From IMG/VR virus record IMGVR_UViG_3300033076_001609, positions 1-44,823 of that record: a DNA stretch of 44,823 nt; one strand, given 5' to 3'. The translations under genes were made by a program, and so were the position numbers. Below the pieces are notes generated by a model that ran no database searches, had not been told where the DNA came from, and saw nothing but the letters and a program-made list of their open reading frames with translations. The DNA comes from a virus (lineage: Duplodnaviria > Caudoviricetes). This document shows positions 1 through 44,823 of the stretch, in pieces; positions within the stretch are counted from its first letter, which is position 1; each line of letters opens with the position of its first letter.

Positions 1-2666
1 ATTTTATCTTTCCAACTTTTGACGTATCCGACGACTTGATTACCGCTCGTGTTTGCTTCAATGTATTGGGCAACTGGGCGAGTTGGAAGCGTAAAGCCAA
101 GTGCTTCGATTTGAGCTTCCGACTTTGTTAATTCTCCGCCACCGTTTTGATCGAATAGGAGTTTAACATCGCCGCTCAGCCCTTCAAAAGCTCCTAACGA
201 ATACAGAAAACGACAGACGCGTGATGTACACTCACGCTTTTTGATACGGGTTCGAAAATCTTCGATGGACAAAAATTGACCACCTTTTTCCAATTCTTCA
301 GCAATGCGTGCCGCTCCGGTTTCGCTAAGATTTTTGACAACACTAAGCGGCATCACAATTTCATCACGATCATTGATTGAAAAAGTTGCCGCACTCACAT
401 TGACGTGAGGTGTGTTAACCTTAACGCCTATGCGAGCGGCTTCCAGTAGGTATGCTTGAATGTTGTCAATATCGTAGTTCAACATCGCGGCATAGAAAAC
501 TTTCGGATGATAGCGCTTAAACCACGCCATCTCATAAGCAATTTTTGCGTAAGCTGTGGAGTGAGCAAGATTGAACGAGTAGCGCGTGTGTGTATAAAGT
601 TCGCCCCACAGTTGCTCAAGTGCGGCTGATGCAATATCAATCTTACACTCTCTAATGAAAGTTGCATGAAGATCGACAACTTTTTGCTCCCACACCGGAT
701 CTCCAGGTTTTGCTTTGAAGATTACGCGACGAAGCATATCAGCTTCAGCAAGAGAACCTCCAAGTACTGTTGCAAAAATCATCATAACTTGTTCTTGAAA
801 AACGATGGCGCCATTTGTTTCAACGAGAATCGCATCGATCGCCGGATGAATTTTTCTAGGATTACGCTTCAAATCGGGATAAATTTCAGCAGTCCCGGCA
901 TCGAGCGCACCGGGGCGGTAGAGTGAATTGATAACACAAAGGTCAGCGAAGGTTCGTGGTGCGATTTTCATTGTGAGCAACCGAATACCATCACTGCCAG
1001 TCCACTGAAAAATTCCAAGCACGTTACCTTCACAAAAAATATCGAAAACTGGCGAGTTGTCGATAATTTCAGGACAATCAGTTGCGCCGATCATTGATCG
1101 CATCATACGCAATTGAGTTAGAGCACTCAATCCAAGTAGATCAAACTTAACGACTCCAACGCGAGTAAGCTCCTTCTGATCTCCTTCAGTCCAAGCAGCG
1201 ACAAGCGCCCCACCAACCTGCTCTGCTGGCAGCGGCATTTCGGTGATTACAACGCCGCCTGCATGTTTTCCAGCATGGCGAACTTGATCTTGCATAGCCT
1301 CGTATGCCGGCATGGCATCTGGGTGAAGAGCCGTCCACTCAGCAAACTCATCGCTGTCTGGACCTTTTTCAGAAGCCGAATCGCTCAGTGTACGATCAAG
1401 TTTCAAAACGCGAGCAATATCATCGATGGTATTTTTATGTCCATAATGCGAATAAGTTGCAACCGGGAATGCTCCCCATTTTCGAACAGCGTAATCGATA
1501 ACTTCTTGCCGGCGCTCAGATTCGAAGTCAACGTCGACATCGGGATATTCTTTGCGAAATGGATTCAAAAAACGCTCAAAATAGAGTTTATAGTAGACCG
1601 GATCGACTGAAGTGATTCCAAGAAGATAGAGAACATACGAGCCAGCAGCCGATCCGCGACCTGGACCAACCATGATACCTTCATTTTTCGCCCACCCGAC
1701 TATATCATCAAGAATGCAAAAGTAGTCGAGAAAGTCCATGTCTGTGAGAGTTTTCAACTCAAGAGCACAACGTTCATGGCGGACTTCGGCATCAGTCGGA
1801 TTCTTGGCAACGTCTTGATGGAGAGCATCTGATACTTTTTGAAAAAAAGCAGCGCGAAGGTGTGTTGCTTTCGGCAACGTCGGCGGCGCAAACATGTTCC
1901 AAGTTTCAGCACCCTCAGCAAATTCTTTGGCCGTTCTCATCCAAGTGATAACCTCAGAATCACTGAAAAATGCTCGACCTCGTTGAACCATTTCATCACG
2001 ACTTTTTAACCAAAGTGAATCGCTGTCGTATGAAAAACCTTTACGACATTCAGTCAAAATTTTGTGAACACGGGAAAGATTTGAAAAAGGATAGTGAACA
2101 TCATTCGTAACCAAAATCGGCAACTCGAGTTTCTTGGCAACTGCAAGAGGGCGAGATGTTGTGTTTTCATCGAGGACAAACATCATCTCAGCATAAATGT
2201 TTTGTTGGCCAAAAATGTCACGCATTGTTCCGGCAAAGTGAACGGCATCACTCAATGAGCCGGCATGAATTGGCGACGCCGGGCATCCGGTAAAAAGTGC
2301 GATATCACCAGCATTTTGCGCCATGATTTCTGGAGTCATGAGTGGAAAACCGCTGGTCCAGTTTCGGTGGGCGGCATTCGACATCGCGATCAAATTTTTG
2401 AATCCGTTATAGTTGCGGGCATTTAGAGTGATGTGATGTCGTTGCCCGTTCCATAGCATATAAGCTTCAAGACCGATGATTGGTTTGATGCCGTTATCTT
2501 TGCAAGCCGAATAGAAAGCTACAGTATTGCCGAGTGTGCCGTGATCGGTCATGGCAAGCTCAGAGTACCCAAGGTTTGCAGCCTGCTTAACAAGTTTCTC
2601 AACTGTGCAAAGACCGTCTGGGCTCGCATCAGTATGAACGTGACAGTGGCAAAAATCTACAGACAT
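1..2666 (-). CDS. dnaE: DNA polymerase III alpha subunit (family C, DnaE-like); 3' end runs off the window
   Basis: Absent from the ORF track because it has no stop in the window. Manual translation from ATG at 2666 gives MSVDFCHCHVHTD...AMTDHGTL...IIGLEAY...VTNDVHY (PHP domain), VGPGRGSAAGS, FERFLNP, PDVDVDF and VKFDLLGL (catalytic Asp motifs), GKHAGGVVI, VFQEQVM and YSFNLAHS. Confidence 0.97.
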   Translation of the reverse strand, partial: MSVDFCHCHVHTDASPDGLCTVEKLVKQAANLGYSELAMTDHGTLGNTVAFYSACKDNGIKPIIGLEAYMLWNGQRHHITLNARNYNGFKNLIAMSNAAHRNWTSGFPLMTPEIMAQNAGDIALFTGCPASPIHAGSLSDAVHFAGTMRDIFGQQNIYAEMMFVLDENTTSRPLAVAKKLELPILVTNDVHYPFSNLSRVHKILTECRKGFSYDSDSLWLKSRDEMVQRGRAFFSDSEVITWMRTAKEFAEGAETWNMFAPPTLPKATHLRAAFFQKVSDALHQDVAKNPTDAEVRHERCALELKTLTDMDFLDYFCILDDIVGWAKNEGIMVGPGRGSAAGSYVLYLLGITSVDPVYYKLYFERFLNPFRKEYPDVDVDFESERRQEVIDYAVRKWGAFPVATYSHYGHKNTIDDIARVLKLDRTLSDSASEKGPDSDEFAEWTALHPDAMPAYEAMQDQVRHAGKHAGGVVITEMPLPAEQVGGALVAAWTEGDQKELTRVGVVKFDLLGLSALTQLRMMRSMIGATDCPEIIDNSPVFDIFCEGNVLGIFQWTGSDGIRLLTMKIAPRTFADLCVINSLYRPGALDAGTAEIYPDLKRNPRKIHPAIDAILVETNGAIVFQEQVMMIFATVLGGSLAEADMLRRVIFKAKPGDPVWEQKVVDLHATFIRECKIDIASAALEQLWGELYTHTRYSFNLAHSTAYAKIAYEMAWFKRYHPKVFYAAMLNYDIDNIQAYLLEAARIGVKVNTPHVNVSAATFSINDRDEIVMPLSVVKNLSETGAARIAEELEKGGQFLSIEDFRTRIKKRECTSRVCRFLYSLGAFEGLSGDVKLLFDQNGGGELTKSEAQIEALGFTLPTRPVAQYIEANTSGNQVVGYVKSWKDK

Positions 2667-2687
2667 AAGCGTTTCTCCGTAAAGCAA

Positions 2688-3497
2688 TTAGAAGTTGATT
2701 TTTGTAAATTCAATCTTATTAAGAGAAGTCGACGTATACCATGGTTGAATACGAAATCCATGGTATCGCCCATCTTTTTGAAACGGCAAATGATCATCGG
2801 CCATTGCAAATGCCGAATTCTTGTAAAACTCAACGGTTGACGAAACAGATTCAAAATTCCAATCAAGACTACAATCAAGTGGTTCGTCAACCTCGACACC
2901 AAGATGCTTCGTTGATTCATAAACATGCAATGAGCCAACGTTAGCAACAATTCGCCCATCATATTTTCCAAGCAACTCAGAAAAAAACTGCAAAACACTT
3001 GAATACATAACGATATCCATTGGGAGTCCAAAAACAGCATCCCACGATCGAACATTAACAATCGCACTGAGTCGCGATTTTTCAATGAAGAATTGCATCG
3101 AGGTTGTGCACGCGATATCACTGGCATCCTGATTGCGATTGTTAAAAAACAAAACCGCACGTCGAGTATCACGATCATCCTCAAGAAACTTAAGAACTCT
3201 CTCGTATTGCGGAGCAAGGCGTGTTCCGTAATCACTCTGTTTCTCGTAAAGTGAATGATTGGCGCGAGGTGCGACTTTTTTGATTAACTCAATGTCGAAA
3301 AAGCCGCCGAGAAGCATCGCTGACTCGAGGAGTGCCAGGCGATGGTTGATGTTTTTGCGCTGAATCAAAAGTCCAGATTCAAAGCTGAGTGAGCAACCGC
3401 GAATCTCGTAAGTCGTGATTCCGCGCGGGCTGCGTTTTGTTCCATTTTGGATGATGTAATCGACGAGGTCGGTGTATGAGAAGATTTTTGTATCCAT
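2688..3497 (-). CDS. Thymidylate synthase-fold protein, probably dCMP hydroxymethylase-like (cytosine-specific)
   Basis: DTRRAV, catalytic Cys in IACTTSMQF, RSWDAVFGLPMD and GSLHVYE. Asp occupies the position of the Asn in canonical ThyA (GxPFN). Confidence 0.85.
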   Translation of the reverse strand: MDTKIFSYTDLVDYIIQNGTKRSPRGITTYEIRGCSLSFESGLLIQRKNINHRLALLESAMLLGGFFDIELIKKVAPRANHSLYEKQSDYGTRLAPQYERVLKFLEDDRDTRRAVLFFNNRNQDASDIACTTSMQFFIEKSRLSAIVNVRSWDAVFGLPMDIVMYSSVLQFFSELLGKYDGRIVANVGSLHVYESTKHLGVEVDEPLDCSLDWNFESVSSTVEFYKNSAFAMADDHLPFQKDGRYHGFRIQPWYTSTSLNKIEFTKINF

Positions 3498-3560
3498 AGC
3501 GCTGTATCCTTTCGAGGTGTAAAAAAATTCGTTCTGAAAAACAATCTCATCAATAAAGAG

Positions 3561-3589
3561 ATTATAAAACAGAACGAAAATTTTGTAAA
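3561..3589 (-). promoter_or_regulatory. Sigma70-type promoter upstream of the TS-fold gene
   Basis: Minus strand reads TTTACA-17 nt-TATAAT. Confidence 0.7.
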
Positions 3590-3613
3590 GTTTTTAGTTG
3601 TCAGAAGGGGCTA

Positions 3614-4603
3614 TCAATCACGAAATTTAGCCAAGCGTTCAAAAGTCGACAGCCAATCGTCTTCAGTGCCAACGAGCAGTCTAACTTGTTTTAACTGAGA
3701 TTCTAAAATTGATCGATATTCGTCATCACTCTCTGGAGAATGATTGGGGTTGAAACAATCAAGCTCGCTGCGAACGTCGCAAAAAGTGTAAGACGGGAGT
3801 TGGAAGTTGATTAGACCGGCGGCGGCAGCTTCATGCCAGCGAGGACTGATAAAACAACTACTCATGTACTGTTTCTTGCCAAAATGTATCGTGTAGCGAG
3901 AATGCGACAAAATATTAATCAAATCTTTTTGGTCCGAGCGACCTTCAAACTTCATAGTTGGAAAATCGTCAAAAAGATTTTCGGCGCCTCGACTTCCAAT
4001 CCAATGCCCAAAAATTGATCCGCTCGGATGATTGATCAAAATATTTTTCATTTGATCGTATCGGTCATAATTGTTACCGACATAGACAAAATTTCGTACT
4101 CGATCTTTAAGCGGAACATAGACATAATTTTCGAGATCGTGCTGGCATGGAAAAAACATCGTTGTACAACCAGCTGGTGGTACAAGACAAGGTACCCCAA
4201 TCTCAAAAACACAACCGGCATTATACAATACATCGCCAGCTTCGGCGATGCTATCGCCTTCCATGTCGCAATCGTGGATGTAAACTGGAATGTTATGTTT
4301 GATTGCAAAATTGATGAGCATCATTTGGCGAGAATATGCCTCGTTGCGCTGCTGATAACGCTCAATGTTCGGCATTTTCCATCGCCAACAAAGAAAAATC
4401 ATGTCAACGTTTTCCGGCTGCGCAAGCCAATAGTTGAAAATATCCTCGCGATTCGATGACTCGCCAACAGAAACATTTTGAAGATACATTTGATTTTTGG
4501 CAAGTTTTTCATCAAGCCAACTCCAAGCACCGGCTAAAGCCATCGCTGTTTTGAAGTTGTTATCAGTCAGCCCAGGCTCGTAAGTATTGAACAAGATATT
4601 CAT
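3614..4603 (-). CDS. GT-B glycosyltransferase, T4 DNA beta-glucosyltransferase-like
   Basis: C-terminal nucleotide-sugar domain: FVYVGNNYDR, SIFGHW, KFEGRS, TIHFGKKQYMSSCFISPRWHEAAAAG. This resembles, from memory, the T4 BGT segment IGDKNYNDNFITLRVWE. Start overlaps the kinase stop (ATGA). Confidence 0.75.
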   Translation of the reverse strand: MNILFNTYEPGLTDNNFKTAMALAGAWSWLDEKLAKNQMYLQNVSVGESSNREDIFNYWLAQPENVDMIFLCWRWKMPNIERYQQRNEAYSRQMMLINFAIKHNIPVYIHDCDMEGDSIAEAGDVLYNAGCVFEIGVPCLVPPAGCTTMFFPCQHDLENYVYVPLKDRVRNFVYVGNNYDRYDQMKNILINHPSGSIFGHWIGSRGAENLFDDFPTMKFEGRSDQKDLINILSHSRYTIHFGKKQYMSSCFISPRWHEAAAAGLINFQLPSYTFCDVRSELDCFNPNHSPESDDEYRSILESQLKQVRLLVGTEDDWLSTFERLAKFRD

Positions 4604-5139
4604 CGAAGAACTTCTCCTTTCTTTTGCTGCTCAACAAGAAAAAAATCACTCATAATTTGATGAGCAACATCCTGTGAATCAGTGAACGTCGTGTCGTAAC
4701 GAAAACCGGTGATATCAGACATATCCCAATAGCGATAAAAAAGATTGCTGATTGCATCGATATCACCTTCATAAGTACGATTCGTTGCTTCATGACGTTT
4801 TACAAGTGTTTCACGGTCGGCGGTTAAAAGCATATTTACACACAGAAGGCGCGACATCAAGCTATCAAGATAAGAAAAAATTTTGAGATCGATTGGACGC
4901 TGATACAAAGAAGCATAAACAAGTTCAGTTGTGATTCCTCGATCGATGATGTGTATCGTATCATCATCAACTGCAAGTGGTAAAATCTGACCGATCAAAA
5001 CGTGATGGCGAGATATGGGGCTCATTGAAAATTTTTGAACCACAGCATTGCGGCCTTGAGAGAAAAAAAGTTTTCGCAACTCCTGAGCAGTTGTTGTTTT
5101 ACCGACCCTTGCTTGGCCTTCAAGAAAAAGTAGCGACAT
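4600..5139 (-). CDS. dNMP kinase (thymidylate kinase-like P-loop), candidate modified-dCMP kinase
   Basis: LFLEGQARVGKTT P-loop, IIDRG motif and lid L..RH; sits inside the modification cluster. Confidence 0.8.
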   Translation of the reverse strand: MSLLFLEGQARVGKTTTAQELRKLFFSQGRNAVVQKFSMSPISRHHVLIGQILPLAVDDDTIHIIDRGITTELVYASLYQRPIDLKIFSYLDSLMSRLLCVNMLLTADRETLVKRHEATNRTYEGDIDAISNLFYRYWDMSDITGFRYDTTFTDSQDVAHQIMSDFFLVEQQKKGEVLR

Positions 5140-5155
5140 AAATCTCCTTTCACTT

Positions 5156-5665
5156 CTATGAAAGTTTTAACAAAACCTTACGATTTGGAATGCTGATTAA
5201 CTGCTCAAATAGCTTAGCATTCTGTTTTCGTGTTTTTGATTCTAACACATCTTTGACGAACAGTACAACGCCAAACGGCATAGTTTTCACTTTACCGTCT
5301 GAAAAAGGAAGATTCAAAGATTTTGAGGCCTGCTCGTCGATTACAAAATAGCGATACATCTTGTAAAGAATGCGGTTATAGACCGAGCAGCGGTAAGCGG
5401 CTAAATCATCGTCTACGGTTTGACAACGCTGAGAATAAGCGAGCGAAAAATTGCCAGAACCGGCGATCTCCCGACAAGCTTTGAGCTCTGCAGAAAGATC
5501 ACCGGTTGGCTTCTCAATCAAGAAAAGAACATCGCTCTGCTCACCTTGTTCACCGTTTTCACAAACATCACTAAATTTATGAACCAATTGCGGCGATTCG
5601 CTACGGCCGCATTTTGACGTACAAAGTGTGCACTCAGCGACAGCTTTTTCGATTGAGTTAGGCAT
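5156..5665 (-). CDS. Degenerate family-4 uracil-DNA glycosylase-fold protein (4 Cys, putative Fe-S)
   Basis: CTLC...DVLFLIEKP...SLAYSQRC...AAYRCSVY parallels UDG4 CxxC...MFVGEAP...YITNVVKC...IxxCxPY. The GxPFVG and HPS motifs are missing. Confidence 0.55.
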   Translation of the reverse strand: MPNSIEKAVAECTLCTSKCGRSESPQLVHKFSDVCENGEQGEQSDVLFLIEKPTGDLSAELKACREIAGSGNFSLAYSQRCQTVDDDLAAYRCSVYNRILYKMYRYFVIDEQASKSLNLPFSDGKVKTMPFGVVLFVKDVLESKTRKQNAKLFEQLISIPNRKVLLKLS

Positions 5666-6074
5666 TGGCTTTCATCATCTCCAGTTTTTCGGCTACACGA
5701 TCAAAGTTGCGCAAGTTTTTTGCCCGATAGCGAGCTACCAATTCATCAGCATCCCAACCACGAAGGTTTGCCCACGTGAGAACATAATGCAAAACATCGA
5801 TCACTTCTTCATCAGTCGGAGCAAGATCAGTTGGGAAGCGCGGCTTCCATGGCTTAGTTTCGGTAACCCATGGGGCGAAAGCTTCGGCTGCCTCGACAAC
5901 CATCTGCGAAAGCGTAGATTTCAAAGCAGAGTCTGGCGGTAAAAGATAGACGCCGCAAACGTTGCTCAACATTGATTGCCATGCGAGCATTGAAGAGAGA
6001 TGGCCGTCAGCCTCGACTTGCTCAGCATCCTCGGCATCAAAAAGAAATTTTGGTGTTTCAAGTTCGTTAGACAT
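5658..6074 (-). CDS. All-alpha dimeric dCTP/dUTP pyrophosphatase (T4 gp56-like)
   Basis: LSSMLAWQ, VVEAAEA, KPWK and EEVIDVLHYVL...YRAKNLRNFDR match the pattern of the dimeric dUTPase/gp56 family. Confidence 0.85.
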   Translation of the reverse strand: MSNELETPKFLFDAEDAEQVEADGHLSSMLAWQSMLSNVCGVYLLPPDSALKSTLSQMVVEAAEAFAPWVTETKPWKPRFPTDLAPTDEEVIDVLHYVLTWANLRGWDADELVARYRAKNLRNFDRVAEKLEMMKANA

Positions 6075-6095
6075 TGTGTGAATTCTCCTTTCAAA

Positions 6096-6710
6096 TTAAA
6101 AATCTTCCTCAACGATATTGAATTTTTTACCGCCTGAACCACCACTAACAAGACGTTCATACTCGTCGGTAGTAAGCTCAGCTTTCAACAAGTTTTCGAT
6201 TTCAGACGGTGTTCCTTCAAAAATCTTTGTAACAACAAAATCAACAAGAGAATCTTGATTGCCGACCTCTTCAGTATTGATCTTGCCATAAGTTCCTTGA
6301 GACGTCATTGTGTATTTTGCGAACTCGCCGTCGGTACGTGTGAGATCGATGATTAAGCCTCGAATTCCGCCAGCATTTTGGTTGCTCAATCGACGGAGCT
6401 GGTTCCAAAAAGATTTTGGCCCGCGAACAAAGCGCAAAGTTTTCTTACCGTCAGAATCTTTGATTAGCATTGGAACGATAACCGAAAGTCGTGGTTTTAG
6501 GGAAAGCTTTTCAGACGGATCTTTAGGATCGTCAGTATACACCCAAATGATTTCTCGATCCTGTCGATAAAGGTGAATTAGATTTGCTTCAACAACATGA
6601 TCGATATCGACCAAAATTTGTGCTCTAACAGTGCCAGACGGCGGCGTCCAAAGAAGGCGATGACTTTCGTTGTTAGCTTCCTTAACGCCGACTTTAATCT
6701 TCTTAGCCAT
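6096..6710 (-). CDS. Putative single-stranded DNA-binding protein (gp32-like), paralogue 2
   Basis: Colinear with 7238-7873 (DPS, VP[ML]L, GLI.DLTRT.GE..KY); acidic tail ending VEEDF. Start placed at MAKKIK after a GGAG RBS. Confidence 0.6.
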   Translation of the reverse strand: MAKKIKVGVKEANNESHRLLWTPPSGTVRAQILVDIDHVVEANLIHLYRQDREIIWVYTDDPKDPSEKLSLKPRLSVIVPMLIKDSDGKKTLRFVRGPKSFWNQLRRLSNQNAGGIRGLIIDLTRTDGEFAKYTMTSQGTYGKINTEEVGNQDSLVDFVVTKIFEGTPSEIENLLKAELTTDEYERLVSGGSGGKKFNIVEEDF

Positions 6711-6724
6711 GTTTTTGCTCCGTT

Positions 6725-7138
6725 TCACTCTTGATTGGCGTCGATTTTTGACTTAAAGTCGATGCCTAATTTCTCCAACTCAACCTCAGTTAAAACGGTT
6801 ATGTGATGCCCGGCAGCCCTAACCGCGTCAAGTTTCTTTGAATCTTTCTTCAGCGTATAACTCGACTTGATTTCTACATATCCCAACTGATTAACCCAAA
6901 AATCTGGACTGTAATTATGCTTACCACCAAATCGATCAGTGTATTCGAGTTTAATTTTGGGGTGTGCAGTAAAGATTATATCATTCTCATCGAGCCATTT
7001 TGCATAGCGATATTCGTATGAACCTTGAAGCTTGATTTCTTCACCGTTTTTAAGCTTCAAAATGTGCCAGTTGGATGATATTGATGGGCGTTTCGATGAA
7101 AACCGACGCTTGCCATTTGCCGAATTTTTCTTTTTCAT
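6725..7138 (-). CDS. PD-(D/E)XK endonuclease (TnsA-N / endonuclease I-like)
   Basis: SYEYRYAKWLD...YSPDFWV...YVEIKS with a basic N-terminus; start MKKK after GGAG. Confidence 0.75.
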   Translation of the reverse strand: MKKKNSANGKRRFSSKRPSISSNWHILKLKNGEEIKLQGSYEYRYAKWLDENDIIFTAHPKIKLEYTDRFGGKHNYSPDFWVNQLGYVEIKSSYTLKKDSKKLDAVRAAGHHITVLTEVELEKLGIDFKSKIDANQE

Positions 7139-7163
7139 TGTTGCGATCTCCATTGAGGGAGCC

Positions 7164-7217
7164 TAAAGAGCGCCAACAGCTTACGCATTTAGGAGCATAA
7201 ATTGTTGGCGCTCTTTA
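7164..7217. terminator. 15-bp perfect inverted repeat between SSB-1 and the endonuclease gene
   Basis: TAAAGAGCGCCAACA (7164-7178) pairs with TGTTGGCGCTCTTTA (7203-7217). Confidence 0.6.
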
Positions 7218-7237
7218 AGTCGGCAAGGTGATTAAGG

Positions 7238-7873
7238 TTAGAAGTCTTCTGTGGTTACAACGCCAGGTTTGCGAGAAGAGCCAACCGAATTATCACTCGA
7301 CGCGGATTGGCCGCGGAACTTGGCGACGAATTGTTCATAGGTGCCGCCAGTTTGCTTCGTAATGTAATCAATGATGCCAGCGCGATCTTTCACGTCGAGC
7401 ATATCAATCACATCTTGGCTGCTGGGAATCTCATCAGCTTCAGGCATGTTTTTGGCGCGTCGACCAGTATTCGTAACAGAATACTTCGTAGTCAGTCCTT
7501 CGCCAGTTCGCTTCACCTTAACAATAAGGCCAACGAGAGATTCACCGAGTGCCTCGCTGATATCATGCAATTGACTATGCACGGTGCGAGTACACGACCA
7601 AATCTTAATCACCTTATTGCCGTCGATATCGACCAAAACTGGAACATAAGCACGATACGAAGGTTTTGCTCCAATATCGCGAGATGGATCGCCAACATCA
7701 GTACAAGTCCAAATCAAGGCCGGATTAAAATCCCACAAAGCAACCTGCTCAGCTGAAACGATATCACTGACATCATGCAAAATCACGACGTCTTTCGTTT
7801 CACCAGCCTTCAAACCCCAAAACTTGTTAGTATTTTGTTCTTTAGGGCTCGAACCAATACGCACTGTAGACAT
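7238..7873 (-). CDS. Putative single-stranded DNA-binding protein (gp32-like), paralogue 1
   Basis: KFWGLKAGE...RAYVPVLVD...IKIWS...KVKRTGEGLTTKYSV, typical of gp32-like phage SSBs; acidic tail TTEDF; strong AAGGAG RBS. Confidence 0.7.
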   Translation of the reverse strand: MSTVRIGSSPKEQNTNKFWGLKAGETKDVVILHDVSDIVSAEQVALWDFNPALIWTCTDVGDPSRDIGAKPSYRAYVPVLVDIDGNKVIKIWSCTRTVHSQLHDISEALGESLVGLIVKVKRTGEGLTTKYSVTNTGRRAKNMPEADEIPSSQDVIDMLDVKDRAGIIDYITKQTGGTYEQFVAKFRGQSASSDNSVGSSRKPGVVTTEDF

Positions 7874-7943
7874 AGAAAAATCTCCTTTTTGTGTGTGTAA
7901 AAAAAATGAATGTTGTGTTGAAAGTGTGTGTAATATGATTAAG

Positions 7944-7987
7944 CATATCGACTGTTATATCTTATCACACAACAGTCGATATGTAAA
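7944..7987 (-). promoter_or_regulatory. Promoter for the SSB operon with an overlapping 13-bp inverted repeat
   Basis: TTTACA (7987-7982)-17 nt-TAAGAT (7964-7959); arms CATATCGACTGTT (7944-7956) and AACAGTCGATATG (7971-7983). Confidence 0.65.
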
Positions 7988-7992
7988 ATCCG

Positions 7993-9795
7993 TCAACGTA
8001 CAATTGAGTTAATCACATTGAAAACTACACCAGCGTCATCAGTGTTGAAATTGTTTTCGCGACCATAGATATAATTGTTTGAATCATAAGCATCTTCATC
8101 GACGCTTATGCTCACTACAACAATACCTTGGGAGCGAATCTCGTTCACTACGATTCTTGTTCCTTCCTCGCCGAGTGAGATATCACCACGTGGCATTCCA
8201 TCGCTGATAACGATCAAACTCTTTTGATTCCGCAACTCTGAAAACATTTTTGAAACAGCCATGATAGCAAAATCATCAGAGTTAGAATACATAACGCCAT
8301 CATAGTCAATGATTTTTTCAAAGCGCGGCTTCATAACTATGTTAGCATCCTCATCCCAATCCTTTAGAATGATTAGCACAACATCTTGTCTGATGCCGTT
8401 GACATCCCAGTCAGCGGTGTGCCCAACAACTTTTATACGATGGCGAGAATCTTGAAGACCGATTGCCGCTCCAATTGCAGCTTTTGCTGCTTTTTCAAGT
8501 TTGATATCACTGCGCATACTACCGCTGATATCGACGAGAATGATGATCTCTTGCTCGCCAATGTGTTCAAACTCATTTGGTTGGGCAAAAATTCGGTTAT
8601 CAGTCGCGATGCGGTAAAGCTGGCGAATGTTGCTCCCTCGATTCATTTGAAGACCATAAGGGCGATTCGTTTGAGTGCGAGCTAACATCAATTGAGAGAA
8701 TTCCAAAAAGCGATGATCTGGCTCGATTACCATATTCTTACTTGTAAAGCTAGACCAGCGAGAATATTCGAACCCAAGGCTTTTGAGAAACTCGTCATCG
8801 ATGTTGTTTACAATCATCAATCTTGTGAATTTACCTGCATTATTGGAATACTCAAATCTCACGTTAACATTCTCATTGGTGATTTCATAATCACGTTCGC
8901 TGTTCTGCAGAATCGTTGAAAGTTGCTCTGAGTCAGATTTGATCTCAGTGTTGCTCATTGAAAGCTTCTTACGCAACTCATCGATTTTCTCATCAGCTGA
9001 GTCAGGCTTGATAGCATTACCATCACTACCGCTGGGTGATTTGGCGTTCACATCTTCTTTATCATTCGGCAAATCACTCGTCATGAATTCGTAAATTTTA
9101 ATGGCATGTAAAAGTCGATTCTCAACTTTTGAAATTGAGCGAGATTGCAAAAACATATTCTCAAGGCGAAGCGTAAATGAATCCTTTGACTCAGATTTGA
9201 GATAGAAATTTTTCAAAAAGTACATTGCAGCCATATAAGCGTCAAACTCTTGATAAGTCGAAATTTTACCAGTGAGTTTTCCATAAACCTCATCTCGTTC
9301 TTCAACCGGGAAGAGATAGTTTAAGCGAGATTTTGTAGCCCATTCAAAGTTTTTTAGTGAAGAACGGTCGACATTATCGATATAAATATCTTCAACGATT
9401 TGTGCGATTTCGGCAACATTATCGTCGAGAGATGAGATATCAATGCCGGCCATACTGGCTACGGTGCTGAAAGGAACAACGGTGTGCTTAAGGTGCAAAA
9501 TTTCGTGAATTGCCGAACCGAACAGCGCTGATAAAGATTCTTCTTCACTGGCGTCTGGATTGATACGATCTTCGCTGTTTTCAGCGATGTAGAGGCGGCT
9601 TAAGGTGATTTGCTTTTTCTCCAAATCAATACAAGCAGTCGGAACATTGCTGATAAAGACACGAACATCCTTCATCTTTACAATATCCTTGACGATAGAT
9701 AAAGAAATCCCAACAACGTTAGTCGCAAATTTTTCGATTTCGGCGTGTTGTGAAAAACTTGGAATTTTTACTGAGGTATACCATTCTTTCAACAT
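7993..9795 (-). CDS. vWA domain protein with N-terminal HExxH zincin-like motif (CobT/MoxR-partner type)
   Basis: HEILH, EDIYID, MIDAS LVDISGSM and LIVISDGMP. Start placed at MLKEW (9795), downstream of the promoter and RBS. Confidence 0.88.
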   Translation of the reverse strand: MLKEWYTSVKIPSFSQHAEIEKFATNVVGISLSIVKDIVKMKDVRVFISNVPTACIDLEKKQITLSRLYIAENSEDRINPDASEEESLSALFGSAIHEILHLKHTVVPFSTVASMAGIDISSLDDNVAEIAQIVEDIYIDNVDRSSLKNFEWATKSRLNYLFPVEERDEVYGKLTGKISTYQEFDAYMAAMYFLKNFYLKSESKDSFTLRLENMFLQSRSISKVENRLLHAIKIYEFMTSDLPNDKEDVNAKSPSGSDGNAIKPDSADEKIDELRKKLSMSNTEIKSDSEQLSTILQNSERDYEITNENVNVRFEYSNNAGKFTRLMIVNNIDDEFLKSLGFEYSRWSSFTSKNMVIEPDHRFLEFSQLMLARTQTNRPYGLQMNRGSNIRQLYRIATDNRIFAQPNEFEHIGEQEIIILVDISGSMRSDIKLEKAAKAAIGAAIGLQDSRHRIKVVGHTADWDVNGIRQDVVLIILKDWDEDANIVMKPRFEKIIDYDGVMYSNSDDFAIMAVSKMFSELRNQKSLIVISDGMPRGDISLGEEGTRIVVNEIRSQGIVVVSISVDEDAYDSNNYIYGRENNFNTDDAGVVFNVINSIVR

Positions 9796-9835
9796 TTTAA
9801 GAACCTTTCTGAAAAAATTTACTGCTTCCGATAAA

Positions 9836-9931
9836 TCTATTCTATCATAAGTTGAACAGAATGTACATAACGAGTTTTGAAACAACTCATCCTAGGTCAT
9901 TGTAGGATGACGCTAGGATGAGTTTGGTGGT
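9836..9931 (-). promoter_or_regulatory. Copy A of a 96-bp hairpin-plus-promoter cassette
   Basis: ACCACCAAA, hairpin, AAAACTCG, then TGTACA-17-TAGAAT with extended TG; shared with 11188-11283 and 20550-20645. Confidence 0.8.
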
Positions 9932-9946
9932 TATGATGTGTAAAGC

Positions 9947-11143
9947 TTAAAGGAAAAATTTAGACTTAGGAGTGTAAATCCCGACGGCAGAGTTTACAAC
10001 GTCGATAATCTGCCGGCGCGCATTTTGATTTGAACAGCGAAGAACGACAGCATTTTGAAAAGATGAACGAATCGACATACCAGCTGAAACTTGGGAAGCG
10101 ATCATGAGTGTTGTACGTGTGCTACACTCAACAACGCTAAGATTTCGAATCGAGGTTGCAAGATTAACGATCGTAGACGCTGCAGTTTGGTCTACGCCGG
10201 TGCGATTTTTCAAAACATCGATTTCGCGCTCAGTAGGAAGCGGGCCGACTTCACAGATAAAAGAAAAGCGATTTGAAAGAGCGGCATCTAGTTGAAAAAC
10301 GCCAGAGTAGTTATGCCCTAGATTCATCGTTGCGACGAACACGACGTTGTTGCCGACCTTGATTTCCTCACCATCATAAACTGTCGTGTTGCGACCATCA
10401 TCCAACAACGGATAGATAGTGTTTGTCAGCCATGGCTCCAGACGATTTAGTTCATCTAAAACGATGACGACATTACCTTCTTCAAGCTTTTTTGCAAAAA
10501 GGCTCTTGACAAACATCGTGGAACCTTCTTTTGCAATACGTTGGCCGAACCACTCTTCAGGATCGCGAATTGTCGGGCAATTCATCCGAAAGAAATCTAA
10601 ACCAGCTGATTGGGCATATTTTTCGGGAATCGTCGTTTTACCAAAGCCGCTTGGCCCAACCATCAAAATCTTAACAGGCATTTCTGGGTTAGATCGGCGA
10701 ATTTTATCGGCATAAAAGAAAGATTCATTGGTAGGATTGTCGACGAAGAAAAAATTAGAGTTAATCCGAACTTCGTCAGGCTTTTGAACGGCCTGAGCTT
10801 CAGATTGAGATTCGCCTTCCGATGCGGCTCCGACTCGAACAATCTCACCATTCGACCGCAATTTGAAGGTTAGAGATTCTTTCCACAAGTCATGAATTTT
10901 TCTGCTTTCCTCAAGAGTTACCGGAACAGCCGATCGGAAAAAGCGTCGACTTGCCAAGTTGGCTTTCGTTAAAGATACCAAAACCCAACCTGATTTAAGT
11001 TGCTTCAAGTCTGAATGATAGTAGCGAGAATAGATTGAAGGAGCTTTTTCGTCAAAGCTAGAGAAAACAACCTCACGAACCAAAACATAACCTGCATTAT
11101 CGTAACATTTGTGAGCTAAAAAGATGAAAAGTTGCTGTGACAT
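9947..11143 (-). CDS. MoxR/CbbQ/CobS-family AAA+ ATPase
   Basis: GPSGFGKT (Walker A), IVLDELNR (Walker B), VATMN and LDAALSNRF; directly upstream of the vWA gene. Confidence 0.92.
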   Translation of the reverse strand: MSQQLFIFLAHKCYDNAGYVLVREVVFSSFDEKAPSIYSRYYHSDLKQLKSGWVLVSLTKANLASRRFFRSAVPVTLEESRKIHDLWKESLTFKLRSNGEIVRVGAASEGESQSEAQAVQKPDEVRINSNFFFVDNPTNESFFYADKIRRSNPEMPVKILMVGPSGFGKTTIPEKYAQSAGLDFFRMNCPTIRDPEEWFGQRIAKEGSTMFVKSLFAKKLEEGNVVIVLDELNRLEPWLTNTIYPLLDDGRNTTVYDGEEIKVGNNVVFVATMNLGHNYSGVFQLDAALSNRFSFICEVGPLPTEREIDVLKNRTGVDQTAASTIVNLATSIRNLSVVECSTRTTLMIASQVSAGMSIRSSFQNAVVLRCSNQNARRQIIDVVNSAVGIYTPKSKFFL

Positions 11144-11187
11144 TTTAATTTACCTTTCTTTAAGTTTAATCATTAACTTCTGATAAG

Positions 11188-11283
11188 TCTATTCTATCAT
11201 AGGCAAGGAAGAATGTACACAGCGAGTTTTGAGAATACTCACCCTAGAGGATCGGGCGTTGACACCCAGGCGAATTTGGTGGT
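11188..11283 (-). promoter_or_regulatory. Copy B of the 96-bp hairpin-plus-promoter cassette
   Basis: TGTACA (11219-11214)-17-TAGAAT (11196-11191); about 83/96 identical to copy C by manual alignment. Confidence 0.85.
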
Positions 11284-11316
11284 GAGGCAGATCCCCTATC
11301 CGCCCCGACCACCAAA
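11275..11316 (-). terminator. Hairpin after nrdJ
   Basis: TTTGGTGGT...ACCACCAAA outer arms with an imperfect GC-rich inner stem, just past the nrdJ stop. Confidence 0.5.
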
Positions 11317-11327
11317 CTAACAAACGA

Positions 11328-13223
11328 TCAAACAATTTCGCAAGCGCCGGCTACGCAACTAAACTCTCGCTCGCCGCCAGTTGTCATGAAGTAATCAACT
11401 TTAGGAAAAACGTCCCAGTTGATAACCGGATAATCTAACAAAAGACGCATATATAAATTGCCATCAATTTTTTCATAAGGAGCATTTTTGTAAACAGCAT
11501 CACTTTTAGGAAAAAAAGAAAGCCCAGAGATAATGTTTTGATTCTCATACATCCATGTAATGATCTCGCCTACTTCGTTATCATTGTACGAAATCGTAAC
11601 ACTTGGATTGTGTTCAGTATAAAAACGCTTCAAGTTTTTCCAATAGTTCAATTGATCGATCGCAGAAAGATCATCAATGAATACTGAACCTTCCGGAGAT
11701 TTTACCAAAAAGTCGAAGCTTGAAGTTTGAGCTACACCATCTGTCGGCGAATTCGGCACATCGTACATTCTCAAGAATACCGCCATCGGCGAATCATCCT
11801 TGAGTTGCATGCGACGAATGTAGAACTCAGAAAAACGAGCGTGACCGCCGCTCGCCGTTCCAAAGAAAGTCGCACTGTTCCCAGCTGGCTTTGCACAAGT
11901 GCTTGCCGCCGCTTGCTTGATTCCAAGTTTTTGCGCGTACTCTTTGTTTGTTTCATTAACAACTTCCTTCAAAACTTCAAAAACATCAGCTTGAATGTCA
12001 GGATCGTTAAACATCGCGTTATCTCGCTGACCGTTCAAATCAACGCCGAGCAATCGCTCATCAATTTGATTTTTTCGCCAATCTCGACGAACATATTTTG
12101 TAAAATTATCAACGCTTGCCATGATCGTTCCCCAAATTGCCGCAAGGCGTACCTTATTTATGATTTCGTTGATTGAGTCGGTCGATCGAATGTTGGCAAT
12201 CGAGAGATTACAAAATTGAAACGGGCGTAAAATGATCTCGCCGCATGGATTCACGCCAAAATCTGGATGAAAAGTGCGGCGCTCTGGAATCGTATGAATC
12301 ATCGCCGCGCGGCTAACAACACCTGGCTCGCCAGTTTTCTCGTCGAAGCCAGGGCCAAAGGTGGCGAAAAACCAATCAAGACTTTTGTAACCCTCAATCA
12401 CAACAGAGTTGTTTGCAAAATAGCGTTGCTTGTTTGACTGAATTACGTTAAAATCTTTGCAGTGAAGCATTTCAAAATCATCGGCATCAAAAAGGCAAAT
12501 CATGGCCGAACGGCGATAGCCGCCGCTCACAATTGCTGCCGCGATAAAGCACTGAATGTCGTGAACCTCAATTGGCTTGAGCTGCCGCCCTGCCGCGTTA
12601 TCCAAAATTTTGGTGATGCTCTCAATAGATTTTTTGAGAGGTTCGGCTCCGGAAGCTACACCTCCACGCGTTTTAAGTGGGGCACCAGACGGGCGAATTT
12701 TTGAGTAGTCGATTTGGCAACGAACACCGGCAAAGGAAAGTTCAAGGAACATTTTAAAAGCATCACACCAACCTTCGATAGAATCTTCAACAACAATCGG
12801 CGGAAATGAAAAAATGCTTGTAATGTCGACGACCGGATACACGGTCGGGAGTTTTTCGACGAAGCGGCGCTCGACCGTGTATCCAACGCCAACTCCGATC
12901 CCAAGAAGATACATCGTTTCTACGAATGAATTCAAATCAACCATCGGTAGATATGAGCAATTAAAAATCGCTTCCGGGTGCCGACTTGCTTCACGGCCAG
13001 CTGTTTGAAAAAGGCGCATCGACGGAAATGCATCAGTTTTCAGCATGCCTTCACGAAGTTCAGCAAAGGTATCCTCAGACAAGCGGTCGCCGCAAATCTC
13101 ACGAGCATGATTGATCGTTCGATCAACGGCTTCCTCAAAAGTTTCGCGCCGACCGATATCCCAATTCCAGAGCGCATATTTTTCGTAGAACTGAACATAT
13201 TGCATATCATTTTCAAAAATCAT
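11328..13223 (-). CDS. nrdJ: Class II (adenosylcobalamin-dependent) monomeric ribonucleotide reductase
   Basis: FPSMR, FNCSY, GVGVGY, VSGGYRRSA, GVNPCGEI, FCNLS, KPAGN, EHNPSVT and C-terminal CVAGACEI. Confidence 0.95.
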   Translation of the reverse strand: MIFENDMQYVQFYEKYALWNWDIGRRETFEEAVDRTINHAREICGDRLSEDTFAELREGMLKTDAFPSMRLFQTAGREASRHPEAIFNCSYLPMVDLNSFVETMYLLGIGVGVGYTVERRFVEKLPTVYPVVDITSIFSFPPIVVEDSIEGWCDAFKMFLELSFAGVRCQIDYSKIRPSGAPLKTRGGVASGAEPLKKSIESITKILDNAAGRQLKPIEVHDIQCFIAAAIVSGGYRRSAMICLFDADDFEMLHCKDFNVIQSNKQRYFANNSVVIEGYKSLDWFFATFGPGFDEKTGEPGVVSRAAMIHTIPERRTFHPDFGVNPCGEIILRPFQFCNLSIANIRSTDSINEIINKVRLAAIWGTIMASVDNFTKYVRRDWRKNQIDERLLGVDLNGQRDNAMFNDPDIQADVFEVLKEVVNETNKEYAQKLGIKQAAASTCAKPAGNSATFFGTASGGHARFSEFYIRRMQLKDDSPMAVFLRMYDVPNSPTDGVAQTSSFDFLVKSPEGSVFIDDLSAIDQLNYWKNLKRFYTEHNPSVTISYNDNEVGEIITWMYENQNIISGLSFFPKSDAVYKNAPYEKIDGNLYMRLLLDYPVINWDVFPKVDYFMTTGGEREFSCVAGACEIV

Positions 13224-14166
13224 CGTAAACGATCTCCTTTGGTTGTTTTGATGCTGCTGAAATTGACGATGCGATCTCTGCGTCGAGCAGCGCGGCGCGA
13301 GATTCGCTTAGAGGGCTTTTAATGTAATCTGGCAGAGGATCAGCGGTAGAGCCTTGTTTGATTTCATTCAAAAATGATGTTAAGCGCAACGGCCGTTCAT
13401 CAATCAGACGCTGAACCTCAGGTTCGATCAATTTTTCAATCTCAGCAAACTCTTTGTTCGATAGGCGCAAAAATTCGACGTCCGGCGTTGGAGTCCAACA
13501 AATTGAATCCTTAAACATGCAAAAACCGCATTCATACGATTTTCGAAAATCAGCGGGAATTGGAGGAATCCACTCGCCATCAATCGCTGTTTTTGCAATC
13601 ATAACCTTGTTAAATACGAGTTTCAAAATTCGTTCATCGATCTCTACCGGAAAAACTCGCATTGCAATCTTCATGTTTTCGCCGAGAACATTTCGGCTGA
13701 CGTAAATTATGTTTACGTTTTGAATACCGGTAACCGCTGAGTAGCAATACGTTTGCCAGAGATGGCCGAATTTCGGTTCGTATGGGAGTTTGCCGCAACT
13801 TTTAACTTCGCCTAAAGTTAGACGGCCAAGGTTATCGATGTAGACGAGATCAACTTTGCCAGAAATTTTTGGTTCAACCTTTGGTATGTAGATATTAGTT
13901 GCAAAAAGCTTATCATTTCGAACCAAAGCATTAACGAGAGCAGCTTCGATGCCGTTGCCGATGTTCATGTAGAGAGATGATGTGGATGATGTATTTTTTG
14001 CGTTTGGCCAATCGCGAAACATCAAAAAGTTTTGGCGAGGGCAGAAAGCCGCCGTCGCACCGTAAAAATGTTTCAAGGCTTTGAAATCATCCTGTTCTTT
14101 GAGTAGTTCGACGAGATAATCTTCTTCACTTTTTGTTTTGAATGCACCGCCGATTTTAATTGCCAT
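13213..14166 (-). CDS. Cas4-like PD-(D/E)XK exonuclease with Fe-S cysteines
   Basis: FCPRQ, GKVD, GEVKS, QTYCY and ECGFCMFKDSIC; start MAIKIG after AAAGGAG. Confidence 0.85.
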   Translation of the reverse strand: MAIKIGGAFKTKSEEDYLVELLKEQDDFKALKHFYGATAAFCPRQNFLMFRDWPNAKNTSSTSSLYMNIGNGIEAALVNALVRNDKLFATNIYIPKVEPKISGKVDLVYIDNLGRLTLGEVKSCGKLPYEPKFGHLWQTYCYSAVTGIQNVNIIYVSRNVLGENMKIAMRVFPVEIDERILKLVFNKVMIAKTAIDGEWIPPIPADFRKSYECGFCMFKDSICWTPTPDVEFLRLSNKEFAEIEKLIEPEVQRLIDERPLRLTSFLNEIKQGSTADPLPDYIKSPLSESRAALLDAEIASSISAASKQPKEIVYDDF

Positions 14167-14527
14167 TGGAAGACTCCTTTTCACTACTATTGTTAGATGT
14201 TGTCGCGTCGTTAGAGAAAAAATTCACGAGCATCTCGTTAAAGATCTCGTGAATTTGTTTTCGCTTTGCCGTTTGGTGAATTTTTCGAACATCATAACCG
14301 GTTTTATAGAAAACTTGTTCTAGCTTTAAGTTTGATTTGTTGAGTTGATAAATGATAATTTCGCTATTGAGAATTAGGCCGATCATGAACCTTTTCTCAT
14401 CAATATAAATTTCCAATGCTTGCATCGCGTCCTCGTTAAACCCTGTTCCAAAACTTTCTTCGTATTTCGCCATCAGAGATTGGCGTTCGATACTGTACGG
14501 ATTGAACGCGTTGATTTTGTAGCTCAC
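14156..14527 (-). CDS. Hypothetical protein
   Basis: 123-aa ORF, GTG start with AAGGA RBS, packed in the operon. Confidence 0.65.
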   Translation of the reverse strand: MSYKINAFNPYSIERQSLMAKYEESFGTGFNEDAMQALEIYIDEKRFMIGLILNSEIIIYQLNKSNLKLEQVFYKTGYDVRKIHQTAKRKQIHEIFNEMLVNFFSNDATTSNNSSEKESSNGN

Positions 14528-14960
14528 TGTATGTTATCCTTTCGCAAAGAAACTTTTCGAATGATTCTAGTTCGTTCATTTTATCATCAAATTGACGCTC
14601 TGTACAATACTGACGTGCATCGTATACAAAACGAACTGGCGGAGGAAGCTCATCAATTGATACAAGGTTGCGTGAAATCGCAATACTTAGTAGAAAGTCT
14701 ATTGACTCTTCAAGAGAAAGATCGGAAAAAATTCGTTGATGAAAATCGTTTAAATCTTCGATTTGATTATAAATAGAGAATTTTTTTAGTTTCGTCTTAG
14801 TTGGAACAAGGCGAATCGGTTGAAAAACACGCTGGCGGATAATGAACTTAGCAATGAAGATGGCGAATTTTTTTAGATTCATCTCGTTCAGCAAACAAAC
14901 TGACTCGTGAGTTTTCAACTCTTTTTCATTAAACTCGCAATCACAATGCTGACATTTCAC
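14436..14960 (-). CDS. Hypothetical protein with N-terminal C2HC zinc finger
   Basis: CQHC...HESVC; GTG start at 14960 after AAAGGAGG. Confidence 0.7.
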   Translation of the reverse strand: MKCQHCDCEFNEKELKTHESVCLLNEMNLKKFAIFIAKFIIRQRVFQPIRLVPTKTKLKKFSIYNQIEDLNDFHQRIFSDLSLEESIDFLLSIAISRNLVSIDELPPPVRFVYDARQYCTERQFDDKMNELESFEKFLCERITYSELQNQRVQSVQYRTPISDGEIRRKFWNRV

Positions 14961-14992
14961 TCGTTGGCCTCCTTTCATGGTGAGATTTTTAT

Positions 14993-15043
14993 ATCATATC
15001 AAATTTTTGAGTATTTGTAAAATTGAAAGATGTATCGTGAGAG
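14993..15043 (-). promoter_or_regulatory. Leftward promoter with upstream 13-bp box CTCTCACGATACA
   Basis: Box-9 nt-TTTACA-17-TATGAT on the minus strand. Confidence 0.7.
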
Positions 15044-15076
15044 ATTGATGATCGATGATTTTACCTCTTCTCTCCA

Positions 15077-15213
15077 GGTTATATATATATATTATAATTA
15101 TATATATAAGATTATAAGATTATAGGTTTCTAACTAATCAACATCAAATCATCCAAAATCTATCATCTTCTACCATCCAAATCTATCATCCAATCTAATT
15201 CTTCTAAAATCTA
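15077..15213. other. Putative replication origin / DNA-unwinding element
   Basis: (TA)n near-palindrome, AAGATTAT repeats, two ATCCAAA(A)TCTATCATC repeats and 87 nt with no G on the + strand, at the transcription divergence point. Confidence 0.5.
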
Positions 15214-15332
15214 GCACGTCCGGCTCCTCCAAGCCGACTTGTAGACAACAGAGAAGATGATAAGAGGATGGCGGGAGGATGGCCGAAAATCGGCCACTTT
15301 TGGAGAAACACTTTCAGAAAGGAGAAAAAACC

Positions 15333-15575
15333 ATGGCAAGAAAAAAACCAGAAGAAAAAGGAAGATTGGCTCGAGGCTGGAAATTCGATCCGAAGATCAT
15401 TGTAAGAATCGAGCTTTTGGCTAAAATTTTGAATCTTAGAGCTGAGGATGTTATGAACTCTGTTATCGGGCATGCTTTTACAGATATAGAAGTTCGAGAT
15501 TACATTGCTGGTGATGGTATTCATTATACGATTGAATGCTTAACTCCAGAAGAGTATCCGAAAATTATCGGCTGA
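15333..15575 (+). CDS. Small putative DNA-binding protein (ribbon-helix-helix-like)
   Basis: MARKKPEEKGRLARGWKFDPKIIVRIELLAKILNLRAEDVMNSVI: basic N-terminus, strand then two helices; AAAGGAG RBS. Confidence 0.55.
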   Translation: MARKKPEEKGRLARGWKFDPKIIVRIELLAKILNLRAEDVMNSVIGHAFTDIEVRDYIAGDGIHYTIECLTPEEYPKIIG

Positions 15576-15587
15576 CGATAACGATAA

Positions 15588-15638
15588 CTCTCACGATGCA
15601 GTGTGAAATTTTTCAAATTATAAATTTAATGTTATAAT
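15588..15638 (+). promoter_or_regulatory. Rightward promoter with upstream 13-bp box CTCTCACGATGCA
   Basis: Box-9 nt-TTTTCA-17-(TG)TATAAT. Confidence 0.7.
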
Positions 15639-15663
15639 TTTTTTCAAGGAAAGGTTGCTAACG

Positions 15664-16845
15664 ATGAAGAACTATTTAAAAAGGATCGTTAATAGCTTTC
15701 AAGGAAATTTAACCCAAAACCCTCCGATCAGCAGCGGACGGCAAGTAAGCACACATTTTCCTGACGATCGCTATAATGCTCCAATCGAGCGAACAATTGA
15801 GCGCCAACCTTTTTCCCAACATTCGCAGATCGAGTTTGAAGCCGATACAATCGACGAAATTCTTTCTTCATTCGGCTTTGAAGAAGTTTTTGTTGTCAAA
15901 TGCACCTCAACTCGAACTGCGAATGTTTTTGACCTTCGACTACCACCGTCGACAAAAATTTCTTCGATTATGAAACTTGAAGATGAGATCGCGTATGGTC
16001 TTGGTAAAAATAGCGTTAGAATTACGCGAAATGGAAATCGGCTTTCGATCGAAGTACCAAAAACAGTTAAGGTTGGCCAAAACTTGATAGACATACTCAC
16101 GACGATGAGCCCGCCGCCGCCATTTTGTGCCGTATTGGGTGCAGACATGAGTGGTCAGCCTCTCGCCATAAGGTTAACGAGTCCTGAGGTTGCTCATGTT
16201 TTGATCGTTGGTCAGACTGGGAGCGGAAAAACGGCATTGACGCGTTCGATTTTGTGCTCGTTGGCTTATTTTAATACGCCGCGCAAGATGCAATTTGTTT
16301 TAATTGATCCGAAGTCGACTGGTTTTGGGCCGCTCGCTCGCTTGCCAAACACGGTTGGCGGAATCATCAAAACGCCCGAAGATGCTGTAGCAAAACTTGA
16401 AGAATTGGTTTCTGAAATGGAACGTCGCGATCATGACAAGACACGAGATTGGCCACAGCTGATTGTTGCAATCGATGAACTTGCCGACTTAATCATGGCA
16501 AGCGGCGATCGTATTAAACAGCCGATCACTCGACTTTGTCAACGCGGAAGGGAAGGTGGTATTCATGTAATCGCATGCACACAAAAACCAGTTGCAAGTG
16601 TTCTAGGCGGCGTAATGACGGCAAATTTTCCAATCAAACTGTGTGGTGCTGTTGCCTCGAAAGGTGAAGCAAGAATCGCGACTGGAATCGCTGGCTCTGG
16701 TGCAGAAAAACTTGAAGGTCGCGGCGATTTTTTGATGATCAAATCAGGATCGCCAGAACGTTTTCGCTCAACGTGGTTAGATGCTGAAGGGTTTGAAAAA
16801 ATTCTTCGAAAGGTATTAAACAAAAAAAATGAACGGTTCAATTAG
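15664..16845 (+). CDS. FtsK/SpoIIIE-family DNA translocase motor (alpha+beta domains; no membrane or gamma domain)
   Basis: IEVPK alpha domain, HVLIVGQTGSGKT, LIDPK, EMERR, IDELADL, GREGGIHVIACTQKP and GAEKLEGRGD. Confidence 0.93.
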   Translation: MKNYLKRIVNSFQGNLTQNPPISSGRQVSTHFPDDRYNAPIERTIERQPFSQHSQIEFEADTIDEILSSFGFEEVFVVKCTSTRTANVFDLRLPPSTKISSIMKLEDEIAYGLGKNSVRITRNGNRLSIEVPKTVKVGQNLIDILTTMSPPPPFCAVLGADMSGQPLAIRLTSPEVAHVLIVGQTGSGKTALTRSILCSLAYFNTPRKMQFVLIDPKSTGFGPLARLPNTVGGIIKTPEDAVAKLEELVSEMERRDHDKTRDWPQLIVAIDELADLIMASGDRIKQPITRLCQRGREGGIHVIACTQKPVASVLGGVMTANFPIKLCGAVASKGEARIATGIAGSGAEKLEGRGDFLMIKSGSPERFRSTWLDAEGFEKILRKVLNKKNERFN

Positions 16846-17257
16846 ATTTCTCGCCATTCTACTTATTCTTTTGGGATCGTGGCTAATTGCGGATACGATT
16901 ACATCAAAAGTTAGTGGTGATGCCATCGCGATGGCGATTGGGTTTTTGTTTGGTATCCTAGGCGTCTTTCCGATCGCAATTCTTTTGATTAGCATGACTA
17001 GTCGGCAGAATTCACGAGATAAAGAGCGCGAAAGTCAAAAATTTCAACAGAGCGGTGCCAACCCTCCACATATCATTGTTTTGGGTGGATCGCAGTTGGC
17101 GCCGCCTTTTCAACAAACTCAAGCATTGCCCCAACAACAACAATATTTACCGCTTCCATCACAAACTCAAGGTCGGCCGAGGCGGCAAGTCATTGTCGAC
17201 GGTGATGAAAGCGCTGGCGAATTTCGAATCATTGGTGATGAAGGTCAGGCGTGGTAA
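16829..17257 (+). CDS. Two-TM membrane protein with Gln/Pro-rich cytoplasmic tail, coupled to FtsK
   Basis: Two hydrophobic helices, PPHIIVLGG, Q/P-rich linker and FRIIG terminus; overlaps the FtsK stop. Confidence 0.75.
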   Translation: MNGSIRFLAILLILLGSWLIADTITSKVSGDAIAMAIGFLFGILGVFPIAILLISMTSRQNSRDKERESQKFQQSGANPPHIIVLGGSQLAPPFQQTQALPQQQQYLPLPSQTQGRPRRQVIVDGDESAGEFRIIGDEGQAW

Positions 17258-17278
17258 GTTTAACGAAAGGAGCAAATC

Positions 17279-18307
17279 ATGATTTTTCTCAAAAACATTC
17301 TCGGAGTTACGCAACCAAATCGCTCAGTTGCCGCAAAACTTTTGAAGCTACCGATTGCTGCTGATAACACGGCGAGTGTAGGATCGCGTGACAATATCGT
17401 TGAATTTGCGGCACGTGTTTGTTATGCTTCAGAGGCTAACCTAGGAACATCTCCAACTTTCATCGGAGATTGTGTCAGACGCGGACATGACGATATCATT
17501 GAACATTTTTGGCTTGCGGCAGAATTTCAACTCGGCTTTCATACCGATATTTATCGTATTATGTATATGATTCAAAGCAACTTCCCTTGGTCTAGAATGC
17601 GCTTTGATACGGTAGCTGGTGGTGAAAAATCTCTCACCATCAGTGCAAACGGCAGGGTCTGGAGGCAGATGATTCCGTTTCTGGAAAACACACTCGGCAT
17701 CAAAACTGCAAGCTTGCTGAGATTTTGTGCACCTCAATCTTTGGGTATTTCAAATTTCGTTACCGGTGCATATATAGACTATCTTCCACTTGGTTTTACC
17801 ATTGAATCTGAAAGCCAAATGTCTCTCACCGGGCAAAATGTAACGCTACTTGGCGCAATGCCAACTGTCGGCATGACGAACTTTTCGGCTGCAACTTTTC
17901 TCATCGAAAACATGAGTCGTGCCGCCGCCAATCAATTCACTCGCCATCGAACACTAAGTTTTAGCCAAGAGTCGCAACGTTATGTTGATATTGAAAAAAG
18001 CGCTGGCGGCGTTTTAGTTCCCGAATCAATTTCATCTCACGATCTTTTATGCAATGATTTTTTGGAACATTGGAACGCAACGCAAAAACTTTATCGAAAG
18101 TTTCGCGACGCCGGAATTCGCAAGGAAGATGCTAGAGCTCTGCTTCCTCAATCTTTTGCTACGCGTTTTGTCGTAAGCGGAAGTCAGGAAGGATGGTCGA
18201 ATTTTTTCAAATTAAGGCTCCATAAGAGCGCCCAAGCCGAGATCCGTTGTACAGCTGAAGTGATGTATGATATGATTAAATCATATATGAATGTCGATCT
18301 CGACTAA
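17279..18307 (+). CDS. thyX: Flavin-dependent thymidylate synthase (extended)
   Basis: AARVCY, GHDDIIEH, RHRTLSFSQESQRY, EDARALLP and RLHKSAQAEIR. Confidence 0.95.
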   Translation: MIFLKNILGVTQPNRSVAAKLLKLPIAADNTASVGSRDNIVEFAARVCYASEANLGTSPTFIGDCVRRGHDDIIEHFWLAAEFQLGFHTDIYRIMYMIQSNFPWSRMRFDTVAGGEKSLTISANGRVWRQMIPFLENTLGIKTASLLRFCAPQSLGISNFVTGAYIDYLPLGFTIESESQMSLTGQNVTLLGAMPTVGMTNFSAATFLIENMSRAAANQFTRHRTLSFSQESQRYVDIEKSAGGVLVPESISSHDLLCNDFLEHWNATQKLYRKFRDAGIRKEDARALLPQSFATRFVVSGSQEGWSNFFKLRLHKSAQAEIRCTAEVMYDMIKSYMNVDLD

Positions 18308-18326
18308 GTTCGCCTTAAGCTAGTTC

Positions 18327-18360
18327 AAGGCCAGAGCGCCCGTAACGAGCTGGCCTTTAT
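18327..18360 (+). terminator. Hairpin after thyX
   Basis: AAGGCCAG...CTGGCCTT followed by TAT. Confidence 0.45.
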
Positions 18361-18399
18361 ACATCAAATTAAACACAAGAAGAAAGGAGAAAGCAAATC

Positions 18400-19035
18400 A
18401 TGAACGAAAACTATTTTGCGATTGAAGGAGTAGATGGGTCTGGTAAAAGCACTCAAATTGAGGCCGTTTACAAAAAACTTTTGAAAACGTGCAAAATCGT
18501 AAAAACAAGAGAGCCAGGCGGGACGCAATGGGGGCAAAAACTTCGTGAATTGATGCTCAATAACGGCACTAACAACGAAATTGCTCTCGCATTGGCAATG
18601 TTCAGCGACCGTGTTGAAACAGCCCAATCTATTGTCAAGCCGGCACTCGCCGATGGGGCAATTGTTCTTACAGATCGCTGTTGGCTGTCAACTCTCGCTT
18701 ACCAAGGAATTTCACCAATGCGTTATGCTGCAATCGAAAATATTTTTCGCAGCCTTTCGCCATTTATCTGTGAGCCGTCTTACATTTTTCTACTTGACGT
18801 TCCGGTCGATGTTGCCATGGGCTATTCAAAAAAGCGAGATGTTTTCGAACGCTCTGGCACTGGTTTTTATAATGGAGTTCGAACTCGATATCTTGAAATT
18901 GCTGAGGCGATGCCTGACAATATTTTTGTAATCGACGGTATGAAACCGGAAGTTGAAATCACAAGCTTCATTTACAACAAAATTCTCGACTTACGCAGCA
19001 AACCATTAGAACCATATAAGCAAAAACAAAATTAA
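18400..19035 (+). CDS. tmk: Thymidylate kinase
   Basis: IEGVDGSGKSTQ, TREPGGT, DR and STLAYQG. Confidence 0.95.
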   Translation: MNENYFAIEGVDGSGKSTQIEAVYKKLLKTCKIVKTREPGGTQWGQKLRELMLNNGTNNEIALALAMFSDRVETAQSIVKPALADGAIVLTDRCWLSTLAYQGISPMRYAAIENIFRSLSPFICEPSYIFLLDVPVDVAMGYSKKRDVFERSGTGFYNGVRTRYLEIAEAMPDNIFVIDGMKPEVEITSFIYNKILDLRSKPLEPYKQKQN

Positions 19036-19051
19036 AAAGGAGAAATGAAAA

Positions 19052-19663
19052 ATGAGAGTTGTATCAATTGATATTGAAACTACAGGGCTAGAACCTGATA
19101 CACATTCTATCATTCAAGTCGGAGCATGTATCGTCGATTTAATGTCGCCGTTTGATCGAAAGGCTTGTCCTCAAATCCTGATTAACGTTTGGCAGGAAGA
19201 TGCTGTTTGGTCAGCTTGGGGTGTTCGCATGAATCACGAAATCATGACCGCAATGATCAATTCTCGACTTGGTTTAAACGGATCAAAGATGATTCCGTTA
19301 AATGAAGTGAAATTGCCGGCCGGAGAAATGTTGCTTGCCCCTGATGAAGTAGCTGGCGAATTTCGCTATTGGCTTTCATCGCATGACATTCCAACTAATA
19401 AGGGCATCACTGTTACTGGTAAAAACTTTTCCGCTTTTGATCTTCAATTTTTGAATCGGCTTCCGAATTGGTCTAACAACGTTTATACAAATTATCGAGC
19501 AATTGATGTAGGTTCACACTTTTGGATGCCTGGCGATCCAAAATTGCCGAATCTGCAAGAATGTGTAGATCGAGCTGGTTTAAAGTACGTAATTTCGCAC
19601 ACTGCACTGGATGATGCCCTCGTTGTCGGTGAGCTTACACACATGATTATGAGCAAAAAGTAG
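19052..19663 (+). CDS. DEDDh 3'-5' exonuclease (DnaQ/oligoribonuclease-like)
   Basis: IDIETTG, AFDLQFL and HTALDDA. Confidence 0.9.
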   Translation: MRVVSIDIETTGLEPDTHSIIQVGACIVDLMSPFDRKACPQILINVWQEDAVWSAWGVRMNHEIMTAMINSRLGLNGSKMIPLNEVKLPAGEMLLAPDEVAGEFRYWLSSHDIPTNKGITVTGKNFSAFDLQFLNRLPNWSNNVYTNYRAIDVGSHFWMPGDPKLPNLQECVDRAGLKYVISHTALDDALVVGELTHMIMSKK

Positions 19664-19673
19664 GAGATAAACA

Positions 19674-19856
19674 ATGGGCGGCTTTAAGTTTATGGCCGCT
19701 TTCGCATTCCTTTTTGGCTTTGTTCTTCGTTTTCTAATCGGAGATATGGCGAGCGTTTTCGGTCAAACATTCGTCATATTTGATTTTTCAATTGCATCAA
19801 AATTAGCAGTGATGGTTGCTACATCACTATTTCTCGGTTGGTTGGCGAGAGGTTAG
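19674..19856 (+). CDS. Small two-TM membrane protein
   Basis: AGGAG RBS; 60 aa, almost entirely hydrophobic. Confidence 0.6.
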   Translation: MGGFKFMAAFAFLFGFVLRFLIGDMASVFGQTFVIFDFSIASKLAVMVATSLFLGWLARG

Positions 19857-19863
19857 AAAGAAT

Positions 19864-20394
19864 ATGTCGAGCGGCGCAAAACACTTGAAAATTTCTACAA
19901 CACTTGCTGTTCCACTTGGGGCGGCGAGTGTTGTTTTGTGTTCAGATTATGAAGTGAATGCTGCCTTTATCGGAGGTTTGATTTGGGCGACGTTTGTAAC
20001 GCCAGATCTCGACATTGATGGTGGAAACATAACTCTTGCAAAAATTCGCCGAGTAAGTCGACCTCTCGCATTCGCCTGGAGAATCATTACATGGCCGTAT
20101 GGAAAACTATTCAATCATCGCGGCTCATCTCACACTCCAGTTTGGGGTACAGCAGTTCGTATCGCATATTTTTCTTTACTGCCAGCTCTTTTGCTTTGGT
20201 ATTTTTATGATATTACATTTGATTTCCAATCTTCCAGGCAGCTCCAACTTCTAACCTCATTTTTCATTGCGGCATCAATCATCGATATCGGACACATCGT
20301 TACCGATTATGTTTCAACTTTTTGGAAAAAGTTCTGGTCGCGCCGTGCCAGGCGCCAATCATTAAAACCTCTCCCGCAGAGAAAAAGTTTGTAA
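19864..20394 (+). CDS. DUF2227-like membrane metal-binding hydrolase
   Basis: MSSGAKH, TPDLD, WPY...HRGSSHTPVWGT..R and GHIVTD, with TM helices. Confidence 0.8.
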   Translation: MSSGAKHLKISTTLAVPLGAASVVLCSDYEVNAAFIGGLIWATFVTPDLDIDGGNITLAKIRRVSRPLAFAWRIITWPYGKLFNHRGSSHTPVWGTAVRIAYFSLLPALLLWYFYDITFDFQSSRQLQLLTSFFIAASIIDIGHIVTDYVSTFWKKFWSRRARRQSLKPLPQRKSL

Positions 20395-20549
20395 AATAGA
20401 ATTTTTTGAATTTTAGCTATATAAACTAGCATTGAGAAATCGTTTCTCGCTTGCACTAAAAAAACATCGTGGGAGCGCTCTTGTACCAGATACAAATTCT
20501 CCCCACAGCGGGAGAGTTTCAGCCCAGAATCGGTTTTAGGGCGTCGATA

Positions 20550-20645
20550 ACCACCAAATTCGCCTGGGAGTCAATGCACGATCCTCTAGGGTGAGTAGTT
20601 TAAAAACTCGCTGTGTACATTTTTCAAAAAATATGATAGAATAGA
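20550..20645 (+). promoter_or_regulatory. Copy C of the 96-bp hairpin-plus-promoter cassette
   Basis: TGTACA (20614-20619)-17-TAGAAT (20637-20642). Confidence 0.85.
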
Positions 20646-20676
20646 TTCATATTTAAATTCTGAAAGGAGGTTTAAC

Positions 20677-20772
20677 ATGTTATACACTGAGGAAGAAATT
20701 GCTGAAAACGAAGAGTTGCTTGAAGATATTGATTATGATGTTAACGGCGATGGTACTTCTTCAAATCGATAA
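20677..20772 (+). CDS. 31-aa highly acidic micro-protein
   Basis: AAAGGAGG RBS; MLYTEEEIAENEELLEDIDYDVNGDGTSSNR; below the ORF-track size cutoff. Confidence 0.7.
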   Translation: MLYTEEEIAENEELLEDIDYDVNGDGTSSNR

Positions 20773-20814
20773 TGAAGAAGAAGATTTAATTGATTAGTGA
20801 AAGGATTAAAACAC

Positions 20815-21471
20815 ATGACTTACATCTTAAACCGCTCTAACCGCCAAAATCGAAACACTCGTTACCGACTTATAGTTTTTGCTTTGCTTCTGCTCGCCTT
20901 GCTTGGAGCATTATTTGCCGCCTTCATTACGATTGATGCAAAAGCCGCCGATGGATGCCATTGTGACGTGATTCCAGGGGCTGAACCTCTACCGCCGCCA
21001 ATTGTTGTTGCTGCGTTTGCTGACGGCACCAATGTTCGTCCAACTCACGCTTATACCTTGCCAACTGAAGGTCCGCGCATTAGCTCTAATGATGTTGGAA
21101 GCCTTTTGGTTTTTCCTATTATCGACGTAAATCTTAACAACCAAGTTGATCCGTCTGATGTTGCAGCAAATGATCCTATTTCAAATGTCGTTGTTTTGGT
21201 CGGGTTTGGTGATGTCATCAGTGAAACTCAAATCGTGACTAGCACCTCTGTGTACACGAGTAGTTCGATTGGGCAGATTACCCTTCCACCTCATAAGGGG
21301 TACTATTTTTTCAAAGTTTATGATAACTATAGTGTTGGAACTTGGGACGCTTTTTTTCCTAGCCCGAAAACGGGATTTGTTAAGATCGAATACGTTGCTT
21401 ATCAAAAACCGTATGTAATGCTTCCACAAGTTTCCAATTTTGCGATCTCTAGTGGCGAGTTTCCTGATTAA
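20815..21471 (+). CDS. Secreted / surface protein
   Basis: Basic N-region plus hydrophobic helix and AKA cleavage site; C-terminal YVMLPQVS motif. Confidence 0.75.
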   Translation: MTYILNRSNRQNRNTRYRLIVFALLLLALLGALFAAFITIDAKAADGCHCDVIPGAEPLPPPIVVAAFADGTNVRPTHAYTLPTEGPRISSNDVGSLLVFPIIDVNLNNQVDPSDVAANDPISNVVVLVGFGDVISETQIVTSTSVYTSSSIGQITLPPHKGYYFFKVYDNYSVGTWDAFFPSPKTGFVKIEYVAYQKPYVMLPQVSNFAISSGEFPD

Positions 21472-21507
21472 TTATACCGCTATTACAACTCATAAACATT
21501 AAAATAG

Positions 21508-21549
21508 AAAAATCTCCAACATTCAACGACGATTGTTGGAGATTTTTTT
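21508..21549 (+). terminator. Rho-independent terminator (possibly bidirectional)
   Basis: AAAAATCTCCAACA...TGTTGGAGATTTTTTT. Confidence 0.8.
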
Positions 21550-21577
21550 GCTTGTTTGAGTTTGATGAATGATAGAT

Positions 21578-21606
21578 TGTACAAAGTTCTCACCATAGCT
21601 TATAAT
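21578..21606 (+). promoter_or_regulatory. Sigma70-type promoter
   Basis: TGTACA-17-TATAAT. Confidence 0.65.
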
Positions 21607-21648
21607 TTTTATACAAATGTTGAAACTTTAGTCAAAGGAGAAAAAAAT

Positions 21649-21876
21649 ATGGATCAAAATCAAGCTAATGAAGAGAATACGATACTGGAAAGCCCTCTTC
21701 TTTCAGATTTGCCGCGCTTAAAGCGTGAACTTGAAAAAAATCTCGTAAAACTCTTATCCGAATTTATCAATACGACTGGACTTGAAGTTCTCAGGATTGA
21801 TATAGAACATTTTCGTCCGATTGGACTTGAACAACATAGCTTTCAACGAATTTCTGTTGTAGTTGGTATGGAGTAA
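21649..21876 (+). CDS. Hypothetical protein
   Basis: AAAGGAG RBS before MDQNQ; 75 aa. Confidence 0.7.
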   Translation: MDQNQANEENTILESPLLSDLPRLKRELEKNLVKLLSEFINTTGLEVLRIDIEHFRPIGLEQHSFQRISVVVGME

Positions 21877-21884
21877 GTGCGATC

Positions 21885-22385
21885 ATGTCAAAAAATTTAA
21901 CAAAACTATCAATCAAAAAAGTTCGAGAAATAGCCGGTGGTTGCACTGATTGCATTCTAAAAAATAGAGTTCGAGCTGAGCCCCTTATCTCAACGAAAAT
22001 TTTCAACAATGTGATTCTCATCGTCGGACCGAATTTTGCTGGCGGGCGTGATGAAACACTTAAAAAAATCACCAATTTTTTGGGTGATGATTGGTTTGAA
22101 TCAGGTTGGTACGATTATGTTCAAGCTCAAAAATGCTCAGGCGACGGGGCGATTTCAAATGAAATGTGTTCTCGCCAAACTCAAAATTACGCATTTACGA
22201 GATCGTATTCAGGCTATTTGATAATTGGAAGAGATGCTCATTATCAATTTGACGGAGATATGCCGCCGAATTCAATCAAGAAAACAGTTTCGGGAACTCC
22301 GATACTTTTTATACCGAACGATCCCGAAAAGGTTGATTTTTCTGTTTTGCGAGATTTTATAAATCTTACACTGAAACCTAACTAA
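21885..22385 (+). CDS. Second degenerate UDG-family-4-fold protein (4 Cys)
   Basis: CTDCIL...VILIVGPNF...VQAQKC...EMCSRQ...YLIIGRDA. Confidence 0.55.
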   Translation: MSKNLTKLSIKKVREIAGGCTDCILKNRVRAEPLISTKIFNNVILIVGPNFAGGRDETLKKITNFLGDDWFESGWYDYVQAQKCSGDGAISNEMCSRQTQNYAFTRSYSGYLIIGRDAHYQFDGDMPPNSIKKTVSGTPILFIPNDPEKVDFSVLRDFINLTLKPN

Positions 22386-22387
22386 GC

Positions 22388-22663
22388 TTATGCCTCATTT
22401 TGCCCAATCGTTTGCATGGCATCAGCACCACTAAAATGTTGATGCCGACCAATTAAATCTCGTACAATCATTAACGCGCCGGCGATTTGATCTCGGCGCG
22501 ATTTTTGTCGTTCGAGATCAACGCTGATTTTTGCGATTAACCCGTCGGCATTTTCCAACGCCTTGGCAAGCTTCTCTTCTTCGCTTACGATCATCGGGAA
22601 CATATCAACTGATTTAATTTCAGCAATCTGTCCAACTTCCGGTTGGGGTTTGTTTTCTTTCAT
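22388..22663 (-). CDS. Small coiled-coil hypothetical protein
   Basis: AAAGGAG RBS; heptad-like helix; last gene of the virion arm. Confidence 0.7.
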   Translation of the reverse strand: MKENKPQPEVGQIAEIKSVDMFPMIVSEEEKLAKALENADGLIAKISVDLERQKSRRDQIAGALMIVRDLIGRHQHFSGADAMQTIGQNEA

Positions 22664-22737
22664 ACATTTTCTCCTTTAGCTAAGTTTACAAAAAAAACGA
22701 TGATGCTCCTGTTTAATCACTTTAGCATTATAACACG

Positions 22738-25185
22738 CTAGTTGACCGCGAGCACCCTAACGTTACCGCTTGGCATAACGGCACAAAGCGCCGAATCTGA
22801 TGATCTCAAAAAGACGCGGGCATATCCGCTTGCAGTTACCGGTGTAGATGTTAAGCCAAATTGGGCGAACAAGTCAGTAGTGATTGCGCCTTGAGCGTGA
22901 ATATTGCCGTTTGTTTGAATTTTTGCACCAAAGAGATCACTTAAATTTCCAACCATCAAAGATCCGGCTGATGTGAGTTGAGCTAACACACTACCTGGGG
23001 CAAAAAATCTAAAATTACCTTCTGAGTTATCAATCTCAAGTTGCGTAAAACCGGCATTCTCTAAAATGATACGAGGTGTTCCGCCGAGTACTCCAAGTCG
23101 CACGTTATCTAAACCGCGTGCGCCTTCACTGACGCCAGCAACAACCGTTAAACCACTTGGCGAAGAATAGTTGCCGATTGAGACGTTTCCACTTGTTCCT
23201 GCAATATGAACAATTCCAGTGTTAACATCACCGATGTAAATATTTGATGTAACTTTTCCTCCTCTGATGTATGTTGATTCATCGGAGCTATGATTGAAGT
23301 GAGAAGCATACGTGGTTCCTCTAATTTTGAGTGTTCCTTCTGTGAGAGATCCGCGGTAAATATCGAGTTGGGCGGTTGGCGTCACGTTTCCGGTTCCAGC
23401 TGTGGCGATAGTCATACCGTCCACGACAACGTTGAATTGATCAAAGCTTCCACCAATTGTTCCAAGTTGAACATAACCGTAGTGTTGAATGCCTTCATTA
23501 TAAAACCATCGAGATGTTGCAATCGTTACGTATGCGTTTCGATTGTAGACTGCCGAATTACTGCTGATCGCACGAGAATCAATGATAAGGTGAGAATCAC
23601 GCTGTGTATCCCATGATTGATTATACAAAACGACGCGATTTTGGGTTGAATTTTTTCCGCCGGCCACGCCTCCGTATACCGATCCGAGATCGCTGAAGCT
23701 GTATGATTGATTTGCGTTTACCGACATCGTATAGAAACCGGGATTTAAGCTCCAATCAGCATCACCGATAATTTTCATATCGATGCCGAGAATTGGTTCC
23801 CAGCTGCCGCGAAGGTTACCGGAACCATCGTATTGATTGATTGTTGTGTTTTGGAGAGTGATACCGCTACCCGATGCGACAAGATACTGATTTGCATTAG
23901 CACCGCGTGCATAAATACCCCATTGACCGCTAAAGCCCACGCCGGACAAGTTTCCGGTTCGTGTTCGGACTGTCCGATCATAAATTGGGTGCAAATTCCA
24001 AGTTACAGCCTGAGCATACGGGGCATTTGAGCCGATCGTTCCGCCTGTTACACTTAAGCCATCGATTGCCGTTGTTTCCCAATACCCGTTTCCACTCACG
24101 CCAAAATCTATAACAATTGCCGTGGCTGAAATCACTGAGCCAGCAAAAGCTGTGCCGCCGGCGGCGAACCCGTTGATTAAATTCGATCCCAGCCGTGTGA
24201 ATGTCCAGCTTTGGCGCTTGTTGGCCGAATCAACCGACGGCGATGAAACTGTGCCGAAAACCCAACTAGAAATTAGTGAACCTGGAGTTGTTGCAGAACC
24301 ATTGGTTCGAGTTGTGATTTTGATTCCGATTGTATCACCACTCTGAAAAACAAAAGCATTTGGAAAACCAGGGAAAGCATCAACAGTCATGGTTGTTGAG
24401 AATCCATAGTTTGGTACCGTCATGTCGAGCGATAGCGGCGTTACTGATTTTGTGATTAACTGGCCGCCGTTGAGAGCCATTTCAATGTCTGCAATGAAAG
24501 CTTTAACATGCATCTCATTAGCGAAAATGTATCGACAATCGAGTGCGCCATGATATGTCATGCGATACCCAGTTGTTTGAGATGCAAAATGGTCAGATTG
24601 AAATGATGATGCATAAGAGCCAGATACGGCAATCGATCCTGGACTTGCTGTAAAAATATCGATATTTCCAGATCGAAAATAGAGTGATGTTCCTGGATGG
24701 CAATTCACAAAAGCTCGCCCGTCCGGGCCGTGTAAAAATCCATAACTTGTACCGCTTGCATAATTTCTGTGTGCTAAGCCAATGTATCCCAAGAAACCTA
24801 TGTAGCCAATCACACCTCTGCCAACAACGCCATAAGAATCTTGATCCGGAGAATTGAAACTTAAAAAATTAGCAAAAGTTGGCGTTCCAGTGAAATAGTG
24901 ATTTGCACTCACAGTTTTTGCAATCGACGTATGTACATACGCTGGATGCGGATCACTTAAACCAACATGTGATGTGATTGCAGACGTGATGTCGACAGCT
25001 ACCCATGGTGCTTGAGATCGGTCGAGAACGCCGCTGTGGTGCTCACTAAAAAGATCATGAGGGCTCGGCGCACCGCCGCTCGGTGAATTCCCAGAACCAA
25101 CAGCTCCACTTCCAGAGAAAGCTGAGTTTTGAAGAATCTCCAAAATGTACGGCTCAAGATTTGAAGCGAGAACTGACAACTCCAT
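22738..25185 (-). CDS. Tail fibre / receptor-binding protein
   Basis: 815 aa, G/S/T-rich beta-type repeats, N-terminal H...DPHP.Y fibre motif; distal position in the tail module. Confidence 0.75.
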   Translation of the reverse strand: MELSVLASNLEPYILEILQNSAFSGSGAVGSGNSPSGGAPSPHDLFSEHHSGVLDRSQAPWVAVDITSAITSHVGLSDPHPAYVHTSIAKTVSANHYFTGTPTFANFLSFNSPDQDSYGVVGRGVIGYIGFLGYIGLAHRNYASGTSYGFLHGPDGRAFVNCHPGTSLYFRSGNIDIFTASPGSIAVSGSYASSFQSDHFASQTTGYRMTYHGALDCRYIFANEMHVKAFIADIEMALNGGQLITKSVTPLSLDMTVPNYGFSTTMTVDAFPGFPNAFVFQSGDTIGIKITTRTNGSATTPGSLISSWVFGTVSSPSVDSANKRQSWTFTRLGSNLINGFAAGGTAFAGSVISATAIVIDFGVSGNGYWETTAIDGLSVTGGTIGSNAPYAQAVTWNLHPIYDRTVRTRTGNLSGVGFSGQWGIYARGANANQYLVASGSGITLQNTTINQYDGSGNLRGSWEPILGIDMKIIGDADWSLNPGFYTMSVNANQSYSFSDLGSVYGGVAGGKNSTQNRVVLYNQSWDTQRDSHLIIDSRAISSNSAVYNRNAYVTIATSRWFYNEGIQHYGYVQLGTIGGSFDQFNVVVDGMTIATAGTGNVTPTAQLDIYRGSLTEGTLKIRGTTYASHFNHSSDESTYIRGGKVTSNIYIGDVNTGIVHIAGTSGNVSIGNYSSPSGLTVVAGVSEGARGLDNVRLGVLGGTPRIILENAGFTQLEIDNSEGNFRFFAPGSVLAQLTSAGSLMVGNLSDLFGAKIQTNGNIHAQGAITTDLFAQFGLTSTPVTASGYARVFLRSSDSALCAVMPSGNVRVLAVN

Positions 25186-25201
25186 TTTTTTCTCCTTTCA
25201 A

Positions 25202-27208
25202 CTAACGAACTTGAATGAATTCTAGCTCTGAGTAGGTATTTCCCATGCGAGGAATTAGTCGAAGATCGCCAGAACGAGCATTGTATTCGCTCTCTTCGAC
25301 AAAGAATCTTGCAATTTGCGCAAACGAATCATTCATGCCGATTGATGCGTCAAGGCGCACCCACTCACCATAAATTAAGCGACCAGGCTCAATTTTTGTT
25401 CCAGTTCGATCAACTACAACGCCGTCGGCTCTTAAAAACCAGCGAGTTGTTGTTGGTGAATATGTTGGTTCTTCATAAATCTTAATATGCCGTTTTGGGG
25501 TAGTCGTTGCAAGATAACGGCGCGTTGTTGAGGATCCGCTTTCAAAAAGTTTTTCTATTCTCACTCCAGCTAACTCATCTTTAGTCATGTATTGCTCTGT
25601 AAAAATTGTGCTGGTTGTAGTGATTTCAAAACTTGGGATGAATTGGCCAGCGGATGTGATGTGATCGGCGATTTGTTGATTGATCGTTTGTTTGCCCCAA
25701 ACTTGAAACGGAAGCTGGGCATCGACGTGGCGAGATGTCCATGCCGTATCATCAGAGATATACATTGATCCGCGAGAGTAAGACATTGATTCATCGACAC
25801 TCAACATATAAAAATTGTTCGGATCATCGACATTGCTTCTTCGAATTACGAGAGCGTAATTCAATCCGTATGTTAAATTGACAGAGCCTGAAAATTGAAA
25901 AGTCAACCATTGAGAATCAGTGTCGATAAGTGTTGCATCTACCGTTGATGAATCAAGTACCGTGTACAGTCCAGTTCCGGCTGTTGAGCAAAGCTCTACA
26001 ATCAGACTGTCGGTTGGATTTCCGACCTTTTTTGCGTTAAGCAAAACGTAAAAAACCGGCCAAGTTCCTGGAGTTTCAAGGGAAAAATGTTGAGCTACTC
26101 TGCGGGATGAACAAGTAGCGGTAACAGCGAACGGCGCTGTGAGTGATGGAAATTGTTCTGCCAGAGCGGCATTGACAGCGATACTGTTGCCGCGGCTAAG
26201 CGTCACTGTTTGCAAAACAAGGTCTTGCGAAATTCCGGCAGGCGAAACGGCAAGGTGGTCGGCCGACGCTGCTCTAACAAACCAAAAGCGATTGTTGTTG
26301 ACGTTGAGTGCTCCCTGAACTAACACCATATCGTCTGTTTTGATGTCAGAGAGCACCCCGTTCAGGTTATCAATATCATCAACAGGGTCGAAGCGAAAAC
26401 TACTGTCAGTGATCGACACTCGATCCTCAGACGCTACATTTTCGATGACAAATGGATTGTTGTTTGCTGCTGACCCTGAAATTCTAACCCTATAGCCAGT
26501 CTTAAAATTTTTGAAATAGCCGTTTTCGTCGTGAATTCGCCGCGTAGCCGGATCAAAACCAACTCTATTTGATGTAAATCCAAGGCCAATTGGTTGCTCA
26601 CTTCCAGCGCTACCTTCAAAAACTTCACGCCCTTGTTGCTGGCGATAATAGCGCCAATTGAGTGTTGAAAACCATCCAGCACAAATAAGTCGCGCTCCAA
26701 ATCGATTATCAGACACCTCAATTGACGGTACTGGGTTTTTTAAGAGATCGAGGCGTGATTGTTGGTAAGTCGAAACTGCGGCTTGAGTCGTATCTGTTTT
26801 GCTCATCACCGACTCTTTATATCCAAAAAGCGAAACACTAAGATCGTCTTGAGTCCATTCGGTTCTGTCTGAGATAGATTTGCCGAACGCATTTTTGTAT
26901 GAATAGATCGTGCTGATTCTGTTCGACATGCGATCTAGAGTAATGCTGATCGCAATTGGGCCGATATAAACTACAATTTCTTTTACGTAGCCGTTCCAGA
27001 CAATCGAATTGCTTTCGCTTAAAATTGTAACATCATAACGCAACCACTTAAGAACATCACTCACACCGTTGTCGGGAGCTGAAACTTCAAGCGTCGCCCT
27101 TTTGTAACCGCCGACCGCATTTGCCGACCATGTGATCGGAGCAACCGTCATATTTGAGAGTTGAACGTTTTTGAAACTTCGATCTCTAACTTTTACAAAA
27201 TTCGACAT
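25202..27208 (-). CDS. Tail tip hub protein (Tal-like) with inserted beta-rich domains
   Basis: WSANAVGG, VWNGYV and DDLSVSLFGYKE; follows the Dit-like gene. Confidence 0.7.
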   Translation of the reverse strand: MSNFVKVRDRSFKNVQLSNMTVAPITWSANAVGGYKRATLEVSAPDNGVSDVLKWLRYDVTILSESNSIVWNGYVKEIVVYIGPIAISITLDRMSNRISTIYSYKNAFGKSISDRTEWTQDDLSVSLFGYKESVMSKTDTTQAAVSTYQQSRLDLLKNPVPSIEVSDNRFGARLICAGWFSTLNWRYYRQQQGREVFEGSAGSEQPIGLGFTSNRVGFDPATRRIHDENGYFKNFKTGYRVRISGSAANNNPFVIENVASEDRVSITDSSFRFDPVDDIDNLNGVLSDIKTDDMVLVQGALNVNNNRFWFVRAASADHLAVSPAGISQDLVLQTVTLSRGNSIAVNAALAEQFPSLTAPFAVTATCSSRRVAQHFSLETPGTWPVFYVLLNAKKVGNPTDSLIVELCSTAGTGLYTVLDSSTVDATLIDTDSQWLTFQFSGSVNLTYGLNYALVIRRSNVDDPNNFYMLSVDESMSYSRGSMYISDDTAWTSRHVDAQLPFQVWGKQTINQQIADHITSAGQFIPSFEITTTSTIFTEQYMTKDELAGVRIEKLFESGSSTTRRYLATTTPKRHIKIYEEPTYSPTTTRWFLRADGVVVDRTGTKIEPGRLIYGEWVRLDASIGMNDSFAQIARFFVEESEYNARSGDLRLIPRMGNTYSELEFIQVR

Positions 27209-27223
27209 GAAGGATACTCTCCT

Positions 27224-28618
27224 TTAGAATGTTAATCGGCGGGGCCAGTGCTCAAGTTGAACTTTCATCGTTCGAGTAGCCGTGTATCCAGGCTCATCAA
27301 CTAAAACATAAAGTCGATTTGTAACGCCAGGCCAGATTACAAGATCGTTACCTTCGGCCGTATAGATTGGAAGCTTGTTGTTTGATGCATTTCGATAAAC
27401 GCTTTCACCATTGTATGAATCATCGATGAAGTATTCATTGTTTGGAGTCGGAATCGATGTTGCCGATTGCTCAATGTGCCGAAAATTGTTTGATGGAACA
27501 AACATGATAAAGTCTAGTTGGAATGCGGTTGCTCCAGTGCATCTTACATTTAGAGAAAAACCAGATGAATATGTTGTTCCCACAACAAAATTAGATTGTG
27601 GTAGGCGAATGTTGCCGAGATCGTAAATTAACCCGCCGGAACCACCTTGAACTTCATCACCACGCCAAGTGTTAAGAAAAAGTGGAGAATCGAATACTCC
27701 AGCTCCAATACTTACGAAACAGTTTGATGAAATGGCGGTTCGACACACCATGAGAGCCCTAAACATTCTACCTTTTGTGATTGAAAAGAAGTTTGTGCTC
27801 GGCAACCAGTAGAGAGATGAAACATAATCCCCGGCTGCGGCGTACGTGAGATCGCGGTATGAACCGCCGCTGGAGCTTGCATCAGTTAAATTCGTTCCAG
27901 CACCGCTGGCGGCTGAACCTTCCCAGATGTGTTGAAAATTTGTTGGATCAGCAACGCCATTAATGGCTAAATAGACATTTTTGAACGTCATCGCTGAACC
28001 GGAAGTGTTTTGAATTGATATCCTTACTGGCGAAGGGATTGTTCCCGAGATTCCTGAGCCCGAATAAGAAGCCCAATTATCATCGCCAGACGTTGCATCA
28101 TCATGATTTTTAATCGTTAAAAGCGTTGCAGAACCATTGCCATTGCTTCCAGTTAGCATTGTTTCACTACTTTTTTGCCAAAAATAGCGGCGCAGGACGA
28201 CCAAATCAAACGTAATTTTTCCTTGAGGAATTTCGATGAATGAATCCTCATTTGGCTCTAACCACATCGTTAGAATTTCAGAGGACCAAAACACAGAATC
28301 AAATTGCATTTGAACTTCGACAAAAGTTTTAGGGCCAGCATCCTCTTTATGCCGGCGAATTGTCCGCTCAACGAACAATTCGACTCTCTCATAATCAGAT
28401 TGTGCGAGAGCGGCCGTCGCATTTGAAATCATGATTGTGATTCGATCTTGAACATCGCGATAAACAACATTCACGAGATCAGTATCACTTGAACCACCAT
28501 TCGACGATGTAAAATCTAATTCTGGCGCGCCCATCTCGTACTTCAAAAGAATGTACGGAGCGCTCGACAATGTAATCGTGTCGGTCGTGTAATCCGTAAT
28601 ACGCGCTGAGTGCGCCAT
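27224..28618 (-). CDS. Distal tail protein (evolved Dit-like)
   Basis: RRYFW, ISGTIPSPVRISI, LVIWPGVTNRL and terminal WPRRLTF; position in the tail module. Confidence 0.7.
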   Translation of the reverse strand: MAHSARITDYTTDTITLSSAPYILLKYEMGAPELDFTSSNGGSSDTDLVNVVYRDVQDRITIMISNATAALAQSDYERVELFVERTIRRHKEDAGPKTFVEVQMQFDSVFWSSEILTMWLEPNEDSFIEIPQGKITFDLVVLRRYFWQKSSETMLTGSNGNGSATLLTIKNHDDATSGDDNWASYSGSGISGTIPSPVRISIQNTSGSAMTFKNVYLAINGVADPTNFQHIWEGSAASGAGTNLTDASSSGGSYRDLTYAAAGDYVSSLYWLPSTNFFSITKGRMFRALMVCRTAISSNCFVSIGAGVFDSPLFLNTWRGDEVQGGSGGLIYDLGNIRLPQSNFVVGTTYSSGFSLNVRCTGATAFQLDFIMFVPSNNFRHIEQSATSIPTPNNEYFIDDSYNGESVYRNASNNKLPIYTAEGNDLVIWPGVTNRLYVLVDEPGYTATRTMKVQLEHWPRRLTF

Positions 28619-28643
28619 GTTTTTCTCCTGTTATCGCAATTCG

Positions 28644-28967
28644 CTACCTAACATAAAATGAAATTGTGTTTTTCCACGGTAGCCCGTTTCCGTCTGTGCT
28701 ATTATACGTTGCGGTGATTGTGAGGTAGCGAAGATTATCATCATTTGCAAAAACGGCGAGATCGTTCCCAGACAGTAAGATTCTTGTTACCAGAGCTGGG
28801 CTCGCTGTTACATTTTCGCGAGAGTTGATAATTGTTGTACCATCAGACCGCGTCAGTGTCCATGTTACCGAAACTGGCACGGTCTGATAGCCGCCTTCAT
28901 CCCTCAAGATTATCTTAACCACCGCCGAGCTGTTTTTCTTTACCGGCTCGTTAAAGTGGTTGACCAT
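28644..28967 (-). CDS. Hypothetical virion protein (beta-sandwich-like)
   Basis: AAGGAG RBS; 107 aa, beta-rich. Confidence 0.65.
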   Translation of the reverse strand: MVNHFNEPVKKNSSAVVKIILRDEGGYQTVPVSVTWTLTRSDGTTIINSRENVTASPALVTRILLSGNDLAVFANDDNLRYLTITATYNSTDGNGLPWKNTISFYVR

Positions 28968-28981
28968 TTTGCTCCTTAATC

Positions 28982-29797
28982 TTATGTCATTTGCACTGCA
29001 AGTTGGCCGCTGGCGAACGAAGCCGTATCACCGGTGCCTACCGCCTGATCGGTCATCGCATTATCATAGAAAAGTAAGTTGCCGGCGCTCGAAGCATCGA
29101 CAATCGCGATTGATGTAATTGTACTCCAAGATGCAGTTGCGGTGGCCATATCGATTTGCTGATTGTTCGTAACTTGCCCAGAAGAAGCCAAATTCCAAGT
29201 CGGACTTGAGCCGCCGTTAGCGTTTACCAACTTACGAGCATAACTCCCACCAGCCGGCTCGGTGATTGTTGAACCGGTATCAGAATCGGCAACGGTTGCT
29301 GTTGTAAGAGCAATGTAAGTGGATGGACGTGAATACGCCGTATTTTTGAACATCAAATCCAAAAGCTTATTGGCGAGATAGTTGCTGATTTCACCAGCGG
29401 CATATTCGATGTAAGTTTCGCCGCTTGCAACTGATGGCGTATTTCCACTTACAATCGATTTTGATGCAGCAAAAGAGCCGTGGGCTAAAACATTGCCTGA
29501 GCCATGTGTTGCATTATCAACGATAAACCAATGCGTGACTGTACCCCAGCTACCGGTGGCTTGAGGAAATGTAACAGTTGCATTTTGCGTAATGCGGCGA
29601 GAGGCCGCAGAACCAAAAGCGATTGCCGTGCGAGCGTATGCTCCACTGTTGGCAACCTCGTTTGCCGATGCTCCAGTTGCAGCATCGGTGGGATCGGCTG
29701 TAGCGAGCGCCAGATAAATTGTCGCGGCGGGCGTATAAGCCGTGTTCAAGACATGATCGAGAAGTTTGTTTTCTGCATAATCAGTTAGTGAACCCAT
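28982..29797 (-). CDS. Virion structural protein with internal tandem duplication
   Basis: Two halves: LTDYAENKLLD..IYLAL.T..AYAR..ATGSWGTVT..IVD..GNVL and ISNYLANKLLD..YIALTT..SYAR..ATASWSTIT..IVD..GNLL. Confidence 0.8.
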   Translation of the reverse strand: MGSLTDYAENKLLDHVLNTAYTPAATIYLALATADPTDAATGASANEVANSGAYARTAIAFGSAASRRITQNATVTFPQATGSWGTVTHWFIVDNATHGSGNVLAHGSFAASKSIVSGNTPSVASGETYIEYAAGEISNYLANKLLDLMFKNTAYSRPSTYIALTTATVADSDTGSTITEPAGGSYARKLVNANGGSSPTWNLASSGQVTNNQQIDMATATASWSTITSIAIVDASSAGNLLFYDNAMTDQAVGTGDTASFASGQLAVQMT

Positions 29798-29832
29798 GAG
29801 TGTAAATCTCCTTATGAATAGTTGCGGTTGGC

Positions 29833-32241
29833 TTACGCTCCGCGTTTTAATGTAACTTCAAAATCTGGCTGCACGATACTGATGATCGCTCTTAGGATTC
29901 CTTCTACCATTCTAACATCCAAATCGGTAGAATTGGTTTGAGAATTTGCAGCAATGATCGCATTCATCAGGCGAGTCAAGATGAGATCAATATCAGCTGA
30001 GGATTGAGAAATCGCTGAAAGCGACGCTGATAAAGAGATGGCGAGGTTTAATGTGGCTGCATCACTTGCCGTCGTTGCCGCGGTAACTTGGCAAGTATTC
30101 AAAATTTGCCGAAGCAGTGTGAGATTGGGCGTTGATGAGCCAGCGAAGATGATTGATTGAATTGCAATAGCAAGTTTCAGTTGAGCGTCGGTTACAGTTA
30201 GAGAATTCGCCGATATCGTCGATACGAGATTCGCCAATTTTGTTAATTCAGCATTTGGCGTTACCGACTGTGCCGCAATGCTTGCCGCAATATTTACAAA
30301 AGTTAAAATCAAAACTTCAGACGTTGTTGCTTCAGATCGAGCGGTGGCTGTCATGGCTCTTGCAATGCTTAACGGTGAGTTTTGAGTCGCCGAAACCGCT
30401 GCAGCAACGGCACTCATGAGCATTGTTCGGCTCACGTTTGGGTTGCTGGTTGTAGAATTTGCCTGGAGAATTGAATTCAGGAAACGAGATAGTGTAAGTG
30501 TTGACGTACTAACAGACGACTGAGATAAAACTGTTGCAATCAAAGAAACGGCTGAAGCAAGTGATATTGTTGATGTAGAACTAGAAGCTAAGATAGTTGA
30601 AGATAGAAGGCGAATCAATACCATCGCAGCATTATCTGGCGTAGATGTTGCCGATAGCAGAGTTGATGTTAGCTGTCTAGCAATTGATATCGTTGTCGCG
30701 TCACTAGCAGAACTTGAGGCTGTTAAATTTGAGATGATCGATCGTGCTACGATTACGTTTGAATTCGAACTACCAACAACGGCTTCAAGTGCAGCAATCA
30801 TTGATCTAGCTACGATAACTGGCGCACTAGAAGTTGATGATGCAGCCAAAAGTGTAGCTATGAATGCAACCCTCGTCAAGATTGAACTTTGAGATGTTGC
30901 TGAGATTGCCGAAATTGTCGATGCAAATTCTCGAGCAATCGAAATCAAAATATTAGAGGTTTGCGTATTTGACGTAATCGTTGGAGAAAGGGCTCTCGCA
31001 ACCGTAACGTTTGAATTTTGAGTTGCGCTTGAAGCTGCTGCTAAAGCTTGAATAGACCTTTCAATCAAAATACTTGAATTTGATGTTGATGCCGAGGCTG
31101 CCGTGATGGCAGCGATAAACTTAATGATTGCAATGATTGTGCTATCTGACGCGGCCGAGTTTGATGAAATCGTTGCCGAAAGTGGTCTATCGATGGCTAA
31201 GTTTTGAATTGATGTTAGCGCATCAGCAACGATGGCAGCAATCATTGGGCGATTAACGACAATTGATGTATTTGATGAATTTGATGCCGCTGTCAAAATT
31301 GGTGAAAGTGCTCGTGCAATGATTAATGCGGCGTTTGGCGTTAGTGACGCAGCTACAAGCGTTCCGGCCAGCGGGCGAGAAACAGCTAGCCCAACGGCTG
31401 GAGTAGCAGAGATACTCGCGAGTGTTGCGGCGAGATAATCGGTTATAGTGATTGGCGGTGCTGAAGTTGCTGAAGCTCCCGAAGATGTTGCAGAATTTGA
31501 AATCAATAGCTTCAAAATTGAAGCATTCGTAGACGAACTTGCAGCAGTAACAGTCGATGAAAAGGTGATGCTTGTGTTGGCTTGTTTTAGCGCCACAGCA
31601 ATCACCGACCAGTCGCCAGCTACATTAAGATCGCCAGTTGCGCCAATCGTTTTTGAGCCAGAGGTTGTTTCATCTTTATACCATACAGACGCACTGGTAA
31701 CCGCACCACCGGAACCGTTTGAGTTGTTGATTGAGATTGAATTTTGCCCGCCAGGAACGGTAAATGTACGTTGGCGATGCGTTCCAAAACCGATAATACG
31801 AGTCGTGGCTGACGTTGTCGTAATCGTACAAAGCATATCAACATCATCAGTTGTAGGTGGGCCGGCATTTGTATTCGATGCGTCGATTGCTCCAGAACCA
31901 TTTGTGCCAGTTGTATCAACCCCTGTAGCCTTGATAACAACGAGCCATGCAGGATTAACATTTCCAGTGATCGTCACTGTGATCGTTCCACTCGACGGAT
32001 CACTCGTACTCAATCCGCGCCACAACCAACTTTTCATTTGGCTCTGCGCATTCAAAAGCCCACCGGATGTTACCTCAGTCCAACTGAGCCCAGTTCCGCT
32101 AATAGACGGAGTGATGCTCGTTGTGCGCATGACGAGATAGACCAAAAACAATTCATTCGCCGCCGGATCAACCGATGTGAGAGTGATTGTATCTCCAGTT
32201 GTGATGTTGTTTGTGCCGACCAGAGAAGTCGAGATTGCCAA
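29833..32241 (-). CDS. Long A/S/T/I-rich fibre-like protein with about 21-22-aa repeats and an N-terminal globular domain
   Basis: TTG start after GGAGG; repeats such as LAVSRPLAGTLVAASLTPNAA / LIIARALSPILTAASNSSNTS. Confidence 0.8.
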   Translation of the reverse strand: MAISTSLVGTNNITTGDTITLTSVDPAANELFLVYLVMRTTSITPSISGTGLSWTEVTSGGLLNAQSQMKSWLWRGLSTSDPSSGTITVTITGNVNPAWLVVIKATGVDTTGTNGSGAIDASNTNAGPPTTDDVDMLCTITTTSATTRIIGFGTHRQRTFTVPGGQNSISINNSNGSGGAVTSASVWYKDETTSGSKTIGATGDLNVAGDWSVIAVALKQANTSITFSSTVTAASSSTNASILKLLISNSATSSGASATSAPPITITDYLAATLASISATPAVGLAVSRPLAGTLVAASLTPNAALIIARALSPILTAASNSSNTSIVVNRPMIAAIVADALTSIQNLAIDRPLSATISSNSAASDSTIIAIIKFIAAITAASASTSNSSILIERSIQALAAASSATQNSNVTVARALSPTITSNTQTSNILISIAREFASTISAISATSQSSILTRVAFIATLLAASSTSSAPVIVARSMIAALEAVVGSSNSNVIVARSIISNLTASSSASDATTISIARQLTSTLLSATSTPDNAAMVLIRLLSSTILASSSTSTISLASAVSLIATVLSQSSVSTSTLTLSRFLNSILQANSTTSNPNVSRTMLMSAVAAAVSATQNSPLSIARAMTATARSEATTSEVLILTFVNIAASIAAQSVTPNAELTKLANLVSTISANSLTVTDAQLKLAIAIQSIIFAGSSTPNLTLLRQILNTCQVTAATTASDAATLNLAISLSASLSAISQSSADIDLILTRLMNAIIAANSQTNSTDLDVRMVEGILRAIISIVQPDFEVTLKRGA

Positions 32242-32323
32242 GGCCTACCTCCAATTTTGTAAAGTGAGTTCGCCGCCTGGACACGACGAACCCGTAACGA
32301 AAGGAGAAAAAGAGATGATAGCT

Positions 32324-33097
32324 TTACCGAAAAATTTGATATGCGATCCAGAGAATTTCGGCTGACAAAGCTGCACCAATCAAAAGCAAAGTATTCGTGA
32401 TGCGAGGATTTCTTTCTTGAAGAACATTGACGAGTGAAGCCAATTGTTTGTTGTTTTCTTCAAGAAGAGTGATGCGTTGTTTCATGATGATCAACTCAGC
32501 GTTGATTGTTGCATCTAGTTTATAGAAAGCACGAGTCAAGTCTTGAAAGTCGCGCTGTTGGGAATTTTCATTTTGGTTTGATCCACCATTCAAATCGAAC
32601 ATGTGCACGCTACTGATACCTCCAAGGTAAACGTAAGTCGAGTTTTCCGCAGAAATACTTGCTCGATAAGCTGCTGAAATCGAGTTAGTTTCTGCAAGTT
32701 TTTGCGCGAACAAAGATCCGGTCTGGTAAGCAATGATGTCGTCGACGTTTTTGATCGTGCATACGACAGAGCAACCACTATCGTTTTGAATCTTTTGTGC
32801 AAAAGACTGACTTGCGCAGGTATTCAAGTAGACAAGCTTGAATCTACCGCGGATTAGCGTGACGAATTGATCAATTGGAATGCTCTGTTCCCCTAAGATG
32901 ATCTGGCCGTCCTCAGACATGTGTGCCGCGATCCAAAGAATGTCTGCCGAAAGCATCGGCAGTGATTTGATAAGTTCTTCGCGTGTCACATTACCCAAAA
33001 ATGGGAAGATTCTGTAGTTTAGCCTAAGCAGAGACTCGATCTCACTGTCCACATAAGTCAAGTCGCTGCGTGGAGCGATTAGGACCATCGAAAGCAT
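32324..33097 (-). CDS. CHAT/caspase-like peptidase domain + coiled coil + C-terminal TM helix
   Basis: ILWIAAHMSEDG (His) and LVYLNTCAS (Cys), plus SVVCTI.NVDD..A...FAQKLA; TM LLLIGAALSAEILWIAY. Confidence 0.72.
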   Translation of the reverse strand: MLSMVLIAPRSDLTYVDSEIESLLRLNYRIFPFLGNVTREELIKSLPMLSADILWIAAHMSEDGQIILGEQSIPIDQFVTLIRGRFKLVYLNTCASQSFAQKIQNDSGCSVVCTIKNVDDIIAYQTGSLFAQKLAETNSISAAYRASISAENSTYVYLGGISSVHMFDLNGGSNQNENSQQRDFQDLTRAFYKLDATINAELIIMKQRITLLEENNKQLASLVNVLQERNPRITNTLLLIGAALSAEILWIAYQIFR

Positions 33098-33100
33098 GAT

Positions 33101-35701
33101 TTAATTTCGCCGCCTATTGATTTCTGATACGACGCGATCAACAATTAAGTCGATATCGCGTGGGTTGCGAACTGTTGGGTTATAAATGTTCACTGTCACA
33201 CCACCCATTCCGCCCAGCATGCCGTTTGTCTCGCGGTTGTTGACAATTTGTGTACCGCGTGGTGGAATGATGAGTTCAGGACCGCCGTCGCCGACGATCA
33301 CCGGACCACCACTCCAGTTTCCAGCACCGACAGCCTGTTCTGGCGTCGAGCTAGCCCCAAGCCAATTCAAAACTTGCTGTGGAATTGGAAGAGATGGCCA
33401 TGTCCAGTTGAGAAGTGTTTCGAGGATATCTGGAAGATCGGGAAAATCCCAATCTAAGAGATCTTGCACTGACTGACTAACACTTGGAAAAGCCCAAGAG
33501 ATAAGATTTGCAGCTGAAGTTGAAACTTCAGGAAAAATCCATGTGATTAGCGAAGTTACGCCGGCTGAGACAGCTGGAAAAACCCACGCCACAAGTTTTT
33601 TCACTTCAGGGCTTGGCGGCGGAAATGCCCATTTGATGAGAGATTCAATTGACGTTGGAACATTCGGCCAAACCCACAAAATCAGCGACTCGATGGCAGC
33701 TGGAACTTGCGGCCATGTAAAGTTTTTAATTCCGGCTACTACGCTATTGATTGATGTTTTGATGCCGTCAACGTTCATTCCAGCGTCGCCAGCGATACCG
33801 GTCCATAACGTTCCAATGAATTGCACGATCGTCGCGATTGTGTTTTTGGTTGCATTAAACATCGTCATGACGCCGCTCGACCAGCCAGCGATGAATGTTT
33901 TTGCACCTTCCCATGCTCCCTTCCAATCACCTTCAAGCAATGATACAACAATTTGAATCACGCCTGCGAGCATCGTATTAAAACTTTCAAGCAAACCTTT
34001 GATTGTATCAAGAGCGATCATTACAACATCATCGAGCGAATCGAATGCCGCACTCAAAACATTCAACGCCATATAAGCAACAGCGCCAAGCCCGACACCG
34101 ATTACCATGGCAAGATTTTGCAAAAGAGGGAGGGCTGCGCCAATAACCTCTTGGATTTTAGTTCCGAATTCGCCAAATTTTGAGCCGAATTCGGTGATAT
34201 TCAAAAATAGGCGTTGAATTGTTGGGCCGAAAGCTTGGGTTAGAATGGCGATAAATTGCTGAACCTTAATTCCACCTTCGTATAAAAAGTCGCCTAGACT
34301 GTTTTCAGCTTGGTCTGAAAGTCCAATAATTCGATCAAGCGCTCCCGAGATATCATACCACCAATCAATTTCTTCAGCTTTTCCTTCAAAAATCCACTGA
34401 ACAGCATCTTTAAGATCTTTCCAGGCAGCAACCGCATCTGTAACGATGCCGGCAACTCTCTGAATCGTTGGCGGCAGGATGCCCATTGCTTCCTCAGCTT
34501 CAATGCTCCCAAGACCGGCGTCCCGAACGACTTCGATGAAGTTTTTGATTTCAGGAATTCCGTTGGCGATTTCACTAACAAGTGTGCTGACTGAACCAAA
34601 AGCACTACTGACCGCCGTACCCCAACCGCCAATATCGTATGCCAAAAGAATGCCGATACCGATTGCGACAAGTGCGAGAGGTGATGTTAAGAAAGCCGCG
34701 GCCGCTCCAACCGCTGAAATTGCTGGCGAGAGGAAACTCATAAATCTTAGCACGCCTGCGAGACCAATCAAAAGTGGGCCGATGGCGGCAGCAATTCCAG
34801 AGATTATAAGAATGAGTTGAAAAAGTTCAGGATTGTTTTCGATCATGCCGACGATTCCTTCTCGGAATTTTGTCAGCCATTCGATTGCACCGGCAAGTTT
34901 TTCGTTCAGATTGAACGTTTCGATCATCTTCGTACCGATCGTATTCAGCGTAATCGCGACTTGATCTTTTACGGTCGACCACATGCCAAGGATTGTTTTT
35001 GACTGCTCTTCCATCATCCCGCCGAACATTCCGCCCTCGCCGGTTAGGCGCCCCATTGCACCTTGTAAATCTTGGAAGCTAATTTTTCCTTTTTCGGCCA
35101 TGTCGCGAATCTGACTTTCAGTCACGCCAAGCTCTTCGGCAAGTGCTTTAATGATTGGAATGCCGCGGCCAACAAGCTGATTGATATCGCCGGTCATAAC
35201 GCGACCAGCAACTTGAGCCTGGCCGTAGATGACGGCGAGGTCCTGAATCGGCATACCGACGCCGGCGGCAATATCGCCAAGAGAAAGTAAGGTTTTTTGA
35301 ACCTCTTCGGCATTCGTTCCAAAAGCGAGAAGTTTTTTGCCAGCTTCGACAACCTCATCTTGCTCGAACGGTGTAGCTGCTGCAAATTGTTGTAAGTCAG
35401 CAATCAATTTTTTAGCTTTACCAGCATCTCCAAGCATTGTTGTAAAAGCAACGCGAAGCTGTTCTTGTTTTGCTGCACCCTCAATTGAAGCTTTGGCAAG
35501 TCCCAAAATGGGAAGAGTTAAGCCGGCAGTAAGGCCGGCACCAGCAGTAGCGAGACCGTTGCTCATATTCCGCATCTGCTCAGAGATGCTGGTTGTTTTT
35601 TGTTTGATCGTATCTAACTGGCCGGAAACTTGATTAAGAGCATTTTGTGCTTGATTCCGGGCGTTAACAACTAGATTTAACTGTGAGTTCGCGCCGCTCA
35701 T
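33101..35701 (-). CDS. Tape measure protein
   Basis: FTTMLG, FAAATPF, LGDIAAG, DINQL..RGIPI, GGMFGGMM and GDWKGAWEG; follows the tail chaperone. Confidence 0.95.
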   Translation of the reverse strand: MSGANSQLNLVVNARNQAQNALNQVSGQLDTIKQKTTSISEQMRNMSNGLATAGAGLTAGLTLPILGLAKASIEGAAKQEQLRVAFTTMLGDAGKAKKLIADLQQFAAATPFEQDEVVEAGKKLLAFGTNAEEVQKTLLSLGDIAAGVGMPIQDLAVIYGQAQVAGRVMTGDINQLVGRGIPIIKALAEELGVTESQIRDMAEKGKISFQDLQGAMGRLTGEGGMFGGMMEEQSKTILGMWSTVKDQVAITLNTIGTKMIETFNLNEKLAGAIEWLTKFREGIVGMIENNPELFQLILIISGIAAAIGPLLIGLAGVLRFMSFLSPAISAVGAAAAFLTSPLALVAIGIGILLAYDIGGWGTAVSSAFGSVSTLVSEIANGIPEIKNFIEVVRDAGLGSIEAEEAMGILPPTIQRVAGIVTDAVAAWKDLKDAVQWIFEGKAEEIDWWYDISGALDRIIGLSDQAENSLGDFLYEGGIKVQQFIAILTQAFGPTIQRLFLNITEFGSKFGEFGTKIQEVIGAALPLLQNLAMVIGVGLGAVAYMALNVLSAAFDSLDDVVMIALDTIKGLLESFNTMLAGVIQIVVSLLEGDWKGAWEGAKTFIAGWSSGVMTMFNATKNTIATIVQFIGTLWTGIAGDAGMNVDGIKTSINSVVAGIKNFTWPQVPAAIESLILWVWPNVPTSIESLIKWAFPPPSPEVKKLVAWVFPAVSAGVTSLITWIFPEVSTSAANLISWAFPSVSQSVQDLLDWDFPDLPDILETLLNWTWPSLPIPQQVLNWLGASSTPEQAVGAGNWSGGPVIVGDGGPELIIPPRGTQIVNNRETNGMLGGMGGVTVNIYNPTVRNPRDIDLIVDRVVSEINRRRN

Positions 35702-35716
35702 GCGATAGAAAGCTCC

Positions 35717-35953
35717 TTATTTACCACTGTTGAGAGAGTTAAGCTGTTTATCAATCTCTTCTTTCTTTTCTCGCATGCGATGCTCAATCAAAATGCGATG
35801 ATAGAACTCATCAATGACTGGACTTGGAGCATCCATAATATCTATCCAAGTCCAGCCGAGCTCTTTTGCAATCAAAAATTCCTTAGCGAATTTTCCGGGA
35901 TCGCCTGTTTTCGCGCCGTAAATGATTGCGTTCTCGTACGCGCCCGTTAGTCC
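35717..35953 (-). CDS. Tail assembly chaperone, -1 frame extension (gpT part of gpGT)
   Basis: The -1 frame reads GLTGAYENAIIYGAKTGDPGKFAKEFLIAKELGWTWIDIMDAP...SGK*, entered via A AAA AAG at 35959-35953. Confidence 0.85.
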   Translation of the reverse strand, partial: GLTGAYENAIIYGAKTGDPGKFAKEFLIAKELGWTWIDIMDAPSPVIDEFYHRILIEHRMREKKEEIDKQLNSLNSGK

Positions 35954-36294
35954 TTTTTTTCCTGCTCATCCATACCCTTCGTCAGTTCGTTGATTACCGG
36001 GCGAAGTTTCGATAAGATGAACGTAGGAAGAGCATCAATATTTTCGGACGTCACAGGCCGACCATCAAAACCTGGCCCGGACCAACCGATGATACAAACA
36101 TGCATGAGCAAACGCTCTAATTTGTTTGTATCAAAGGTTACCGAGCCTGCGCCTGACATATCTACTTGCACAACCATGGCTTTTGAGTTAGCATCTTGAG
36201 ATTCGCCGTAGGTTGGTGCCGTAACTGTGATCGAGTTTTCTTCATCGATCATCACAACTTGAGTAAGCCGATCAAAGAAATTTTTGCGTACCAT
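35947..36294 (-). CDS. Tail assembly chaperone (gpG)
   Basis: IIGWSGP...VTSENIDALP...EKKD; lies between tail tube and tape measure; slippery heptamer before the stop. Confidence 0.88.
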   Translation of the reverse strand: MVRKNFFDRLTQVVMIDEENSITVTAPTYGESQDANSKAMVVQVDMSGAGSVTFDTNKLERLLMHVCIIGWSGPGFDGRPVTSENIDALPTFILSKLRPVINELTKGMDEQEKKD

Positions 36295-36313
36295 CGTATT
36301 TTCTCCTTATAAG

Positions 36314-37303
36314 TTAGAGCGAGGCGACAGAATTCACGACTGTGTTTTTCCAAAACAAAGCGTCAGCTGAGCTGTAAATCGCATGCCCATCAAATGTTAG
36401 TGTAGTGTTTCCGTTTTCGTTTTCGTAGCCGTTAACCTTATCGTACTTGCCAGCGAAGTCCATCGTCATCGAATGCGTCGAAGCGTTTGCTCCATCAATC
36501 TTCAAGCGGAACAAGCGAGCAACATCAGCGGCATAGATTGCGCGCTCAGTTGCAACAACCGAGCTAGATTCGACTTCAAGCGTAATGCTGAAATCGATTT
36601 TTGGGAATGTAAACTTATGAGTTGCAAAAACCAAGTTACCGTCGCCGACCGGCACATAAACGATACCAGTGCGAACTCGAACCTTAGCTCCCATTAGAAC
36701 GCCAGTCTTTTGGGTTGTCCCAACAGTACCGCCTGTAGCATCGATGTATAATTTAGTTCGAGCAAAGAGGGCTTCCTGAACACTCAAAAGCGGGAGTGAT
36801 GCCGTGAAAGTGGTCGGTGTGAGTTGCCGACCGATCCAGTTGGCGCTCATTTTCCAAGCTTCGCCGACCTTGCCGCTCAGTTCGAACTCTTCAACAAAGC
36901 AATATTCGACTTCCTGAACATCAGTTGGGACTTGCGTGTTGCCGGCTTCGATAGTGTAAGTTTTGATCGTATTTGGTGTTGAACCGACCGGGAAATCGTA
37001 TAAGCGCGTGTACGGGCCGGCGCCAGAGGGCGTTGCAGCTTTTACACCAGCTTCCATGATATGGCAAACTTGCTCAAAAGTTAGTTCAGTCGCTGGCATC
37101 GCCAACTTGCCAAGCAACATTGTCGTATAACTGCGTTCTTGCGGAGCAAAAAGGCCGACTTGCTCCTCAACTTGTTGACGTTCGCGAGCATCCTCAGGCA
37201 TTGCCATGAGCCCGCGCCAAATCGACGTCGCGGCAACTGGCGTGCCGGGCGTGGTCTCGCGACCTAATTGGATTTTGTTAAAAGTGTAACCACCGTATGC
37301 CAT
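36314..37303 (-). CDS. Major tail tube protein
   Basis: IQLGRETTPGTPV and TYTIEAG; position upstream of the chaperone. Confidence 0.85.
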   Translation of the reverse strand: MAYGGYTFNKIQLGRETTPGTPVAATSIWRGLMAMPEDARERQQVEEQVGLFAPQERSYTTMLLGKLAMPATELTFEQVCHIMEAGVKAATPSGAGPYTRLYDFPVGSTPNTIKTYTIEAGNTQVPTDVQEVEYCFVEEFELSGKVGEAWKMSANWIGRQLTPTTFTASLPLLSVQEALFARTKLYIDATGGTVGTTQKTGVLMGAKVRVRTGIVYVPVGDGNLVFATHKFTFPKIDFSITLEVESSSVVATERAIYAADVARLFRLKIDGANASTHSMTMDFAGKYDKVNGYENENGNTTLTFDGHAIYSSADALFWKNTVVNSVASL

Positions 37304-37306
37304 GAG

Positions 37307-37537
37307 TTATGCTTCTCCTTCATAAACTACTTTGTAAATTTTAGCTTGAAGCGAATTTTCAGCCTCAATGATCTTTTCACGAAACTCAACGTACTCTTTA
37401 CGAGTTAGAGTTCGCGATGGAACTTCCTGAATCATGTGTTGGCCAAGCCATTCAACGAACAAAACTTCTTTCTGTTCTAATTCTGCGAGTTGAATGCTAT
37501 CTTCACCGGAAGCTACCGCTTTTTTTGTTTCTTTCAT
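37307..37537 (-). CDS. Hypothetical protein
   Basis: Short ORF packed in the head-tail operon. Confidence 0.65.
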   Translation of the reverse strand: MKETKKAVASGEDSIQLAELEQKEVLFVEWLGQHMIQEVPSRTLTRKEYVEFREKIIEAENSLQAKIYKVVYEGEA

Positions 37538-37548
37538 AAACAATTTCC

Positions 37549-38028
37549 TTATGGGATTTTTTCAGACACGATGAATAAGCCAACAACACCGATAAAAAAG
37601 TTGCCGCTCAGCAACGGAAATTCAATCACATCTGGCCGAAGAATTGTTTGCTGAATCCAAACATTTTGCGGAAGTTCAAGCGCGCCGTCAGCTAATTTTT
37701 CAAGGTAATCTTGACAATATTCAATTAGCGGGTCGTTTTTGAATCTAATGCCAGTATTCTGAGCGATAGTTTGATACAAAAACAAATCAGTAATCGTCCA
37801 AGAAACCTCATTCACCGTGCTGCCTTCTCCAACATTGAAAACATTGTTGGCGTTGGCAAACTGCTGAGTGAAACGACTAATCGGCGTAAGCATCCTAATT
37901 GGGAGATGGGCTGTCGTTAGAGAGTTCGGCATTGAGTTCGGCTCTACACAAGTGATTTCATTTCCACCTACTTCAATTGCAAGAGTTGCAAACGCATCGT
38001 AGATTTGATTGATTACACTTCTTCCCAT
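37549..38028 (-). CDS. Putative tail terminator / completion protein
   Basis: Size and position between connector and tail tube. Confidence 0.6.
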   Translation of the reverse strand: MGRSVINQIYDAFATLAIEVGGNEITCVEPNSMPNSLTTAHLPIRMLTPISRFTQQFANANNVFNVGEGSTVNEVSWTITDLFLYQTIAQNTGIRFKNDPLIEYCQDYLEKLADGALELPQNVWIQQTILRPDVIEFPLLSGNFFIGVVGLFIVSEKIP

Positions 38029-38621
38029 TAGAGTACCTCCGCAATATATGGTTTCAAAATCTGTTCGACATCCTTTGGCAACCTAACCGGCATAATCGTT
38101 GAACCGTCGCCGGTTAAAATTGGACGTTCAATATCTGAAGTTGTATCTTTTTGCTTGTAAAGAAACGTCGAAAGTCGAACACACGCTTGAACAATATCAA
38201 GAGGAGGTGTTTTGCTATAAGCCCAAAATGCCGAAACTTCAATCGCATCTTCAGGACTTTCATCCCAGAAAAAAACATCATCATACGAAAGTTTAAGATC
38301 AATCGCATAGATTGGTGTTTCATTGCGAGGAAGTGTTACATAGTTTGTCGCTAAAATCGTCGAGCCGTCGCCATTTTTGACATAAGAAATTTCTGCGCAA
38401 TCATAGCGAAGCCAGAGCCGGCGCCGTTTTTGGGAAGTGTCTTGTTCGGCATCAAAAAAGCGAGACGTAGCACTATCACATTGAAAAACGCGATGCGTAT
38501 ACGTTTCAATCATTTTTGTTGCGCGCTCAATGACGTTTTCAAGCAACACATCATCAATGTCTTGGCCGATTGTTAGGTACGATTTGATATCCGCAACGGT
38601 ACAATAGGTTCGGTTAGCCAT
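38028..38621 (-). CDS. Head-tail adaptor (HK97 gp6/SPP1 gp15-like)
   Basis: YCTVADIKSYL...DDVLLE..I.RAT..IE.YT.R.F, PLDIVQAC and LPKDVEQILKPY. Confidence 0.85.
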   Translation of the reverse strand: MANRTYCTVADIKSYLTIGQDIDDVLLENVIERATKMIETYTHRVFQCDSATSRFFDAEQDTSQKRRRLWLRYDCAEISYVKNGDGSTILATNYVTLPRNETPIYAIDLKLSYDDVFFWDESPEDAIEVSAFWAYSKTPPLDIVQACVRLSTFLYKQKDTTSDIERPILTGDGSTIMPVRLPKDVEQILKPYIAEVL

Positions 38622-38835
38622 TTTTCATACCCTTCTTACGCCGCTGCGTCTTCACAACTTCTTCTTCGACTTCAAGTTCATTAGATTCAGTTTCTTCGGT
38701 TAAAAAAATCGAATCGCTATCAAGCAATTGACGAATCGTTTCGCTGTCGATCTCGACCGGTAGTTCTTGGCCGATAACAAAATGTCGATTGCTTGCGCCA
38801 AGAATGATTGATTTTTTCACAATATAGCGCTTCAT
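38614..38835 (-). CDS. Hypothetical protein
   Basis: 73 aa, AAGGA RBS; acidic then basic tail typical of the small ORF after capsid genes. Confidence 0.65.
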   Translation of the reverse strand: MKRYIVKKSIILGASNRHFVIGQELPVEIDSETIRQLLDSDSIFLTEETESNELEVEEEVVKTQRRKKGMKNG

Positions 38836-38877
38836 TTTGCAGCTTCCTTATTAAGAACCAACGGTGAGATCGAACAA

Positions 38878-39315
38878 TTAGACGATTTCGTCGACGGTGG
38901 CGAGATTATACTGATTTGCCGGGCCGTATTTGCAGCCGAAGCCGAGAACAGTTACATCGACTAGGCTGGCGGCCGTTCCGACGGTTAAGGTGCCGCGAAG
39001 ATAGCGATAACCTTGAGTGGCGAGGGCATTCGAATCGACCTCAACCCAAACTTGCTTCGCATCGTCACTGCCAGCTTTCGTCAGCTGAGTGATCGTTTTA
39101 CCAGTGATAGTGGTAGAGAAGCTCCCACCAGAAGCGGTATCACCTTTTACCAAAAAGTCGACGGTAGCCGAGGCGCCGAGAACGCCAACCTTCACCAAGA
39201 ACACAATCTTTGTGAAGTTTAGAGCATCGATGACGTCCGTATTGACGCTACCAGCGCCTTGTGAGATAGGGTCGACTGTGCCAAGCACAGCTACGTTTTC
39301 ATAAACTTTTTCCAT
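38878..39315 (-). CDS. Putative capsid decoration protein
   Basis: IDALNF..IVF.V.VG and YRYLRG.LT; directly after the capsid gene with a strong RBS. Confidence 0.65.
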   Translation of the reverse strand: MEKVYENVAVLGTVDPISQGAGSVNTDVIDALNFTKIVFLVKVGVLGASATVDFLVKGDTASGGSFSTTITGKTITQLTKAGSDDAKQVWVEVDSNALATQGYRYLRGTLTVGTAASLVDVTVLGFGCKYGPANQYNLATVDEIV

Positions 39316-39334
39316 GATATTGGAATCTCCTTTG

Positions 39335-39369
39335 AAAAAGAGCCGATCTTGGTTACGAGCATCGGCTCT
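39335..39369 (-). terminator. Terminator/attenuator after the capsid gene
   Basis: AGAGCCGAT...ATCGGCTCT followed by TTTT on the minus strand. Confidence 0.65.
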
Positions 39370-39421
39370 GATTTTAGCGCTATCAATCTAATGCGCCTAA
39401 TGATCTGTTTGGTTTTGCAAA

Positions 39422-41302
39422 CTAGTCAGCGTGATTGATGAACGGGCCGACGGTGTAGCTACCCTGAGGATCAGCAAGTGTGATCGGGTTGCGCAACCAA
39501 GGCTTGCCATCGCAGCGCTGGGTGAAGCGCCAAGTGGCCTGATCGCTTGTGAAAGCGGCATGCTCACTGAAAGCGATCTGAATCCCCTGCTTTTGCCAGA
39601 ACAAATAAGCATTCAAGTCAAGCAGGAGCACCGAACCAGAGTAGGTGCTCTGAGGCAGATGTTCGCTCATCAAAATCTGGTAGCCGTTCAGCGACTGAGC
39701 CGAACCAGCTGTCATGTTAGCTGTCCAAGCCGCAGCGCCACCGGTACCGATTTCCATCTTCATGATGTCAGGCCAGCGACTCGGGTGAATCAACCAAATC
39801 GGAGTGCCGCCAGTACCCTTGAAGCGACTGAACATCGTGGCGACGTCGGGCCATGTAAACAAGTTGTTTGTAGCCGGTGTGACGTTAATCAGACAAGGGG
39901 CGTTCAAAATGCCGAGAGGTTCGCCAACGCCACTGCCGCGCAAGATGTTGCGCTCATTTTTGGCGTTGATGGCGATACCGAAGAGCGAGGTAAGCAAAGC
40001 TTCCACGGCCATCGGCGAGTCTTGCATCAGCTCGTTGTCGACCTCGGTATAGCCGCCGACCTTGCTCAGACGCCATTCAAGCATCTCGAAAGAAGGTTCA
40101 GTTTTGGTCAAAGTCTGGCCGGGCAAAACGTTTGTCGTTACCACGCCAGCCGCAGCGGCAACCTGACCGGCGCCTGCGGTCGGGGCGATATACTGATCGA
40201 GCACGGGCCAGCGGCCGCTGTCTGAGCCGGCAGGAATCTTTTGCACCTTGCTCATCACGACGCTGTTCATCGCGCTGACCTGGAGCAGAGTTGTTTCATA
40301 CTCAGGCGGGATGAGATAGCCGCCGGCGGTGCCAGTTTCACCGCTCAAGTCCTTCGTCGAGCCGTATACGCTCGCCAAACGAGTCGTATCGTTGCGGCGG
40401 ATGGCCATCAAAAAGTCAGTGAAGCTTTTTACACTGCGGTCGGCTCGCCCACCATCTTGGGTAACAAAGCCGGCGCCCATCATTTTGTTGCTACCCTGAA
40501 TTGCGGCAAGCAAAGCAGTTAGTTGATCGCCCATGCTCTTTACAGCTTTGTCAGTTTCGACTTGGGCAGCTTGATATTCGCCCATAAATTTGCGAACTTG
40601 TTCTGCAAAATTAGGGTCGGCCTGATTTACAGGCGTAGTTGTTTCAGACATAATTAGTGTAACTCCTGTAGGTAGTTGTTCGTCTTTGCTATCATTTGTA
40701 ATAGCGCCAGACACGGATACGTTAACACCATCGCTTCCTGTCGATTCGCCGCCCGCGTTTCCTGTCGCGTTTGACACGGTGTTGGTTTCTTTTTCAATTT
40801 CTGGGTCTTCGATTAAAAGAGCTTCGAATTCGTCGAGCGCCTTGATTGCGGCTTCGCTGAGCTCTTCAAAACCTTTGACGTTGGTGCCGATTGTTCGCGG
40901 CTCCATTGGGGTTGGGGTGAGTGATAGCTCCAAAATCGGCCACTCTTTGATTACGCCGTTTTCACGACTGACGAGTTGGTCGGCGCTTCCGCTGCTCATT
41001 CCAAGCAGCCCGAGATCGGCTAATTTTTTTACAGCTTTTCGATACTTGAAAGCTTTATCAAGTTCAGCTCGAAAGAACACACCCTCATCATCAACGCGAG
41101 TTTCGGTTACATAGCCGATTACGCTTTTGACGGCAGGGTTCTTTCGATGACTATAGAGCAGTTTCTTTTTGGGTGCAAATCCGAGGTCGAAATTCGTAGT
41201 CTTGTCGAATGTATCGCCAACCAAATCGTGACCGCCAAAATAGATGCCGTGGCCTTCCGCAATAAGCGTTTCATCAGCATACTCCTTGATGGATAGATTC
41301 AT
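39422..41302 (-). CDS. HK97-type prohead protease fused to major capsid protein
   Basis: N-terminus DLVGDTF, LYSH, VIG, GMSSGS, ELSLTPTPMEPR (protease); C-terminus GGYLIPPE, VDNELMQDS, ILRGSGVGEPLGILN, RCDGKP (HK97 capsid). Start MNLSIK after AGGAG. Confidence 0.93.
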   Translation of the reverse strand: MNLSIKEYADETLIAEGHGIYFGGHDLVGDTFDKTTNFDLGFAPKKKLLYSHRKNPAVKSVIGYVTETRVDDEGVFFRAELDKAFKYRKAVKKLADLGLLGMSSGSADQLVSRENGVIKEWPILELSLTPTPMEPRTIGTNVKGFEELSEAAIKALDEFEALLIEDPEIEKETNTVSNATGNAGGESTGSDGVNVSVSGAITNDSKDEQLPTGVTLIMSETTTPVNQADPNFAEQVRKFMGEYQAAQVETDKAVKSMGDQLTALLAAIQGSNKMMGAGFVTQDGGRADRSVKSFTDFLMAIRRNDTTRLASVYGSTKDLSGETGTAGGYLIPPEYETTLLQVSAMNSVVMSKVQKIPAGSDSGRWPVLDQYIAPTAGAGQVAAAAGVVTTNVLPGQTLTKTEPSFEMLEWRLSKVGGYTEVDNELMQDSPMAVEALLTSLFGIAINAKNERNILRGSGVGEPLGILNAPCLINVTPATNNLFTWPDVATMFSRFKGTGGTPIWLIHPSRWPDIMKMEIGTGGAAAWTANMTAGSAQSLNGYQILMSEHLPQSTYSGSVLLLDLNAYLFWQKQGIQIAFSEHAAFTSDQATWRFTQRCDGKPWLRNPITLADPQGSYTVGPFINHAD

Positions 41303-41415
41303 TTTTGAAATACTCCTATTTGTGGGGCTTTGTAGTTGAGTTATCGAGGAACTATTTGACAACTCTTACAACGCTAATTATAAACTACACGATATGCGCG
41401 AGCGGCTGAGCAAAC

Positions 41416-41817
41416 TTAAATCGCATTGTCGAGTGCTCTTTGAATCGCTGCATTAAAAATTGATTCGATTTCTGGCTTGAGGGCCGTAATCGCCATCTCG
41501 TCAGTCTGCCAAAAGCCGCGATGCCAGCGGACCTGGAAGCGCGTAGATTGCACCCACGGCCCGTATGATGTGTTGTTACCGACGGCACCTTGAACACCGC
41601 CGGCGATCATGATCGGCTTAGAGATTAGCCAGCGGCGCCCCAGTGTGCCTGTTCGCTGCCCGACATCGGGCTTTTTGGGAAGCAGCCCGTAGTCTGACAT
41701 ATAATCTTGAAGAAGATACAGTGATGCTTCCATTGGCTGTACTAAAATCTGCTGAGAGCCAGCAACGCCAAAAGCTTTTTGAAGCTGCTCAAGGCCCGTT
41801 AACTCTAACTCAATCAT
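41416..41817 (-). CDS. HK97 gp10-like neck/tail-completion protein
   Basis: LTGLEQL, RTGTLGRRW and VGNNTSYGPWV. Confidence 0.7.
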   Translation of the reverse strand: MIELELTGLEQLQKAFGVAGSQQILVQPMEASLYLLQDYMSDYGLLPKKPDVGQRTGTLGRRWLISKPIMIAGGVQGAVGNNTSYGPWVQSTRFQVRWHRGFWQTDEMAITALKPEIESIFNAAIQRALDNAI

Positions 41818-41823
41818 TCTGTA

Positions 41824-44460
41824 CTACTCTCCTTGAGATTCTGTTGCAACTGACGGCACCTTCATCGATTCAAGAAGTGTTTTCTTCTCGATCACCGGAA
41901 CAATCCAACATCGACATCTCGGATGTGCCGGTGGAACACCTCCTCGAACAACACCCGAAAAGCCCTCATCAATCTCGGCTGTTTCGTTGTGAAGTGGACC
42001 ACAAATTGGACATATGCGTTCGACGATAGCCGTGCGCCATTTGATCTTTTTAACGATGCCGCTCTCTCGGTATGAAATTCGATTCGCTTCGGCATACGAA
42101 CGCGTGACTTCGGTAGATGCAATTAACGAAGCCCGCTGGCGACCAAAAACCGGACTTAATTCTTTTTCCAAAACTTTAAGCGGCTCGCCGTTCTGAACCC
42201 ACGCCGCAATCTGGCGCCTGACTGCCGCTTTGGTTGTCGAGTCAATCTTGGTGATGAGGTCGGCACTGTGATTCTCAGCCCAATCTCTCGCCTTTTCGTT
42301 TGCGAGAGTCCAATCGAAACCAAAGCCAACGTTGCTAAATTGTTTTACGGCAACCTTAATGCCCAAATCTGCACCTTCAATCAACGCCGCGCGAAGGGCA
42401 TCACGAGCACTTCCTTTTAAACCAGAGATGTTCTCGATGCGGTTGTCGGCCGTCATTAAGGCGCCCATGTTGACATCGCCAACTCCACCATCCATATTTT
42501 TTTCGTTACCTTCAAAAACTGCATTCTTTTGGGCAGCGAGAGCATCGGCGATTTTTGTCGTATTTTTAGCTTCAATGGAATCCATTTTCTTTTGCTCGGC
42601 TTCATCATCATCAGGGTCGAGCTGCAGAATCATAGCCTTCAAAACTTCGGAGATCTCTAAAATCCCATGTTCAAAATGAGATTCATCATCTTCTTCTGAG
42701 AGCACAGCCTCGTTTTCGTCTGATTTGATTTCTCTGGCGAAAATGAAAGCTTTTTGTGATGTGCTTAAAATGGGCGAAACAAAATCATCTAGTTTCCAAT
42801 CTGCATCGTTGCGCGTAATCCGGTTTTTAACCCATCGCTGGAAGCGTGCGATCTCATCAAAAGTCTTAGGTTCATTTAAAGAATCAAAATTAGTTAATGC
42901 ACTCTTCGCCGCCGGCGATGACGAATTGCTTTGAGGCGGTGCAGTTTTCTTACCTTTATCTTCACCGTCGTCATCCTTATCGCCTTCGTCGGCCTTGTCA
43001 GAGTTGCGTTTGGCGAGAGTTTCGGCACCTTTCGGTGTGCCAGCTTCACCCATCGGCAGCTGTTCTTGCTGAGCCAAAAGCATATTCTTTTGCTTCTGTT
43101 CCTCAACGGCGGCTTGTAAGTTTTCGGGAGTTAGTCCGCTTGGCAACTCAACGCCCGCGATCTGGACGGCGATTTGAACCGGCAAGCCTGAGTCGATGTA
43201 GACTTTAAATGTGTCGGCTCGCTCCTTTTCGTTTTCTTGGTAGACCCGGAGAGATTCCGGGTTAAACGTAAAGAGTAAGCCAAGTGGTTCAAAAAGCTTG
43301 GCATTGAGCTCCTCTTCGACAAGCTCGGCGTCTGGCACCAGCGCGTGAGTGTAAAGATTACGCTCATCAGTTAAAGCGGTTGCATGATTTGCTGAATCGC
43401 TAAACACGAGGGAGTGTGGAATGCCGAGAGTTGTGGCGATCTCCTCAGCCTTGGCTCGCGTAATCTCAGGATCGACAACCTCGCGAAAACCATCGCCAAC
43501 CACGACCGGCTCGACGGCCGTCGACATCACTTCACTCGTCCATGCATTTTTGATACCGCCCATAAAATCCTTCCACCAATTCTTGATCTTTTCGCGCTCC
43601 TTTGGTGGAGTAGTTTGATCGATGCGCAAAAGAGTTGCTTTGATTGCACCGCGCTCAATGAATTTTTGCGCGAACTTATCGAGTGCAAAAAGGATGTCTG
43701 CGTTGGCGAGAGCTGTGGCGACTGGCGATGGTGCGGCGGCTGTTTCACTGAGTGGGTTAGGAATTTCAAAAAAGCAGACGCGGTTCAGGTCGAGTAGGCG
43801 TTGGTCGTCGCGGCTGAGGGTGCGGCGAAAGCCGGTGATGCCAACCTCGATATCCCAGATTGGCTGAATACTTGACGATTGGAGCCAGCGAATTTTTGGC
43901 GAGGCAGCTTCAGGGCCGAGCAAGCCACGAACTAAATTTTGCATCTCGTGCCCGTTGGTCGGCTGTAATATTGGCGGCTTTTTTGCATCACCCGTCTTTG
44001 CCAATGCACCTTTATCGTTCTGCCCTGGAGCTTCGTGGGCAGCCTGGGTTAAAGCTTCTGGTTTTTGCTGATGTTCCCAAAAGCGTTGTTCGAGTGAAAC
44101 GGGAGGCGGTAAAAAACCTTCAATTAGAGCGTAAGAGCGCGAGTAGAGAAGTAGCGAAGCTTCGACGAGATTCAAGATGCGGCGCATCGATCGCATCCAA
44201 AGAAGTTCAGGCGGGAGAATACCCTCACCGACCGTATAAAGTTTTGTTGATCCGCGTGAAATCGTCCAAGGGATCGCAGCGAAGCTGTTAGCCCTGATCG
44301 AGATGCAGCGATTCAAAACGCCGATGGTTGAATAGTACCGTCGCGTGCGATCTGTAATGATGCTCTCATCAGAATCGCCGGCAACGACCCGCCAAGCTTC
44401 TTCTGGCAATGCATTGAGCGGGATCGATTTTTGCCCGTCAATGATCTGGTAGTTTTTCAT
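41824..44460 (-). CDS. Portal protein fused to a Mu gpF / SPP1 gp7-like minor head domain
   Basis: Portal features (CISIRANSFAAIPW, SPV, EIATTLGIP, ANHATA); C-terminus RASLIASTEVTRSY, WRTA..ERICPIC, PPAHPRCRC. Confidence 0.9.
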   Translation of the reverse strand: MKNYQIIDGQKSIPLNALPEEAWRVVAGDSDESIITDRTRRYYSTIGVLNRCISIRANSFAAIPWTISRGSTKLYTVGEGILPPELLWMRSMRRILNLVEASLLLYSRSYALIEGFLPPPVSLEQRFWEHQQKPEALTQAAHEAPGQNDKGALAKTGDAKKPPILQPTNGHEMQNLVRGLLGPEAASPKIRWLQSSSIQPIWDIEVGITGFRRTLSRDDQRLLDLNRVCFFEIPNPLSETAAAPSPVATALANADILFALDKFAQKFIERGAIKATLLRIDQTTPPKEREKIKNWWKDFMGGIKNAWTSEVMSTAVEPVVVGDGFREVVDPEITRAKAEEIATTLGIPHSLVFSDSANHATALTDERNLYTHALVPDAELVEEELNAKLFEPLGLLFTFNPESLRVYQENEKERADTFKVYIDSGLPVQIAVQIAGVELPSGLTPENLQAAVEEQKQKNMLLAQQEQLPMGEAGTPKGAETLAKRNSDKADEGDKDDDGEDKGKKTAPPQSNSSSPAAKSALTNFDSLNEPKTFDEIARFQRWVKNRITRNDADWKLDDFVSPILSTSQKAFIFAREIKSDENEAVLSEEDDESHFEHGILEISEVLKAMILQLDPDDDEAEQKKMDSIEAKNTTKIADALAAQKNAVFEGNEKNMDGGVGDVNMGALMTADNRIENISGLKGSARDALRAALIEGADLGIKVAVKQFSNVGFGFDWTLANEKARDWAENHSADLITKIDSTTKAAVRRQIAAWVQNGEPLKVLEKELSPVFGRQRASLIASTEVTRSYAEANRISYRESGIVKKIKWRTAIVERICPICGPLHNETAEIDEGFSGVVRGGVPPAHPRCRCWIVPVIEKKTLLESMKVPSVATESQGE

Positions 44461-44481
44461 TTTTGTGTGTATCTTCCTTTT

Positions 44482-44823
44482 TGAAAGCAGGATTCTAAGA
44501 ATTTAAAACCAAGATTCTAAGAGCCTGAAGCCAAGATTCTAAGGTTTTGAAATCAGGATTCTAAGAATCTGAAACCAAGATTCTAAGAATTTAAAACCAA
44601 GATTCTAAGAGCCTGAAGCCAAGATTCTAAGAATCTGAAAGCAGGATTCTAACAATCCGAAGCCAAGATTCTAAGGTTTTAAAACCAAGATTCTAAGGTT
44701 TTAAAAGCAGGATTCTAAGGTTTTAAAAGCAGGATTCTAAGGTTTCAAAACCAAGATTCTAAGGTTTTGAAATCAGGATTCTAAGGTTTTAAAACCAAGA
44801 TTCTAAGGTTTTAAAACCAAGAT
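44482..44823. repeat. Tandem array of 22-bp units, at least 15.5 copies, continuing off the window
   Basis: Consensus TRAAACCAAGATTCTAAGGTTT with invariant core GATTCTAA; strict 22-bp period. Confidence 0.97.

Follow-up and report, generated by a model that had tools for sequence, protein, structure and literature searches.

Gene content of the locus

The window, meaning the whole stretch of 44,823 nucleotides analysed here, is a linear 45-kb phage record from IMG/VR that is 76% complete. Five minus-strand ORFs, placed by the initial annotation at 2688..6074, were found to be real and to lie there, directly upstream of DnaE. The features considered are:

1..2687, minus strand: DnaE (family C) DNA polymerase, truncated at the left edge of the record (Pfam PHP, DNA_pol3_alpha, finger, HHH_6)
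2688..3497, minus strand: TS-fold enzyme with a dCMP hydroxymethylase signature, 269 aa (E58, D127, C130, D153, D161)
3561..3589, minus strand: sigma70-type promoter-like site TTTACA-17-TATAAT in the GT-TS gap, 11/12 consensus
3614..4603, minus strand: GT-B glycosyltransferase (GT), remote relative of T4 beta-glucosyltransferase (BGT), 329 aa
4600..5139, minus strand: YorR/TMK-like NMP kinase, candidate 5hm-dCMP kinase, 179 aa
5156..5665, minus strand: degenerate family-4-type UDG-fold protein, 169 aa
5658..6074, minus strand: all-alpha NTP pyrophosphatase (MazG-like, dimeric dUTPase / T4 gp56 family), 138 aa
17279..18307, plus strand: ThyX (Pfam Thy1, E 7.5e-42)
18400..19035, plus strand: canonical thymidylate kinase, distinct from the cluster kinase (Pfam Thymidylate_kin, E 1.4e-37)

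The five genes overlap by 8 and 4 bases at two junctions, with a 16-base gap between the UDG-fold and kinase genes and 116 bases between GT and TS. The promoter-like site was the top one of 8 found, with 10.7 expected by chance; TS and DnaE may be transcribed separately from it. HK97-type capsid, portal, tail tube and tape-measure genes were found, in agreement with the earlier description of an HK97-capsid siphovirus, and no sheath family was detected in the 17 structural-region ORFs scanned. Two scans of GTDB cellular genomes revealed no relative of the capsid gene, and the Chloroflexota host suggested initially gained no support. The nearest named cultured DnaEs were those of Streptomyces phages, at ~32% identity, which is too distant to assign a host.

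Families and active sites of the five proteins

The TS-fold enzyme matched Pfam Thymidylat_synt (E 2e-14) and has the catalytic Cys (C130) and Glu (E58) of the fold. Its best PDB matches were the CMP hydroxymethylase MilA (E 1e-10) and T4 gp42 (E 7e-10), with canonical TS ranking below. The cytosine-type Asp reported initially was confirmed as D161, at the position of N177 in ThyA. Both D161 and the acidic D127 (position 143) were invariant in 14/14 close homologues. In the comparison with gp42 that had been proposed, all 12 active-site residues checked were the same, the correspondence being taken from alignments: E58, Y90, R112, R113, D127, C130, R150, S151, D153, D161, H191 and Y193 equal gp42 E60, Y96, R123, R124, D145, C148, R168, S169, D171, D179, H216 and Y218. 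According to PMC13326640 and PMC8670742, N177D marks dCMP preference; PMC13326640 also links L143D/E to non-methyl products and D169N to 5-hydroxylases. The window enzyme carries N177D and L143D and retains D169 (D153, in RSWD). These published diagnostic residues allow the base to be narrowed down to 5-hydroxymethylcytosine.

Several other assignments were rejected. Canonical ThyA needs Asn177, His147 and Leu143, where the window enzyme has D161, T131 and D127, and it scored far below the NCBIfam cut-offs. A second dTMP synthase was ruled out by N177D and the separate ThyX; with dTMP supplied by ThyX and TMK as separate genes, thymidine does not depend on the TS-fold enzyme. A 5-hydroxy-dCMP synthase of the RB69 gp48 type, and with it 5-hydroxycytosine, was dismissed since D169N is absent and the Asp kept, and 5mC as end product because of L143D and the presence of the GT. 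MilA, of the mildiomycin pathway, likewise has Asp at 143 and 177, but serves an antibiotic pathway acting on CMP, whereas the window gene adjoins DnaE within a DNA replication module. Two cultured actinophages with a TS match, Phendrix and Shagrat, showed no such cassette in their annotation.

The GT was recovered as BGT-like, as first proposed: T4 BGT was the sole significant PDB match of a 92-sequence family profile (E 9e-13). By hhalign the two matched at 96.7%, with ~14% identity and coverage of the C-terminal domain only. A GT-B fold and a homologous C-terminal UDP-binding domain were found, and Atlas features linked the GT at 0.97 to T4-Gluco-transf clusters. The family, which has no name yet, comprised 104 proteins at E<=0.001, the GT itself counted, as revealed by an exhaustive search; this was required since single-sequence searches returned nothing or the GT alone. 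A single-sequence AF2 model (pLDDT 40) was unusable. BGT R195, Y261, R269, E272 and W341 align with GT R181, Y246, R255, E258 and W317, conserved in 90, 89, 92, 91 and 69 of the 92 members. The catalytic base of BGT is Asp100, in the N-terminal domain. MAFFT placed it on the variable C72 of the GT, and an N-terminal HMM of the GT had no BGT match; D113 (Asp in 90/92) is a candidate catalytic base only. None of the 92 members matched PF09198 at E 0.01, and five matched phrog_7922 (PHROG beta-GT), the window GT not among them.

The neighbouring gene had been described as a dNMP kinase within a diverged equivalent of the T4 pathway. It is an NMP kinase, but of YorR/TMK-like type and not a gp1 equivalent. 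It matched the PHROG thymidylate kinase (E 1.8e-8), the best match of its profile was YorR (2axp/3kb2, E 4e-16), and T4 gp1 (1dek/1del) was not among its 47 PDB matches at E 0.01. The kinase co-occurs with TS across relatives and is a candidate 5hm-dCMP kinase. It is similar to the YorR-like kinases encoded next to the GT in DLP3 and RB69; no activity is reported for these in the consulted sections of PMC13326640, and the dNMP kinase tested there alongside the DLP3/RB69 systems is a separate gp1-type enzyme.

For the pyrophosphatase, annotated as a gp56-like dCTPase/dUTPase, the family held (dUTPase_2, E 2.8e-7; T4 gp56 profile match, 96% probability), while dCTP hydrolysis is only a possible activity. 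Its profile also matched the C. jejuni dUTPase (E 7.7e-5). It belongs to the all-alpha dimeric dUTPase family, has the metal-binding acidic motifs, and likely acts as a dUTPase. An orthologue, 58% identical, is kept in the closest relative, G001, which has no TS; dCTP destruction and complete replacement of cytosine are thus only putative. Across T4 relatives, gene 56 is spread more widely than gene 42 (PMC2993671). One comparison of MazG sequences from TS-bearing and TS-less phages with gp56, a single negative, gave no diagnostic residue.

Sequence and Atlas searches with the UDG-fold protein gave nothing useful, and an alignment-based AF2 model (pLDDT 74) alone was informative. Top Foldseek and VIA matches of the model were family 4/5 UDGs and UdgX (best Z 10.3, to T. 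maritima UDG; 8.6 to the phiLo polymerase). Four cysteines (C12, C15, C81, C93) are predicted to sit at Fe-S-type positions, consistent with a UDG fold. Intact orthologues in two relatives (L037, L038) served as the motif reference, and the family 4 catalytic motifs (motif A GE.PG, the uracil-binding Asn and the motif B His) were drawn in part from PMC13697223. Here, FLIEKP occupies the motif A position, Tyr replaces the Asn of TNAVRC, and no motif B His is present. The gene was at the locus in 6/7 TS-bearing records, but G001 and G002, the two DnaE relatives that lack TS, carry it as well, and none was detected in G003, which does have TS. A second UDG-fold paralogue lies far from the cluster, at 21885-22385, and G001 has it too. 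The claimed fold therefore stood, and the claimed role as a pathway component did not. Since the catalytic motifs are lost and the gene persists without TS, it probably belongs to the replication module, as an inactive passenger, and is probably no step in the modification. Phage polymerases are known to have UDG domains associated with them, some active and some inactive (PMC13697223, PMC3201878). Family 4 UDGs and the polymerase-associated domains of SPO1, N4-like phages and phiLo share the fold and the four Cys; the window gene differs in being stand-alone, in its lost motifs, and in being DnaE-linked instead of PolA-fused.

Relatives, sugar cassettes and palindrome avoidance

Conserved synteny, a check proposed at the outset, was found: TS lay near the GT in 40/43 viral loci, within the fetched 6 kb, and DnaE in 41/43 viral loci of the GT family. 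At 50% GT identity the 43 loci formed 10 clusters, nine of them with TS. All 40 linked TSs carry D169 and N177D, and in five of them position 143 is Asn, not Asp. The window DnaE and those of the relatives formed one supported clade.

Sugar cassettes were swapped among the relatives: some combine a mutase with the same GT family, others a dehydrogenase and an epimerase with another GT, as in L001. In most loci of the two GT families, the kinase and GT genes either adjoin or overlap. In the four viral loci nearest the window GT (L037-L040), a FAD protein is encoded directly upstream of the kinase or GT, that of L037 matching UDP-galactopyranose mutase (E 2e-18). G001 has a GT-like gene at the locus without TS or kinase, which matched neither GT family; a GT at this locus need not have a 5hmC acceptor. 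Neither family had a match in 50,697 GenBank phage records, which makes both candidate new DNA-labelling enzymes.

The observed/expected ratio of C-containing 6-base palindromes was 0.83-1.00 in seven TS-bearing records (window 0.87), versus 0.57, 0.33 and 0.34 in three TS-less records (exact one-sided p 0.008, 10 records whose hosts and GC differ, whose genomes are incomplete, and one of which, G010, has only the capsid gene in common). Strongly avoided palindromes numbered 4/44 in the window versus 12/24 in its sister G001 (Fisher p 0.0003). The four are CATATG, CGCGCG, GGATCC and TGATCA (compared with 1.6% of non-palindromes avoided), and GGCC and GATC stood at 0.65 and 0.71. The weak avoidance in TS-bearing phages fits genome-wide cytosine protection, which, given the residual avoidance in the window, may be partial or recent.

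A possible route to sugar-capped cytosine

With moderate confidence, we read the cluster as a DnaE phage's version of the T4 glycosyl-5hmC pathway, making DNA with sugar-capped 5-hydroxymethylcytosine. We infer every reaction from the observed genes, families, active-site residues, linkage and palindrome statistics. The TS-fold enzyme is predicted to turn dCMP into 5hm-dCMP, whose phosphorylation the neighbouring kinase likely begins. The phage DnaE would incorporate the modified dCTP, and the BGT-related GT would likely cap the hydroxymethyl group with a sugar on finished DNA. Host UDP-glucose is the simplest candidate donor, as the record showed no gene for making a sugar. The MazG-like enzyme would supply dUMP for ThyX and may also convert dCTP to dCMP, a step on which the extent of cytosine replacement would depend. 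Of the cytosine replacement and glycosylation pathway originally postulated, this retains the dCMP-type TS, BGT-related GT, DnaE linkage and cytosine-protection signal, and drops the UDG role and gp1 equivalence.

The same cytosine route might lead to a product other than glucosyl-5hmC, through another host donor (e.g. UDP-galactofuranose) or a different TS C5 adduct. The FAD and mutase-like proteins of the nearest loci, the low identity of the GT to T4 BGT and Asn143 in some linked TSs point that way, yet the window (a 76% complete record) showed neither a mutase nor any other sugar gene, and under the rules of PMC13326640 Asp143 and Asp169 of its TS speak against 5mC and against 5-hydroxyC; we consider such a product rather unlikely. 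A functional role of the UDG-fold protein in the modification, for instance in excising or reading unmodified or deaminated cytosine, is improbable. Its gene does overlap the pyrophosphatase gene, lies 16 bases from the kinase and recurs at TS-bearing loci, with Pfam UDG matches for the orthologues in L037, L038 and L040 and for a gene within the L034 cassette; against this stand its distribution, altered motifs and distant paralogue, and the polymerase-tied UDG domains known elsewhere.

Two further readings seem very improbable. The sugar could be added to the nucleotide, giving glycosyl-5hm-dCMP on which the YorR-like kinase acts before incorporation by DnaE. This would suit the kinase-GT adjacency, a kinase that is not gp1-like, and the use of a free nucleotide by MilA, the nearest solved TS relative. 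However, T4 BGT, the nearest characterised GT relative, acts on DNA, and we know of no precedent for a polymerase using a glycosylated dNTP. Alternatively, the genes could serve nucleotide housekeeping, the TS being a second thymidylate synthase alongside a kinase and a dUTPase, and the GT acting on a virion protein or the host surface. The TS-less locus of G001 is in keeping with this, but its GT matched neither family; N177D, L143D and H147T in the TS, the ThyX already present, the BGT affinity of the GT, the TS linkage and the palindrome pattern all argue against it.

The glycosyl-5hmC route shares with T4 a gp42-type active site, a BGT-related GT, a gp56-family pyrophosphatase, and a TS gene adjoining GT and polymerase. 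It differs in having a family C DnaE where T4 has the family B gp43, a YorR/TMK-like kinase in place of gp1, ThyX in place of the ThyA-type td, siphovirus-type structural genes and a GT of only ~14% identity, with no alpha-GT seen in the window. The glycosyl-5-hydroxycytosine systems of RB69, DLP3 and Pootjesviridae RL38J1, as described in PMC13326640, also have a TS homologue, GT and YorR/TMK-like kinase side by side, and RL38J1 a UDP-galactopyranose mutase, as in L037-L040. Their TSs carry D169N, where the window and linked TSs keep Asp, and they belong to contractile-tailed families, as do most cultured phages with hypermodified pyrimidines according to that source. Of 415 viral genomes with a polymerase, only 28 had one of family C (PMC3201878). 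In a mostly open-access search, no paper was found on a DnaE siphovirus with a dCMP hydroxymethylase and a BGT-like GT; the supplementary IMG/VR TS lists of PMC13326640 and PMC8670742 might include relatives.

If true, a small DnaE phage making glycosyl-5hmC, known from T4 as a shield against host nucleases, would extend this strategy to a rare polymerase class. Between paired genomes with and without TS, restriction-site avoidance is seen to be lost, which is a sequence-only sign of base modification. The cassette series of the relatives, each of three to five small genes expressible in E. coli, offers a test set for new sugar-modified bases. More tentatively, and short of an even chance, this uncultured lineage may use 5hmC for cytosine and one locus as a plug-in glycan cassette, the dead Fe-S UDG fold being a possible polymerase accessory. 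As part of this joint reading, the cassettes might serve a host sugar in this phage, galactofuranose where a mutase accompanies the same GT family, and oxidised, decarboxylated or methylated sugars where an NDP-sugar dehydrogenase, SDR epimerase and FkbM methyltransferase accompany an unrelated GT. If so, the lineage would have so far undescribed bases in its DNA, and its family C polymerase would have adapted to a base replacement.

Gene cluster and phage type

The five minus-strand ORFs of the initial annotation were all present, directly upstream of the DnaE gene. ThyX and thymidylate kinase (TMK) genes, unmentioned in that annotation, lie away from the cluster.

5658-6074, minus strand, MazG-like protein
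5156-5665, minus strand, UDG-fold protein
4600-5139, minus strand, kinase
3614-4603, minus strand, glycosyltransferase (GT) related to T4 beta-glucosyltransferase (BGT)
2688-3497, minus strand, thymidylate-synthase-fold enzyme (TS)
directly downstream, minus strand, DnaE gene, continuing past the left record end
17279-18307, ThyX
18400-19035, canonical TMK

The cluster junctions comprise overlaps of 8 and 4 bases, one 16-base gap, and 116 bases between GT and TS. The region's best promoter-like site falls in this last gap and matches the consensus at 11 of 12 positions (one of eight such sites, against 10.7 expected by chance); TS and DnaE may therefore be transcribed separately. The window is an entire linear IMG/VR phage record, 76% complete. 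Genes for a portal, an HK97-type capsid, a tail tube and a tape measure were detected, and none of the 17 structural-region ORFs scanned matched a sheath family, a gene set that fits the siphovirus proposed initially. On the Chloroflexota host proposed initially, the searches gave evidence neither for nor against: the capsid gene had no relative in GTDB genomes, and the closest DnaEs from named cultured phages (Streptomyces phages, about 32%) are too distant to point to a host.

Two paralogous SSB-like genes (7238-7873 and 6096-6728, minus strand) flank a PD-(D/E)XK/TnsA-like endonuclease (6725-7153). The trio recurs in the viral loci L001 and L007; in L001, the nuclease carries a repeat region at its N-terminus that resembles homing endonucleases. 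A vWA protein and MoxR/CbbQ-type AAA ATPase pair (7993-11143, minus strand) is conserved among the DnaE relatives examined, again on the upstream side of the cassette. The window also encodes a Class II-type ribonucleotide reductase (11328-13223), a Cas4-like nuclease (13213-14184) and an FtsK-like ATPase (15655-16845).

Enzymes of the cluster

The top solved-structure matches of the TS were MilA CMP hydroxymethylase (E 1e-10) and the T4 dCMP hydroxymethylase gp42 (7e-10), with thymidylate synthases ranking behind. The gp42 residue was present at 12 of 12 positions checked, and D127, C130, D153 and D161 were invariant across 14 of 14 close homologues. By rules in PMC13326640 (E. coli ThyA numbering), N177D points to dCMP, L143D/E to a non-methyl product and D169N to 5-hydroxylases. 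The window TS has N177D, confirming the cytosine-type Asp annotated before, as well as L143D and a retained D169; these rules thus predict 5hm-dCMP as its product. Asp177 occurs mostly in contigs with modified cytosine, according to PMC8670742. The TSs of L037, L038, L040, L046, L067 and L010 combine Asn143 (NTPC) with N177D and D169, a signature outside these three rules. In G005 and G008, phage records with terminal repeats, a dCMP-type TS is the sole PF00303 match and there is no ThyX, so dTMP would come from the host.

An exhaustive search placed the GT in a family of 104 proteins (E 0.001, window GT counted). T4 BGT was the sole significant PDB match of the 92-member profile (E 9e-13), which upholds the BGT-like assignment; Atlas agreed, and hhalign gave 96.7% at ~14% identity. 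The family retains the C-terminal BGT residues R195, Y261, R269, E272 and W341, which we take to function in UDP binding. The alignments tried mapped no counterpart of the catalytic Asp100 in the window GT; D113, Asp in 90 of 92 members, is a candidate judged from strand order. Because 0 of 92 members match PF09198, the family is separate from it.

The family is encoded at 43 viral loci, with redundancy among them: clustering at 50% identity leaves 10 groups, nine with a TS. A TS lies within the fetched 6 kb at 40 of them, two of the other three being short contigs. All 40 TSs have D169 and N177D, with Asp (35) or Asn (5) at position 143; a kinase matched at 40 loci and DnaE at 41. The closest GT homologue (P0020) and a 51% identical TS homologue (P0004) each occur on three contigs, the longest 11,641 in both cases, which suggests another phage with such a pair. 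A second, unrelated GT family (A7) also adjoins dCMP-type TSs in other phages (L031, L032, L034). The L032 phage carries a PolA with an N-terminal UDG-like region, and L034 an intact stand-alone UDG (5204-5755) within the A7 cassette.

The kinase profile matched YorR best (E 4e-16), and T4 gp1 was absent among its 47 matches: the annotation as an NMP kinase stands, the equivalence to gp1 does not. According to PMC13326640 (Table 1), DLP3, RB69 and RL38J1 have a YorR-like kinase beside GTs, distinct from the gp1-type enzyme tested. From linkage, we infer a 5hm-dCMP kinase.

The MazG-like protein does belong to the gp56/dimeric dUTPase family, but its proposed destruction of dCTP is made less certain by the closest relative, G001 (DnaE 66%, capsid 67%): this record, 72% complete and covering the replication module, retains a 58% identical copy but has neither a TS nor the cluster kinase. 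Among T4 relatives, gene 56 is more widespread than gene 42 (PMC2993671), and more than one dimeric cluster includes enzymes with dCTPase activity (bioRxiv 10.64898/2026.10.06.757002). The extent of cytosine replacement hinges on dCTP destruction, and the claim of "complete" replacement is weaker than first stated.

The UDG-fold protein had been proposed as an extra pathway component. Structure searches with its model, built from a 10-sequence alignment (pLDDT 74), pointed to UDGs of families 4/5 and to UdgX (Foldseek E 9e-4; VIA Z 10.3, 9.9, 9.2), as well as to the phiLo polymerase (Z 8.6); the protein has four conserved Cys. Pfam UDG is matched by the orthologues of L037, L038 and L040, of which the first two retain NPG, TNAVRC and the motif B His; in the window protein, FLIEKP stands in their place, the Asn is replaced by Tyr, and the motif B His is missing. 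Eight of the 10 records carry the gene, both TS-less DnaE relatives among them; no copy turned up in G010 or in TS-bearing G003 (47% complete). Lost motifs and this distribution speak against an extra component, a claim now weaker than first stated, and we read the protein as a probable degenerate replication-module gene without a pathway step, although its presence at the cluster locus in six of seven TS-bearing records counts against a mere replication-module role. UDG domains associated with phage polymerases, some active and others inactive, have been described (PMC13697223, PMC3201878). A second four-Cys paralogue (21885-22385, plus strand), far from the cluster, has a G001 orthologue (L080:965-1492, 27%).

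Cassette variation and palindrome avoidance

The 11 DnaEs formed one clade (support 100/100), with the window sister to G001 (100/99), then G004 and L002. In the loci with better coverage, one gene order is shared (vWA, SSB, MazG, UDG, cassette, DnaE), bearing out the conserved synteny that the initial annotation had suggested searching for. Cassette types are interleaved on the DnaE tree, which suggests repeated exchange or loss.

Table. Content of the cassette position.
Window: kinase, BGT-like GT, TS
L037-L040: FAD protein resembling UDP-galactopyranose mutase (E 2e-18 for L037; of the four, PDB was searched with this one only), kinase, GT of window family, TS
L001-L003, L005, L010: NDP-sugar dehydrogenase, SDR epimerase, kinase, unrelated GT, TS
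G001: GT alone, assigned to neither family
G002: nothing

L010:3877-8997 (record G003) encodes a dCMP deaminase, a UDP-glucose dehydrogenase-like protein, an SDR epimerase, an FkbM methyltransferase, a second-family GT and a kinase; GATC is nearly missing from this record (3 vs 84 expected). The GT-B-like 404-aa gene of G001 (L007:8621-9835), without TS or kinase and matching neither GT family, could be a relic, or else a GT that acts on a different acceptor. The same record encodes a Dam-like methyltransferase (L007:16013-16915) and strongly avoids palindromes.

A phage with shielded cytosines would have no need to avoid restriction sites. Observed/expected ratios of C-containing 6-base palindromes were 0.83-1.00 in seven TS-bearing records (window 0.87) and 0.57, 0.33 and 0.34 in three TS-less ones, a full separation (exact p 0.008) among 10 records of 33-55% GC with shared ancestry and probably differing hosts, G010 being linked through its capsid only. 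The pattern was first noticed on six sequences and the test then extended; the separation survives a third-order model. Strongly avoided palindromes numbered 4/44 in the window vs 12/24 in G001 (p 0.0003), and 3/40 in G004 vs 26/42 in G002; for non-palindromes the share was 0.2-5%. CGCG was observed 146 times against 178 expected in the window, 5 against 35 in G001 and 0 against 53 in G002. The window still avoids four palindromes plus GGCC and GATC, which may mean that protection is incomplete or recently acquired.

Proposed pathway

In the account we favour, the TS would convert dCMP to 5hm-dCMP, the cluster kinase or TMK and then a host kinase would raise it to the triphosphate, DnaE would put the modified dCTP into DNA, and the GT would add a sugar to the DNA, with glucose as the simplest donor; dTTP would be provided through ThyX and TMK. 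What the analysis established are the genes, their families and residues, the linkage and the word statistics, whereas each of the reactions is inferred. The account as a whole is somewhat probable; considerably likelier is the production of some glycosylated, C5-modified cytosine. The pathway would be a variant of the T4-type route, working alike but differing in kinase, polymerase and GT family model. Literature searches of partial coverage found no description of such an arrangement in a DnaE siphovirus. What sets the finding above the ordinary is the exchangeable sugar cassette, together with two unnamed GT families.
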